Shown: in pieces, positions 1 through 42,899 of the stretch
How the letters are laid out: each line of letters begins with the position of its first letter
Position numbering within the stretch: position 1 is the first letter of the stretch
Assembly (NCBI GenBank): GCA_001275005.1
Contig: JWZX01002628.1
Location: 1 to 42,899 of the forward strand
Direction of reading: 5' to 3'
DNA length: 42,899 nt
DNA from: Chrysochromulina tobinii
Taxonomy: Eukaryota
Translations under genes and position numbers: made by a program
The notes under the pieces: generated by a model
What the model was told of the DNA's origin: nothing
Databases searched by the model: none
Seen by the model: the letters and a program-made list of their open reading frames with translations, nothing else

Positions 1-464
1 GCCAGCAGCCGTGTCGCGTCGATACCCATCCGCATAGCAACCGCACGTGCCGCCGTGGCCGATACCCGACGTAGGCGGTCGTGGTCTGCACAGACTGCAC
101 GCTGCATGCACGCTAACCGGGCGGCCGTCCGCCACGCCTGGCCTCCCATACAAAGCCAGGGGTTACTCCCCGCCCCCCCCCTACACATGCCTCCGATTGC
201 GATCGCCAGCTGCTGACCAAGGGCAAGACGACGTGTCGGGATCAGGTCCAGGCAGCGGCGTCGCCGAGTTAGCCAGCGTCGTCTCTGTTGGAGAGTAGCG
301 AGCGCCGAAGACATAGCACTTCCCCAAGGCCGATTAGGCCGTTGCCCTACATGAATCCATCCCACACCGCGGATGAAGGTGCGCCCATGCTGTGGTACGC
401 TTGCCGCCGCCCCAAAGTAACGAGCAGATGCCGGGGACCACTCGTAGTCAGAGCGCGGATCATT
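1..464 (-). CDS. Second open frame (-1 relative to ORF 464-2530) running off the window edge; possible ORF2 N-terminus
   Basis: Manual translation NDPRSDYEWSPASARYFGAAASVPQHGRTFIRGVGWIHVG...GIDATRLL has no stop from 464 to 1. The first ATG below 464 is at 314. Confidence 0.25.
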
Positions 465-2530
465 TACTTTTTCGCCGGTGGTGCCGGCGAGGTGTCGCGG
501 CTGGCTTCCGAGCTTGTGCCTGCCGGGGTACGGGCGTGGGGTCGCTTTTTGTTGTTTGCCTCCCGACACTCGGCGCGAAGGCGCGAGAGGTAATCGGTGG
601 CTGCCTGCAGGCGAAGTTCGGGTGTAGATACGAGGTTCGCTAAGTTCGCGCGAATCTCTGGGTCCAGAAGGACACTGGTAGGGGCGAGGCGACGGAGCCC
701 CTTGAGGGCCACGTCGATGTGCCCAAAGACCTCTCCGAGGGTAGCAGAGAGAGGCGCGTACGGCGCGGGGGTAAGGTCGGTGCTCATCGCTTGCGCGGTG
801 GGGGGTACCTGGGACCCTGAATCGACATCCCCAGCAGGGGGTTTTTCCGAAGCCGCGGCTTCGAGCCTGTCTCGTTCCATCTGCATGAGTGGGCCGAGGC
901 TCTCGAGGCGAGTAGCTGTCTGTTCGAAGCGGGCCTCGAAGGCAGCTTGCGAGGTAGCGTTGGACATAGGGGCTTCGGCCGGGGCGCCAGACGAGGCGAC
1001 GGTCTCGAGACTGTTCGTCTCGGCGAGCATCTCTTCGGCCAGGGCCGGTGGTTGCACTGGTGAGGGTGCGGAGCCACCAGCGTGGGCGGGTATGGTTGGG
1101 TCGGGCGCAAGGGCGGGTACGGCTGGGTCGGGCGCAGAGGGTGGCTCCGAGGAGGACGATGGCGCCGAGGACCCACTCGGGCCAGCCCGGGCGGATGTGG
1201 CAGGGTGGGGCTCGGGGGCGCCTTTTCCTTTGCCAAAAAGCGGGGTGGTAACTGTGCCAGCAATGCTGAAGGTCGTCTCCGTCAGGGGACGAGAGTGGCC
1301 GATAGAGCATGGGAAGCGAGCAATACCCCCCCGATCGGGGTGGGCACATCCTTTGGTGATGCGACAGGTATAATCGAGTTTGCCTTGTAGTTTGTACTTG
1401 ACTGCAAAAGGGCAGATCTGATCGATCGGCACACCACACTCGCGGGCAAACTCTTTTTCTTGCGCCAGGAAGCGCTCGCCGTTGGTACCCATGGTCGATT
1501 CGAGCAGGAAGTTTGCGCGTTCGATACCAGTCTGGAGGATAGCCTCGCGCGAGCGGCTGGAGCCAAGGCCACGGGAAGAACGTCCTCCACGATCGGGAGA
1601 CGACCGGCCAGGAGATGTCGGTGGGAGCGTAGGGTCGCGGGCCGCGTGGCCGGGAGCGTCGAGGTCGACAAATCCGGCCGCGATGCGGGTGACCATGCAC
1701 TCTTTTTCGCGGTCGTAGCGCCAGCCCGGCATGGAGAGAGCAGAGTGCTGGCGTGCACCACGTAAGGGTGCAAACGAGATTGGGTGTGGCGAGAGGTCGA
1801 CCGTGCGAACGCCAGACTGGAAGAAGCCACGTCCAACACGCATGAGGCCGTTCGCTGGAGGGTTGAGCTTGCCAACAAACCAGACACCAACAGCTGTGAT
1901 GCGTTTCGGACCAGATCCAGTGACGCGTGGCGTCATAAGAGTGGCCAAAGGCTCGGCGAGTTCGATGGTTTGGTCGGGCGTTGCGAGGCGGAAGCCCTCG
2001 CGGGTGCAGGTGGCCAGCTCGGCCAGGTGCTTCTCCTTGTCTGTGGTCATCGAGATGATGCCCCATTCGCGAATGATCAGAAGGGTTGAAGGTCGTCGCG
2101 GTGCGCCACCGCGGCCGACAGGGGTGCTCGCCGGAGCGAGTGCGCGTTGGATGGCCTCTTGGTCTTCCTCGCGAAAAACTTGGAATAAAACTTGCTTCGT
2201 CACTTTTTCCCCCGAAACTTGGGTGTCCTGGATGGTGAGTGCCTCTTGGAGTGTTGCAAAGACCAGTATTTTGTTCGTATCTTCCATGGTAGGATATTGT
2301 GTGAGGAGGCTCGGGAAGCGATCCGATTCCGCAAAGACGAACTGGGCAAAGAAAGCTGGCATTCCACCCATCTGTGCGCGGAGTTCGATGGTATCCAGGA
2401 GCTGGAGCATGGCTGGTTCGGACAGAGAAGAGTTGGGGATGATCCGTAGGACTGGAGGCTCTTGGTCCATCACGGAAGCAGTGTCTTCCATCGCGGATGA
2501 CTCGTCGGACGCCATCGGGTACCTGGGCAC
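464..2530 (-). mobile_element. Putative ORF1/gag-like protein of a retroelement (688 aa); the element probably extends past the left window edge
   Basis: Long intronless ORF with weaker GC3 bias than neighbouring host genes, a Cys/His cluster (YTCRITKGCAHPDRGGIARFPCSIGH) and a Pro/Ser-rich tail. About 600 nt of non-coding leader precedes it, and an overlapping second frame runs open to position 1. No RT, endonuclease or integrase motif is visible in the window. Confidence 0.4.
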
Positions 2531-3143
2531 ATAGTGGGGGCCAGAAAGGAGTGCACAGGAGCAAGGGGGTCCGTAGATGAGTCCAAAGGATCAACAGCTG
2601 CACCCCCTCAGGGCAGCGGTGTCCTTGAAGAAAGGGTGGGGCAAGGGCCAAAGGGATCACGACAGGGCGTGGGCGCAATACGTGGGGTCGGGTGGTGAGT
2701 GTGGGCTGTGTGGGTGGGTGCTGGGGGGGATGGCTAGGGATGATGAGAGAGCCCAATGAGTAGGGTGCCATCTGAAACAAGGTGAGCCAAAGGAGATGGC
2801 CTGGAGCTCGAGGTGTGGCCCTCCGAGGGTTGCCAGGCCGGCGGGGACCAAAATCTTGTAGCATGTGGGGCAGAAGATCTGGCGCAAATTTGAAGGCGCT
2901 GTTGAAGGTGTGAGTTAAATATGCCCACCTGGAAGTGTCCTAGGCGTCAAAGTAGCTGCAGACAGCCCGTGTGGTCGCCGCGAGCGTCACCGACAGCACG
3001 AGGTCGAAAAAGAACGGAGACGCCCCAAAAAAACAGGCCTCGATCTGCACCCACACCGATGAAATGTCGAATTCGGAGAAAAGTCAACCCAGAGATATCA
3101 AGAGATTGCACTCCTCAAAAACAGTCTCCGGTCTGAGAGTGTG

Positions 3144-4229
3144 ATGGCGGTCGCCCTCGCCAGCTTGGCCTTCCTCGTGGCGTCGGCGATCGGGTACTCG
3201 CCGTGGGGGGCGACGCGATTAGCAGCAGCAGCAGCACGGACGTGCCCCTCATCCCGCACCCGCGTCATGCGGCTAAACGCGGCCGACGAGAGCTCATTCG
3301 AAGGAGCGATCGCCTCCTTCGCTCCACGGCAGGACCTGCCGAGCGTGCGCGGACAGCTTGCGAAATTGCAGGAGCAGCTGAATAATGCCGTCGAGGATGA
3401 GGAGTACGTGCTCGCCGCGATGCTGCGCGATGACCTCCAGGAGCTCAAGAGCAAGGACCCCGCAGCGATGGCGGTGGCTGTGCGTGCGGAGATGAACGAG
3501 CATGTGGCGTGCGAGCGGTACGACGAGGCTGCGCTTTGCCGCGATCAGCTGATGGTGCTGCGCCGCTTCCTGCCGCAGTACCAGCTCGCTGGCTTGTGGA
3601 AGGGTGCGCGCCGCTCGCCATCGCCATGAGGCGCCCCATACCGAGCTGCGGTCGTCCCGCGTCTTGCAAAAAGCGCTCAAATCCGAGCGTCCCACCGCCT
3701 CTGACCCGCGCCCATCCCACCCCCCGTTCCTCCGCAGGGGAACTACCCCAACCACGGCGAGGAGATGGTACGGGTGCATTATGCTGGCGACACGCTCTAC
3801 GCGACCAAAGTCACCGGCGATGAGCACGTGCCCGCGGGGGAGGTGACCTTCCGAGCGGATCTGGCCGCACCCTTGGATGCGGCCGCCCGCAGCGGCGCAG
3901 ACGCAGACGTGCGTGTCGAGGTGCTCTCGATCTCCTCTGCCGGAGGTCACGAGCCTCGTGAGGTCGAGCAGATCCGAGGGGAGGGTCGCATCGCTGCGCG
4001 TGGCTTTCGGCATCCACATTACGTGCCCGGCCAACTCTTCTTGATGGACGACGACGTGATTGGGTTTTTGTGGCTCCCGATCGGAACGTTTGTTGTCTTC
4101 TCCCGGGTGGCGGAGGACGAGGAAATGTCGACGGAGCACTCGGCCGCCGCCGCCGCCGCGCTCGGCCTCTCTTCCGGCGAGGAGTTCGACATGTCCGACT
4201 TTGCACCTGAGAAGGGCGGCGACCTGTAG
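3144..4229 (+). CDS. EXECUTER-like protein: signal/plastid leader, two UVR (UvrB/C) motifs and a DUF3506/cyclin-D1-binding domain; 2 exons, intron about 3604-3737
   Basis: Hydrophobic leader MAVALASLAFLVASA. UVR motifs LNNAVEDEEYVLAAMLRDDL and ERYDEAALCRDQL. DUF3506-type motifs GLWKG..NYPNHGEEMV, LYATKVTGDEHVPAGEVTFRADL and GEGRIAARGFRHPHYVPGQL. Pyrimidine tract plus CAG acceptor ending at 3737. Confidence 0.8.
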
Positions 4230-4729
4230 GATTGCGAGTCTAAATAGGGGCGCCCGCTCATGGACATGTGACCCTCGCTCGCTATACCCTGTATCCCGAG
4301 AGTTGCCATGCTGTCGATGATCATCTGATGAGAGGCCTGTATGGGAGCGGCTTCAGTCCCTACGTAGCATGTGGTCGTGCGATGTGTGCGAGATGTCTAG
4401 GCCGGACGTGTGCGCGCTGCGCGGGCGGCGGGGCGTGCGGACTTCGTTCTTCCTTGGATCCGTTCACGCCATTTAAACGAGATCGAGACAGACAAATATC
4501 GTTGCGCACGGCAGTATTGCAGTACTTACCCCGCGTATTAGCTATTACCTCAGTCTAAGCTCTCTCGTACGCTCGCGACGTAAAGCTGGTAAACTCGACT
4601 TCATGCCCACGCATGCGTCAGAACCCGGTCATGCCGCTTGCCGGCGTGCTACTACACAGGGTTCAACCCTGTACCTGCACGTCGGCGTACAAAGTAATAG
4701 AGCAGCTGGCTGACTGGCAAGTATACGAT

Positions 4730-7700
4730 TCAATAACGCCTGCTGCTCAGTAAAGAACTTACTCCGTTGAGTCCCGCGCGTATGGAATCTCCAAAATTGC
4801 TCGGGATAGATGGTGGGATGGGTGGCGGACTCAGTGGCGGATCCGATCCCCACTTGTTGTGCGGATTGGCTGGGCCCATCGTCATCCAATCCTCAACCTT
4901 CCTTGTGAAGCCTGCTGCAACGCCTTCGTCATATGTGTAGCCCATCTTCTTGCAATCGGAAGGCAGGAGTCCACCGATCTTGGCTTGCTGGCATGTTGTG
5001 CCGGACGCCTTGATGAGTTGCAGCTTCTCCTCTAGCGACCCTTTTCCATAGATCACCGCGACCACCTGCCGATCCAGGCCACATTCCATGCATTGCGCAG
5101 CGGAGAAGCCCGCGGACCTGAGCTCCAAAATGGAGCACGGGGCAGCCAAAAATTCGAGTGCACTGAAGCCCCCCTTCTTGAGCTCGGCGGTAGTGTAGCC
5201 AGGATGGCATTCCCTCAGAAGGTCCCTGAGCGCGTACCCGCCGAGCCGCATCTCCTCCGCCGTGTAGCCGACGCTCTTGAGTGTGTTTGCGTCAAAGGCC
5301 GGCGCGCCATTTGGGAGTCTCGTGAGTTTGAGGTCTTTCGCAGGGAAGCCGGCCTCGCGAAGCTCGAAGGGTTCATAGAAGCCTTCCCGTCGCCCGAAGG
5401 GGCCGAGTGGTCCTTCGACTAGGAGCTCCTTGACGGTGCGGCCGTCCACGGCCTCGGCGATCCTCTTCTTGAAGCCGGCTGCCTTGAGCTCCTCCTCCGA
5501 GAAGCCAACTTCCTTGAGCTCTTTCGCAAGGAACCCGCCGATCTTGAGCTCCTTCACCAAGCAGCCCTCGGCCTTGAGCAGTGCCAGATTGTACCCTATG
5601 GCCTTGAGCTCTTCGACCGAGACGCCGCCCCTCAAGAGCTCCGTTGGCCGATAGCCGACAGCCTTGAGCTCAGCGGGAGACCAGCCCACCAAGAGCTCCT
5701 TGGCTGTGAACCCTTCAGCCTTCAGCTGCACAGCCGTGAACCCATGCTCTCTGAGCTCCTTGGGCGAGATTTTGGCGGCTTTCAGGTCAGCCGCGATGTA
5801 TCCACACTCCTTGAGCTCCGGAATGGTGAATCCACCTGCCTTCAGGTCTCCTGCGGTGTACCCGACCGCCTTGAGCGTGCTGGCTTTGAACCCGACGCTC
5901 CGTAGGTCGGCCCCGCTGAATCCTGCGCCGAAGAGCTGCTCAGCCCCAAAGCCCGCCGCTTCAAGCTCCTTCACGGGGAAGCCCACCTCCTTGAGCTCCT
6001 TGCATTTGATACCGCTGTTCTTAAGCTCCTTGGGCATGAAGCCAGCCTCCTTGAGATCACGCAGAAAGAGGACGTCGAACTGGGCGGAGCCGTTGATTTC
6101 CTTGGCAGTGAAGCCCTCACGCTTGAGGTCCTCGAGCTTGAAACCTAACTTCCTCAGACGCTGTGCCGAAACACCGCTCTCCTTGAACTCGCAGGCTGTG
6201 AAGCCCACCTCCTTGAGCCGCTCGTCGGAGAAGCCAGCCTCTTGCAGTTGCTGCACCACGAAGTAGGCTGCCTTGAGCTGTGCTAGAGAGAAGCCCACCT
6301 CTTTCAGGTTGGTGGCGGTGAAGCCCGCTACTCGGAGCTCGAGTGCGGAGAAGTTGCAAGCCTTGAGCACGCCTGCGGTAAAGCCACCCTTCCCGAGCTC
6401 TTCCGCCGAAAAGCCCGCGGTCTTCAGCTGCTCGGCCGAATAGCCCGACTCCCGGAGGTCGCTAATGCTCTGGCCGTTGGTGACTTCGATGAGCCAAGCG
6501 TCGAAGCCCGCGGTCCGCAGGTCCTCTTCCGTGTAGCCAACGGCCCGGAGCGCCCTTGCCGTGTAGCTCCCCTTGAGCTCAGCAGCTTTGAATCCCGCCG
6601 CGCGCAGATCTTTGGCCGAGAAGCCTGCGTCGTAAAGAGCGGCTGCCGTGCGCTTCCCGTTCCGCATCTCTTGCACCAGCCGCTTGTCGAAGCCGGCCTT
6701 CTCCATCTCAAGGGAGTCGAACCCGCCGTCCATGAGCTCAAGGGCGCCATACTTTTCCGTCCGCAACCGGGCTGCAGTGTATCCAGCCGCCCTCAGCTCT
6801 GCAATAGAGGCACCCGACTCCTTCATCTTGGTGAGTGACGTACCCACGCCTTTCAGTTGAGCGATGGTGAAGCCCGCGGCTTGTAATTCCTCGACAGAGT
6901 AACCGCCGTTGTGCAGCTCATCCAGCGTGAAGCCGACCACAAGCATATTCGGCACGGCGTGCCCCGCCTCTCGCAACTCCCGCGCCAGGTACCCTGCCTC
7001 CCTCAGCAGCTCTAACGCGAAAGCACTCGTCGCCTCGGTGGCGTTGTAGCCTGCCAGCTTGACCTTCGATTGATTGTAGCCTCCGTCGCGCATCTCGACT
7101 GCTGTGTAGCCTGCAATGCGCATGTCTCCGAGCCTGTATTCCGCCTTGCGGCACTGCGACACCGTGAAGCCAACTTTGCGAAGCTGAGTGGCAGAAAACT
7201 CCGCCTCCTTCAGGTCCGTTGAAGAATACGTCGCCTCTCTCAGCTCCGCCAGCGTGTAGCGAGCGGCCTTGAGCTCGACGGCAGTGAAGGTGCCTTGACG
7301 CATCTCCGTCGCACTGTATCCAAAAGGCTTCAGCTGCTCCGCAGTGATAGCACCTTCTCGCATCTCCTTGAGTGAGTACCCCAGCTCTCTCACCGTCTTC
7401 ACATCCACTCCGAGAGCCTCCTTGAGCTCAGCCACTGTGAAGCATCCTTCTCGAAGCTGCGCGAGCGAGATGTTGCCGCTGTGAAGCTCGCGGGCGCCAA
7501 AGCCGACGCCACGGAGTACCTCCACGCTCAAGAGACTGAGCACATGCGCACGTCGTGCATGGCCCTCGACGATCACGTGTTTCAGATGCTGCTCCCAAGC
7601 GCTTCTCGTGACTCGTTTGGTGACGAGCACGTCCTGGATGTACCGGACAATGCGCTCGCCCGCATGCCGACTGCTCTCATCGACCGTGGTCTGGCTCCGA

Positions 7701-10057
7701 TTGACCCGCAATAACTCGGCCATCAGCATGATCTCATCGTGCCACGGGCCGCCAGGCAGCTTGAAGAACTCCATCGCACGTAGTGCCTTCAGCGCCACTT
7801 TGCCCCCTGCCCGGATCTGGTCGACGGGTAATGCGCACTTGGTCAAGTCCGAGATGAAAAGCTGCTTCAAGGAGATGAGAGCAATTGGGTTGGTGGCCAT
7901 CGCGTTGATCAACGGCGCGCCGCTCGAGTCTTCTTCACTCCACTGGAGCCCGCTCTGAGCAAGGTTGAGGCGCCACAGACTCTTGTTTTCCTCGAGGGCA
8001 TTAATCAGCGGAGAGATCTCGCCCTTATCAAGCTTGTACATACACGTCCACTCGCTGATCGCGCCCTTCTTGAGCGCGTCAAGGGGCAAGCCCCCACCGA
8101 CGTTCCACAGCTGCCAGACCTTCATCGGGATGCTGATGCCCGCCGCATTGGACTGTTCTACCATCTCAAGCCACGTCTTGAGCGTCGCGAGAGTCGAGAT
8201 CGTAATGGACTGAGGTAGCAGCTGGGCAAAGTCGAGCATTGCCAGGTCGGTGGGCCGAGCAGTTCCCTCATGAACGCGACCCATGACGCTCACGAGGATA
8301 TACGACTGCAGCAGGCACTGCGGCAAGCTTTCGATGAAGATCTCGGCGATGACGCGAGTCGCCTTGTACGCCGGAATGAAGGTCTTGAGCCACTCGGGAA
8401 GAGGCAGCACTGCCAAAAGACCAAACGGCTCGAGGAACATCATCATGTCGAGCAGCAGCGACCCGAAAGGGAACCCACCCCATAGATAGGCCTTATAGAT
8501 GGGACTATCCGCACCAAAGGTAGTCAGAAGGTAAGGGAGAACTCGAATGTAGATGACCGCGAATTGCGCCACAAGGAAGAAAAGAGACATATGCCCCCAC
8601 GTAGTGTTGCCAGACTTGTAGAGCAGCATCAGTACTTGCACATCCGAGATGACGTCGGCAAAGTAGACTGACACTGTCACGAGGCCGTTCGCAGTGTTCG
8701 ACAGCGCCTGCGCCAGCTCGCTCTTCACAGCGGCCTTCTTCTTGGCCGACGATTCACTTTGATCACCACTTCCAGCGTTGACCATGACCTTCTCCAGTTC
8801 AGCGCGTCGTCCTTTCAGAGCCTCGAGCTGAGCCTCAAGCTCCATGGTGACCTTGACGCGCAACTTGATCTCAAGCTCTTCGACCCTGTTGGCCACCTTG
8901 TACAACTGCATCTTCAATTCCTGCGCGCTCAGCACCGAATGATCCTCTTCGGCGCTCTCATCCAGCGCCTGGTAGCTCCCGCGCATTCGTCGGCGCTCAA
9001 ACCAGTCCATCATGTCCTTCCAGTAGAGAGCGACTAAGCCCAGTGCGAACGCCACACCTAAGTCAACTGCCAGATATGCTTCTGGCTCGGCCAGAGCAAA
9101 GGTATTGAATTCAATCTTGGCTTCCTGTGACCATGTTGGCTGTGAAGGCGGAGGAGGAGGCGCAACGAGACTGGGGTCGGCGAAGTGGGCGCGGAGCTGC
9201 TTCGCACTCCAGTTGAAGATCATGCTGGACGGGATCGACAGCATGATAAGGAGAGGCAGGTACGTGTCGAGGAACTCCATGGCAAATACTCCAACCTCCC
9301 GCGCCGAAGGTAGGGCATCAAAGCACGACCCTTTCTTGTCCACAGTGTCTGAAGTCGAGCCCATCTCCAGATCGCCTTCCCTTTTCTTCTTGCGCGGGCT
9401 TGTGCTGCGCCCCACGATCTGTGCCTGCTTCTGAGGCGGTGAACCATCGCCAGCAGGCAGTGGAGACCCACCAGGCCGGTGGGAAGATGAGCCATCCAAC
9501 AAGGCCGATCGAGCCGACATGAAAGGCGCTGCCAAGTTAGCGGGGAGCTGCGCAAGCACTGCCATGAGGTCCTGATCGATCTTGAGTTGCCGCATTGTGA
9601 ATGCGGCGACGCGGCGCAGCCGCATGGTTTCGCTCACCTTCTGCTCCTTGCTGGGTGCCTGACCTCGTTTCTTGATTTCGTACCACAAGCCCATCGTCTC
9701 TTTGAGCTTCGCCGTATCCTCTGTGGCTTTCTCGCAGGCACGCATCATCAGCCGGAACTCAAATGGGTCGATCTCACCATCGCCATCCTCATCGGCATCC
9801 GCCATCATTTGGTCGATGACCTTAGCCTCCAGAGGCTTGCCGTAGAGCTGTCGCATGGCAAACTCAAGCTCCTTGCGTGAGATCTTGCCGCTCCCGTCTC
9901 CGTCGAGCTCTTTGAATTTCTTATCGAGTGTCTCTCTCGACGTTTTCGGGCTCGACGGTGCGCTCGACTGTGGTGTGGCTGTCAAACTCCTGGTCTGGTT
10001 CTTGCTGCTTATGTCCAACTGGCCACCTCTTGTCCACCTGGCAGAGGCGGCGGCCAT
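4730..10057 (-). CDS. Giant membrane protein: 2 EF-hands, XK-related (Xkr scramblase-like) domain, LRR-like segment and a long GFxAxELKxA decapeptide (pentapeptide-like) repeat region
   Basis: EF-hands DGDGSGKISRKEL and DEDGDGEIDPFEF. XK motifs YFADVISDV and EIFIESLPQCLLQSYI among TM helices. LRR-like LEENKSLWRLNLAQSGL. About 850 aa of 10-aa repeats. First ATG at 10057; strong GC3 bias. Confidence 0.85.
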   Translation of the reverse strand: MAAASARWTRGGQLDISSKNQTRSLTATPQSSAPSSPKTSRETLDKKFKELDGDGSGKISRKELEFAMRQLYGKPLEAKVIDQMMADADEDGDGEIDPFEFRLMMRACEKATEDTAKLKETMGLWYEIKKRGQAPSKEQKVSETMRLRRVAAFTMRQLKIDQDLMAVLAQLPANLAAPFMSARSALLDGSSSHRPGGSPLPAGDGSPPQKQAQIVGRSTSPRKKKREGDLEMGSTSDTVDKKGSCFDALPSAREVGVFAMEFLDTYLPLLIMLSIPSSMIFNWSAKQLRAHFADPSLVAPPPPPSQPTWSQEAKIEFNTFALAEPEAYLAVDLGVAFALGLVALYWKDMMDWFERRRMRGSYQALDESAEEDHSVLSAQELKMQLYKVANRVEELEIKLRVKVTMELEAQLEALKGRRAELEKVMVNAGSGDQSESSAKKKAAVKSELAQALSNTANGLVTVSVYFADVISDVQVLMLLYKSGNTTWGHMSLFFLVAQFAVIYIRVLPYLLTTFGADSPIYKAYLWGGFPFGSLLLDMMMFLEPFGLLAVLPLPEWLKTFIPAYKATRVIAEIFIESLPQCLLQSYILVSVMGRVHEGTARPTDLAMLDFAQLLPQSITISTLATLKTWLEMVEQSNAAGISIPMKVWQLWNVGGGLPLDALKKGAISEWTCMYKLDKGEISPLINALEENKSLWRLNLAQSGLQWSEEDSSGAPLINAMATNPIALISLKQLFISDLTKCALPVDQIRAGGKVALKALRAMEFFKLPGGPWHDEIMLMAELLRVNRSQTTVDESSRHAGERIVRYIQDVLVTKRVTRSAWEQHLKHVIVEGHARRAHVLSLLSVEVLRGVGFGARELHSGNISLAQLREGCFTVAELKEALGVDVKTVRELGYSLKEMREGAITAEQLKPFGYSATEMRQGTFTAVELKAARYTLAELREATYSSTDLKEAEFSATQLRKVGFTVSQCRKAEYRLGDMRIAGYTAVEMRDGGYNQSKVKLAGYNATEATSAFALELLREAGYLARELREAGHAVPNMLVVGFTLDELHNGGYSVEELQAAGFTIAQLKGVGTSLTKMKESGASIAELRAAGYTAARLRTEKYGALELMDGGFDSLEMEKAGFDKRLVQEMRNGKRTAAALYDAGFSAKDLRAAGFKAAELKGSYTARALRAVGYTEEDLRTAGFDAWLIEVTNGQSISDLRESGYSAEQLKTAGFSAEELGKGGFTAGVLKACNFSALELRVAGFTATNLKEVGFSLAQLKAAYFVVQQLQEAGFSDERLKEVGFTACEFKESGVSAQRLRKLGFKLEDLKREGFTAKEINGSAQFDVLFLRDLKEAGFMPKELKNSGIKCKELKEVGFPVKELEAAGFGAEQLFGAGFSGADLRSVGFKASTLKAVGYTAGDLKAGGFTIPELKECGYIAADLKAAKISPKELREHGFTAVQLKAEGFTAKELLVGWSPAELKAVGYRPTELLRGGVSVEELKAIGYNLALLKAEGCLVKELKIGGFLAKELKEVGFSEEELKAAGFKKRIAEAVDGRTVKELLVEGPLGPFGRREGFYEPFELREAGFPAKDLKLTRLPNGAPAFDANTLKSVGYTAEEMRLGGYALRDLLRECHPGYTTAELKKGGFSALEFLAAPCSILELRSAGFSAAQCMECGLDRQVVAVIYGKGSLEEKLQLIKASGTTCQQAKIGGLLPSDCKKMGYTYDEGVAAGFTRKVEDWMTMGPANPHNKWGSDPPLSPPPIPPSIPSNFGDSIRAGLNGVSSLLSSRRY

Positions 10058-10265
10058 GCCCGCCCGCCTCCGCTCGCGACACACGACCTCGCACTACGAT
10101 TCTTTTTGGAACCATTTTTGTGCATGTTTCAGAAGTTTCAGATTGTGTGAAAGTACTGTACATGTACTTTCTGAACTGTCAGAATAAACGAAGACGCTCA
10201 CGTTTTGTCTTGAATCTTTAGATCACAGAAACGATCGTTTGCGTGCATGCAACCGAGAAGGTCAA

Positions 10266-10730
10266 ATGTCGTCCAGCTTCACGCCCTTGTTAACCATGCA
10301 GGACGAGCTCGAGGCGTGGCTAGTGGCCTGCCCGCTCGATGCCAAGCAGCTCAACTACAGTGTGACCAAAGCCGGAAACGGCAACTTGCGCATCCAGATT
10401 GGTGGCATCTGGGAGTACATGAAGCAGCCGCCGCTGGGTGTCCTCGGCAGTTCACCAGTTCCATCCCCGCGGGGACCGCTGTCGCCCTCGTGGGCTCCAC
10501 CGGGTATGCTCCCGACTGCACCATTCTCAGCTGCCGCGCTGCCGCTCTCCAAAGACCCGGCCCACATTCGGCGCGCTATGAAGAAGGCGGCACTCCGCGA
10601 CCACGCTGCTTCGGCCATTTCACCGAGGCTCGCGGGCATTGCTGACGATCATTCGGCGGACAGCGAAGAGGACGACGGCGACGAATCGTGGTCGGTCAAG
10701 GCCGAGTCGGGCAACAGCCATGAGATGTGA
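10266..10730 (+). CDS. Hypothetical protein
   Basis: ORF with GC3 bias, divergent from the XK gene; no recognisable domain. Confidence 0.45.
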   Translation: MSSSFTPLLTMQDELEAWLVACPLDAKQLNYSVTKAGNGNLRIQIGGIWEYMKQPPLGVLGSSPVPSPRGPLSPSWAPPGMLPTAPFSAAALPLSKDPAHIRRAMKKAALRDHAASAISPRLAGIADDHSADSEEDDGDESWSVKAESGNSHEM

Positions 10731-11268
10731 GACGCCGAGTCGCGCCATGTGACGCTGGTCGACCTGACGCTAGTAGACAGGTGCATCCTGCTTTCCTGCA
10801 TGCTTTCCATGGCGCAGACGCGTGGGGCTGGATGCAAGGCTGGATGCCGAGTTGGCGGACGTTCGAGGCTAAACTATGTGCACAAGCGCGCTGCCAATGC
10901 GCGCTGCTCTGCCTCGCTGCCTGAAGCTTCCCGCGGACGGAGATACATGTATCATTAACATGTATCATGCATGCGTATTCGAACGAATGCATGATCTGCC
11001 CTTGTGACGTTTGCAGCTGTACAGCTGAGGAGAGTCCACGGACAGATGCTGATGGATTCAGATGAATGATTGATTGTGTCGTCCTTGAACGCGGCTCAGT
11101 GCTGTAACTCGGAACGGGAGCAGAAGAGCTCCTTAGGTCAAGTGATGCGATCCCCTACTGTAGCTCGTGACCCCCCCCTGATCGCTCGGTCCGGTCACTT
11201 ACCATAAATGGTAGACCCGCACCCCGAGACATCCGCCTGTGTGAGACGGCCTCTGTGCGGCTACGAGA

Positions 11269-13845
11269 ATGCGGTGCGTTCGTCGTGGCACCGACAGCTT
11301 TCCGCAGCCGCTCTACGGAGAGGAGACTCCGCCTACGCCGATCACCGCCGACGAAAAGTATGCAAAGCGTGCAGGCCACGAATTGCACGCGATTCCATCG
11401 ATGTGCGACAGTGGAACGATGGATCCGACGAGTGCTGACACGCGCACGATGGCGTTGCTGCTCGGTGCCGGCTTTTTGACGCGCTTTTATGGCCTGAACT
11501 GGCCACCGCAGGTGGTCTTTGACGAGGTCCATTTCGGCAAATTTATTAGTGGCTACATCACGGGCCGGTACTTTTTCGACATCCACCCACCCCTCGGCAA
11601 GCTGCTCATTGCGGCGGTCGCCTGGTGGTCGGGGTACGACGGCACACAGCCCTTTGAGACGATTGGCGAGCACTACCACCCGCATGTCGACATCTTCATG
11701 CTGCGTGCGCTGCCGGCAACCTTCGGAGCCGCGCTGCCGCCGCTCATGTACGCCCTGGCGCGGGAGCTCGGCTGCTCGCGCACCGCTGCGACGCTTGTGG
11801 GCGGCCTGGTGCTGCTCGACGGTGCGATGCTCGTCGAGTCGCGTCTCCTGCTCACCGATAGCTCCCTCTTCTTTTGGGATTCTCTGCAGCTCCTGACAGC
11901 CCTCCGAGCTTCAGCGGCACCGCGCGGCACCGCAGCGTTTCACGCGCAGCTCGCGCTGACGGGACTTGCAATCGGCGCGGCAGTGTCGACGAAATGGACC
12001 GCGCTTGCCAACATGGGCGTCGTTGGCCTCGATTCGATCCACTCCCTTCTCAAGACCATGCATGCATCCGTCCACCGGCTGCAAGGGCAGCCACAGCAGC
12101 CACAGCCGTCACAGCCGCCACAGCCGCCACAGCCGCCACAGCCGCCACAGCCGCCACAGCCGCCACAGCAGCGGCACGAGCTCCCACATTCACAGCAACA
12201 ACATTCACAGCAATGGCACGATTGGTCGCCGCCCTCGTCGCCGCCGCTGACGTCGCCGCCTCAGCAGCGGGTGGCAACCAACGGCCCTATGGCAACCAAC
12301 GACCCCAATATGGCAACCAACGACCCAAATATGGCAGCCAACGACCTCGAGGCCCACAACCCGGAGGCTATCAGAGGGCGGCGCAGCCCGGAGCTCGTCC
12401 GCGACGGTAGTAGTTTGGTGGCAGTTGCCTGGGCGAACGGGCGTGGCGGCGGCTGCTCGCGCGTGCCTGCGGTGCTGCACCGACGCGTGCTACAAGCGAC
12501 CCCTCCGCGCCTGGGTGCTCTGATGGTAGCGCTGCAGCCAGTAGCATCCGAGTTTGGTGCTCGCTTTGTGTGGCTGTTGCTGCTGCCCTCGGCGGTCTAC
12601 CTCACTTGCATGGCGTTACACATTAAGCTGCTACCGTACGTGGGCCGCGGCGATAACTTCCACGATCGGCACTTTCGCTGCCGGCTGCTCCTTCTGCCCC
12701 GCGCCGGTGCCGGCGCCGCCGCCGAGACGCAGAGTCTACTCGCAGTGCCGCCGCCTGGGTGCGTCGCCGTAGGCTGCGACGCGTGTGCCGAAGTGACGCC
12801 TCTCAGCCTATGGCAGGCGATTATCTCTCTGAACAAACTCATGTTCACGGCGAATGCGAACATCAAGAGATCGCACGCCTTTGGCTCAGGCTGGAGGATG
12901 TGGCCACTGGCCTCCAAACCTGTGTTTTATTGGACGCTCAACACGCCGCACTTTTCGAGGCTCCGCTGGTGCCGCATCTACATGGCCGCCAACCCACTTG
13001 TCTGGTACGTGGGGCTCTTCCTGATGACCTCTGATGACCTCTGATGACCTCTGATGACCTCTGATGACCTCTGATGACCTCTGATCGCCTCCCTCATCAG
13101 GTACGTGGGGCTCGCGGGGATCGTGCTGCTGGCGCTCGTGCTCGCTTTCCTTGGAGCTCGCGGCCTCCTCCGCTCCGCCTATAGATGGGTACGCTGGAAG
13201 GACTCACGATCACGAGACAGGGCGCTCTCTGTCCTCCCACTGGCAGCGGCTGCGGCCAGCCATGCCGGTGCTCAGCACGGCGCTATCACGGGACCACGTC
13301 TGAGGAGAATCTCGGAGGAGAGTGACGAAACACATCTGAGGAGAATCTCGGAGGAGAAAGACGGAGGCCATCCGGAGCTCGGCCAGCGAGGATCTATCGA
13401 GGCTACTGTGGTGACGGCACCCTCATTGGCCTCGCCGTCGTGGCCGGCGTCAACGGCTCCAACGGCTCCAACGGCTCCAACGGCTCCAACGGCTCCTAGT
13501 CCTCTTGAAGTGCAGCTGCGCCACGGCTGGTTGCTGTTGGCCGGCCACGCCCTCGCGTGGCTGCCCTTTGCCGCCGTCGACCGCGTCGCCTTTCTGTACC
13601 ATTACATCCCCGCTCTGCTCTTCTCTCTACTGGCCGCCGGTCTCGTCTTCGATGTGCTCACGCAGCGAGCAGCCGCCTTCGCCCTTCCGCGAGGCTTCAC
13701 GGGGCGCGACCTCGCCGCTGCGCTGCTCCTCACACTTGCCCTCGCCAGCTTTCTTTATTTTATGCCCCTCTACCTTGGCTGGCCAATCGAACCGGGCGAT
13801 GGCGTCCACCGCATGCGTCGTCTAGATGTGTGGAGCGAGTCGTAG
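11269..13845 (+). CDS. PMT: Dolichyl-phosphate-mannose:protein O-mannosyltransferase (PMT/GT39); exons 11269-13004 and 13101-13845
   Basis: Motifs VVFDEVHFGKF, YFFDIHPPLGKLLI, ESRLLLTDS, VSTKWTAL, HAFGSGWRMWPL, IYMAANPLVWY and RVAFLYHYIPAL. Removing GT..AG 13005-13100 fuses the two ORFs in frame (..NPLVW|YVGLAG..). Confidence 0.92.
13005..13100 (+). mobile_element. Introner-like 96-nt intron: exon-copy 5' end, (CTGATGACCT)6 array, CCTCCCTCATCAG end
   Basis: GTACGTGGGGCTC at 13005 recurs at 13101. Six perfect decamers at 13021-13080. An in-frame stop means it must be spliced out. Confidence 0.8.
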
Positions 13846-14002
13846 CGCTTCAAAGCAGGTTGTCTCGCGATAGGCCTACTGGACTTCCACACGAATTTCA
13901 CCTGTTGACGAAACTCCAAATGCCTAATTCGTCGAGGACGCGACTTCCGAAATCCGATTTCGTTCAAAAGATTTCGTCGATCGTGTGCACTCCTTGATCA
14001 GA

Positions 14003-14811
14003 ATGATGCTCTTTGCTCCACTGCTCGTCATCGCGATGACTTTGCCGAGGACAGTCTACCTCTGCTACCCAGGCGGCATCATTTCTCCCGCGCCGCCCGC
14101 GCCCGCAAAGGCGATGAGCAAGGCTGTGCTCGAGGTCTTTGGCTGTGCTGAGCCGCAGTCCGTGCGCATCCAGCGCGACCTCACCGATCGATGGCGCTCA
14201 CAGTACGAGCAGCAGCGATACAGCTTCGCGTCAACAACCGTGTACCATCGCCGTGCGCCAGCCGCAAAAATGAATCAAGTTCCCAGCCGCACGCGCGAAA
14301 GCGGGGATTACATCCTCGACGGCGTTCTCGAGTGCATCCTCGGGGCAACATCGGAGGATGCTATCCAGGTGAGCTTGTCCAGGCCGCATTCGCGTGGCGC
14401 GGACGTCTGATTTCGTACGCAGTACTAAATACCTACCTCGTTTGCCTCCCATTCCAGACGTGCGTCCTGGCGGCCGACGAAGTTCTGGATGACTTGGAGC
14501 TCGAGGAGGTTGAGAGCCCGCTGTCAGCGCTCGTAAAGCTGCAGTGCCGCCTTCAATGCAAGCACGACGTGTTGGCGGCGCTGAATGCTCAGCTCGTCGA
14601 ACGGCAAAACGTGATTTTCTTTGGACCGGCGATGGCGCGCCGGCTGGCTCAGGCTCAGGCTCGCCTTGTGCAGCGCGCTCGGTCGCTCGGGGCGGAAGGC
14701 GAGAGCTACATTCTCCGCACCTACGTGCGTACATTTGCGACAATCCAGACGGAAATCTTGAGAAGGCGAGCAGCGTTTGCACGTGCAACGAAGATAGGAG
14801 ACTCTGTTTGA
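14003..14811 (+). CDS. Hypothetical protein with signal-peptide-like N-terminus; exons 14003-14368 and 14458-14811
   Basis: CAG|GTGAGC donor at 14369 and TTCCAG acceptor at 14457 join ORFs 13985 and 14191 in frame (EDAIQ|TCVLAAD). Leader MMLFAPLLVIA. Confidence 0.65.
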
Positions 14812-15231
14812 ATTTGGTTTGAATACTTGTGTGTGCATGGTGTTCTTGGGTGCTCGGCTGGCGCGTCAGCAGTCAAGATCAGGGGGCACGATGTCCGGAC
14901 CGGACCATGGACTATCGAGTATCGTGCATGGTGCAGGCGGACAGGATGAGTCATCAAATCGGCGCGTGCGCCAGGTCGCCCTCGCACAGCCGCGTGCGCA
15001 CGTCGCCCTCCGCGTCCGACGGCAGCAGACGGCCGATGAGCACGCCTCCAGGCCTCGTGCACCCTCGCTTCCTTGTCTGAGGTCGCCAACATGTCGCCAA
15101 GGGGAGAGGTTCCATGCAATCAAAACAGCCCCGCAGGGCTACCGGTAATCACAGTCCACACCTCGAGACCTCGACACATCCTCACGTTCACGTTCACGGT
15201 AGTTTCCTCGAACTGTCTATACACACCGGTG

Positions 15232-15852
15232 ATGCTCGTGTCGTTTAGGGCGCGGGTGTCGGGCAAGCATGAGCTTATCGCGCAGCAGCGCGCCGCCGTC
15301 AGGATGTCAGATGCATTCTGCTACGGTCTTCCTGGAGCAATTGCACCCCTTGGCCAGTGGGATCCAGCGAAATTACTTGAGGACAGACCCGAATCGGAGG
15401 TGTTCCGTTGGCGAGAGTCTGAACTGCAGCACGGACGCATTGCGATGATGGCGTCTGTCGGATTTCTGGTGAAGGAAATCTTCCATCCGCTCGGCGAAAA
15501 TCTCCCGGTGATGGAACAGATCCGACATCTACCGGATATGCTTCTGTTCGCCATACCGACGGTCGTTGGCTTCGCTGAGACGGCGAGAAGCCAGAGGTGG
15601 ACTGGCAACGAGGTGATTCGGAACGTGATCCCGCGGACCCGAGAACAGTACCTGGGCTACGTGCCGGGTGAGATTGGGTACTACCCGGGCGATCTCGCGT
15701 TCGACCCACTCCGATTGGCTCCCGAGGACTTAACGGAGTTCCGTGACATGCAGGAGAAGGAACTGGCGCACTGCCGATTGGCGATGCTCGCTGCCGCAGG
15801 CTTTGTGGCGCAGGAAGCGGTCACGGGCGTGACATGGAGTGTATGGTTCTGA
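15232..15852 (+). CDS. Light-harvesting chlorophyll a/c-binding (LHC/FCP) protein, possibly LHCX/LI818-related
   Basis: GLPGAIAPLGQWDP, helix 1 RESELQHGRIAMMASVGFLVKEIFHPL, YYPGDLAFDPLRL and helix 3 EKELAHCRLAMLAAAGFVAQE. ATG at 15232 is the likely start. Confidence 0.93.
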   Translation: MLVSFRARVSGKHELIAQQRAAVRMSDAFCYGLPGAIAPLGQWDPAKLLEDRPESEVFRWRESELQHGRIAMMASVGFLVKEIFHPLGENLPVMEQIRHLPDMLLFAIPTVVGFAETARSQRWTGNEVIRNVIPRTREQYLGYVPGEIGYYPGDLAFDPLRLAPEDLTEFRDMQEKELAHCRLAMLAAAGFVAQEAVTGVTWSVWF

Positions 15853-16253
15853 CATGGCAGCTGGATAGTGCTCGAGTGTAGAGTTATCGACGGTACTTTG
15901 GTCAGTACGTTTCAAGTTATTACGTCGACGTCCTGTCGCCCCGTCTCGCGTCCGCGCAACCGTGAACGGGAACTGCGCCCAAAAAGGCGCGCCTCCGTCG
16001 GCTCGCGGGACGCGGCGGCTCTCGGTCACGTCTCGCTCTCGACGAGGCGAAAGGGCGCCGCGCGACCGCGCCGTCCGCCGAGCGCGCGCTGCACACGCAG
16101 CGGTGTGGTCCCACGCAGCATCGTTTTCATGGTGCCGTTCTACGATGCGCCCCTTAGAGCTCAGTTGCCACTTCATGAGTGCCCGCCGCGGCCAGAGTGC
16201 TGGGCCAATCAGCAACCTCTGAGCTGCCCATAGTCCGTCTGTCAGGCCGTCTC

Positions 16254-18167
16254 TCAACTCTTCTTAACGACCGTGCCGATGATGCCACCTCGCTTCCCTG
16301 GCGCACTCATAGCGGCGGCCACCCGCTGTCGCTCACGCTCCAGAAAGTTGTTTGGGTCGGCAGCGGCAGCAGCACTCATAGCGGCGGCCACCCGCTGTCG
16401 CTCACGCTCCAGAAAGTTGTCTGGGTCGGCAGCGGCAGCAGCGGGCATCGTGGCGGGCGTGTGCGCTGCCGACGGTTCCGAGGCTGCGTTGGGCGCCATA
16501 TTGAGCGCCACCATCTGGGCATCCTCCTTGGGCACCGCCATGGGCGCCGTATTGGGCACCGCCTTGGGCTCCTGTGCCTTTATCTTCTTCGCAGCGGAGC
16601 TCAGCCGAGCGGGTGAGCCAAGCCGCGGAGAGATGTACGCAGCCATCGCTTTCCCTCGATTCAGCATCTTGCCAACGGTAGAAGGGGATGCGTCTGCCGA
16701 TGCTGGCGTGGCCGCCGCAGCCGCAGCCGCCGCAGCCAGTGTCGCGTTCGGGCTGGCCGCCTCCGGCTGGTACGCGAGTGGGGTGCGACCGGCGTAGGGG
16801 GACTTGCTGCCGGGCGTGAGGTGCGGCGAGCCGAGTGGCATCGCCAGGATCTGCGCGGCGTAGTCGTAGTGTTGTGATTCGAGGTGCGGCTCGGCTTTGG
16901 TGGGCGACGGTACGCGCACTTTTCGGTTGGTCGCGATCTCGTTGGGTGGCGACAAATTGGGGTAGAATGGGATGGCCGCCTTGATCTGCAGATGAAGACC
17001 ACCGAGAACACCCTCCTCCAAGTCTGCATCCCGCGCGGCCTCGCGCGCGCGTTGGGCCTTGCGATACTCGTTGACACGCTGCGCCGCCTCGTGCCGAGCT
17101 TGTCGAAATGCTTTCTCGACCATCGCCTGCGCCAAGGCCATACGAGCTATCATCTCGCGCTGTGCTTCGAGATCTGCTTCCTGCTGCTGCTGAAGCATCA
17201 GCAGCTGCGCGGGCGTCATTGTGCCTTGTGCGGCTCGCATCGAATTGCGATGTTGGACTTCCATCGCCTTTGCTTGCGCCGTCGCGGCCGCTGTCTTGGC
17301 ACGCGCCTCGTTGCGCTCACGTTCCCTGTCTTTCATGGGATTGGCCTTCGTGTCCCAAGCCGCTCTTTGGCTCGTGGCTTGAGAGCCGAAGAAGCCGCCG
17401 ATGAAGGCGCTGATGCCGCCGAAAAAGCCGCTGAAGCAAGGGCAGAAGGCGCCGCCACCAGCGCTCTTCAGCTTCGGCGCCTCGCTTTCCCTCAACTGCT
17501 TCTTGCGCTCCTTATCGAGCAACTCTTTGCTGTTCGGCTTCAAGCTGGGCGGGTCGTGGAGCGGAAAGTACCCGTTTATTCTTGGCCAGCACGCGATGAT
17601 GCCGCAGCATGCAAGCAAGATGCTGAGGGCTGCGATGGCGATGAGCGGCACCATGCCAGGATGCTCATCGAGGAACGACTTCACCGGAGTGCGGTCATAC
17701 AGTGCGTCAGCACGCGCCAATATCTCGCTCGCCGCACCGGCCACAGGGATCTTCTCGGTGAGTGAATCCCGCGCCTCATCCAAATCCAAGTTTTCAGCAG
17801 TGGCCTTTGCATTGGCTGCCACCTCGGCTGCTGCTGCCGCCGCCGCCTTGGCTGCTGCCGACGCCTTCTCGGCAGCCGCCTTGGCCGAATCCATGGCGTC
17901 GGAAGCGGTCACGACCCACAGCGGTGGCGGCAGCGACGGTGGCGGCGACGGTGACTCCAACGGCGGTGGCGGTGGCGGCGGCGGCGGTGGCGGTGGTGGC
18001 GAGAGTGGCAACGGCGAGGGTGGAGGCGGTGGCGGCGGTGGCGGCGGTGGCGGCGGTGGCGGCGGTGGAGGCGGCGCTGGCGATAGCAGGGAGGTGATCT
18101 CCTCCTCTGCCTGCTCAGATGCCATCCCAAGGCTCAAGAGGAGTAGTAAGGTGACGATAACGCGCAT
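16254..18167 (-). CDS. Signal-peptide, proline-rich, single-TM membrane protein with a coiled-coil cytoplasmic region
   Basis: MRVIVTLLLLLSLGMAS leader, poly-Pro tract, TM segment MVPLIAIAALSILLACCGIIACW; GC3 bias. Confidence 0.7.
   Translation of the reverse strand: MRVIVTLLLLLSLGMASEQAEEEITSLLSPAPPPPPPPPPPPPPPPPPPPSPLPLSPPPPPPPPPPPPPLESPSPPPSLPPPLWVVTASDAMDSAKAAAEKASAAAKAAAAAAAEVAANAKATAENLDLDEARDSLTEKIPVAGAASEILARADALYDRTPVKSFLDEHPGMVPLIAIAALSILLACCGIIACWPRINGYFPLHDPPSLKPNSKELLDKERKKQLRESEAPKLKSAGGGAFCPCFSGFFGGISAFIGGFFGSQATSQRAAWDTKANPMKDRERERNEARAKTAAATAQAKAMEVQHRNSMRAAQGTMTPAQLLMLQQQQEADLEAQREMIARMALAQAMVEKAFRQARHEAAQRVNEYRKAQRAREAARDADLEEGVLGGLHLQIKAAIPFYPNLSPPNEIATNRKVRVPSPTKAEPHLESQHYDYAAQILAMPLGSPHLTPGSKSPYAGRTPLAYQPEAASPNATLAAAAAAAAATPASADASPSTVGKMLNRGKAMAAYISPRLGSPARLSSAAKKIKAQEPKAVPNTAPMAVPKEDAQMVALNMAPNAASEPSAAHTPATMPAAAAADPDNFLERERQRVAAAMSAAAAADPNNFLERERQRVAAAMSAPGKRGGIIGTVVKKS
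16303..16440. repeat. 69-bp in-frame tandem duplication (2 copies)
   Basis: GCACTCATAGCGGCGGCC... starts at 16303 and again at 16372; encodes AAADP(D/N)NFLERERQRVAAAMS twice. Confidence 0.9.
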
Positions 18168-18456
18168 CCCTTCCGTTGACGATGGCGAGCTTGAACAGGG
18201 CGCGTCGGCCGCCTTCGAGAGGACGCTCGTGCCAAAGTTCAAATCCAATTCGGACTTTCCCGAAAAGGAAGATGAATGAATTCATCCCGGATCACTTAAG
18301 ACTGGAATTGCGACTGCACGCTACATGACGCTACGACTGGTGGCGGCGCGCAGCGTGGGCGCGTTCGGTACCTCGACTCCCCTCCCATCGATTCCGGCGA
18401 GAAGCGTCGCGCTGTCCATGGTGCTGTCGGTGCTGGACGGTGTGGTCGGTGCTGTC

Positions 18457-19797
18457 TCAACATCCCGAGCTCTCGTCATCGTCGGATTCTAGCTCGGACA
18501 CGCCGCCGCCACCACCACCTCCTTCGACGGCTGCGGCAGAAGCTAGCGCGGGAGGAGGCAGAGCTTTGGTCTTCGGGCCAGCTCCCTCGGCCCCAGCGAC
18601 GGCTGAGCTGCAAATCTCGGCGCCTGTTCGTAACCACTCGCCCATGGCTTTCTGCCACTTCTCGACGGCCAGGCGTGCCACCCGGTCGGCTTCGCTCTCC
18701 GCTCCGCCTACCCTGGCGGTCTGGTATCGGGTGGGGGGGGAGCCTTCAGGGGGGGGCGAGCCTGCCCGGGCGGTCTGGGTACCCACCGAGGAGGACGAGG
18801 CTGCCGCCGTGCCCGCCGGCAAGGGCGTCGTCGTGGGCGGGGTACCCACCGAGGAGGACAAGGCTGCCGCCGCGCCCGAGGCGGCGCCTGTGGCGCACGG
18901 TGCGCCACCTGGGTCGGCGCCCACGACGGCGCCCACGTCGGCGGGCGAGGCGGGCGCGGCGGAGGCGGTGGAGGCGGTGGAGGCGGTGGAGGCGCTCGCG
19001 CCCATGACGGAGGTGACGAGCTCACGCAGCGCCACAATCTGCGACTCGAGATCGCCTTGGCGGGTGCGCATCCGATCATTCTCAACGCCGAGGGCGTCGA
19101 CGGAGCGTCGCAAGCGCACGACCTGCTCATCCGAGGTCTGCACTGTCTTGAGCAAGCCCTCCTTCTCGCGCTCGAGCAGGAAGAGGCGCTTCTGGTTGAC
19201 CGAGAGCTGCTCCTTGAGCCCCTTGACCGCCTTTTCCCACTTCCCTTCAGCGGTCTCCTGGGCAAGCCGTACCTCATCTGCGACGATCTGGAAGTTCATC
19301 GACGACGAGAGCATGTCGGCGCGCACCTCCTCGAAGCGCTTCTCGAAGTGCTTTGCGTACGCCTTGTCGAGCGCACTCAGGATGTGCAGCAGCACGCGCT
19401 CCTCGTCGTCGCCGGCCGAGCTAATGCGGTACACGAGGCGTGAGCGCCCCTCGAGAGGCAGTGCTGGCGTTGTGCAGGTAAAGTTGAGCTTCTCCGCATC
19501 GAAGCGCATCGGGAAGCGCGTCAGGAAGGCGTCGCGCAGCAGTTCCTGCCCGATGTCGTCAGCGGTACGCCAGGCCGTATGGCGTGGCAGTGAGAAGGTG
19601 ATCTTTGGGGTCACCAACACGGTCAGATAGCCATCGGTCTCGGGCGGTGGTGGTGCTGGTGGCAGTGATGGCTGCGCGGCGGGTTGCTGCGACGGTGGCG
19701 ATCGGGTCACCGCCGTCTCGCTCGCCTTATTACTGCGCTCGTGGTGCAGCATCAGTTTTGCTCCGCAAGTGATCAGCAGCGCCTTCCTCGGCGCCAA
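18457..19797 (-). CDS. Hypothetical coiled-coil protein
   Basis: 446-aa ORF with strong GC3 bias and a heptad-rich centre (LKEQLSVNQKRLFLLEREKEGLL...). The start may be the ATG at 19752. Confidence 0.65.
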   Translation of the reverse strand: MAPRKALLITCGAKLMLHHERSNKASETAVTRSPPSQQPAAQPSLPPAPPPPETDGYLTVLVTPKITFSLPRHTAWRTADDIGQELLRDAFLTRFPMRFDAEKLNFTCTTPALPLEGRSRLVYRISSAGDDEERVLLHILSALDKAYAKHFEKRFEEVRADMLSSSMNFQIVADEVRLAQETAEGKWEKAVKGLKEQLSVNQKRLFLLEREKEGLLKTVQTSDEQVVRLRRSVDALGVENDRMRTRQGDLESQIVALRELVTSVMGASASTASTASTASAAPASPADVGAVVGADPGGAPCATGAASGAAAALSSSVGTPPTTTPLPAGTAAASSSSVGTQTARAGSPPPEGSPPTRYQTARVGGAESEADRVARLAVEKWQKAMGEWLRTGAEICSSAVAGAEGAGPKTKALPPPALASAAAVEGGGGGGGVSELESDDDESSGC

Positions 19798-20100
19798 GAC
19801 CGGCGAGAACGCGCGGCGAGCGTCACGGCCAGTTTCACGGCCCCTCGGCCTCGCGACGTGTGAAGGTTAAGTCAAGTCAAGTCAAGTCTCGGCTTGTGTA
19901 GGACTCGGCTGACGGCGTGAAGACATGTGAAGACAACTTAAACACTCACTCACTCACCCACTCGTCACTCACTCACTCACACCGCGGGAAACCGCAAAAG
20001 TAAGTAGAGTCTCATCGCATCGCCCGCGACCATGTTGCATGTACGACAGCTTTGCCTCTCCCTCAGTTACCCTCGGTCACCCTCTGACATGTCCACCGCT

Positions 20101-20206
20101 TGGGGCCCATTTCAACGGCTGGCGTTCCTCAACTCAGCGAGCACGGCTTCTTCCCATCCAATGCCGACACGCCTTCAGCAACCAAACGATCATGCAACTG
20201 TTCCGC
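20101..20206. repeat. Diverged direct repeat, copy 1 (partner at 22175-22280)
   Basis: Shared blocks ATTTCAACG, AGCACG, CATCCAA, CGCCTTCAGCAACCAAACG and GCAACTGTTCCGC occur in the same order in both copies. Confidence 0.75.
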
Positions 20207-20360
20207 GGCCCGCCGCTCCGCGCGCCTCCTTGCACGCTTGCTGCTTGAGCCGCGCCTCTCGTCCTCTGAGCGACTCGATGATTCTCCCTCCTTGTCCTCC
20301 TCCTCCGATTCATCAGTAGGTGGACCAGCGAAGTCACCTGGGTTCGGGAGAGGATTCGGG

Positions 20361-21941
20361 TCAATCATCCTCCTCCTCCTCGGAGTCTGCAGCAGGTGCA
20401 CCTCGTGAGTTCGCCACGACGGCGCGCGCCGCTTGCTGGCCAGTCTGGAAGGCGCCGTGGACAGTCCCTCTGTATGCCGCCGACGTGTGCTCGCCTGCAA
20501 AGAAGAGTCTCCCTTCCACAGCGCTTCCGAACGCAGCCGAGATGGTGTCTTTGGACGTACCTACGGCGCAGTACGTGTACGCGCCCTTGGCATGAGGATC
20601 GGCGCGCCATTCCGAGCGAATCATATGAGGCATCTCCTCCGGGACCGTTACGTCATCATTCGAGTCGAAGATCGTCATTAGGTTCGTCCGGATCGCCTCC
20701 CAAACGGCGGCGTCGCTCATCTTCTCTGCCATATCAGCCGCCGAGCCCAATGCAAACGTCATGAGCACAGGTTTGTCCGACAGCGCATGCACGTTGAGGA
20801 AGTAGGTGAAGAGGCCGCGGTCCGGCTCCCCCGCCTGGGCGAGGCCGTAATAGTGCGTGCCTTCCGGCCACCAGACCGTTGGAAACAGGAGGGCGACTTT
20901 GACGACATTGCCGAAACCGAGCGCGCGGATGCCCTCGGCCGTTACACGTGGGAGGTCTGGGCGGAAGGTGACCGCGGAGCGCGGGTCGGAGCTCTTGAGC
21001 ACTCCGAGGGGGATCGTGATGATCGCGTAATCCGCCTGGTACACGAGGCCGTCGTCTGCGTTCGTGAGCTTCACACCCGACTCGTCGTACGCGACCTCAC
21101 GGATGCGCTTGCCGTACTGGACCGCGAGGGGCTTCCGGCTACCAGGCGCCACCGCGGTCACCTTGACTTTGTTTGAGCCGTCGTTGAGCTTGACGGCGCC
21201 GCTCTGCAGGGCCTCGTACATTGTCTTGTAGCCCTTTGCCCAGACGACCTCGCTACCCTCGTACTCCTCGTCATCAAACCCAGACCAGGCGGACAGCTGG
21301 CTGGCTGGGCCAGCGGTGTTGAACTCGGCGCCGGTGGCGAGGTGGTACTGGAAGAGCGCCGAGTCGCGAGTCTGGCCCGATTCCGACCGGCCCGAGAGCA
21401 TCTGCCAAATCGACTTGTCGGTCTCGGCATCTTCCGCCTTCTCCTGTGCTTGCTCGAGCATCGACTCGTACGCGTCGAACTTGTCATCGTCGGGGGTCTT
21501 GCCGGTGTCGCAGAGGACAACCTCGGACGAGTCATCGTCTGTTTGCACGAGACCGCCGCCCTCAGTCTGGCCCAGGGCCTTCGCGATCTTGGTGATCGGA
21601 TGCTCCGGACAGCTCCCGTGGATCCAGCTCGCACCCATGTCGGTCGGCGCTCCCAGAGCGTCGGCGGCGTTCCAGGCCGCGGGCGCCTCAGACACCAGCG
21701 TCCACGTGCGGCCGCCAATCCGATTCCGTGCTTCGAGCACCGTCAGCTCGAGGGGTCCTCCGTTCTTGGAGCTATCCCAGGTGTCGACTAGCGTGCGTGC
21801 CGCGGCGAGACCTGATGTGCCTGCACCGATGACGACGACTCTGACCGCGCGTGCGCCAGATGCCATCTCACTGGTCGGCACGCTACGAATCGTAGGCTCC
21901 TCCTCGACTGCAGCGGCCGGCTCCGAGGCAGCGCACCCCAT
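20361..21941 (-). CDS. Flavin-containing amine oxidase (polyamine oxidase/LSD1-like catalytic domain)
   Basis: FAD motif VVIGAGTSGLAAA, LEARNRIGGRTWT, DMGASWIHG, ITIPLGVLK, GFGNVVKV, WRADPHAKGAYTY and LFFAGEHT...GTVHGAFQTG. Starts MGCAAS. Confidence 0.93.
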   Translation of the reverse strand: MGCAASEPAAAVEEEPTIRSVPTSEMASGARAVRVVVIGAGTSGLAAARTLVDTWDSSKNGGPLELTVLEARNRIGGRTWTLVSEAPAAWNAADALGAPTDMGASWIHGSCPEHPITKIAKALGQTEGGGLVQTDDDSSEVVLCDTGKTPDDDKFDAYESMLEQAQEKAEDAETDKSIWQMLSGRSESGQTRDSALFQYHLATGAEFNTAGPASQLSAWSGFDDEEYEGSEVVWAKGYKTMYEALQSGAVKLNDGSNKVKVTAVAPGSRKPLAVQYGKRIREVAYDESGVKLTNADDGLVYQADYAIITIPLGVLKSSDPRSAVTFRPDLPRVTAEGIRALGFGNVVKVALLFPTVWWPEGTHYYGLAQAGEPDRGLFTYFLNVHALSDKPVLMTFALGSAADMAEKMSDAAVWEAIRTNLMTIFDSNDDVTVPEEMPHMIRSEWRADPHAKGAYTYCAVGTSKDTISAAFGSAVEGRLFFAGEHTSAAYRGTVHGAFQTGQQAARAVVANSRGAPAADSEEEEDD

Positions 21942-22122
21942 TTTACAAGTCACTGGCCCCGGTTATTTTAATATTAGCACAAGCTTAGATCTATTCGGGT
22001 AATTAATCAGCTGCACTCGCGGAATCGAAAACAATCAGCAACTCAATCAGCATCTAAAAACATTTCCCCCCGCCGGATCGCCACGCCCCCCGCCCGCATG
22101 CAACTTTCGTTGAAAAACTTTC

Positions 22123-23667
22123 ATGTCCGCGTGCGCAGCTTGCCCCTCAAGCTCATCCCTCGTGACGACATCCCTCGGCGCCTATTTCAACGCTTGCCTT
22201 GCTAAACTCGGCAAGCACGTCGTCTTCACATCCAACGCAGACGCGCCTTCAGCAACCAAACGCACTCGCAACTGTTCCGCTGAGCATCACATAGAAGTGC
22301 GGGCGCTTCCTGAGGCTGCGAAATGCGGCAGTGAGATGCGGCGGCGACGAACGCAGTTGCTGCTAAACATGGTTGGCCGTGAACGCGTCTGCCAAGATGT
22401 GCTCAACTTTCGCAGCAATGGACCCGAGGATGCCAGACTCCTGCCATTAACACAAAGGCGAGCCCTCATCATCTTTGTTGACTTTGCTGAAAGCGGAGCC
22501 GCATCTCCGGCGCTACCATATCACCGCCAAATCCATGTGCGCACGCTGTACGTCGACGACGACATCACGGAACGCGCACTCTCCTCAGCCGGACCCGCGA
22601 GCTCGCTGCCACGCGCCTCCCTTGGGCCCGTGCAGCACCTACAGCCGTCTTCACCTGCGTTGCTGAACCTCTCGGCGATTGAGAAGAATTGGGTACCTTT
22701 CACCGTAGCTTCCAGTGCCCGGCAGAGCCACGGAGACGAGCACAGCTCGCCCATCTACCTGAAGCAGTGGCTCGACGACGGGCACGGCCGCACTGTCACG
22801 CTTCGGCTCGACCTGCGGACTGGCGTCCTGCTTGACCGTTGGGATGCGCCACCGATTGGGGATGCAATTGGAACAGGAGGTGCGCTTCGCTTGTAGGGCC
22901 TGGCTTGGGCGCGCCCTGGGCGCCCGCCGCATGCAAGCTCTCACCACGGCACCCTCTCCCCAGGTACGCTTGGGCGCGCTATGGGCGCCGCGGCGCATGC
23001 CGATGTGTCAGGCGGCACTCCAGCGCTGCAGCTGAACGAGACACATATGCTCGCGGTCGGGCACACGATGACGTGGAGCTGCAACAGGGACGATGTGCGG
23101 CGCAAGGGACCGGCCGCTCGGGCCCGGTGCAAACGTCGGCACCGATGGCGCTCGTACGCTATGTTCGCGTACACGTTCAGCACGGAGCCGCCCTTTGGTC
23201 TCTTCGCGACGAGTCGTGAATTCCGGCTCCGCCTCCCTGATGCAACTTCTGCGGTGCCGACGCTCGAACATGACGCCGTTCATCACGAGCGGAGAGCCGC
23301 CTCTTCCGACTCGTCCCACTCTCACACACTTGGCCACTTCTCAACCGCCCACCCCGCGGGCAGCTCGTCCAATCTCCCGCGCGATCTCCCACATCTCCCC
23401 GGCGATCTCCCAGACGGTCTGCTGCTGCCACCCGCACCCGTCCGAGCAGTGCACGAAAAGCCGCGTGGGGCAGAGGGCAAGATTCAGTTCCCAATCGGAC
23501 TGATGTGGACGATGCCAGAGAACCCCAAAACGAGTAGAGCTCGGCGATGCGTGACGTTGTCCTGGGGGCATGACGACCGCGAGTCGTTCGTGAGCGTGGT
23601 GCCCCTGGACGCACTCCTGGGCGCGGGCTTGCGCTGGGTCGCGCTGAAGGGGGCTGTGGGAAACTGA
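22123..23667 (+). CDS. EKNW-motif five-bladed beta-propeller (GH130/beta-mannosyltransferase-like); exons to 22879 and 22964-23667; 5' end uncertain or truncated
   Basis: Motifs GPEDARL, IEKNWVPF, VSGGTP, YAMFAYTF, IQFPIGL and LSWGHDD. The GT..CAG intron 22880-22963 joins the two ORFs in frame. Confidence 0.6.
22175..22280. repeat. Diverged direct repeat, copy 2 (partner at 20101-20206)
   Basis: Same ordered blocks as copy 1. Confidence 0.75.
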
Positions 23668-23738
23668 ATTTGTGAAGGTTTCATCGAGCGAAAAAACTTG
23701 AAACATATTTGGAACCACGCGCGCACACGCTCGGCCAC

Positions 23739-24653
23739 ATGCTCGCCGGCGTCGCCCGGAGCGGCAGCGGCGCCTGGCAGGGAGGTTCGCTTGGAACGTC
23801 GCCGCCGAAGCCGATAAGGCCTCCGTCTCCCGAGGTGCTTGCAAAGCCTCCCGTTCAGTTTCCTTCGAGCAATTTTTCTGTAGATTACAGCGTGCAATCG
23901 CCGGACAGCCCCTTCAAAGCTTTGCTGGATCATGGCGAACCTAAAGTCGTGGTGTCCTTCCCGCAGGGCTTCTCTGGCTCGGCCATGGAGCGCTACCCCT
24001 CTGGCGAGGCGTACGTTGGCTATTATGCGGACGCACGGCGCCATGGGCGTGGAGTGTTTTTGGATCCCGAGGGCGGCACGCTTCTCTCGTCTTTTGAGGT
24101 TGGGAAGCCGATCCTTGAGGGAACGCGTGTGCTCGCCGACCCACGATCCGAGCAGCTGGTTGCCGCGGTGCGCACGTACGAAGGGAAGCCTGACGGGCTG
24201 ATCACACTTGACGAAGCCGGAGCTATCGCCAAGAACGTTGGGCTGCCGATGCCGAAGAAGCACACGTCGCTGGCGTGCACACCATCACCAAAATCCAAGC
24301 GGTCACCCAAATCAGCTGGGTCGCCTTCTTCAGGGGGTGACTTCCTCGCAAGGCTAGCAGCCGTGGATGGCTCTCCGTACAACAAACAGGCCTCCAGCTC
24401 TGCTGACGACGCTTCCGACCTGGACTGGGTGGCCGGCGTGCAATTCCCGTCACTCCCAGAGCCAGTTGAGGAGATCGCGGAGTGGCAATCGGCCTGGGAC
24501 GACCCCGAGCTCCTCGAGCGACAGCAGCGTGAGAAGGACTTGATGGTCTTCAAGGAGGGGAACAAGAAGAGGCATAAGGTGAAAAAGACGGAGACGCTGG
24601 CCGCTGGCTCGAAGCCCAGAAACAAGTCCTATAACTATGCGTCGGGCAGCTAA
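23739..24653 (+). CDS. MORN-repeat-containing protein
   Basis: YPSGEAYVGYYADARRHGRGVFLDPEGG MORN motif; ATG at 23739. Confidence 0.7.
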   Translation: MLAGVARSGSGAWQGGSLGTSPPKPIRPPSPEVLAKPPVQFPSSNFSVDYSVQSPDSPFKALLDHGEPKVVVSFPQGFSGSAMERYPSGEAYVGYYADARRHGRGVFLDPEGGTLLSSFEVGKPILEGTRVLADPRSEQLVAAVRTYEGKPDGLITLDEAGAIAKNVGLPMPKKHTSLACTPSPKSKRSPKSAGSPSSGGDFLARLAAVDGSPYNKQASSSADDASDLDWVAGVQFPSLPEPVEEIAEWQSAWDDPELLERQQREKDLMVFKEGNKKRHKVKKTETLAAGSKPRNKSYNYASGS

Positions 24654-24810
24654 GCCTGCCAGGTGTTGTGTCGTGGAGCTTGCGAGCGAGGGGCTTGTGA
24701 GCGAATGCAACGGACCCTCGCCCGCAAGGGGGCTTGCAAACGAGGCTTGCGATCGAGGGACCTGCGAGCGAATGCTGATCAGGATGCCGAGGCTGACGGC
24801 ATGCAGGCTG

Positions 24811-24947
24811 AATGCATGCTGAGGCGTCAGTCTGCCCAATGCATGCTGAGGCGTCAGTCTGCCCAATGCATACTGAGACGTCAGTCTGCCCAATGCATGC
24901 TGAGACGTCAGTCTGCCCAATGCATGCTGAGGCGTCAGTCTGCCCAA
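24811..24947. repeat. 27-bp minisatellite, 5 copies (AATGCATGCTGAGGCGTCAGTCTGCCC)
   Basis: Head-to-tail copies with only G/A variants and no spacers. Confidence 0.95.
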
Positions 24948-25213
24948 GAGCCTTTCAGCTGCTGCTAGCCATACTGTACACGAGCTATTAGCCATTAGAT
25001 GCCTTGCGGTGTCGACACAGTGGGTGTGCGGTGCGAGTGTGTGTACATGAGTTTCGTGTTGACATGGTTTCGTGCTCGGCTGTGCGTCCCGGGTCCGCTC
25101 GCCCGTACGGCCGTACCTCGCCGGCACTCGAGAATACCCCGCGGCCCGCGCGCGCGGCGCGTACGGCGTCGGGCGGTACCGGGCCGGGCGGAACGTACTT
25201 ATCTACTCGTTGC

Positions 25214-26156
25214 GAGCCCTGGCTGTCACCGAGCTGTCGAGCTGTCGAGGCTCCGTCGAGGCGCTGTCGAGGCGCTGTCGAGTCGACTGTCGAGGCGCTG
25301 TCGAGGCGCTGTCGAGGCCTTGCCTGTCGAGCCTGTCGAGCCTGTCGAGCTCCTGTCGAGTAGCTGTGTCGAGGCTGTCGAGGCTGACTGCAGGTGCCTG
25401 GGTGTCGAGCTGTCGTGTCGAGTAGCTGTCGAGTTTCTCTGTCGAGGCTGTCGAGTTTATATACACTGTCGAGTGTGCTGTCGAGCTCGAGCCTGACATG
25501 TAGCTTTGCTATTTTGCATGAAGCACTCTGACTCTCACAGCAGTAGGCCTATAGAGGACCCACACATAAACCACCAACCAAACTATAGTTCAAACGGATA
25601 AAGAACGCTCGGGCTCGGAGATCAGGACCCGTCACACCCTAACCCCTAACCCCTAACCCCTACATAGCCACAGGTTTCTTTACTGTTATACTGTAATACC
25701 CACCCTAAACCCCTACCTAGCCACTGGTTTCAAGACCAGAAAATGCAATCTTGATGCAATTCTAAGGAGAATTAGGTCAAAAAGAGCACGAAAGAGCACA
25801 AACGTGGAACGTTAGTGGAACGAAAGGTCCACCAGAACATCCATCATCCAGCCACCAAGTTGTGTAGTTGAGCAGTGGGTCCATCAACCTTCACCCTGAA
25901 GGAGTGGGGCTCTAACCTGGCTTCTCTCAGCTAGTGCTTGTAGATCCCAGTCTTAGACCTCGTGTTACCTCGTTAACCTCGTGTCGAGGTCTGTCGAGGT
26001 CTGTCGAGCTGTCGAGCTGTCGAGCTTGACACCTTGACGCACAGGCACATGGAGTCACGAGTAGCTCTGTCGAGTAACTGTCGAGTAGCTTTGACTTCTA
26101 GCTGTCGAGTAACTCTAACTGTCGAGTTTCCTGTCGAGTTGTCGAGGCCAGGGCTC
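25214..26156. mobile_element. Putative non-autonomous DNA element: 10-bp TIRs, TGTCGAG-rich arrays at both ends, AT-richer core
   Basis: GAGCCCTGGC at 25214-25223 and its reverse complement GCCAGGGCTC at 26147-26156. Dense TGTCGAG units at about 25235-25490 and 25980-26146. No clear TSD. Confidence 0.55.
25637..25662. repeat. Interstitial telomere-like repeat (CCCCTAA)n
   Basis: CCCTAACCCCTAACCCCTAACCCCTA, with a degenerate CCCTAAACCCCTA near 25703. Confidence 0.6.
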
Positions 26157-26861
26157 AATGCGAATGATGTATTATCGAATATGACGTGACTTGACTTGAC
26201 TTTGACACTTCGTCTTCGACTTCGTGACTCGTTGGTGTGCGCACTGCCGGGTTGTGTATGTCTTGGGTGTCGAATAATAATCTTTGGCTATGTGAATGAA
26301 TGAACGAAGCGAGTTTGTCAGGGGTGTGAACGGGTGTTGCTCTTCATGTGTGCACGATTTCGCTCGTACGTGCTTGTGTATGAATTCTCGATTGCGTGGT
26401 ACAAGTGTTGTACTTGTGTTGTGAATTTTTCGAACGTATGTTGTGGTGTAAATGACCCTTCACATGTTGCGCGATTGCGTTTGGATTGCGTTCTTGGTTC
26501 TACGTGTTGGTGTGTCGCCGAATCTCTCTTTTTTTGGCTACTTCTCCGCTCTCCGTCTGCATGTGTCTCATTTCGATGGTCCTTCGCAGCATCTCGCTCT
26601 TGAGTCTTGTTGTGAATGCTGTTTACGTGTGGTGGGGGTCCAGGGGTCCCCGAGCTACAATTGCCGAGCTAGTAGTAACCGCATCCGTATGTACGGTTGT
26701 ACGCCGGTCCGGTGTCTTGGGTGTCGAATTGTTATCTTGGCTGTACTTTGCCTGTGAATTCATGTATTGTATTGTATTGTTTTCACGGCGATGCTGCTTA
26801 CCGGCACCGGTACGTGAAGTGTCTGTTCATATGAATTCATTCATGAGTCTCGGCGCGCGGC

Positions 26862-28514
26862 ATGAGTTCCAGCTGGGCAGACGCGGAGGAAACCGAGGGG
26901 GAGGCAAGTTCGCCGGCGCCCACGCCGCCACCACCACCGTCAACTTCCACGCGACCTCCCGAAATCAGAGAAAGGAACTGTAGCGGATCTGTAGGGACCC
27001 AGCCATCAACGCCTCGTCGATCTGACACGATAGATGACATTGTGGCGGCCGCGGCCGCGATCGGGTTCGATGCCGGCGCATCCCGTTTCGGTGCACCCCG
27101 CTTTACAGCAGGCGCTTCCCGCTTTTGTGGGGGATCCCGTGACATGCCCGAGCACGACCGCACGAGCCACTTGAGCAACTATTCGATGCCCTCGAGCAGC
27201 TATCGGCACAATCCCAAGGCAGCCCCCGCGCGCTTTGGATCCGCGGGACGTAACAAGCACCGCCCGCTTGAAAAGGATGAAGACGTGCGCGGTGGCAGGC
27301 GGCTCGATGAGGACGGGATGGTGTATGACATGGGCGGCGGCGTATGCACCTACTTTCAGGACCGCATGCGCCAGTACCCATTTGCGACGGGCGCGGCCGG
27401 GCTTTCACTGCTGCGCCGGCTGCTCGTCGTCAACCGACGCGTCTTCGCGCTGTCCGACGCACGCGTGCTTGCGACGGACGACCCACGCCGGACGGCGCGC
27501 GAGGGCGAGTACCTGTACGTGGAGAAGCCGTCGCAGCGCTCGGCGCCAAAGGGCGCCGGGGTGGGGACTTGGAGCGACGAGGAGTACGCTCACCCGGGGC
27601 TTCAGGCGCTCTACCTTCGTCTCAAGTCGTTCCAGCGCTTCACCGAGAGCTGGGCCCTCTACGAGCGCGCCGCCGCGCTAGGCATCTTCGACCCTTGGGT
27701 GCGGCCCGCCGGTGTTCACGTCTCCGCCGAAGGAGCCACCCAAGGAGCCACCGCCCAAGGAGCCACCGCCCAAGGAGCCACCGCCCAAGGAGCCTCCGCC
27801 GAAGGCGCTACCGACGATAAGCTCGCAGCCGATGGCTGTACCAGCGCGGAGTCCGTCGGTGCGCGCTCTGCCAGTGGCGAGCGCTGTGGCGAGCGCCCAT
27901 TGGAGCGTCCCAAGCTGTGCGTGGCCTCGCTGGGAGGTGGGCCTGGCTACGAGCTGCTCGCACTCGCTTGGTATCTGCGCGAGCTCGCCACCAAGCGTGG
28001 CGTGCGCCCGCCGCGCCTCGACCTGGTGAGCCTCGACTTGCAGCCGTCGTGGGATCCTTTCGTTCGGGCGCTGCCGGAGCCGATGGGGGGCGAAAGCGAG
28101 AGCGAGCACGCCATGGAGGGTGCTGACACTACCTACCGTTTCGCACAGTGGGACATTAAGGCGGGCGTGGGCGCGTGCGAGGCGGCGGGCAGCGCGATCG
28201 ACCTGTGCCTGATCTCAAATGTGCTCGTCTACTGCACCGACGAACCGAGCGCGCACGTACTCACTTCGCTGCTTCAAAGTGGCGTGCGCGCCATCTTGGT
28301 CAACGAGCGGAACGGAGAGCAAAGGATGGTGGGCATGGTCCAAAAGCGCGGCGTCGTCGTGTGCAAGCTGCTTGACCAGAGTTCCGCCGCCGGCAGGGAC
28401 GACCGGCAGCTCCTCTTCTTGCCCGAGGGTACGCCCGCGCCCCCCCCCGTGCCACGTGACCTCGAGCACACCTTCCCAAACGTGCCCTACGAGGAAGCGA
28501 AGAAGGGCTCATGA
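26862..28514 (+). CDS. Hypothetical protein with a class I SAM-dependent methyltransferase-like C-terminal domain
   Basis: Motif I-like VASLGGGPGYE, LVSLDLQPSW, FAQWDI and DLCLISNVLVYC; disordered N-terminus; 15-bp GATAQ repeat at about 27731-27800. Confidence 0.65.
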   Translation: MSSSWADAEETEGEASSPAPTPPPPPSTSTRPPEIRERNCSGSVGTQPSTPRRSDTIDDIVAAAAAIGFDAGASRFGAPRFTAGASRFCGGSRDMPEHDRTSHLSNYSMPSSSYRHNPKAAPARFGSAGRNKHRPLEKDEDVRGGRRLDEDGMVYDMGGGVCTYFQDRMRQYPFATGAAGLSLLRRLLVVNRRVFALSDARVLATDDPRRTAREGEYLYVEKPSQRSAPKGAGVGTWSDEEYAHPGLQALYLRLKSFQRFTESWALYERAAALGIFDPWVRPAGVHVSAEGATQGATAQGATAQGATAQGASAEGATDDKLAADGCTSAESVGARSASGERCGERPLERPKLCVASLGGGPGYELLALAWYLRELATKRGVRPPRLDLVSLDLQPSWDPFVRALPEPMGGESESEHAMEGADTTYRFAQWDIKAGVGACEAAGSAIDLCLISNVLVYCTDEPSAHVLTSLLQSGVRAILVNERNGEQRMVGMVQKRGVVVCKLLDQSSAAGRDDRQLLFLPEGTPAPPPVPRDLEHTFPNVPYEEAKKGS

Positions 28515-28747
28515 CGCACGTCGATTGACCGCTATTGAACCGCTTCTTCCGCGCCTTGCGTGCCGTGCAGAGTGATTTTTTATCAGTTTTGTTGGGAAAT
28601 TTAGCTGTTCTCTACTGTACCGTATGCGCGGTACGCAACAAGGGCGAAAGACCACGTAACAATGAGGCGCGTACTGAGTACCGTGATACTCGTCAGGTGG
28701 ACGGCGTTACGCTGGCGGGCACATCAAACAGTAGCCGGGTCCAAAGT

Positions 28748-29311
28748 TTACACCGGCCAGCTCACGAATGGAATCACATACTCGCCCTCGAGTTGGGGCT
28801 CTTTTTGCTGCACGTCAGGCGATGCCCAAAACTCTTCCGCATTGCCGCCAAAGATGTCGCCGAGCGACATGCCTCGCTGCATACGCAAGGAGGCCTCGAG
28901 GGCTTCCTCATAACGAGCACGGAGCTCGGCTGCAACGACCTCACCTCCAAGCATGTCGATGATGGCCTTGGGAAAGACTGGCGCCTCGACGCCTCCTGGC
29001 AAGAGCGGAAGACGGCCTTCCTCGTCCGACGGGCCAACAAAACGCAACCCTTCAAACTCGCCGGCTCCTGTCAGCAACTCTGGACACTGAACAACATCGC
29101 CGGGCTCAACCTCGCCTTGGGCGCCGACGAGCAGCCAGTGCCTTCGAAAGCGGGAATAGTCGTCGGCGTGATCGTCGTGCGCCGGCAGGCGGAGCACGAT
29201 CAGGCGAGCAGCAGCACGAGTCGGCGTTTTTTCGCCGCCGCGTGCGCGCAACAACGCGCGGTGAGAAGTTATCGCGCTTTGTGTGAACAAAATTCTTTTT
29301 GTCCGAACCAC
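28748..29311 (-). CDS. Hypothetical protein, 5' end unclear
   Basis: GC3-biased open frame with no early ATG and no recognisable motif. Confidence 0.4.
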   Translation of the reverse strand: MVRTKRILFTQSAITSHRALLRARGGEKTPTRAAARLIVLRLPAHDDHADDYSRFRRHWLLVGAQGEVEPGDVVQCPELLTGAGEFEGLRFVGPSDEEGRLPLLPGGVEAPVFPKAIIDMLGGEVVAAELRARYEEALEASLRMQRGMSLGDIFGGNAEEFWASPDVQQKEPQLEGEYVIPFVSWPV

Positions 29312-29547
29312 GATCGATGATGCGTCTCTAGTGCGTCTCTCGAGACCCCGAGATGTCCTATGTCGGCGCGGTCTCGAGCATATGGTCTCGAGAGTCGAGT
29401 GGTGCCATAAGCCATAATAATGATAAAAATGACGGTATTAAATACTACTGAGCCGTAACTCGAAGGCTTGAGCCTTGGCGCTGCCTCTCGGGATGTCTAG
29501 AGATACCACGCCCCGGTCGAGCCTCGTCATCGCCAAAGGGTCATGGC

Positions 29548-30522
29548 TTAATCTTCATCAATCCCCCTTGCAGGACTGGAAAAGGCCCGCATCATCGAAG
29601 GGCGGCCAGGGGCCAGGGGGCGCGTCGGGGTCAACGCCTGGGCGGTGCGAGCGGCGGCGACTGCAGCGGGATCGAGAGGGGCCACACGAAGCAGATCGAG
29701 GGACTTGGAGAGGCCACTCGCCTCGCGCATCCTCTTCAGCCTCGTCGAGCGATGCTGCACCTCCATGCGCCACTGCGCCTGCAAGAACTCGCGCCGATCG
29801 TTGCCCTGCAACAGCTCGCGCAGCTCGAGCTGATGGGCCACCATGCGCCTCTTCCATACTTCGAGTGGGCGCACGTGCTTGTGCAGCCGCGCCAAGTGCT
29901 GCTCCTCCGCCTCGAATTCCGCATCAGGAGAGAGTGGGGCCGCGATGGCCTCCGATGCAGCCTCGTCCTCTTCCTCCTCCTCTTCCTCCTCCTCCTCCTC
30001 GGGTTCGGTGGGGAGTGCGTCGGGGGCAGCTACGGGTACAAGGTGCACAAGCTGTTCTGGCAGATCTACACACTCGACGCGGAGTTCGAGGAGTGCCCGA
30101 CGCTCCTTGCGCGTCACTGGTCTGCTTAGCTGGAGGAGGCGTGTGCGATCGCCACGGCTGTCGAAAGTAGGGCCTTCTGGTGATGGCGGCCCTTTGCTCG
30201 CATCGGCAATGGGCGATAAGGGCTCCCGAGAAGGCCTCACGCGGCTCAGTGGCCGAGCAGATGGCGTCATCAAACGCAGCGCCGTGCATCCATGGGGAAG
30301 CGGCTGCAAGAAATCACGTTTCCTAGACTTGGTCAGACCGACGCCTCTTGTAGCTACTTCCTTGGCTGCCACCATCTTTGCGGCGTGCACCAGCGCCTCA
30401 AGGTCATCTTCCGCCTTTGCTCGGCCTGCGCCTGCCTGAACTGCGAAAATGCGAGAGATGCTGCGACCGGCTCGAAATGGCGTCGATGTCCGTGAGTCCC
30501 ACGATGTTTGCCAAGCTTGCAT
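29548..30522 (-). CDS. Hypothetical protein with an acidic tract and coiled coil
   Basis: 324-aa ORF with poly-Glu; GC3 bias in the 3' half. Confidence 0.5.
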   Translation of the reverse strand: MQAWQTSWDSRTSTPFRAGRSISRIFAVQAGAGRAKAEDDLEALVHAAKMVAAKEVATRGVGLTKSRKRDFLQPLPHGCTALRLMTPSARPLSRVRPSREPLSPIADASKGPPSPEGPTFDSRGDRTRLLQLSRPVTRKERRALLELRVECVDLPEQLVHLVPVAAPDALPTEPEEEEEEEEEEEDEAASEAIAAPLSPDAEFEAEEQHLARLHKHVRPLEVWKRRMVAHQLELRELLQGNDRREFLQAQWRMEVQHRSTRLKRMREASGLSKSLDLLRVAPLDPAAVAAARTAQALTPTRPLAPGRPSMMRAFSSPARGIDED

Positions 30523-33107
30523 GGCTCTCTCTCTCTGCGTGCACTCTCTGCGTGTTTCGACCGAGGATGGCGGTAGTCGGTCAACTTGTTGGTCGGTGCG
30601 GTGGGTTCACCACAGGCGGGGTCAGCAGCTTACGACGCTTTCGCCGAGCCTCTTTTCGGAAGCGTGATGAAACGTTTGGGCTCACTGGCCCGCCATGGTG
30701 TGAATGTATGTGTGTGAATGTGAATGTGTGTCTGTGTGACTTCTGACACTGGTCTACCTCACATGTCCACACAGTGTCAATTAAACAGAAATGAGACTGA
30801 TATGAGATTTGTCTTCGCGTGCGCATGCGTGCAGACGCTGGCGCCCATGGTTGAGCGTTGACCCCTCGTCGGTCGTCGCGGCTTCGTTGCTCCCCCTCGG
30901 TAAGACGGTAAGGGCTAAGATCCATTGCTTAGGGCCCTTACGCCTTAGCGGTTTGGACCGTTTTGGAGATTTTGGTGTTCGTATTACTTATAAGACCTCG
31001 CAACCCGTCGCGTAGAGGCTCCTACGTCCTCACTCCTCTACTCCGTTGGTAGTCGGCTAGAGTACGTGACGGTGACCTCCCTCGACGTGCTCGCGACCCG
31101 CCAAGGCGACCACGGTATTGATATTGATTGTCAAGACTATAGACTTGAAAAAACTCGAACTGTGGAGGATCTGAGTGATACACTGAGTGTGTTCTTCTAT
31201 CTTCATCCGACGCAACGGCCACTACACGCCATACATATCTACGATTTTGTGCGGCACACATCGCCAGTTCGCCACAGACGAGACTCGTGCGTCCGTCGTC
31301 GCCTTTTCGTTTCTCGTGCGTCTCGTCGACCGCTTAACCCAACGTTTCTTGTTATGCCATTTTCGCCGCGGCACTCGTAGCCGCACGTTGCCTCTCGCAC
31401 GTTGCGCCATCGCCGCCTTGCAGCACCGCGCCTTGACCAGCCTGTGGCCCTCCTCGTCACAGCCCGTCGTCTTGGAGGGCCCTGTGGGGAGGAGTATACA
31501 GCAGCACAGGCATGGCCGTGCGAACCACCCCGTTTCCCGCACCACTCCCTGGCAGGGCAGGGAAGCAGGCAACGCGGGAGCTTCCCCGCATACCTTTCTG
31601 GCAGCGTTGCTGCCGAAGGGGCATCTCCCTAGAAGTTGAGAATCCCAGTCGGGTGAGAGCTCTCCCACCAACGTTGCTCGTCACTCCATTTTGATCTTCA
31701 CAGCATGGGGTGGGACGGGGGCGGCCACGAGGCGGGGACGCGAGGAGTGGGAGGCGCACACGCGCGTAGCTATGCGTCGCTTGGAAGCCAAGAATCGTCA
31801 CCGAAGCACGCAAAAAGAGCGCCCGGCGCGGAGAGTCGGAAAGAAGAGAGAGGAACCATCATCTCATCGGCATGGTGCCGTGACCCTCCGCTGCGCGCAA
31901 CGGCAGAGGTGACGTCGTGGAGGACTCAGGCGAAAGGGGCGGGAAGGGTATCGGGGAGGGAGCTCGCCGCGAGGTTCAGGCGCGCGCTATCCCAGCGGCG
32001 GCACGCATGCGCACACGCCCCACTACACGAGGGCACATGGCGATCCGGGCGGGCAGAGCGGACCGTCGGTCGGCTCTCTAATTATCCCGACTGGGACCCC
32101 ATCATACACGATCGTCATGGTTCCGTACTCGTCGAGCCAGTCCAGGTGCTCCACATCTGCGGCGCTCGAGGCCGCTGCCAGGAGAAAGGAACCGTGTTGC
32201 ACGAGACCAGTGCACGGTGAGAATGGGTTGGGGCAGCGGGCGAGGGAGGGGGCGCGCAGCGAGAAGCTCCTAGCGCATGGCCGCTTGCAAACGCCCCCAC
32301 GCCCTCGGCGGGCCCTTCCCCCCCACCCTCTCCAGCCTCCCCGGCGGTTCAGGATCGCAGCCTCGGCTGAAGTCAGCGGCGTGAGCGGTGTCCTTCGCGC
32401 CGGCTTCTTCGATTTGGGGACGAACCAGCACTGCAGATGGTTGTTCTTCGTTCGCAGGCGCGTGATGGGCCATGGTGACGACATCAGCGCAGCGCGGCGC
32501 AGACGACCTCTGCGCTTGGATTCACTGGGTCCAACCTCCTCGGTCTGCTGCTGCTGTGAAACACAACGCGGCGCAATTCTAGTTTCTTCTCCGTTCACAC
32601 ACGATAATTTTGCGAGATCCTCATTTTTGTTGTCCTTTCTCCTTCGTGACACAGGTCCTTTGTGCCCCCCGAGGGGGGAGTGCAGATTCCGTCCCCCGGA
32701 GTGGGTGGGGGAGGGGCGGGGGGCGAGGGTGCAGGCTTGGTGCAGGCGGGGGCGAGACTCGGACACGCGCGCGCGCGCTCCCGCCGGAGGCGTTTGAGGA
32801 TTGCGCGCGAGTCGAGGCAGTCGTGGACGACGAGTGGTCAGTGGAGTGAGCGCGGGGGGACGTCCGCGACATGTACTGACTGACATCTCGACACTCAACA
32901 CACCGCACCCGACACACTACCTAAAAAACCTCGCGCTGGACAAGAAAGACAGCTGGATCAACCCGGGAACCGGGTCGGAACCGGGGGGTCCGGGATACCG
33001 AAGTACGGATACACATCAGAACACTCTCCGCCCGAGTTCACCCGAGACATTTGCCCCGAAACTCCGCCCGGTGCGCGCGGTGACCGAGGTAAGATAACGG
33101 TGAGACG

Positions 33108-34148
33108 TCAGTACTTCACTCCGCCAGGCGTTGTATACGGCACGGATTGCTGACGGACGTGGTCAGCCGTCCGATTTCGGGCAAGACGAGGACCTCGGAG
33201 CGATCCGCCGGACGCGAGGATGGCCTGCTCCCATAGATACCCTTGGTCTGGTTCTGCATCGGCTACGTCGCTCGACGCGTGCTCCCCGTGCACGCGACGC
33301 GTGAGCTCTTGGCGCAGCACCTCATTCTCGAGCCGGAGCTTCACAAACCCCTCGCTGAGCATCTCGTGCTCCTCGGCCAGCGAGTGCAGCGCCTCGGAGC
33401 CGCGGATCACGTCGTCGCGCAGCTGGGCAATCTCGAGGCTGAGCGACGAGCGCACGCTATCAAAGGTGCTCACAGCCTCCTCGATATCGGCGTCATGCTG
33501 GGCGGCCCGCACCTCTAGGCCCTCCGTGTACGCCTGGCGCTCGGCGGCCTCCTCGAGTGCAGATTCGTTGGTGAGCTTTGCGGCCAACACCTCGGCCCAT
33601 GCCTTGTCTCGGTCCGCTTCGACCTGCAGCAGCTCGGATGCCAGCATCGTGCGCAACGCCTCGCCTGCGGCGCGTGCCTCGTCGAGGTCATGCGCAAAGG
33701 TCATGCGTGCCTCGTCCGACGCGTGCACCACTAGGGCGGCAGACGCACAGTCCTCGAGAGTGGCCGCCGCTGACAGCAGGCCGCCTACGGCCACGAGGCA
33801 GCGCTCTATAGTCACCTGTTGCATGATGTCCCGCTCGTCGTACTTGCGGCCAAAAGGCCCGCCGTCCTTGACTTCAGCCTTGAGCAAGCGCGCCAAGACT
33901 GCGAGCTCTCTCTGTGCCTCGGCCCTCGCAGGAGTGTTGGCCGTGACCGCCTCCTGCAGCTTGTACCAGGTCCACTCAGCGGCATCCGCTTCGGATGAAA
34001 GCCGCCTCACCATCAACGATCTCGGAGACTTCTTCGACTTCGTGCGAGAAGCCGCTTTGGGACTGGAGCGGGGCGAGAGAGAAGGGTCCCTTCGCTTCGC
34101 TTCGCTGTTCTCGGTCCATCCTGTGGCTGATTGCCGCCGGCTCGCCAT
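33108..34148 (-). CDS. Hypothetical coiled-coil protein
   Basis: ORF from the ATG at 34148; heptad-rich (LEIAQLRDD, LRLENEVLRQEL). Confidence 0.6.
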   Translation of the reverse strand: MASRRQSATGWTENSEAKRRDPSLSPRSSPKAASRTKSKKSPRSLMVRRLSSEADAAEWTWYKLQEAVTANTPARAEAQRELAVLARLLKAEVKDGGPFGRKYDERDIMQQVTIERCLVAVGGLLSAAATLEDCASAALVVHASDEARMTFAHDLDEARAAGEALRTMLASELLQVEADRDKAWAEVLAAKLTNESALEEAAERQAYTEGLEVRAAQHDADIEEAVSTFDSVRSSLSLEIAQLRDDVIRGSEALHSLAEEHEMLSEGFVKLRLENEVLRQELTRRVHGEHASSDVADAEPDQGYLWEQAILASGGSLRGPRLARNRTADHVRQQSVPYTTPGGVKY

Positions 34149-34849
34149 TGAGGTCCACAAGCGTCACAAACTGCGAGGAAACGTGTGTTCGGACGTTACG
34201 AAAGAAGCACTCGGACGAAACGCACACGAAAACGGTGCGCCGCCGGCTTGCATGCAACCTTCGCAACCTCGACCTAGAAATACCGTACGTGTGAACAGCG
34301 GGAAACACATTTCAATGCACACGCACACCTCGGGTGTCGCGTGTGTCGCGTTAACGATCACACACACGAGACGATCTGGTTCCTGGAGGCACTCCGGATC
34401 GTCGAGCGCGTGTCAAATCTCAGAGGTCGTCCCCTGGCGCCTGGGACCTGCACCCAGGGCACAAACGAAGGAGTCTCACAGGAGACAGGAGGAGGAGTCC
34501 ATTAGTTCAGCCGAGGCTTGGAGTCAGAGAGGTGCCCAGAGGTGCCCAAGAGGCATCTGTGGACTCGCCCGGCGCTCAACATGGCGCTCAATTTGCGCCC
34601 ACGCCATAGGCGGCCGCGGATCGATCGGCGCGCGGCGCCTTTGGTAAAGTGGGCGATGCATTCTGCCCGCCCCAACTTTACGAGCGCAGCCCATCGCGAG
34701 GAGCGTCTCAATGAAGAGCGTCTCGGGCGCGCCGCAATGGACGGGGCGGGGGGGGAGCGCGGGGCATTGCAAAGCAGGCGGCGTCGTGTCGGGCGTCGCG
34801 AGGGCAGAGCGCGCGCAGGTGCAAGCAGCGCGGGCGTACCCTGATTCGA

Positions 34850-35521
34850 TCATCTGTTGCTCGACGATACCCCTGCCGCCTCCGGCCGCTCCTTTCGCCG
34901 CCGCCTCCTCCCGCCGCCGCCGCGGCCGCCGCCTCCTTTGGCCGCCGTGGCCGCCGCGCGTTGCCCACGCCGCTCGCGCCTCGCGCCGGGGGGCCTCCTC
35001 TTGGGCGCTCCATTGCGATAGACCTGCTGCTCGCACCGCTCGTGCTCGTATGGCGTCGTCTCGGGCTGCATATGCTCCCACGCAAACGAAAAGGCCGCCG
35101 GCCCCTTGAGGTTATGCACGAGCACCGAGCTGTTCGCAGGCGGCCGGTACGTGGCGCCGCCCCGCCGCTTGCGCTCCCCCTGCGGATGGCATGCAATGTC
35201 ATGCACGAGGGGCCCGATGTCGATGTAGTGCACCGTGCGAGGCGCTCGCGACACCATGTACCCGGTGCTCGTATCCTCAAACTTTTGCCATTGGAGCGTC
35301 TCGTGCTCCGGACCGGCGGCGTCGGCCACCCACTGGGTCACCTCGGCAGAGGTTGCGACGTGCTGGAGGAGGGCGGCGGAGAAGAAGTAGCCCGCGCCAG
35401 TGCCGTAGGGAAAAGGCAGCACCGCGCCGCGCGTGTCGCAGCTCTCCACATAGCCGGGCGTGCTGGGAGTACCGAAACTGGAGCCAAAGTTGTTGAGGGC
35501 CGCCGAGAGGTCCCACCCAAA
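34850..35521 (-). pseudogene. 5'-truncated paralog of the adjacent GT31-like glycosyltransferase (C-terminal half only)
   Basis: FGWDLSAALNNFG..CD..GAVLPFPYGTGAGYFFSAA..QWQKFEDTSTGY..YRPP..VHNLK aligns with the upstream gene. An in-frame TAA (35522-35524) directly precedes it, and no splice acceptor or N-terminal half is present. Confidence 0.7.
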
Positions 35522-35604
35522 TTATAAACGCTTCGCACGAGTGCGCGCTTCACAGTGCGCTGCGCAGTGCCCTGCTGTGGCGCGATTGAATCCGGTTTGG
35601 AGTG

Positions 35605-35720
35605 CCATATTAGGTTGCGCTTTTGTGCGGGTTTCGTCGCGCCCATATTAGGTTGCGCTTTTGTGCGGGTTTCGTCGCGCCCATATTAGGTTGCGCTTTT
35701 GTGCGGGTTTCGTCGCGCCC
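35605..35720. repeat. 38-bp perfect tandem repeat, 3 copies
   Basis: CCATATTAGGTTGCGCTTTTGTGCGGGTTTCGTCGCGC starts at 35605, 35643 and 35681. Confidence 0.95.
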
Positions 35721-37598
35721 AGTCAGCGCCCGTGCGCCTTCGGCCGCGACCCCTGCCGCGGCCGCTGCCACCCTCGGCAAGCGGCGTGGTGGCCTCGGCA
35801 GCGCTTGCCGGAAGCGAGGCCGCCTCTAGTCGAGGTCGTTTCCTGCCAAGGCCACCCCTGCTTTTGTAGGCTTCCTCGTGATTGCTGCTCAGTCGGCCGC
35901 GGCGGCGGATGCGCGTGCCTCCGTCGCGTGCGCACTGCTCGTGATCATAAAGCGTAGCCCCCTGGCCCATGGCGTGCGACGCATAGTGGAAGCCGCCGTG
36001 CTTGAGGTTATGCACGAACAGGGTCAGGTTACAGGGCGGGCGGTAGAGGCCGCCTCCCTTGGCCTTGAGTGCACCGTTTTTATGGCACACGAAGTCGTGT
36101 ACCCAGCGTCCGACATTGACGTACAGGATAGTGAACGGCGCGTAGCTGAGCCAGTAACCAGTAGAGGTATCCTCAAACTTCTGCCACTGGATCGCGTCGC
36201 GCGTGGGGCCGGCCGCTTGGCGTACCTGATGAGGGAGGTCACCAGAGGCCATCAGAGGTCATCAGAGGCCGAGCTCGGCGTACCTGATGAGGGAGGCCAT
36301 CAGAGGTCATCAGAGGGGCCAGCCGCTTGGCGTACCCAGTTGATCACGGCCGCGTCGGTGGCCACCCATCGCAGCGTCGCCGCGCTGAAGACATAGGCCG
36401 CACCCGTGCCGTACGGGAACGGCGGTACGGCACCGAGCTTGTCGCACGGCGGGAAGTAGCTAGGGCACGGGAACGAGGAGCACGGCTTTCCAAACGTGGC
36501 GCCGTAGTTCACGAGCGCGGCCCCCACACCCCATCCGAAGCCACATCGGTCGTTGCGCACACCCGTACTGCGCGCCTGCGGCACCACTCCAGCCCAATTG
36601 ATGGCCCCTATGAAGAGGTGTTCCTTACAACGGAGCTGTGCTCCGAGCGCCACGAGCAGCGCAAGGTTGGGCGCAGTGTCATCGTCAATCTTGCCCACAT
36701 ACGGCACGTGCGGCAGCATGCGCGCCGCGTGCTGGAAGAATGCGTACTGCTTGAACGTCGGCATGCCGCGGCCCAGTCGTGTGAAGTTGGAGTAGGCCGT
36801 CTTCGCTGTAATGAGCGCACGTGTCTCGGGCACATCGAGCAGGAGCAGGTCAGCATGCGCGCCCTGCTCCGCGATGAGCGCGGCCGTCTCATCGGCGGGG
36901 CCGTGCGCGGAGAGCAAGAAGCACGCGGCGACGCTGCGCCCGTAGGCAGCATGCGCCATCCACGACGTCCGCGCAGCATCGCGCCGTCCGCTGCCTGGCG
37001 ACAGCGCCGTCGTCGGCAGGCCGAGCAGGATGAGCAGCCCGTCGTCGAGCGAGCGCGAGGATGAGCCGCACCGAAGCGTACCGCGCGGCAGCCGCGTGAG
37101 AGCGCCGGCGCTGGCCTCGCGCAGCCGCGTCCGCAGCAAATCGCTGTCGGCCAGCGGTGCAACGAGACGAGTCGACGTCGTCCCACGAAGTGCGCTCGAG
37201 GTGAAGCTTTCGCCAGGTCCGTCAATGTCCGCAGGCAGAGCCACAGTGCGCTCTGAAGTGGACGTTCGATGATCGAAAGCTGCGCATTTGGGAAGCTTTC
37301 GCTGAGCGTGTGCCGCAGCGTCAAGTGAGAAGTCCTCGCCTCGCATGGGACCGTTGAGGTCAACGGACGGGTAGCGGCGCGAGAGCGCCTGCGAGAAGCA
37401 GCCCTTGTAGTCGCGGTTCGGGCACAGCGCTAGGAGCAGAGACACGTTGACGTTCTCACCCATGGGCACATTCGGCAGCTCGCGCAGCGGGCGGTCGCGA
37501 GGGTGTGCCATGGGCACACCAGCTCGAGGTTTGACGCGAAGGGTCAGCAGTGTGAAAGAATGGATGGAAAGAAGGGCGGCCAACAGCGCGAGAGCCAC
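35686..37598 (-). CDS. GT31-like (beta-1,3-galactosyltransferase-type) glycosyltransferase; exons 37598-36336 and 36225-35686
   Basis: N-terminal signal anchor, RRDAARTSW, EQGAHADLLLLD, YVGKIDDDT (DxD), PFPYGTGAAYVFS and FEDTSTGYWL. Removing 36226-36335 restores INW|VRQAAGPTRDAIQWQKFED, colinear with the paralog. Confidence 0.85.
36226..36335 (-). mobile_element. Double Introner-like intron (52 nt + 58 nt units, head-to-tail)
   Basis: Minus strand reads GTACGCCAAGCGGCTGGCCCC-TCTGATGACCTCTGATGGCCTCCCTCATCAG|GTACGCCGAGCTCGGCC-TCTGATGACCTCTGATGGCCTCTGGTGACCTCCCTCATCAG, followed by exon GTACGCCAAGCGGCCGGCCCC. Confidence 0.8.
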
Positions 37599-37826
37599 AA
37601 GCGGCGCCCGTCTCAGCGCCTCAAAAAACTAGTACCGGTACTGTACTGTACTTTCCTAATGAAGCACATTTTGAAACGCGTCACAGTGAGCGCGCAACGC
37701 GTCGCACCCATAACACAGCGCAAGCGTGTTGGAGGCCCTGCAAGAGCGGCACTCTCCGTCACAGAAAAAAGTTGGGCACCTGGTCAATCGAATTGACTCG
37801 CCCGTCATCGTTCGAAAAAAAGAAGC

Positions 37827-39221
37827 ATGTCCTGTTCAAGCTCCGTGTTCGACTCTGCCGGACAGTGGATGCCTTCGTCGCAGGCTGATCACTTTGCAGG
37901 CTGGACGTGCCCATTGTGGGCAAGCAGCAAGCATGGATGTGCTACTGAACTGAACCGTACTCTTGCACGCCGGTGGAAGGTCGCGGGCTGTCGAGAGCGC
38001 AGTGCAATCGATGTGCTCACGCAGATTGGAGCACGCCATCGCGCCATTTTCTTCGTCGGAGATAGCCAGATGCCGGATCTGCAGGAGGCTTTTGTTTGTC
38101 GCGCTCTTGCGGAAGCGGGGCGGCAGGGCACGCCTGCCAGGCTGGTGAACCTCCGGCTTCAACCGCCATGGCACACGGAGATTTGCACCCATAGGCGCAA
38201 CAACGTTACCGGCAATGTAACGGTGACCGTTCGCGCGGATCCGTCCGAATGTTGGTGCGACGAGATTTTCGTCAGTGGGCTCAACCTGGTCGCTTGTTAC
38301 GTTCGTGCCAACACTCATGTCGCAGATGTCGCGACGGACCTTGTCTCATCAGGGATTGCACGCGCAGGCACTGATGCCATCGTGATGAACGAGGGACTCT
38401 GGCACCCGAACACTGCGGGGAATGTGGGCTATCTTTCCGAGCTACTCGCGATCATGCAAGCACCCGGGCCCTTGCGTGATGGTGGCGTGCAGCTCGTGTG
38501 GCGGGAACTCTCGCCTCAGCACTTTGATATGGCTGGTGGCTGGTTCAAGCCGTGGAAGTCTATGTCATGGTCGCGCCGCTGCGTGCCCAACAGAGAAAAG
38601 CGCCATGTGGTGCGCGAGTCTTTGCTTCATCAGCTTGACAAGCATATGCCCGTCGTCTTTATTTGGAACATGACCGTTTCGCGGTGGGACAACCATCTCG
38701 ATCATATTAGACAGACTTACCAGACGGTGGCACAGCTGGCCAAAAACTCCGCCACGGGCGTGCTGGCTGGCAGCAGCAGGTTAGGCCCTGCCGCAGACTG
38801 CAGCCACTATTGCCAACCATCGGGCGTGCTGGAGGCGTGGGTCGACGCACTGCTCAACGCGCTCTGGGGGCACCCAGTTGGCGCACGGCGAGTTGGAAGG
38901 ATTGGCGCGTGGCACGGCCTAGGCGCATCGCCAGGACCGTCAACGCACTGGCAGCTTGCTGGCGACCTGCACGGCAATCACAGCTCGCAACTTGGTTCTT
39001 GTGCGTTGCTTGAGCCCGTGCGGTCTTGCACGGAATTTTCGACGAGTCCTCGTGCGTGCGTGTCGAAGCGTATCGATGGGACGCTGGTCCCCTGCGAGTA
39101 TGAGCCCTCACGTCGGGTCGACTCGAAAGCCACCATCGCGGCGTGCCGTAAAGCACGCCAGGCCTCCGACCTGTGTACTGCGTTGCAGGGCATTCATCTG
39201 CTGGTGAATCGAACGGCTTAA
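37827..39221 (+). CDS. Trichome-birefringence-like / PC-esterase (SGNH) polysaccharide O-acetyltransferase
   Basis: WKVAGC, IFFVGDS (GDS), VMNEGLW, VWRELSPQHF and DCSHYCQPSG (DxxH). Confidence 0.8.
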   Translation: MSCSSSVFDSAGQWMPSSQADHFAGWTCPLWASSKHGCATELNRTLARRWKVAGCRERSAIDVLTQIGARHRAIFFVGDSQMPDLQEAFVCRALAEAGRQGTPARLVNLRLQPPWHTEICTHRRNNVTGNVTVTVRADPSECWCDEIFVSGLNLVACYVRANTHVADVATDLVSSGIARAGTDAIVMNEGLWHPNTAGNVGYLSELLAIMQAPGPLRDGGVQLVWRELSPQHFDMAGGWFKPWKSMSWSRRCVPNREKRHVVRESLLHQLDKHMPVVFIWNMTVSRWDNHLDHIRQTYQTVAQLAKNSATGVLAGSSRLGPAADCSHYCQPSGVLEAWVDALLNALWGHPVGARRVGRIGAWHGLGASPGPSTHWQLAGDLHGNHSSQLGSCALLEPVRSCTEFSTSPRACVSKRIDGTLVPCEYEPSRRVDSKATIAACRKARQASDLCTALQGIHLLVNRTA

Positions 39222-39653
39222 TCTTTATCGAGAGTGAATGAGTGATGTGAAAAATACGCTCTTCGACTCGCTATAGACGCTATAGTATGCATGAGTACTC
39301 ACCCTAGATTGTCACTAGAGCCGCGGCTCCTGTCCTGCCCCTGCAAGCTCTATTAATCCGCCTACCGCGGTCGGTACGGTCGGATAAATATTCGCTGTAC
39401 GGTACCCATGACGGTACCCGAGTATCCATGATGTCGCTATCTCAAACGCGCATCGTCGGCGCCAGACCCTCTCTTGTACCGTACAGCCGTAAACTGTGTC
39501 TCGTTGGTGCGCGGCGGGAGAACGAACGGTCGTGCTCTCACGGATACTTCATACGCTTTCTTGCTCAAGACTCTTGAAGCGAACTGACTGTTGTTGTATC
39601 TTGTAAGGTGGAGATGTTCCGCGCCGTACGTGCTCTCGCCATTGCTGAGGACC

Positions 39654-39715
39654 ATGCCCCCCATCATCAGGTCAAGCGCCGTCAATGCCCCCCATCATCA
39701 GGGCAAGCGCCGTCA
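39654..39715. repeat. 31-bp tandem duplication
   Basis: ATGCCCCCCATCATCAGG(T/G)CAAGCGCCGTCA at 39654 and 39685. Confidence 0.85.
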
Positions 39716-40057
39716 CACGTGCACAGAGGCGGCGTGGCTGTGGCCCCTGCTCAGCACAGCAGGCGGCCCTCTCCGATCATTCGTCTGCGCCTCCGTATGC
39801 GCTGCCACCCTCTCGCGCGTATACCCGAGGAACGGCACTCTTTGGCGTGCCGAGACGGCGCGAGCGCTCGTCCCGGACGGTGGCGCGAGTACGCCCGCCG
39901 CATCGGAGGATGCAACATCGAGCGTCGTGACAGTTGGCACGCGATTCGGCACGACCTCGGACCTTGAGCGGCTGGAGCGTGGCATGTCGACGCTCGGCAC
40001 AGCCCCCCCCCTCGGATATTGCAGCGCCTGTGTGAGACGCGTCGCTTCCGCGCTTGC

Positions 40058-42899
40058 TCAGTGTGGGGCTACGGCGGATGGCTGCTGGTTGGACTCTCGA
40101 GCTGCCGGCACACGAGGCGCTCGCCGACGAGCCCACTGTCGGCGGTGTGAACGCATCGCCCGCGGCAAAGGGGGCTCGTCTGTCGGCAGTGGCGCCCATC
40201 GTTGTGGTGGTGGTGGTGGCTGTGATGGCACGGCTGCTGCTTCTCTTGGGCGCTGAACACGATGTTCGGGTGGTGGGAGACGCTGGGCCTGAGGCATCGT
40301 GCTCGTCACATCGGCATGCGGCAAGTCAGGGCGCGCCGACGCCCGATGGAGGTCCACCGACGACCTTCGAAGCTCATGGACGCCTCCGTGACTGGAGAGC
40401 ATGCGCGACGGTGGTGAGTGTACATCAGATGAGCGGAAGGTCGTAGCCGCGGGGCTCCAAGCTGGCTGGACTGCTGGCTGGACTGCTGGCTCTGGTTCGA
40501 TAAACCACGCGACAACGAACCAGTGGCGGCCGCTTGCAATGTCGTGGAGCGCTTCCAATGTCACGGTGTTCACGATCATGATGTGGACACGGCCGTGTTC
40601 GTGCGCTTGCTCAAGGGTGCGCTGGAAGTACGCATGCCATTGGTTGAATGAACCTGGGCCAGCGAGCCACGATGGATCGGTATTTGGCGCGTCGGGGTTG
40701 TGGAGGGTGACGAGCTTTTGAACTTCGGCCGTCTCCAGAAATTGGCCGATTGACGTATCGCGAGTGTGACCGAGCTCGACGTTTCGATCGGCGACGTATT
40801 GCTTTTGGTTTGGGATTTGCGCGCTGGCCATGTCCATCATTGTGAATTTGAGGCCCTCGCGGCGGAGGGAGCACGCCCACGCTGCACTCAGGTAGCCACT
40901 CGCGTTTGGGAGCTGGGCCTTGTTGAAGAGGGTGGTGGGGGTGAGGCCAGCAGACGCCATGCAATCGGCCGACTCGCGAGAGCCGCTGCTCGACATGAAA
41001 TCCATGACAATGAAGCGACCAGCCCGCTGTGGCAGCGTTCTTGAGCTGCCGGCACGCGAGGCGCTCGCCGACGAGCCCACTGTCGGCGGTGTGAACGCAT
41101 CGCCCGCGGGAAAGGGGGCCAGTCTGTCGGCAAAGGGGGGCAGTGGGCTCCAACCCGGACTGCTGCTGAACGATCGGCCAGAGGCCCCCTGGCTACTTGG
41201 CGAGCGATAGGATTGACTCTTGTACGTGAGGAGCTGCCCCCTCAACTCGCGGAGCAACGGCAGAGCTCTGGAAGGCGAAGGTCGCGCGTTGGGCCGAGGA
41301 CGACCGGCCAGCGCAGCGAGGCGCAGCCGGCAAAGCAATGTGTGTTTGAGTCGCCTCGGGGGCGTCGCAGGGACGATCCTCAGCAAGACAAGCGACCGCC
41401 ACAAAACCTGCCAGAGACCCACAGCCACCTCGCGCAGCGGCGCATCGGCTGGCGCCTCAGGTGGCGCTTCGAGCACAGCGTCTGCCATCGCTCGCCAACG
41501 GATGACGAGGTGCTGCAGCCGTTGACCGCGGCGGCTCATCCTCAGCCAATGAGCACGTACGCGCCGGTACACCGAATCGCCGCGCGACCGGCGCAATCGG
41601 TGCGCCTCAAGCCACCGACGCGCGTGTGTTTGAACAACCGACTCCGCGAGCGAGCGCATGTGGGCAAGCTTGGCCTCTACTGCGCGCCCGCGTACGGCTC
41701 GCCTGTGCGCGGTCATGCGCACTCCCCTTTGCAGAGTGGTCGCCGCCCTCGCCGCCCGCTCCAGGCGCGCCGCCTTCAACGTGGCGGCCAAATCACGCTT
41801 CATCTTGCGCACCTGCAGCGTGCGGCGCACAAGGGCCTGTAACCGCGTCGCCGCCGCCTCGCGTTCCTCCGCTGCGGCGTACGCCCGCTTCCGTGTCCGC
41901 TTCGCCAGCAAGGAGCGTGCACTCGCTTGCAGCGACACTGCCGCCGTCGTCTCCTGCGCCGCACGTTGCGCCATCTGCGCCTTGCGCTGCTGCTCGATGT
42001 TACGGCAGCGTCGGCGGATCAAGCACCACAGCAGCATGGATCCGAAGAAGGCCAACGCGAGCAGTACGAAGAAGAGAATGTCGGGAAGCGGCGGCGGCAG
42101 CCCGAAAGGGCAGTTTTCAAAGACGAGGCACGAGGGGGGAGTGGGCGAAGGTAACGCGAGCAGCTGCGACGTCTGCCGCATCACCACCGCACTCGTAAAC
42201 GGGCCCTCGAGAGCGTCCACAGTGAGCACGGACGTGCCGGTGTAGTGAACCCCGATAGCGGCAGAGAGGCTTTGGGGGGTCTGCGCCGCCAGCACAACGT
42301 CGTAGTTTGTTGCCACGGTGCGGTTGGGCGCGAAGACGACGGCTGTGGCACGCACGGAGGCTGGCTCCACCCTTAAAGTCACCATCAGAGGGGCGGTACC
42401 ATCGCTTTGAAGGATGCCGAGAAGAGCCGCTACTCCTTTTCGAAGGGCAAGCCGCTCAGAGTCGCCAAATTGCTCGACAGTCAACGACTGGAGCAGCATG
42501 ACAATATAGACGTCGTAACCTTCGTAAGCACGCCCTGGCGGTGCGGGTGGCCAAGAGGGTGGCGAAGGAGGTGTCTGGAAGGGCGAGGCAGGTGGGCTCG
42601 ATGAGGACGGTGGTGGCTGCAGCGGCGGCGGCGGCGGCGGTTGGAAAGTCAGCGGAGATAACAGAAAAGGACTGCCCAGCGGTGGCGGATGGTGTGGAGG
42701 CAGCGACGGGGGCGACGGGGGTGCTGAGGGTGGCGGTGAGGGTGGAGGTGGCGACGGCGGCGGCGAGGGCAGCGGTGGCGAGGGCGGCGGCAGCGAGGGA
42801 GGTGATGGCAACGGCGGTGGCGGCGAGGGCGGCGGCGGCGAGGGTGGCGGCGGCGAGGGCGGGGGCAAGGGCGGCGGCGAGGGTGGCGGCGGCGAGGGT
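40058..42899 (-). CDS. Extensin-like SPPPP surface protein with TM helix and IQ motifs, fused to a peptidase-like segment; 5' end lies beyond the window
   Basis: SPPPP repeats, TM ILFFVLLALAFFGSMLLWCLI and IQ-like motifs SLQASARSLLAKR, RLQALVRRTLQVR, TLQRGVRMTAHRR and VVQTHARRWLEAH. Confidence 0.7.
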   Translation of the reverse strand, partial: PSPPPPSPPPLPPPSPPPPSPPPPSPPPPLPSPPSLPPPSPPLPSPPPSPPPPSPPPSAPPSPPSLPPHHPPPLGSPFLLSPLTFQPPPPPPLQPPPSSSSPPASPFQTPPSPPSWPPAPPGRAYEGYDVYIVMLLQSLTVEQFGDSERLALRKGVAALLGILQSDGTAPLMVTLRVEPASVRATAVVFAPNRTVATNYDVVLAAQTPQSLSAAIGVHYTGTSVLTVDALEGPFTSAVVMRQTSQLLALPSPTPPSCLVFENCPFGLPPPLPDILFFVLLALAFFGSMLLWCLIRRRCRNIEQQRKAQMAQRAAQETTAAVSLQASARSLLAKRTRKRAYAAAEEREAAATRLQALVRRTLQVRKMKRDLAATLKAARLERAARAATTLQRGVRMTAHRRAVRGRAVEAKLAHMRSLAESVVQTHARRWLEAHRLRRSRGDSVYRRVRAHWLRMSRRGQRLQHLVIRWRAMADAVLEAPPEAPADAPLREVAVGLWQVLWRSLVLLRIVPATPPRRLKHTLLCRLRLAALAGRPRPNARPSPSRALPLLRELRGQLLTYKSQSYRSPSSQGASGRSFSSSPGWSPLPPFADRLAPFPAGDAFTPPTVGSSASASRAGSSRTLPQRAGRFIVMDFMSSSGSRESADCMASAGLTPTTLFNKAQLPNASGYLSAAWACSLRREGLKFTMMDMASAQIPNQKQYVADRNVELGHTRDTSIGQFLETAEVQKLVTLHNPDAPNTDPSWLAGPGSFNQWHAYFQRTLEQAHEHGRVHIMIVNTVTLEALHDIASGRHWFVVAWFIEPEPAVQPAVQPAWSPAATTFRSSDVHSPPSRMLSSHGGVHELRRSSVDLHRASARPDLPHADVTSTMPQAQRLPPPEHRVQRPREAAAVPSQPPPPPQRWAPLPTDEPPLPRAMRSHRRQWARRRAPRVPAARESNQQPSAVAPH
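40099..41132. repeat. 90-bp direct repeat pair (40099-40188 and 41043-41132) bracketing about 850 bp
   Basis: GAGCTGCCGGCAC(A/G)CGAGGCGCTCGCCGACGAGCCCACTGTCGGCGGTGTGAACGCATCGCCCGCGG... occurs twice with few mismatches. Confidence 0.9.

What the first reader, a model, noticed from the sequence alone, without database searches (positions are those of the whole stretch)
13005..13100. Intron-generating element: exon duplication plus decamer array at a G^GTAC site
Seen: the PMT intron opens with a 13-nt exact copy of the downstream exon (GTACGTGGGGCTC), which supplies the GT donor. Six perfect CTGATGACCT units and CCTCCCTCATCAG (the acceptor) follow. The same architecture occurs 23 kb away in an unrelated gene on the other strand. 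Known: Introner transposons in algae such as Micromonas and Aureococcus create introns and can take a splice site from a short TSD. Inference: long, unequal duplications (13 vs 21 nt), no TIRs and a variable-number repeat array do not fit a cut-and-paste MITE. They instead suggest staggered cleavage at GTAC followed by templated repeat addition (TPRT- or telomerase-like), which could be a distinct intron-gain mechanism.
Basis: partly seen in the sequence, partly recalled or inferred. Interest (0 to 1): 0.88.

Follow-up and report, generated by a model that had tools for sequence, protein, structure and literature searches.

The report
Self-copying introns with long target duplications
This is a real intron of a freshwater alga, absent from the matching RNA, and one of a large family that likely spreads when the back half of an existing intron is copied into a staggered DNA break, with the duplicated gene sequence supplying the front splice site.

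Summary
Observation confirmed. Window 13005-13100 is a 96-nt GT-AG intron in a protein-O-mannosyltransferase gene of the haptophyte Chrysochromulina tobinii. It has a 13-nt exon copy, six decamers and a CCTCCCTCATCAG end; one RNA contig skips it exactly.

Of 150 distinct sites, 75 carry a clear 9-45-nt exon duplication starting at the first base after the AG (chance 1.6%). One filled/empty pair was found.

GTAC is 20 of 150 sites, and arrays are too diverged for a fixed telomerase-like template. The data show one exact end, one fuzzy end with microhomology, many templates, and sharing of rare variants between introns of one gene.

Best reading (0.45): the 3' half of existing introns is copied into staggered breaks in genes, likely from unspliced RNA. 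DNA template switching and a Replitron-like element remain open; no enzyme was found.

A 2025 survey lists zero introner families for this species. This scan noted the family before in the same genome (e1-2577349).

The parts
11449..13845 (+). PMT (protein-O-mannosyltransferase) coding sequence, two exons; an in-frame ATG also lies at 11269
13005..13100 (+). Family intron, 96 nt, GT-AG, phase 2
   Evidence: RNA contig skips it
13005..13017 (+). 13-nt copy of the downstream exon start; supplies the GT donor
13021..13087 (+). Six perfect decamers plus one variant unit; each holds a CTGAT branch-point-like motif (role inferred)
13088..13100 (+). Constant end CCTCCCTCATCAG: pyrimidine tract and acceptor; last 7 nt are complementary to CTGATGA
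13101..13113 (+). Exonic copy of the 13-nt duplication
35686..37511 (-). Galactosyltransferase-family gene that holds site 2
36284..36335 (-). Site 2 unit A, 52 nt: 21-nt exon duplication with 1 mismatch, repeats, constant end
36226..36283 (-). Site 2 unit B, 58 nt: 7-nt exon copy, short spacer, repeats, constant end; A and B must both be removed to keep the frame
36205..36225 (-). Exonic copy of the site 2 duplication
35000..35460 (-). Paralogous galactosyltransferase-like segment without an intron at the homologous position (about 35330)
   Evidence: compared by eye

Best explanation
The insert is a spliceosomal intron of a large Chrysochromulina tobinii family that likely spreads by copying the 3' half of an existing family intron into a staggered break in a gene, probably using unspliced RNA as template. 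Shown: one exact end at the AG, a 9-45-nt duplication beginning at the next base, a fuzzy other end with microhomology, diverged arrays, gene-confined and sense-biased placement, one empty site, removal from RNA at site 1. Inferred steps: (1) nicks k bases apart leave 3' overhangs in a transcribed gene; (2) the antisense 3' end primes on the (C)AG|G junction of a family intron in pre-mRNA, often an upstream intron of the same gene; (3) a reverse transcriptase or repair polymerase copies the acceptor and part of the branch-point array; (4) the copy is joined to the other overhang through 2-5 nt that match a repeat unit; (5) fill-in duplicates k bases, and copies whose duplicate starts with GT/GC splice out cleanly and become new templates. 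Whole units then double or change repeat number locally.
For: Duplication at the exact exon start in 79 of 150 sites against 1.6% after permutation; 75 after dropping 4 repeat-on-repeat matches, median 21 nt; 92 of 150 with gaps allowed, chance 4.1%. Microhomology at the fuzzy end averages 2.1 nt against 0.40 in 26 of 71 junctions that run straight into a canonical unit. AG precedes 31 of 71 sites against 85 of 1465 control GT/GC sites. Arrays are older than their duplications. Rare 11-mers are shared by 7 of 74 same-locus pairs against 129 of 10222 others, 0 of 5000 label shuffles. A spacer that resembles the exon copy of one intron (L003) recurs in the intron about 440 nt downstream (L016), and that one is absent from a 98.4% identical allele, L026. 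Neighbours lie on the same strand 52 times and the opposite twice; 32 of 232 co-oriented coding windows, 1 of 77 opposite-strand windows and 3 of 117 unclassified windows hold a copy (p=0.001). Family repeats lie within 60 nt upstream of 15 and downstream of 4 of 69 duplication-bearing introns.
Against: No enzyme was found: 209 long ORFs around the loci gave no RT, transposase or HUH hit, though that is about 0.5% of a genome. RNA versus DNA template was not tested directly. Overall similarity of same-locus pairs is not raised (p=0.37); the 7 sharing pairs come from 5 loci. The downstream-younger bias is weak (33 vs 18 non-independent pairs, p=0.049). Clustering could reflect genes that tolerate introns, sampled more often. 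Selection alone can explain GT/GC starts, AG context and sense bias. At least 10 of 71 outer sites lie at or just behind an older intron end, so some units may be local doublings, not new positions. One copy is antisense and in frame in a coding exon (L070). The empty allele could be a loss between the 28-nt repeats. Site 1 has no nearby template in the window. All anchors were picked by an exact end motif, which biases toward young copies.
Confidence: 0.45

Rival explanations
1. DNA-only templated repair: a broken or stalled 3' end switches to a nearby family intron in DNA (polymerase theta-type end joining or fork template switching), copies array and acceptor, and returns upstream by microhomology; selection keeps the copies that splice.
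For: Microhomology at both junctions, local templates, an antisense copy carrying one extra base past the AG, a genome rich in tandem duplications and other inserts with 13-14-nt direct repeats.
Against: Copies are nearly absent from opposite-strand neighbours and unclassified windows and lean downstream of older copies; fork-based switching should be symmetric with respect to the gene (inference).
Confidence: 0.22
2. Non-autonomous HUH element of the Replitron/Helitron kind: a Rep enzyme nicks at the terminal hairpin, joins that end exactly beside a dinucleotide target, and leaves a fuzzy far end with a variable duplication.
For: Replitron-1 of Chlamydomonas inserts with one exact end at a dinucleotide, one fuzzy end and variable-length duplications (PMC10288648 section 9); a Replitron-like fragment is listed for C. 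tobinii. The hairpin-forming positions -7 to -4 carry 5 substitutions against 52 at -13 to -8 among 224 ends (p=1e-7).
Against: No second conserved terminus, no shared body beyond the array, and the commonest last unit (CTGATTG, 79 of 150) breaks one pair of the stem. The listed Replitron is a single incomplete copy. Near absence from intergenic DNA is unexplained.
Confidence: 0.15
3. Half reverse splicing: the spliceosome joins the 3' end of an excised intron to single-stranded DNA of an R-loop at an AG|G site, the second step fails, and repair copies the RNA tail and duplicates the exon start.
For: Exact 3' end, gene confinement, proto-splice-site context and reuse of old exon junctions. The full version was proposed for Micromonas introners (PMC4540971 passages).
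Against: Reverse splicing into DNA is hypothetical; the antisense copy with an extra base and starts other than GT/GC in 19 of 150 do not fit.
Confidence: 0.1
4. One reading: a fixed RNA template (telomerase-like, or the stem-loop plus repeat tail of a LINE/SINE in antisense) adds decamers at a GTAC cut.
For: Site 1 has six identical units; read antisense the element is a stem-loop followed by tandem repeats, like tails of some LINEs (recalled); duplication lengths fit target-primed insertion.
Confidence: 0.08

Closest known systems
Introners that take the 5' splice site from the target duplication (Symbiodinium; Polarella classes 4/5 and 6/8/10; Aureococcus type)
   Same: Element carries the 3' splice site; the duplicate gives the donor; mRNA unchanged; many copies (PMC9860276 and bioRxiv 10.1101/2020.10.14.339549, passages).
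   Different: Those have fixed 4- or 8-nt duplications (3-9 bp in the survey) and defined ends, often TIRs. Here the duplication is 9-45 nt or shorter, the 5' end is fuzzy, and the body is a variable array.
Replitron-1 / Replitron-N1 of Chlamydomonas reinhardtii
   Same: One exact end beside a dinucleotide target, one fuzzy end, variable-length duplication, copy-and-paste, terminal hairpin (PMC10288648 section 9, read whole).
   Different: Replitrons are 0.9-3.6 kb with 6-nt direct terminal repeats and a Rep gene, and that section does not describe them as introns; no partner enzyme is shown here.
Micromonas introner elements and fungal introner-like elements
   Same: On the coding strand of genes; stem-loop noted; RNA- or R-loop-based spread proposed (PMC4540971, PMC3443670 passages).
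   Different: They insert whole, with both splice sites and, for many families, no duplication.
Daphnia introns gained at staggered double-strand breaks
   Same: Direct repeats flank new introns; presence/absence polymorphism (PMC4540971, PMC3443670 passages).
   Different: Repeats are 5-12 nt and the source of the filler is unclear; here the filler is one family's own 3' half.
Chrysochromulina sp. TARA MAG introner family 5
   Same: Same genus; no TIRs.
   Different: 4-bp duplication, carries the 5' site and co-opts the 3' site (PMC9860276 Fig. 2C legend): the opposite polarity.

Membership tests
Introner (broad sense) | Many related introns in unrelated genes | tested here: met
   128+ stretches, 150 distinct ends; diverse Pfam hosts
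Introner (broad sense) | Precise removal from mRNA | tested here: met
   One RNA contig at site 1; 15 of 15 listed conspecific DNA-derived proteins read into the intron, so an empty allele is the less likely source. Other sites judged by frame only.
Introner (broad sense) | Recent gain shown by empty sites | tested here: met
   L016 filled, L026 empty (loss not excluded); paralog empty; homologs continuous across site 1
Introner (broad sense) | End-to-end similarity among copies | tested here: not met
   Only the 3' 20 nt or so and the array are shared
TIR/MITE introner | Fixed short target duplication | tested here: not met
   9-45 nt, median 21
TIR/MITE introner | Inverted repeats at both termini | tested here: not met
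   Only a 7-nt complement between units and the end; no fixed 5' terminus
Replitron-1-like HUH element | Exact end at a dinucleotide target, fuzzy far end, variable duplication | tested here: met
Replitron-1-like HUH element | Short direct repeats at both termini | tested here: not met
   No conserved far terminus
Replitron-1-like HUH element | Autonomous Rep gene with the same ends | not testable with these tools
   No genome held; none near the loci
Non-LTR (TPRT) SINE | Variable long duplication with microhomology at the truncated end | tested here: met
Non-LTR (TPRT) SINE | One master body, inserted in any orientation and mostly outside exons | tested here: not met
   Many templates; 120 of 144 ends score as sense coding and the 8 lowest look sense coding by eye
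Non-LTR (TPRT) SINE | Partner reverse transcriptase | not testable with these tools
   No genome held
Telomerase-like repeat addition | Homogeneous units from one template | tested here: not met
   68 differences in 670 nt beside perfect duplications
Micromonas IE / fungal ILE | Coding strand only | tested here: inconclusive
   Nearly so; one antisense in-frame copy
Micromonas IE / fungal ILE | Whole intron inserted without duplication | tested here: not met

The most novel reading that the evidence does not exclude
A transposase-free, self-propagating intron class: the 3' half of any family intron, read from pre-mRNA, patches staggered breaks in its own or another gene, so each new intron is a new template. 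It would be a route of mass intron gain separate from transposon introners and invisible to end-to-end similarity searches, and may have made a large share of this alga's introns.
Probability: 0.35. Interest if true: 0.92.

Novelty: new variant of a known kind. Interest (0 to 1): 0.78.

Why it matters
How new spliceosomal introns arise is an open question, and current surveys credit transposons with defined ends. This family shows bulk intron gain with a different footprint in a cultured alga that a 2025 survey scored at zero introner families. Each insertion keeps a readable record: target duplication, template identity and junction microhomology. That lets the repair-based and RNA-based models of intron gain be tested copy by copy with an existing genome. 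If similarity-based searches miss such families, intron gain is undercounted.

Tried and rejected
No whole genome was held and the loci's records were not searchable, so copy number and a parent element could not be settled. Three viral-contig scans gave one chance hit in AT-rich phage-like DNA and two blanks. L001, L107 and L120 were dropped as chance matches without arrays. A global similarity test of neighbouring introns was negative; only the rare-word test was positive. Homology to the constant end further upstream than -3 at target sites was not clearly enriched. L056 looked antisense by ORF length but reads as a sense intron. A hammerhead-ribozyme reading of CUGAUGAG was considered from memory and not tested. 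The Penelope-like (Chlamys) paper PMC8557442 had no passage on target duplications. A motif search of the literature gave 137 papers; the 10 listed were unrelated by title and abstract start. Searches for a description of this family listed none, judged from listings only. Supplement searches: PMC12130899, 12 of 14 files, no motif hit; PMC9860276, one file cut when stored, no motif hit. The unseen files and the bioRxiv supplements could hold the family.

Full report
1. The observation. The described anatomy is in the sequence. The 96-nt segment 13005-13100 starts GT and ends AG. Its removal restores a 766-aa PMT protein, while retention meets stops. One contig of poly(A) run X11 joins 13003 to 13100, which equals the predicted splice; DNA run X8 holds the intron. 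X11 is an environmental sample with two substitutions, so an intron-less allele is possible. However, P0001 and the 14 other listed members of its 37-member cluster all read into the intron, and the homolog search showed no close read-through form. Site 2 (36335-36226, minus) is two tandem units whose joint removal restores a galactosyltransferase frame; it was not tested with RNA.

2. Host. A window protein clusters with a protein named Chrysochromulina tobinii on a contig of the window's length. The genome paper gives 59 Mb, 16,777 genes and about one intron per gene (PMC4580454, passages).

3. The family. After dropping three chance loci, 270 ends reduced to 180 terminal ends with enough flank and 150 distinct sites. 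In DNA run X8, 3422 contigs matched the repeat; two sites in 43 kb scale to about 2,800. Both are rough and suggest thousands of copies. An ungapped exon duplication scoring 9 or more begins at the base after the AG in 79 of 150 sites, against 1.6% when exons are permuted among sites with the same first two bases. Four were repeat-on-repeat artefacts; the 75 left span 9-45 nt, median 21. With gaps, 92 of 150 score 10 or more (chance 4.1%). Many of the rest show 4-8-nt copies by eye, which cannot be told from chance one by one.

4. Target. The first base is G in 140 of 150; GT 106, GC 25. GTGC (39) outnumbers GTAC (20), so there is no GTAC site. Upstream, G at -1 occurs in 54 of 71 and AG in 31 of 71, against 85 of 1465 controls. 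About ten of these lie at or just behind an older intron end. Selection for a donor and microhomology with the template's CAG|G both predict this pattern.

5. The fuzzy end. Where the duplication runs straight into a canonical unit (26 of 71), the last bases of the duplication match the unit for 2.1 nt on average against 0.40 expected.

6. Templates. Arrays are diverged beside perfect duplications (68 of 670 nt; 20 of 24 introns). Some of this may be register error or later conversion, but it argues against one fixed template. Rare 11-mers are shared within loci more than between (7 of 74 against 129 of 10222, from 5 loci), although overall similarity is not higher. The clearest case: a spacer in L003 resembling its own exon copy recurs in the next intron downstream, which is the polymorphic one.

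7. Placement. Neighbours are co-oriented 52 to 2. By a word-based strand classifier, 32 of 232 co-oriented windows, 1 of 77 opposite and 3 of 117 unclassified windows hold a copy. The classifier is crude: 44 of 64 held-out exons scored sense, 4 antisense. Of 144 ends, 120 scored as sense coding and the 8 lowest looked sense coding by eye. One copy is antisense: a 63-nt in-frame insert in a long coiled-coil ORF, with a 20-nt duplication and one extra base past the AG (L070).

8. Gain. L016 has a 79-nt family intron with a perfect 28-nt duplication that is cleanly absent from L026, 98.4% identical. This was the only presence/absence case in nine pairs aligned; others differed in unit or repeat number. 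Seven of 11 homologs run through site 1 without an insert and four lacked the anchor motif; two of the seven are annotated spliced proteins and say nothing, and the others are of unknown DNA or RNA origin. A paralog in the window lacks the site 2 intron.

9. The end motif. Among 224 ends allowed two substitutions, positions -7 to -4 carry 5 and positions -13 to -8 carry 52. TCAT before the CAG is thus held more tightly than the pyrimidine tract. It can pair with CTGAT of the last unit. Whether this serves mobility or splicing is unknown, and it is the best point for the HUH rival.

10. Mechanism. Shown: exact 3' end, fuzzy 5' end, long variable duplication, many templates, local bias. Inferred: staggered nicks, priming on a family AG|G junction, copying of acceptor and array, microhomology joining, fill-in. 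I favour an unspliced RNA template because copies are confined to genes and lean downstream of older ones (15 vs 4 within 60 nt; 33 vs 18 pairs), but that evidence is weak. No RT, transposase or HUH domain was found in 209 ORFs.

11. Known systems. Introners with a donor from the duplication have fixed short duplications (PMC9860276, bioRxiv 2020.10.14.339549; passages). The 2025 survey lists C. tobinii with 0 families (PMC12130899 supplement; passages). Replitron-1 shares the insertion topology (PMC10288648 section 9 read whole). Daphnia break-repair introns and the R-loop reverse-splicing model are described in PMC3443670 and PMC4540971 (passages). It works like a break-repair or target-primed copy-and-paste introner, and it fails membership of TIR/MITE introners and of telomerase-like addition. 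I found no description of the family in the searches named under Tried and rejected.

12. Verdict. Real feature, new variant of a known kind, interest 0.78; mechanism confidence 0.45.

Noticed in passing
L070 2480-2565: Antisense, in-frame 63-nt family copy kept in a 1461-aa stop-free ORF. The neighbouring EVIKE-repeat coding array reads in antisense much like the family decamer (TGATGACCTC shared).
   Followed up: partly
L016 1046-1245 and 889-989: Two other inserts absent from L026: 200 nt with a 13-nt direct repeat and a clean empty site, and about 100 nt with a 14-nt repeat and a (GAAC)n tail; they hint at general long-duplication insertion activity.
   Followed up: partly
window 36226-36335: Tandem units leave an AG|GT with no exon between them, a possible recursive splice point; 15 of 75 duplication-bearing sites are multi-unit.
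   Followed up: partly
L103 about 190-322 (minus): The intron copy starts GC where the exon copy has GA, as if one copy changed to make a usable donor; GA starts occur at 6 of 150 sites.
   Followed up: no
window 24811-26200: Non-coding island with a 27-mer x5, many CTGTCGAG units and CCCTAAC x3.7; possibly a repeat element.
   Followed up: no
window 35000-35460 (minus): Partial paralog of the site 2 galactosyltransferase, separated from it by a 38-mer x3 array at 35605-35721.
   Followed up: partly
window 12090-12346 and 13302-13496: In-frame tandem expansions inside PMT; the Gln/Pro run is absent from the related protein P0001.
   Followed up: no
L084 and L089: Identical downstream of a 22-mer array but unrelated upstream; probably an assembly join through the repeat.
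   Followed up: partly

Follow-up and report, generated by a model that had tools for sequence, protein, structure and literature searches.

A two-unit insert of an intron-making element family in some copies of a haptophyte GT31 gene

Analysis of a 42,899-nt stretch of Chrysochromulina tobinii DNA (contig JWZX01002628.1, analysed whole and hereafter called the window) led us to a reading that we hold with evenly balanced confidence, namely that some copies of a GT31 glycosyltransferase gene carry a real two-unit insert whose second unit would have arisen through a local copying error combined with a template switch, and not by site-specific re-insertion. Both units are members of a mobile element family that makes introns and is present in high copy number in a Chrysochromulina-related haptophyte, and the insert is a variant of the introner and of the transposon tandem dimer. 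The origin of new spliceosomal introns is a long-standing question, to which introners give the best current answer, and the family adds to them a form in which a minisatellite body consists entirely of branch sites and an acceptor, long variable duplications act as donor, and no inverted ends were noticed.

Structure and polymorphism of the insert

The insert, 110 nt long and on the minus strand, consists of two head-to-tail units, 36335-36284 (52 nt) and 36283-36226 (58 nt), both of which start with GTACGCC and finish with CCTCCCTCATCAG. With slashes marking the boundaries, the minus-strand layout is ...ATCAACTGG / GTACGCCAAGCGGCTGGCCCC-TCTGATGACCTCTGATGGCCTCCCTCATCAG (unit 1) / GTACGCCGAGCTCGGCC-TCTGATGACCTCTGATGGCCTCTGGTGACCTCCCTCATCAG (unit 2) / GTACGCCAAGCGGCCGGCCCC... 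(exon), and the TGG codon of the upstream coding part ends at 36336. The features in the window are as follows.

36336..37628, minus strand: upstream coding part of the GT31 glycosyltransferase gene, ending ...AAVINW (open frame; Pfam PF01762 Galactosyl_T, E 3.2e-08)
36315..36335, minus strand: upstream copy of the duplicated target, 21 nt, GTACGCCAAGCGGCTGGCCCC, with the outer donor GTACGCC (direct repeat with 36205-36226)
36284..36314, minus strand: element body 1, in which two 10-nt repeats precede the acceptor tail TCCCTCATCAG (31 nt in all); the inner acceptor lies at 36284
36267..36283, minus strand: inner segment, 17 nt, GTACGCCGAGCTCGGCC, bearing the inner donor
36226..36266, minus strand: element body 2, in which three such repeats precede the acceptor tail (41 nt in all); the outer acceptor lies at 36226
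36205..36225, minus strand: target copy on the downstream side, which now opens the next exon as its first 21 nt (VRQAAGP)
35686..36225, minus strand: downstream coding part of the same GT31 gene (open frame; aligns to the paralog and to uninterrupted orthologues)
34850..35521, minus strand: adjacent GT31 paralog, no insert, TGG/GTGGCC at 35330/35329
13005..13100, plus strand: second family member, a single-unit intron of 96 nt in a protein O-mannosyltransferase gene

A sequence-only reading of this DNA had described two complete units of one family, the first opening with a donor-bearing 21-nt copy of the next exon, and the sequence agrees with it: a 22-nt direct repeat with one mismatch links 36315-36336 and 36205-36226 at a spacing of 110 nt. 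Its frame arithmetic also holds, as only removal of all 110 nt restores the GT31 frame, giving a gap-free alignment to the adjacent paralog through ...VINW/VRQAAGP..., whereas deletion of unit 1 alone leads to a stop after 14 further codons and deletion of unit 2 alone to a stop after 11. The paralog, said to be intronless at the homologous site, indeed reads CAGTGG/GTGGCCGAC at 35330/35329. Body 2 equals body 1 plus one repeat unit, the first 20 nt being common to both, and the units of 52 and 58 nt compare with a median unit length of 84 nt in the family sample. Where the two units meet, at 36284/36283, the boundary CATCAG/GTACGCC juxtaposes AG and GT inside the intron.

Misassembly of a high-copy repeat could be suspected as the source of the second unit from the word depth of the element core, which reaches thousands to tens of thousands over 36243-36320. 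However, we give this next to no probability, since 60-61-nt contigs holding the unique inner segment together with both neighbouring bodies have ordinary depth in all three DNA-labelled runs, and since both outer junctions appear in gene calls of other assemblies. Contigs of the same three runs also cover, without mismatch, the inner boundary (36239/40-36299) and the passage from unit 2 to exon 2 (36178-36267/8), which answers the doubt about the assembly that the sequence-only reading had raised. Among the contigs listed for these runs, none of the interrupted form lies over 36315-36335, a hole that proves nothing. The exon 1/unit 1 junction is covered by gene calls of other assemblies.

Interrupted and uninterrupted GT31 gene copies coexist. 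Among the 15 cluster members listed, nine gene calls are uninterrupted and six interrupted; calls of other assemblies stop in unit 1 (...VRQAAGPSDDL, then a stop) in six of the 15, other gene calls (seven of 15 listed) restart in unit 2 (MASGDLPHQVRQAAGP...), and ORFs beginning MASGDLPHQ/VRQ in other assemblies span the boundary between body 2 and exon 2. The 110-nt join is present as DNA, with a joined contig in each of the three DNA-labelled runs, and the paralog and distant orthologues are uninterrupted at the insert site. A same-site insert is found in two diverged lineages, the second of which has the tail MASDGLPHQ. The presence/absence polymorphism of the GT31 insert catches intron gain in action.

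An intron-making element family

Members of the family are built of 10-nt repeats, (TCTGATGACC)n, ending in a pyrimidine tract plus CAG, and each is flanked on both sides by a copy of the same 8-45 nt of host gene sequence. Every repeat contains CTGAT, which presumably fits the branch-site consensus CTRAY. The upstream target copy usually starts with GT or GC and can therefore serve as donor; its end overlaps the repeat phase by a few bases, and the other end of the element is fixed. No inverted ends were noticed in family sequences read by eye.

In the window, CCTCCCTCATCAG has three exact matches (13088, 36226 and 36284) and six with at most two mismatches against 1.55 expected, six being reached in 2 of 100 shuffles, and GGTACGCC has six matches against 0.95 expected, a number reached in none of 100 shuffles. 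The single-unit intron at 13005..13100 is flanked by a 13-nt target duplication (13005-13017 and 13101-13113), and Pfam PMT and PMT_4TMC are split across the two frames on its sides. Three further stretches, 29956-30010, 34893-34940 and 42606-42647, were ruled out as family members, being (GGC)n-like or GAG-like low complexity, and long-distance contig joints on the window were ruled out as family events because unrelated repeats are involved.

Metagenome contigs, taken with 300-nt flanks, yielded at least 143 family loci, at least 137 of them unique, in a sample biased to loci rich in canonical repeats, and 4006 contigs of one run align to the window, mostly on the element. The members interrupt many long open frames at the metagenome loci. 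Among the loci listed, the target duplications of 89 flanked units measure 8-45 nt with a median of 19, 58 of the 89 start with GT or GC, and the shortest single-unit introns are 60-62 nt long (L119, L006, L079). Filler between target copy and repeats is seen in 23 of 53 units, in which the array begins off the boundary. Microhomology of at least 2 nt between target end and repeat phase occurs in 15 of 29 usable units, with a mean of 1.79 calculated by hand with the artefact row L017 omitted, against a control mean of 0.32 for the other nine repeat phases, in which L017 is included. Some members lack the CATCAG end and would splice from an AG/GT inside the duplication (L063, L111 and L125 among the examples). 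A test of whether taking out a unit brings the best frames of its two flanks into register, which is powerless in this G+C-rich DNA and wrong for stacked or offset cases, placed five of nine units with unambiguous frames in phase.

Three features by which introners are recognized are found here: multiple copies at unrelated intron positions, a duplicated target, and presence/absence between close relatives. Introners create spliceosomal introns in Micromonas, Aureococcus, Symbiodinium, Polarella, fungi and many others, and the available part of one report describes elements that carry the acceptor while the duplicated target gives the donor in Aureococcus, Symbiodinium and Polarella classes 4/5 (10.1101/2020.10.14.339549). 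The present family likewise is a mobile multi-copy sequence with its acceptor in the element and its donor from the duplicated target, varying in presence between relatives. In contrast, the described introner families, as far as the accessible portions of the literature go, have fixed 3-8-nt target duplications and mostly terminal inverted repeats, and the excerpted account of Chrysochromulina MAG introners gives 4-bp duplications with the donor carried and the acceptor co-opted (10.1101/2022.06.06.494994), whereas this family has variable 8-45-nt duplications, a 10-nt minisatellite body of variable copy number and commonly stacked units. No mention of tandem, nested or recursive introners was found in the available main-text portions of the introner literature.

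Origin of the second unit

The multi-unit arrangement singled out by the sequence-only reading recurs at the metagenome loci: among the loci listed, 12 of 101 with an element end are stacked by rule, and four more (L034, L067, L068, L118) were added by eye. In nine of 14 stacked pairs the 24-nt tails of the two units, often of a rare type, are almost identical, compared with 7.7% among unrelated pairs, and the median number of mismatches over these 24 nt is 2.5 in stacked pairs versus 13 in unrelated ones, a difference reached in none of 20,000 resamples. Since near-identical tails within stacked pairs point to local copying, we consider local copying errors the likely source of stacking, as judged from the tails. 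Re-insertion, which had been put forward as the cause, is a live route alongside two others, though not the one we favour. Of the self-regenerated target proposed along with it, one part stands, in that the duplicated target recreates donor and junction and further units can therefore be tolerated. The G^GTAC target site itself was rejected, as 12 of 89 repeat-flanked units start with GTAC, 15 with GTGC, 48 with GT and 10 with GC, a start pattern that looks like the general donor consensus and not like a target site.

We propose that an element would be laid down by synthesis primed from a staggered break, which would begin by microhomology in the repeat tail of its template and proceed to the template's fixed end, either in a target-primed, LINE/SINE-like manner or by an equivalent repair synthesis. 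At the GT31 locus, this synthesis or a later repair may have switched to another family member, an L121-like locus, copied its acceptor tail together with 14-18 nt of its exon, and switched back at a CCTC microhomology, which would have created the inner CAG/GT. If the inner segment is such a captured exon flank, members scattered over the genome serve as templates for new ones, which would narrow the possible mechanisms.

The evidence for this switch lies at the inner boundary. Body 1 and the final 31 nt of the intron at L121 have the same sequence, and the inner segment matches the L121 exon flank at 14 of 14 nt, as compared with the first 7 nt for the local target copy, such that from element 1 into the inner segment the insert equals the L121 intron end plus 14 nt of L121 exon over 47 identical nt. 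This 47-nt match suggests a template switch. Among 4912 post-acceptor flank pairs of different loci listed, the GT31 locus and L121 form the only pair sharing a prefix of at least 11 nt, and the 31-nt body 1 tail is found in 4 of the 139 loci listed. By our reading, the local target copy would have to undergo three or more changes to yield the inner segment, whereas a single difference in 22 positions separates the outer copies. One end of a 38-nt contig, 36270-36307, falls precisely at the point where the window and L121 part, and the contig has a word depth of 168.8 against 80.7 and 84.2 for its neighbours; its end and approximately twofold depth are a weak hint that fits a template switch. 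Reading alleles versus duplicates from contig word depths was abandoned, as depth is not copy number.

Several observations speak against the switch. Chance could account for the L121 match (our rough estimate lies between 0.003 and 0.05), as GCCGAGCTCG is strongly over-represented in the genome, with 6 occurrences per 85 kb where 0.08 would be expected. Over its first 7 nt the inner segment is the same as the local target, which would be seen if a third copy had decayed or a second insertion had taken place, and the two bodies, sharing 20 nt and differing by one repeat, are explained equally well by plain tandem duplication. Moreover, the insert may be older, and may have had time for more decay than assumed, because a related lineage has a same-site insert with a different acceptor-side tail (MASDGLPHQ). 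A 10-nt match between the L094 inner segment and the L122 flank was rejected as a second capture, as the tails differ and the match looks accidental.

A second, independent element could instead have landed at the junction preserved by the first target duplication, the inner segment then being that event's own shorter target copy plus filler. We regard this as unlikely, though a live contender. At L049 and L068 the stacked units share their start base while their target copies differ in length (8 versus 21 nt and 9 versus 34 nt), at L094 the duplication of an insertion spans an older exon-intron junction, and tails are unlike at L049, L118, L071 and L115, with 11, 11, 18 and 7 mismatches of 24, respectively; the frequency of filler (23/53) is also in line with this route. 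According to the available part of McGurk and Barbash 2018, transposon tandem dimers are documented to arise by double insertion, which leaves the target duplication at their junction, and to be expanded by unequal exchange, both insertion and exchange contributing (PMC5932611). On the other hand, GTAC is not preferred (12/89), both GT31 bodies are unusually short (two and three repeats) with their first 20 nt shared, nine of 14 stacked pairs are sibling-like, and the 14-nt identity of the inner segment to L121 would have to be a coincidence.

Like the dimers of that paper, in so far as its available part describes them, some stacked members consist of head-to-tail copies of a single element whose junction holds a further copy of the duplicated target, which we found at L002, L017 and L092. 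The dimers are given there as substrates for satellite DNA, while the units described here lie inside coding genes, where they are tolerated because each unit is a complete intron. A further difference is that the junction piece at GT31, which shares 7 contiguous nt with the local target and 14 nt with L121, seems to come from elsewhere and not from the site itself. Since whole units can be added without harming the gene, such introns act in the manner of higher-order minisatellites.

Minisatellites are known to arise, among other ways, when sequence flanked by direct repeats expands, an origin reportedly put forward by Haber and Louis in 1998. A plain tandem duplication of this kind, by unequal exchange or replication slippage between the 21-nt target copies and with later decay of the middle copy, is in our judgement decidedly unlikely at GT31, despite the strong sibling signal in stacked pairs and despite body 2 exceeding body 1 by a single repeat unit. 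At L002 (24 nt), L017 (31 nt) and L092, sibling bodies do go together with three perfect copies of the target, and L067 has six acceptor ends spaced 58-68 nt apart. However, the middle copy at GT31 is at least three events away from both outer copies and 4 nt shorter, with the outer ones differing at 1 of 22 positions; the upstream and middle copies, both intronic, are equally free to change; and the changes would happen to recreate the exon flank of another locus, L121.

As to the synthesis itself, target-primed insertion by non-LTR retroelements and SINEs leaves long variable target duplications, priming microhomology, a repeat tail on the priming side and a defined or truncated far end, with possible flank carry-over and template jumps. 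The family resembles such insertions in that its duplications vary in length (8-45 nt, median 19) and exceed those of cut-and-paste transposons, and in the microhomology between target end and repeat phase (15/29 units with at least 2 nt), but differs from them in seemingly having no poly(A) and in an element length of only some 30-200 nt. The same traces would be expected of a DNA-repair route. Introners derived from non-LTR elements have been reported, according to the accessible part of the source (PMC12130899). Intron gain by tandem duplication of an AGGT-containing exon piece is likewise described in the available part of another paper (PMC4974935); there, too, a duplicated exon piece provides one splice site, but the whole intron is duplicated host sequence, whereas in this family the two copies are separated by a repeat body foreign to the gene.

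Probable removal of the insert from RNA

The 110-nt insert is putatively, and we think likely, spliced out. Contigs with the 110-nt join occur in two of three RNA runs (X12 and X13), but the same join also exists as DNA, and such contigs therefore do not prove splicing. On either side of the join, the X13 contig agrees with the window's variants (36386 and 36129), while the X12 contig has the variant of the other copy at 36386. In X17, two RNA contigs, one stopping at 36226 and one starting at 36315, fit the joined and the unjoined form alike, and in the RNA run X14 the exons are uncovered by contigs. With a donor start and an acceptor end on each unit, any number of units could be removed together, and the simplest removal would be a single step from the outer donor at 36335 to the outer acceptor at 36226.

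The interrupted copy could also be a broken allele in which the insert stays unspliced and all joined RNA contigs come from the uninterrupted copy, as might be read from the joined DNA in three of three DNA-labelled runs and nine of the 15 gene calls listed, and from the other copy's variant at 36386 in X12. We consider this improbable, given that the joined X13 contig bears the window's variants on both sides, that the interrupted copy has undamaged reading frames on either side of an insert whose splice signals are complete, that the insert was kept in two diverged lineages, and that family members interrupt many long open frames.

Stepwise, that is recursive, splicing is a candidate for the main removal route that we find possible but on balance doubtful, and it would be compatible with any origin of the insert. 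The outer donor would join the first-transcribed acceptor at 36284, recreating TGG/GTACGCC, and unit 2 would then be removed, or the order would be reversed. In favour of it, the donors of the two units agree fully over 7 nt and their acceptors over 13 nt, CTGAT motifs that we take to be of the branch type lie 16 and 26 nt before the acceptor in each unit, and single-unit family introns can be as short as 60-62 nt (L119, L006, L079). Against it, units of 52 and 58 nt are shorter than every unstacked unit in the sample. A junction for removal of 52 or 58 nt was found in none of the contigs listed, from RNA or DNA runs, which weighs little as contigs drop rare forms.

The inner site recalls the zero-nucleotide-exon ratchet points of Drosophila recursive splicing, where, in the available part of that report, an acceptor likewise abuts a donor (CAG/GT) within the intron and splicing recreates the donor (10.1101/006163). 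Ratchet points as described there are, however, conserved functional sites of very long introns, whereas here the intron has 110 nt and the candidate site is a by-product of duplication or insertion. It is not conserved, the whole insert being absent from a near-identical gene copy and from orthologues. Fungal stwintrons, to go by the accessible portions of two papers, are complex sequences of two introns, similar copies of which spread to new positions (PMC9024468, PMC12403724), and they share with the insert the presence of two introns in one intervening sequence and of similar copies at new positions. Identity with them was nevertheless rejected: as those portions have it, the inner intron of a stwintron interrupts a splice signal of the outer one and makes two ordered steps obligatory, while here the units abut with intact GTACGCC and CCTCCCTCATCAG signals in each, and one step is possible.

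A combined proposal, in which a target-primed polymerase jumps between intron templates and the inner CAG/GT pairs are used as recursive sites in introns of about 110 nt, is in our view a long shot. Were it true, scraps of one gene's exon would end up in the intron of another gene, and the intron would be modular, its unit number free to drift and each unit having its own donor, branch sites and acceptor. In any case, the inner CAG/GT pairs offer a natural test of stepwise splicing in very short introns. At GT31, the version in which 36284 is joined to 36225, with the unit 1 tail followed by the exon, would read ...AAGCGGCC.

The two-unit insert in the GT31 gene

The insert follows exon 1 of the GT31 glycosyltransferase gene, which ends ...ATCAACTGG on the minus strand, and is composed of two units:

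36335-36284, minus strand: unit 1, 52 nt, directly after exon 1
36283-36226, minus strand: unit 2, 58 nt, then the next exon, GTACGCCAAGCGGCCGGCCCC...

As the sequence-only reading had it, the units belong to one family, since both start with GTACGCC and end with CCTCCCTCATCAG. Unit 1 repeats the first bases of the next exon and continues with TCTGATGACC TCTGATGGCC TCCCTCATCAG; unit 2 begins with a 17-nt segment, GTACGCCGAGCTCGGCC, and continues with TCTGATGACC TCTGATGGCC TCTGGTGACC TCCCTCATCAG. The exon copy, which the same reading had placed there, was confirmed at 21 nt with one mismatch (22 nt including the preceding G). The motifs of the insert occur in the window more often than expected by chance. 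The frame upstream encodes a Galactosyl_T domain. Once all 110 nt are removed, ...VINW continues into VRQAAGP... without a frame change, giving a gap-free alignment with the adjacent paralog (...VTQW|VADAAGP...). Removing either unit alone leads to a stop within 11-14 codons, so only removal of both restores the frame, as had been proposed, and the paralog indeed has no intron at the homologous site, where it reads TGG|GTGGCC uninterrupted. Because three distant orthologues (public proteins P0122-P0124, matching the exon-2 part at 66-75% identity) are also uninterrupted, with open frames of 559-666 residues running through ...W|VR.AAG..., we infer that the older state of the gene lacked the insert.

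Assembly support, which the sequence-only reading had called for, came from contigs of three DNA-labelled runs, which bridged the inner boundary (CATCAG|GTACGCC, 36284/36283) and the junction of unit 2 with exon 2 without a mismatch. The same three runs each held a 150-nt contig joining exon 1 to exon 2 with exactly 110 nt skipped. Gene calls in a public protein collection agree; they comprise 15 members listed from the 90% cluster of this gene, which has 118 in all (40 of them covered). Nine of the 15 run uninterrupted through INWVRQAAGPTRD, on contigs of up to 28 kb, and six stop at ...VRQAAGPSDDL* inside unit 1. Window-type residues nearby (S, V, S, A, S) were found in five of these six interrupted members and another set (N, M, G, G, G) in eight of the nine uninterrupted ones, the ninth, P0121, being partly different there. 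At the DNA level the two sets match 36386 (T/C), 36397 (G/C) and 36129 (T/C) of the window, and the changes at 36129, 36386 and 36397 (I/V, S/G, A/G) tell the interrupted from the uninterrupted copy; both variants at 36129 are present in the DNA-labelled run X1 at similar word depth. Downstream frames that restart within the insert were listed separately. Those beginning MASGDLPHQ|VRQ, which correspond to window unit 2, make up 7 of 15 listed in a cluster of such frames (contigs up to 21 kb). Those beginning MASDGLPHQ|VRQ, with a different tail and from a more diverged lineage, account for 5 of these 15 and for 12 of 13 in the next cluster; in that diverged GT31 lineage (P0147, P0157-P0176) the insert occupies the same site and the frames start MASDGLPHQ|VRQAAGPTRN.... 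Thus, from the bridging and joined contigs, the split gene calls and the two restart types we conclude that the insert is real and segregates against an uninterrupted copy (as alleles, strains or recent duplicates), and that it is old enough to be common to two lineages.

Stacked units across the element family

The window contains a second family member:

13005-13100, plus strand: single-unit intron, 96 nt, in a protein O-mannosyltransferase gene

It has a 13-nt duplicated target, GTACGTGGGGCTC, and at least seven perfect 10-nt repeats. The element core matched thousands of contigs in one DNA-labelled run, 4006 contigs matched across 20 kb, and word depth in the bin with the insert was 16059. 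Using a 17-nt repeat piece as query, we found at least 143 family loci in metagenome contigs, 137 of them unique. Among the loci listed, an automated parse, only partly checked by eye and with a few spurious short parses, gave 89 units with a direct repeat of host DNA on either side (8-45 nt, median 19) and a median unit length of 84 nt. Their starts were GT in 48 (GTGC in 15 and GTAC in 12) and GC in 10, and with only 12 of 89 starting GTAC the proposed G^GTAC target did not hold. The shortest unstacked canonical unit among these loci has 60 nt (L119), so the 52- and 58-nt units fall at the lower limit of the sample or beneath it.

Loci were scored as stacked when two element ends followed in a row with no unmasked run longer than 40 nt and the stretch between them started with GT or GC and was at least 35% repeat. 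The count of multi-unit introns, proposed genome-wide and made here on the listed metagenome loci, came to 12 of the 101 with an element end, the window locus included, and four more were recognized by eye (L034, L067, L068, L118); a further four flagged loci (L044, L120, L122, L136) were dropped, having real exons between the element ends. L067 shows six acceptor-type ends 58-68 nt apart within 330-720, with at least five near-identical 58-nt units head to tail, each starting GTCCAGATC. Three perfect host-piece copies were seen in L002 (24 nt), L017 (31 nt) and L092 (about 26 nt). In their last 24 nt, stacked units differ at a median of 2.5 positions (14 pairs; L075 and L095, flagged by rule and not inspected by eye, and L032 were left out) versus 13 for unrelated ends; 9 of the 14 pairs have at most three differences versus 7.7% of unrelated pairs, and none of 20,000 resampled medians reached the observed similarity. 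Rare tails are common to both units in L002, L029, L067 and L068. Since tails are shared and often rare, most stacks in the family are local copies of the adjoining unit. Repeated insertion also occurs, as indicated by L049 and L068, where units start at the same host base and the host copies differ in length, by four stacked pairs with unlike tails, and by L094, where three family units stand in a row (88-395) and the first insertion carries a duplication of about 27 nt that reaches from the exon end 8 nt into an older family intron, a nested insertion adjoining an existing copy. In L032 (410-571) a whole family intron plus a 19-nt exon piece is tandemly duplicated, leaving a 19-nt mini-exon between two identical introns.

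Formation of the units and of the inner boundary

At the donor end of 15 of 29 usable units, the host copy finishes with at least 2 nt that also fit the phase of the repeat array, the mean overlap over the usable units being 1.79 (by hand, artefact row L017 excluded) and the control over the other nine phases 0.32 (L017 included). On the acceptor side, a fixed element terminus, ...CATCAG, adjoins the start of the host copy; in some members it is missing, and an AG|GT within the host duplication is used instead. Repeat number varies widely between members. Given the long, variable duplications, the start at microhomology, the defined far end and the occasional truncation, we infer that units may arise when a repeat-tailed template is copied in a target-primed manner; the footprint of a repair-synthesis variant would look the same. 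As described, introners of Aureococcus, Symbiodinium and some Polarella classes carry the acceptor and take the donor from the duplicated target, as does the window family, but their duplications are fixed at 4 or 8 nt and their ends are mostly inverted (10.1101/2020.10.14.339549), whereas those of a Chrysochromulina MAG have 4-bp duplications and the opposite splice-site arrangement (10.1101/2022.06.06.494994). Non-LTR-derived introners and introners of unknown mechanism are also on record (PMC12130899), and tandem transposon dimers with a target duplication in the junction are ascribed to double insertion followed by unequal exchange (PMC5932611). Full-text searches over main texts turned up no account of introners in stacks or tandem.

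Of the inner 17-nt segment, only the first 7 nt and scattered further positions agree with the local target copy. Plain duplication followed by decay of the inner copy is a possible origin; as a minimum, the local copy would have had to undergo one substitution, either a 2-nt indel or two substitutions, and a shortening of its end, and the outer target copies differ at only 1 of 22 positions. Starting 2 nt ahead of element 1 and reaching 14 nt into the inner segment, 47 nt are identical to the intron end and first 14 exon nucleotides of the family locus L121, and with one 1-nt gap the match reaches a CCTC fitting the repeat phase. Among 4912 different-locus pairs listed, post-acceptor flanks shared prefixes of 7, 8, 9 and 10 nt in 9, 3, 2 and 3 cases, and nothing beyond 10 nt was shared except this 14-nt match; the same 31-nt tail occurs in only 4 of 139 loci listed. 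Counting against the match, GCCGAGCTCG is over-represented about 70-fold in the family loci listed. A 38-nt X1 contig covers exactly the shared stretch (36270-36307) at about twice the word depth of its neighbours, a weak hint of a second locus with this junction in the same culture. Synthesis at the GT31 insert would have switched template to an L121-like copy, read past the acceptor of that copy into the adjoining exon and switched back at the CCTC microhomology. We put such a capture at about even odds, double insertion at the GT31 site being another possible route. The window stack looks like a template-switch product; most stacks of the family are local copies.

Splicing and other features of the window

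In runs X12 and X13, RNA contigs show a clean 110-nt join whose GT..AG ends fit the strand of the gene. This join is also present in DNA, so the contigs are no proof of splicing. The X13 contig carries the window variant on both sides of the join, at 36386 and 36129, which speaks for a product spliced from the interrupted copy. It may be a mosaic, since these variants are 50 and 96 nt away from the join, farther than the assembler word length. No junction from removal of 52 or 58 nt was listed among the run contigs, which drop rare forms. Removal could proceed directly from outer donor to outer acceptor, or with unit 1 first, recreating TGG|GTACGCC, or with unit 2 first. All routes would yield the same mRNA, which would explain why stacks are tolerated, and recursive splicing at the inner boundary is a possibility. 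Of the earlier proposal that a regenerated target permits re-insertion, the harmlessness of extra units and repeated insertion in the family stand; the GTAC target falls, and most stacks are local copies instead.

The window also encodes a chlorophyll-binding antenna protein and a conserved amine oxidase whose best named relatives are from Chrysochromulina tobinii (70%) and a Chrysochromulina parva genome model (67-69%). At 39640-39701 (plus strand) a 31-nt tandem duplication, ATGCCCCCCATCATCAGG(T/G)CAAGCGCCGTCA twice, has CATCAG|GT inside, and an X12 RNA contig (39438-40025) crosses it without a joint. At 24800-24900 (plus strand) a sequence of about 30 nt (...AATGCATGCTGAGGCGTCAGTCTGCCC...), probably a dispersed repeat, stands at least three times in tandem; it borders 24901-26901, where word depth in X1 is in the thousands. 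Very high word depth in the DNA-labelled run was also seen at 30237-30903 and 42243-42899, the latter a GGC/GAG-rich low-complexity coding repeat. A 1787-residue open frame at 4730-10093 (minus strand) has EF-hands, and the Pfam 'Decapeptide repeat region' matches it in 14 stretches (E 4e-205).
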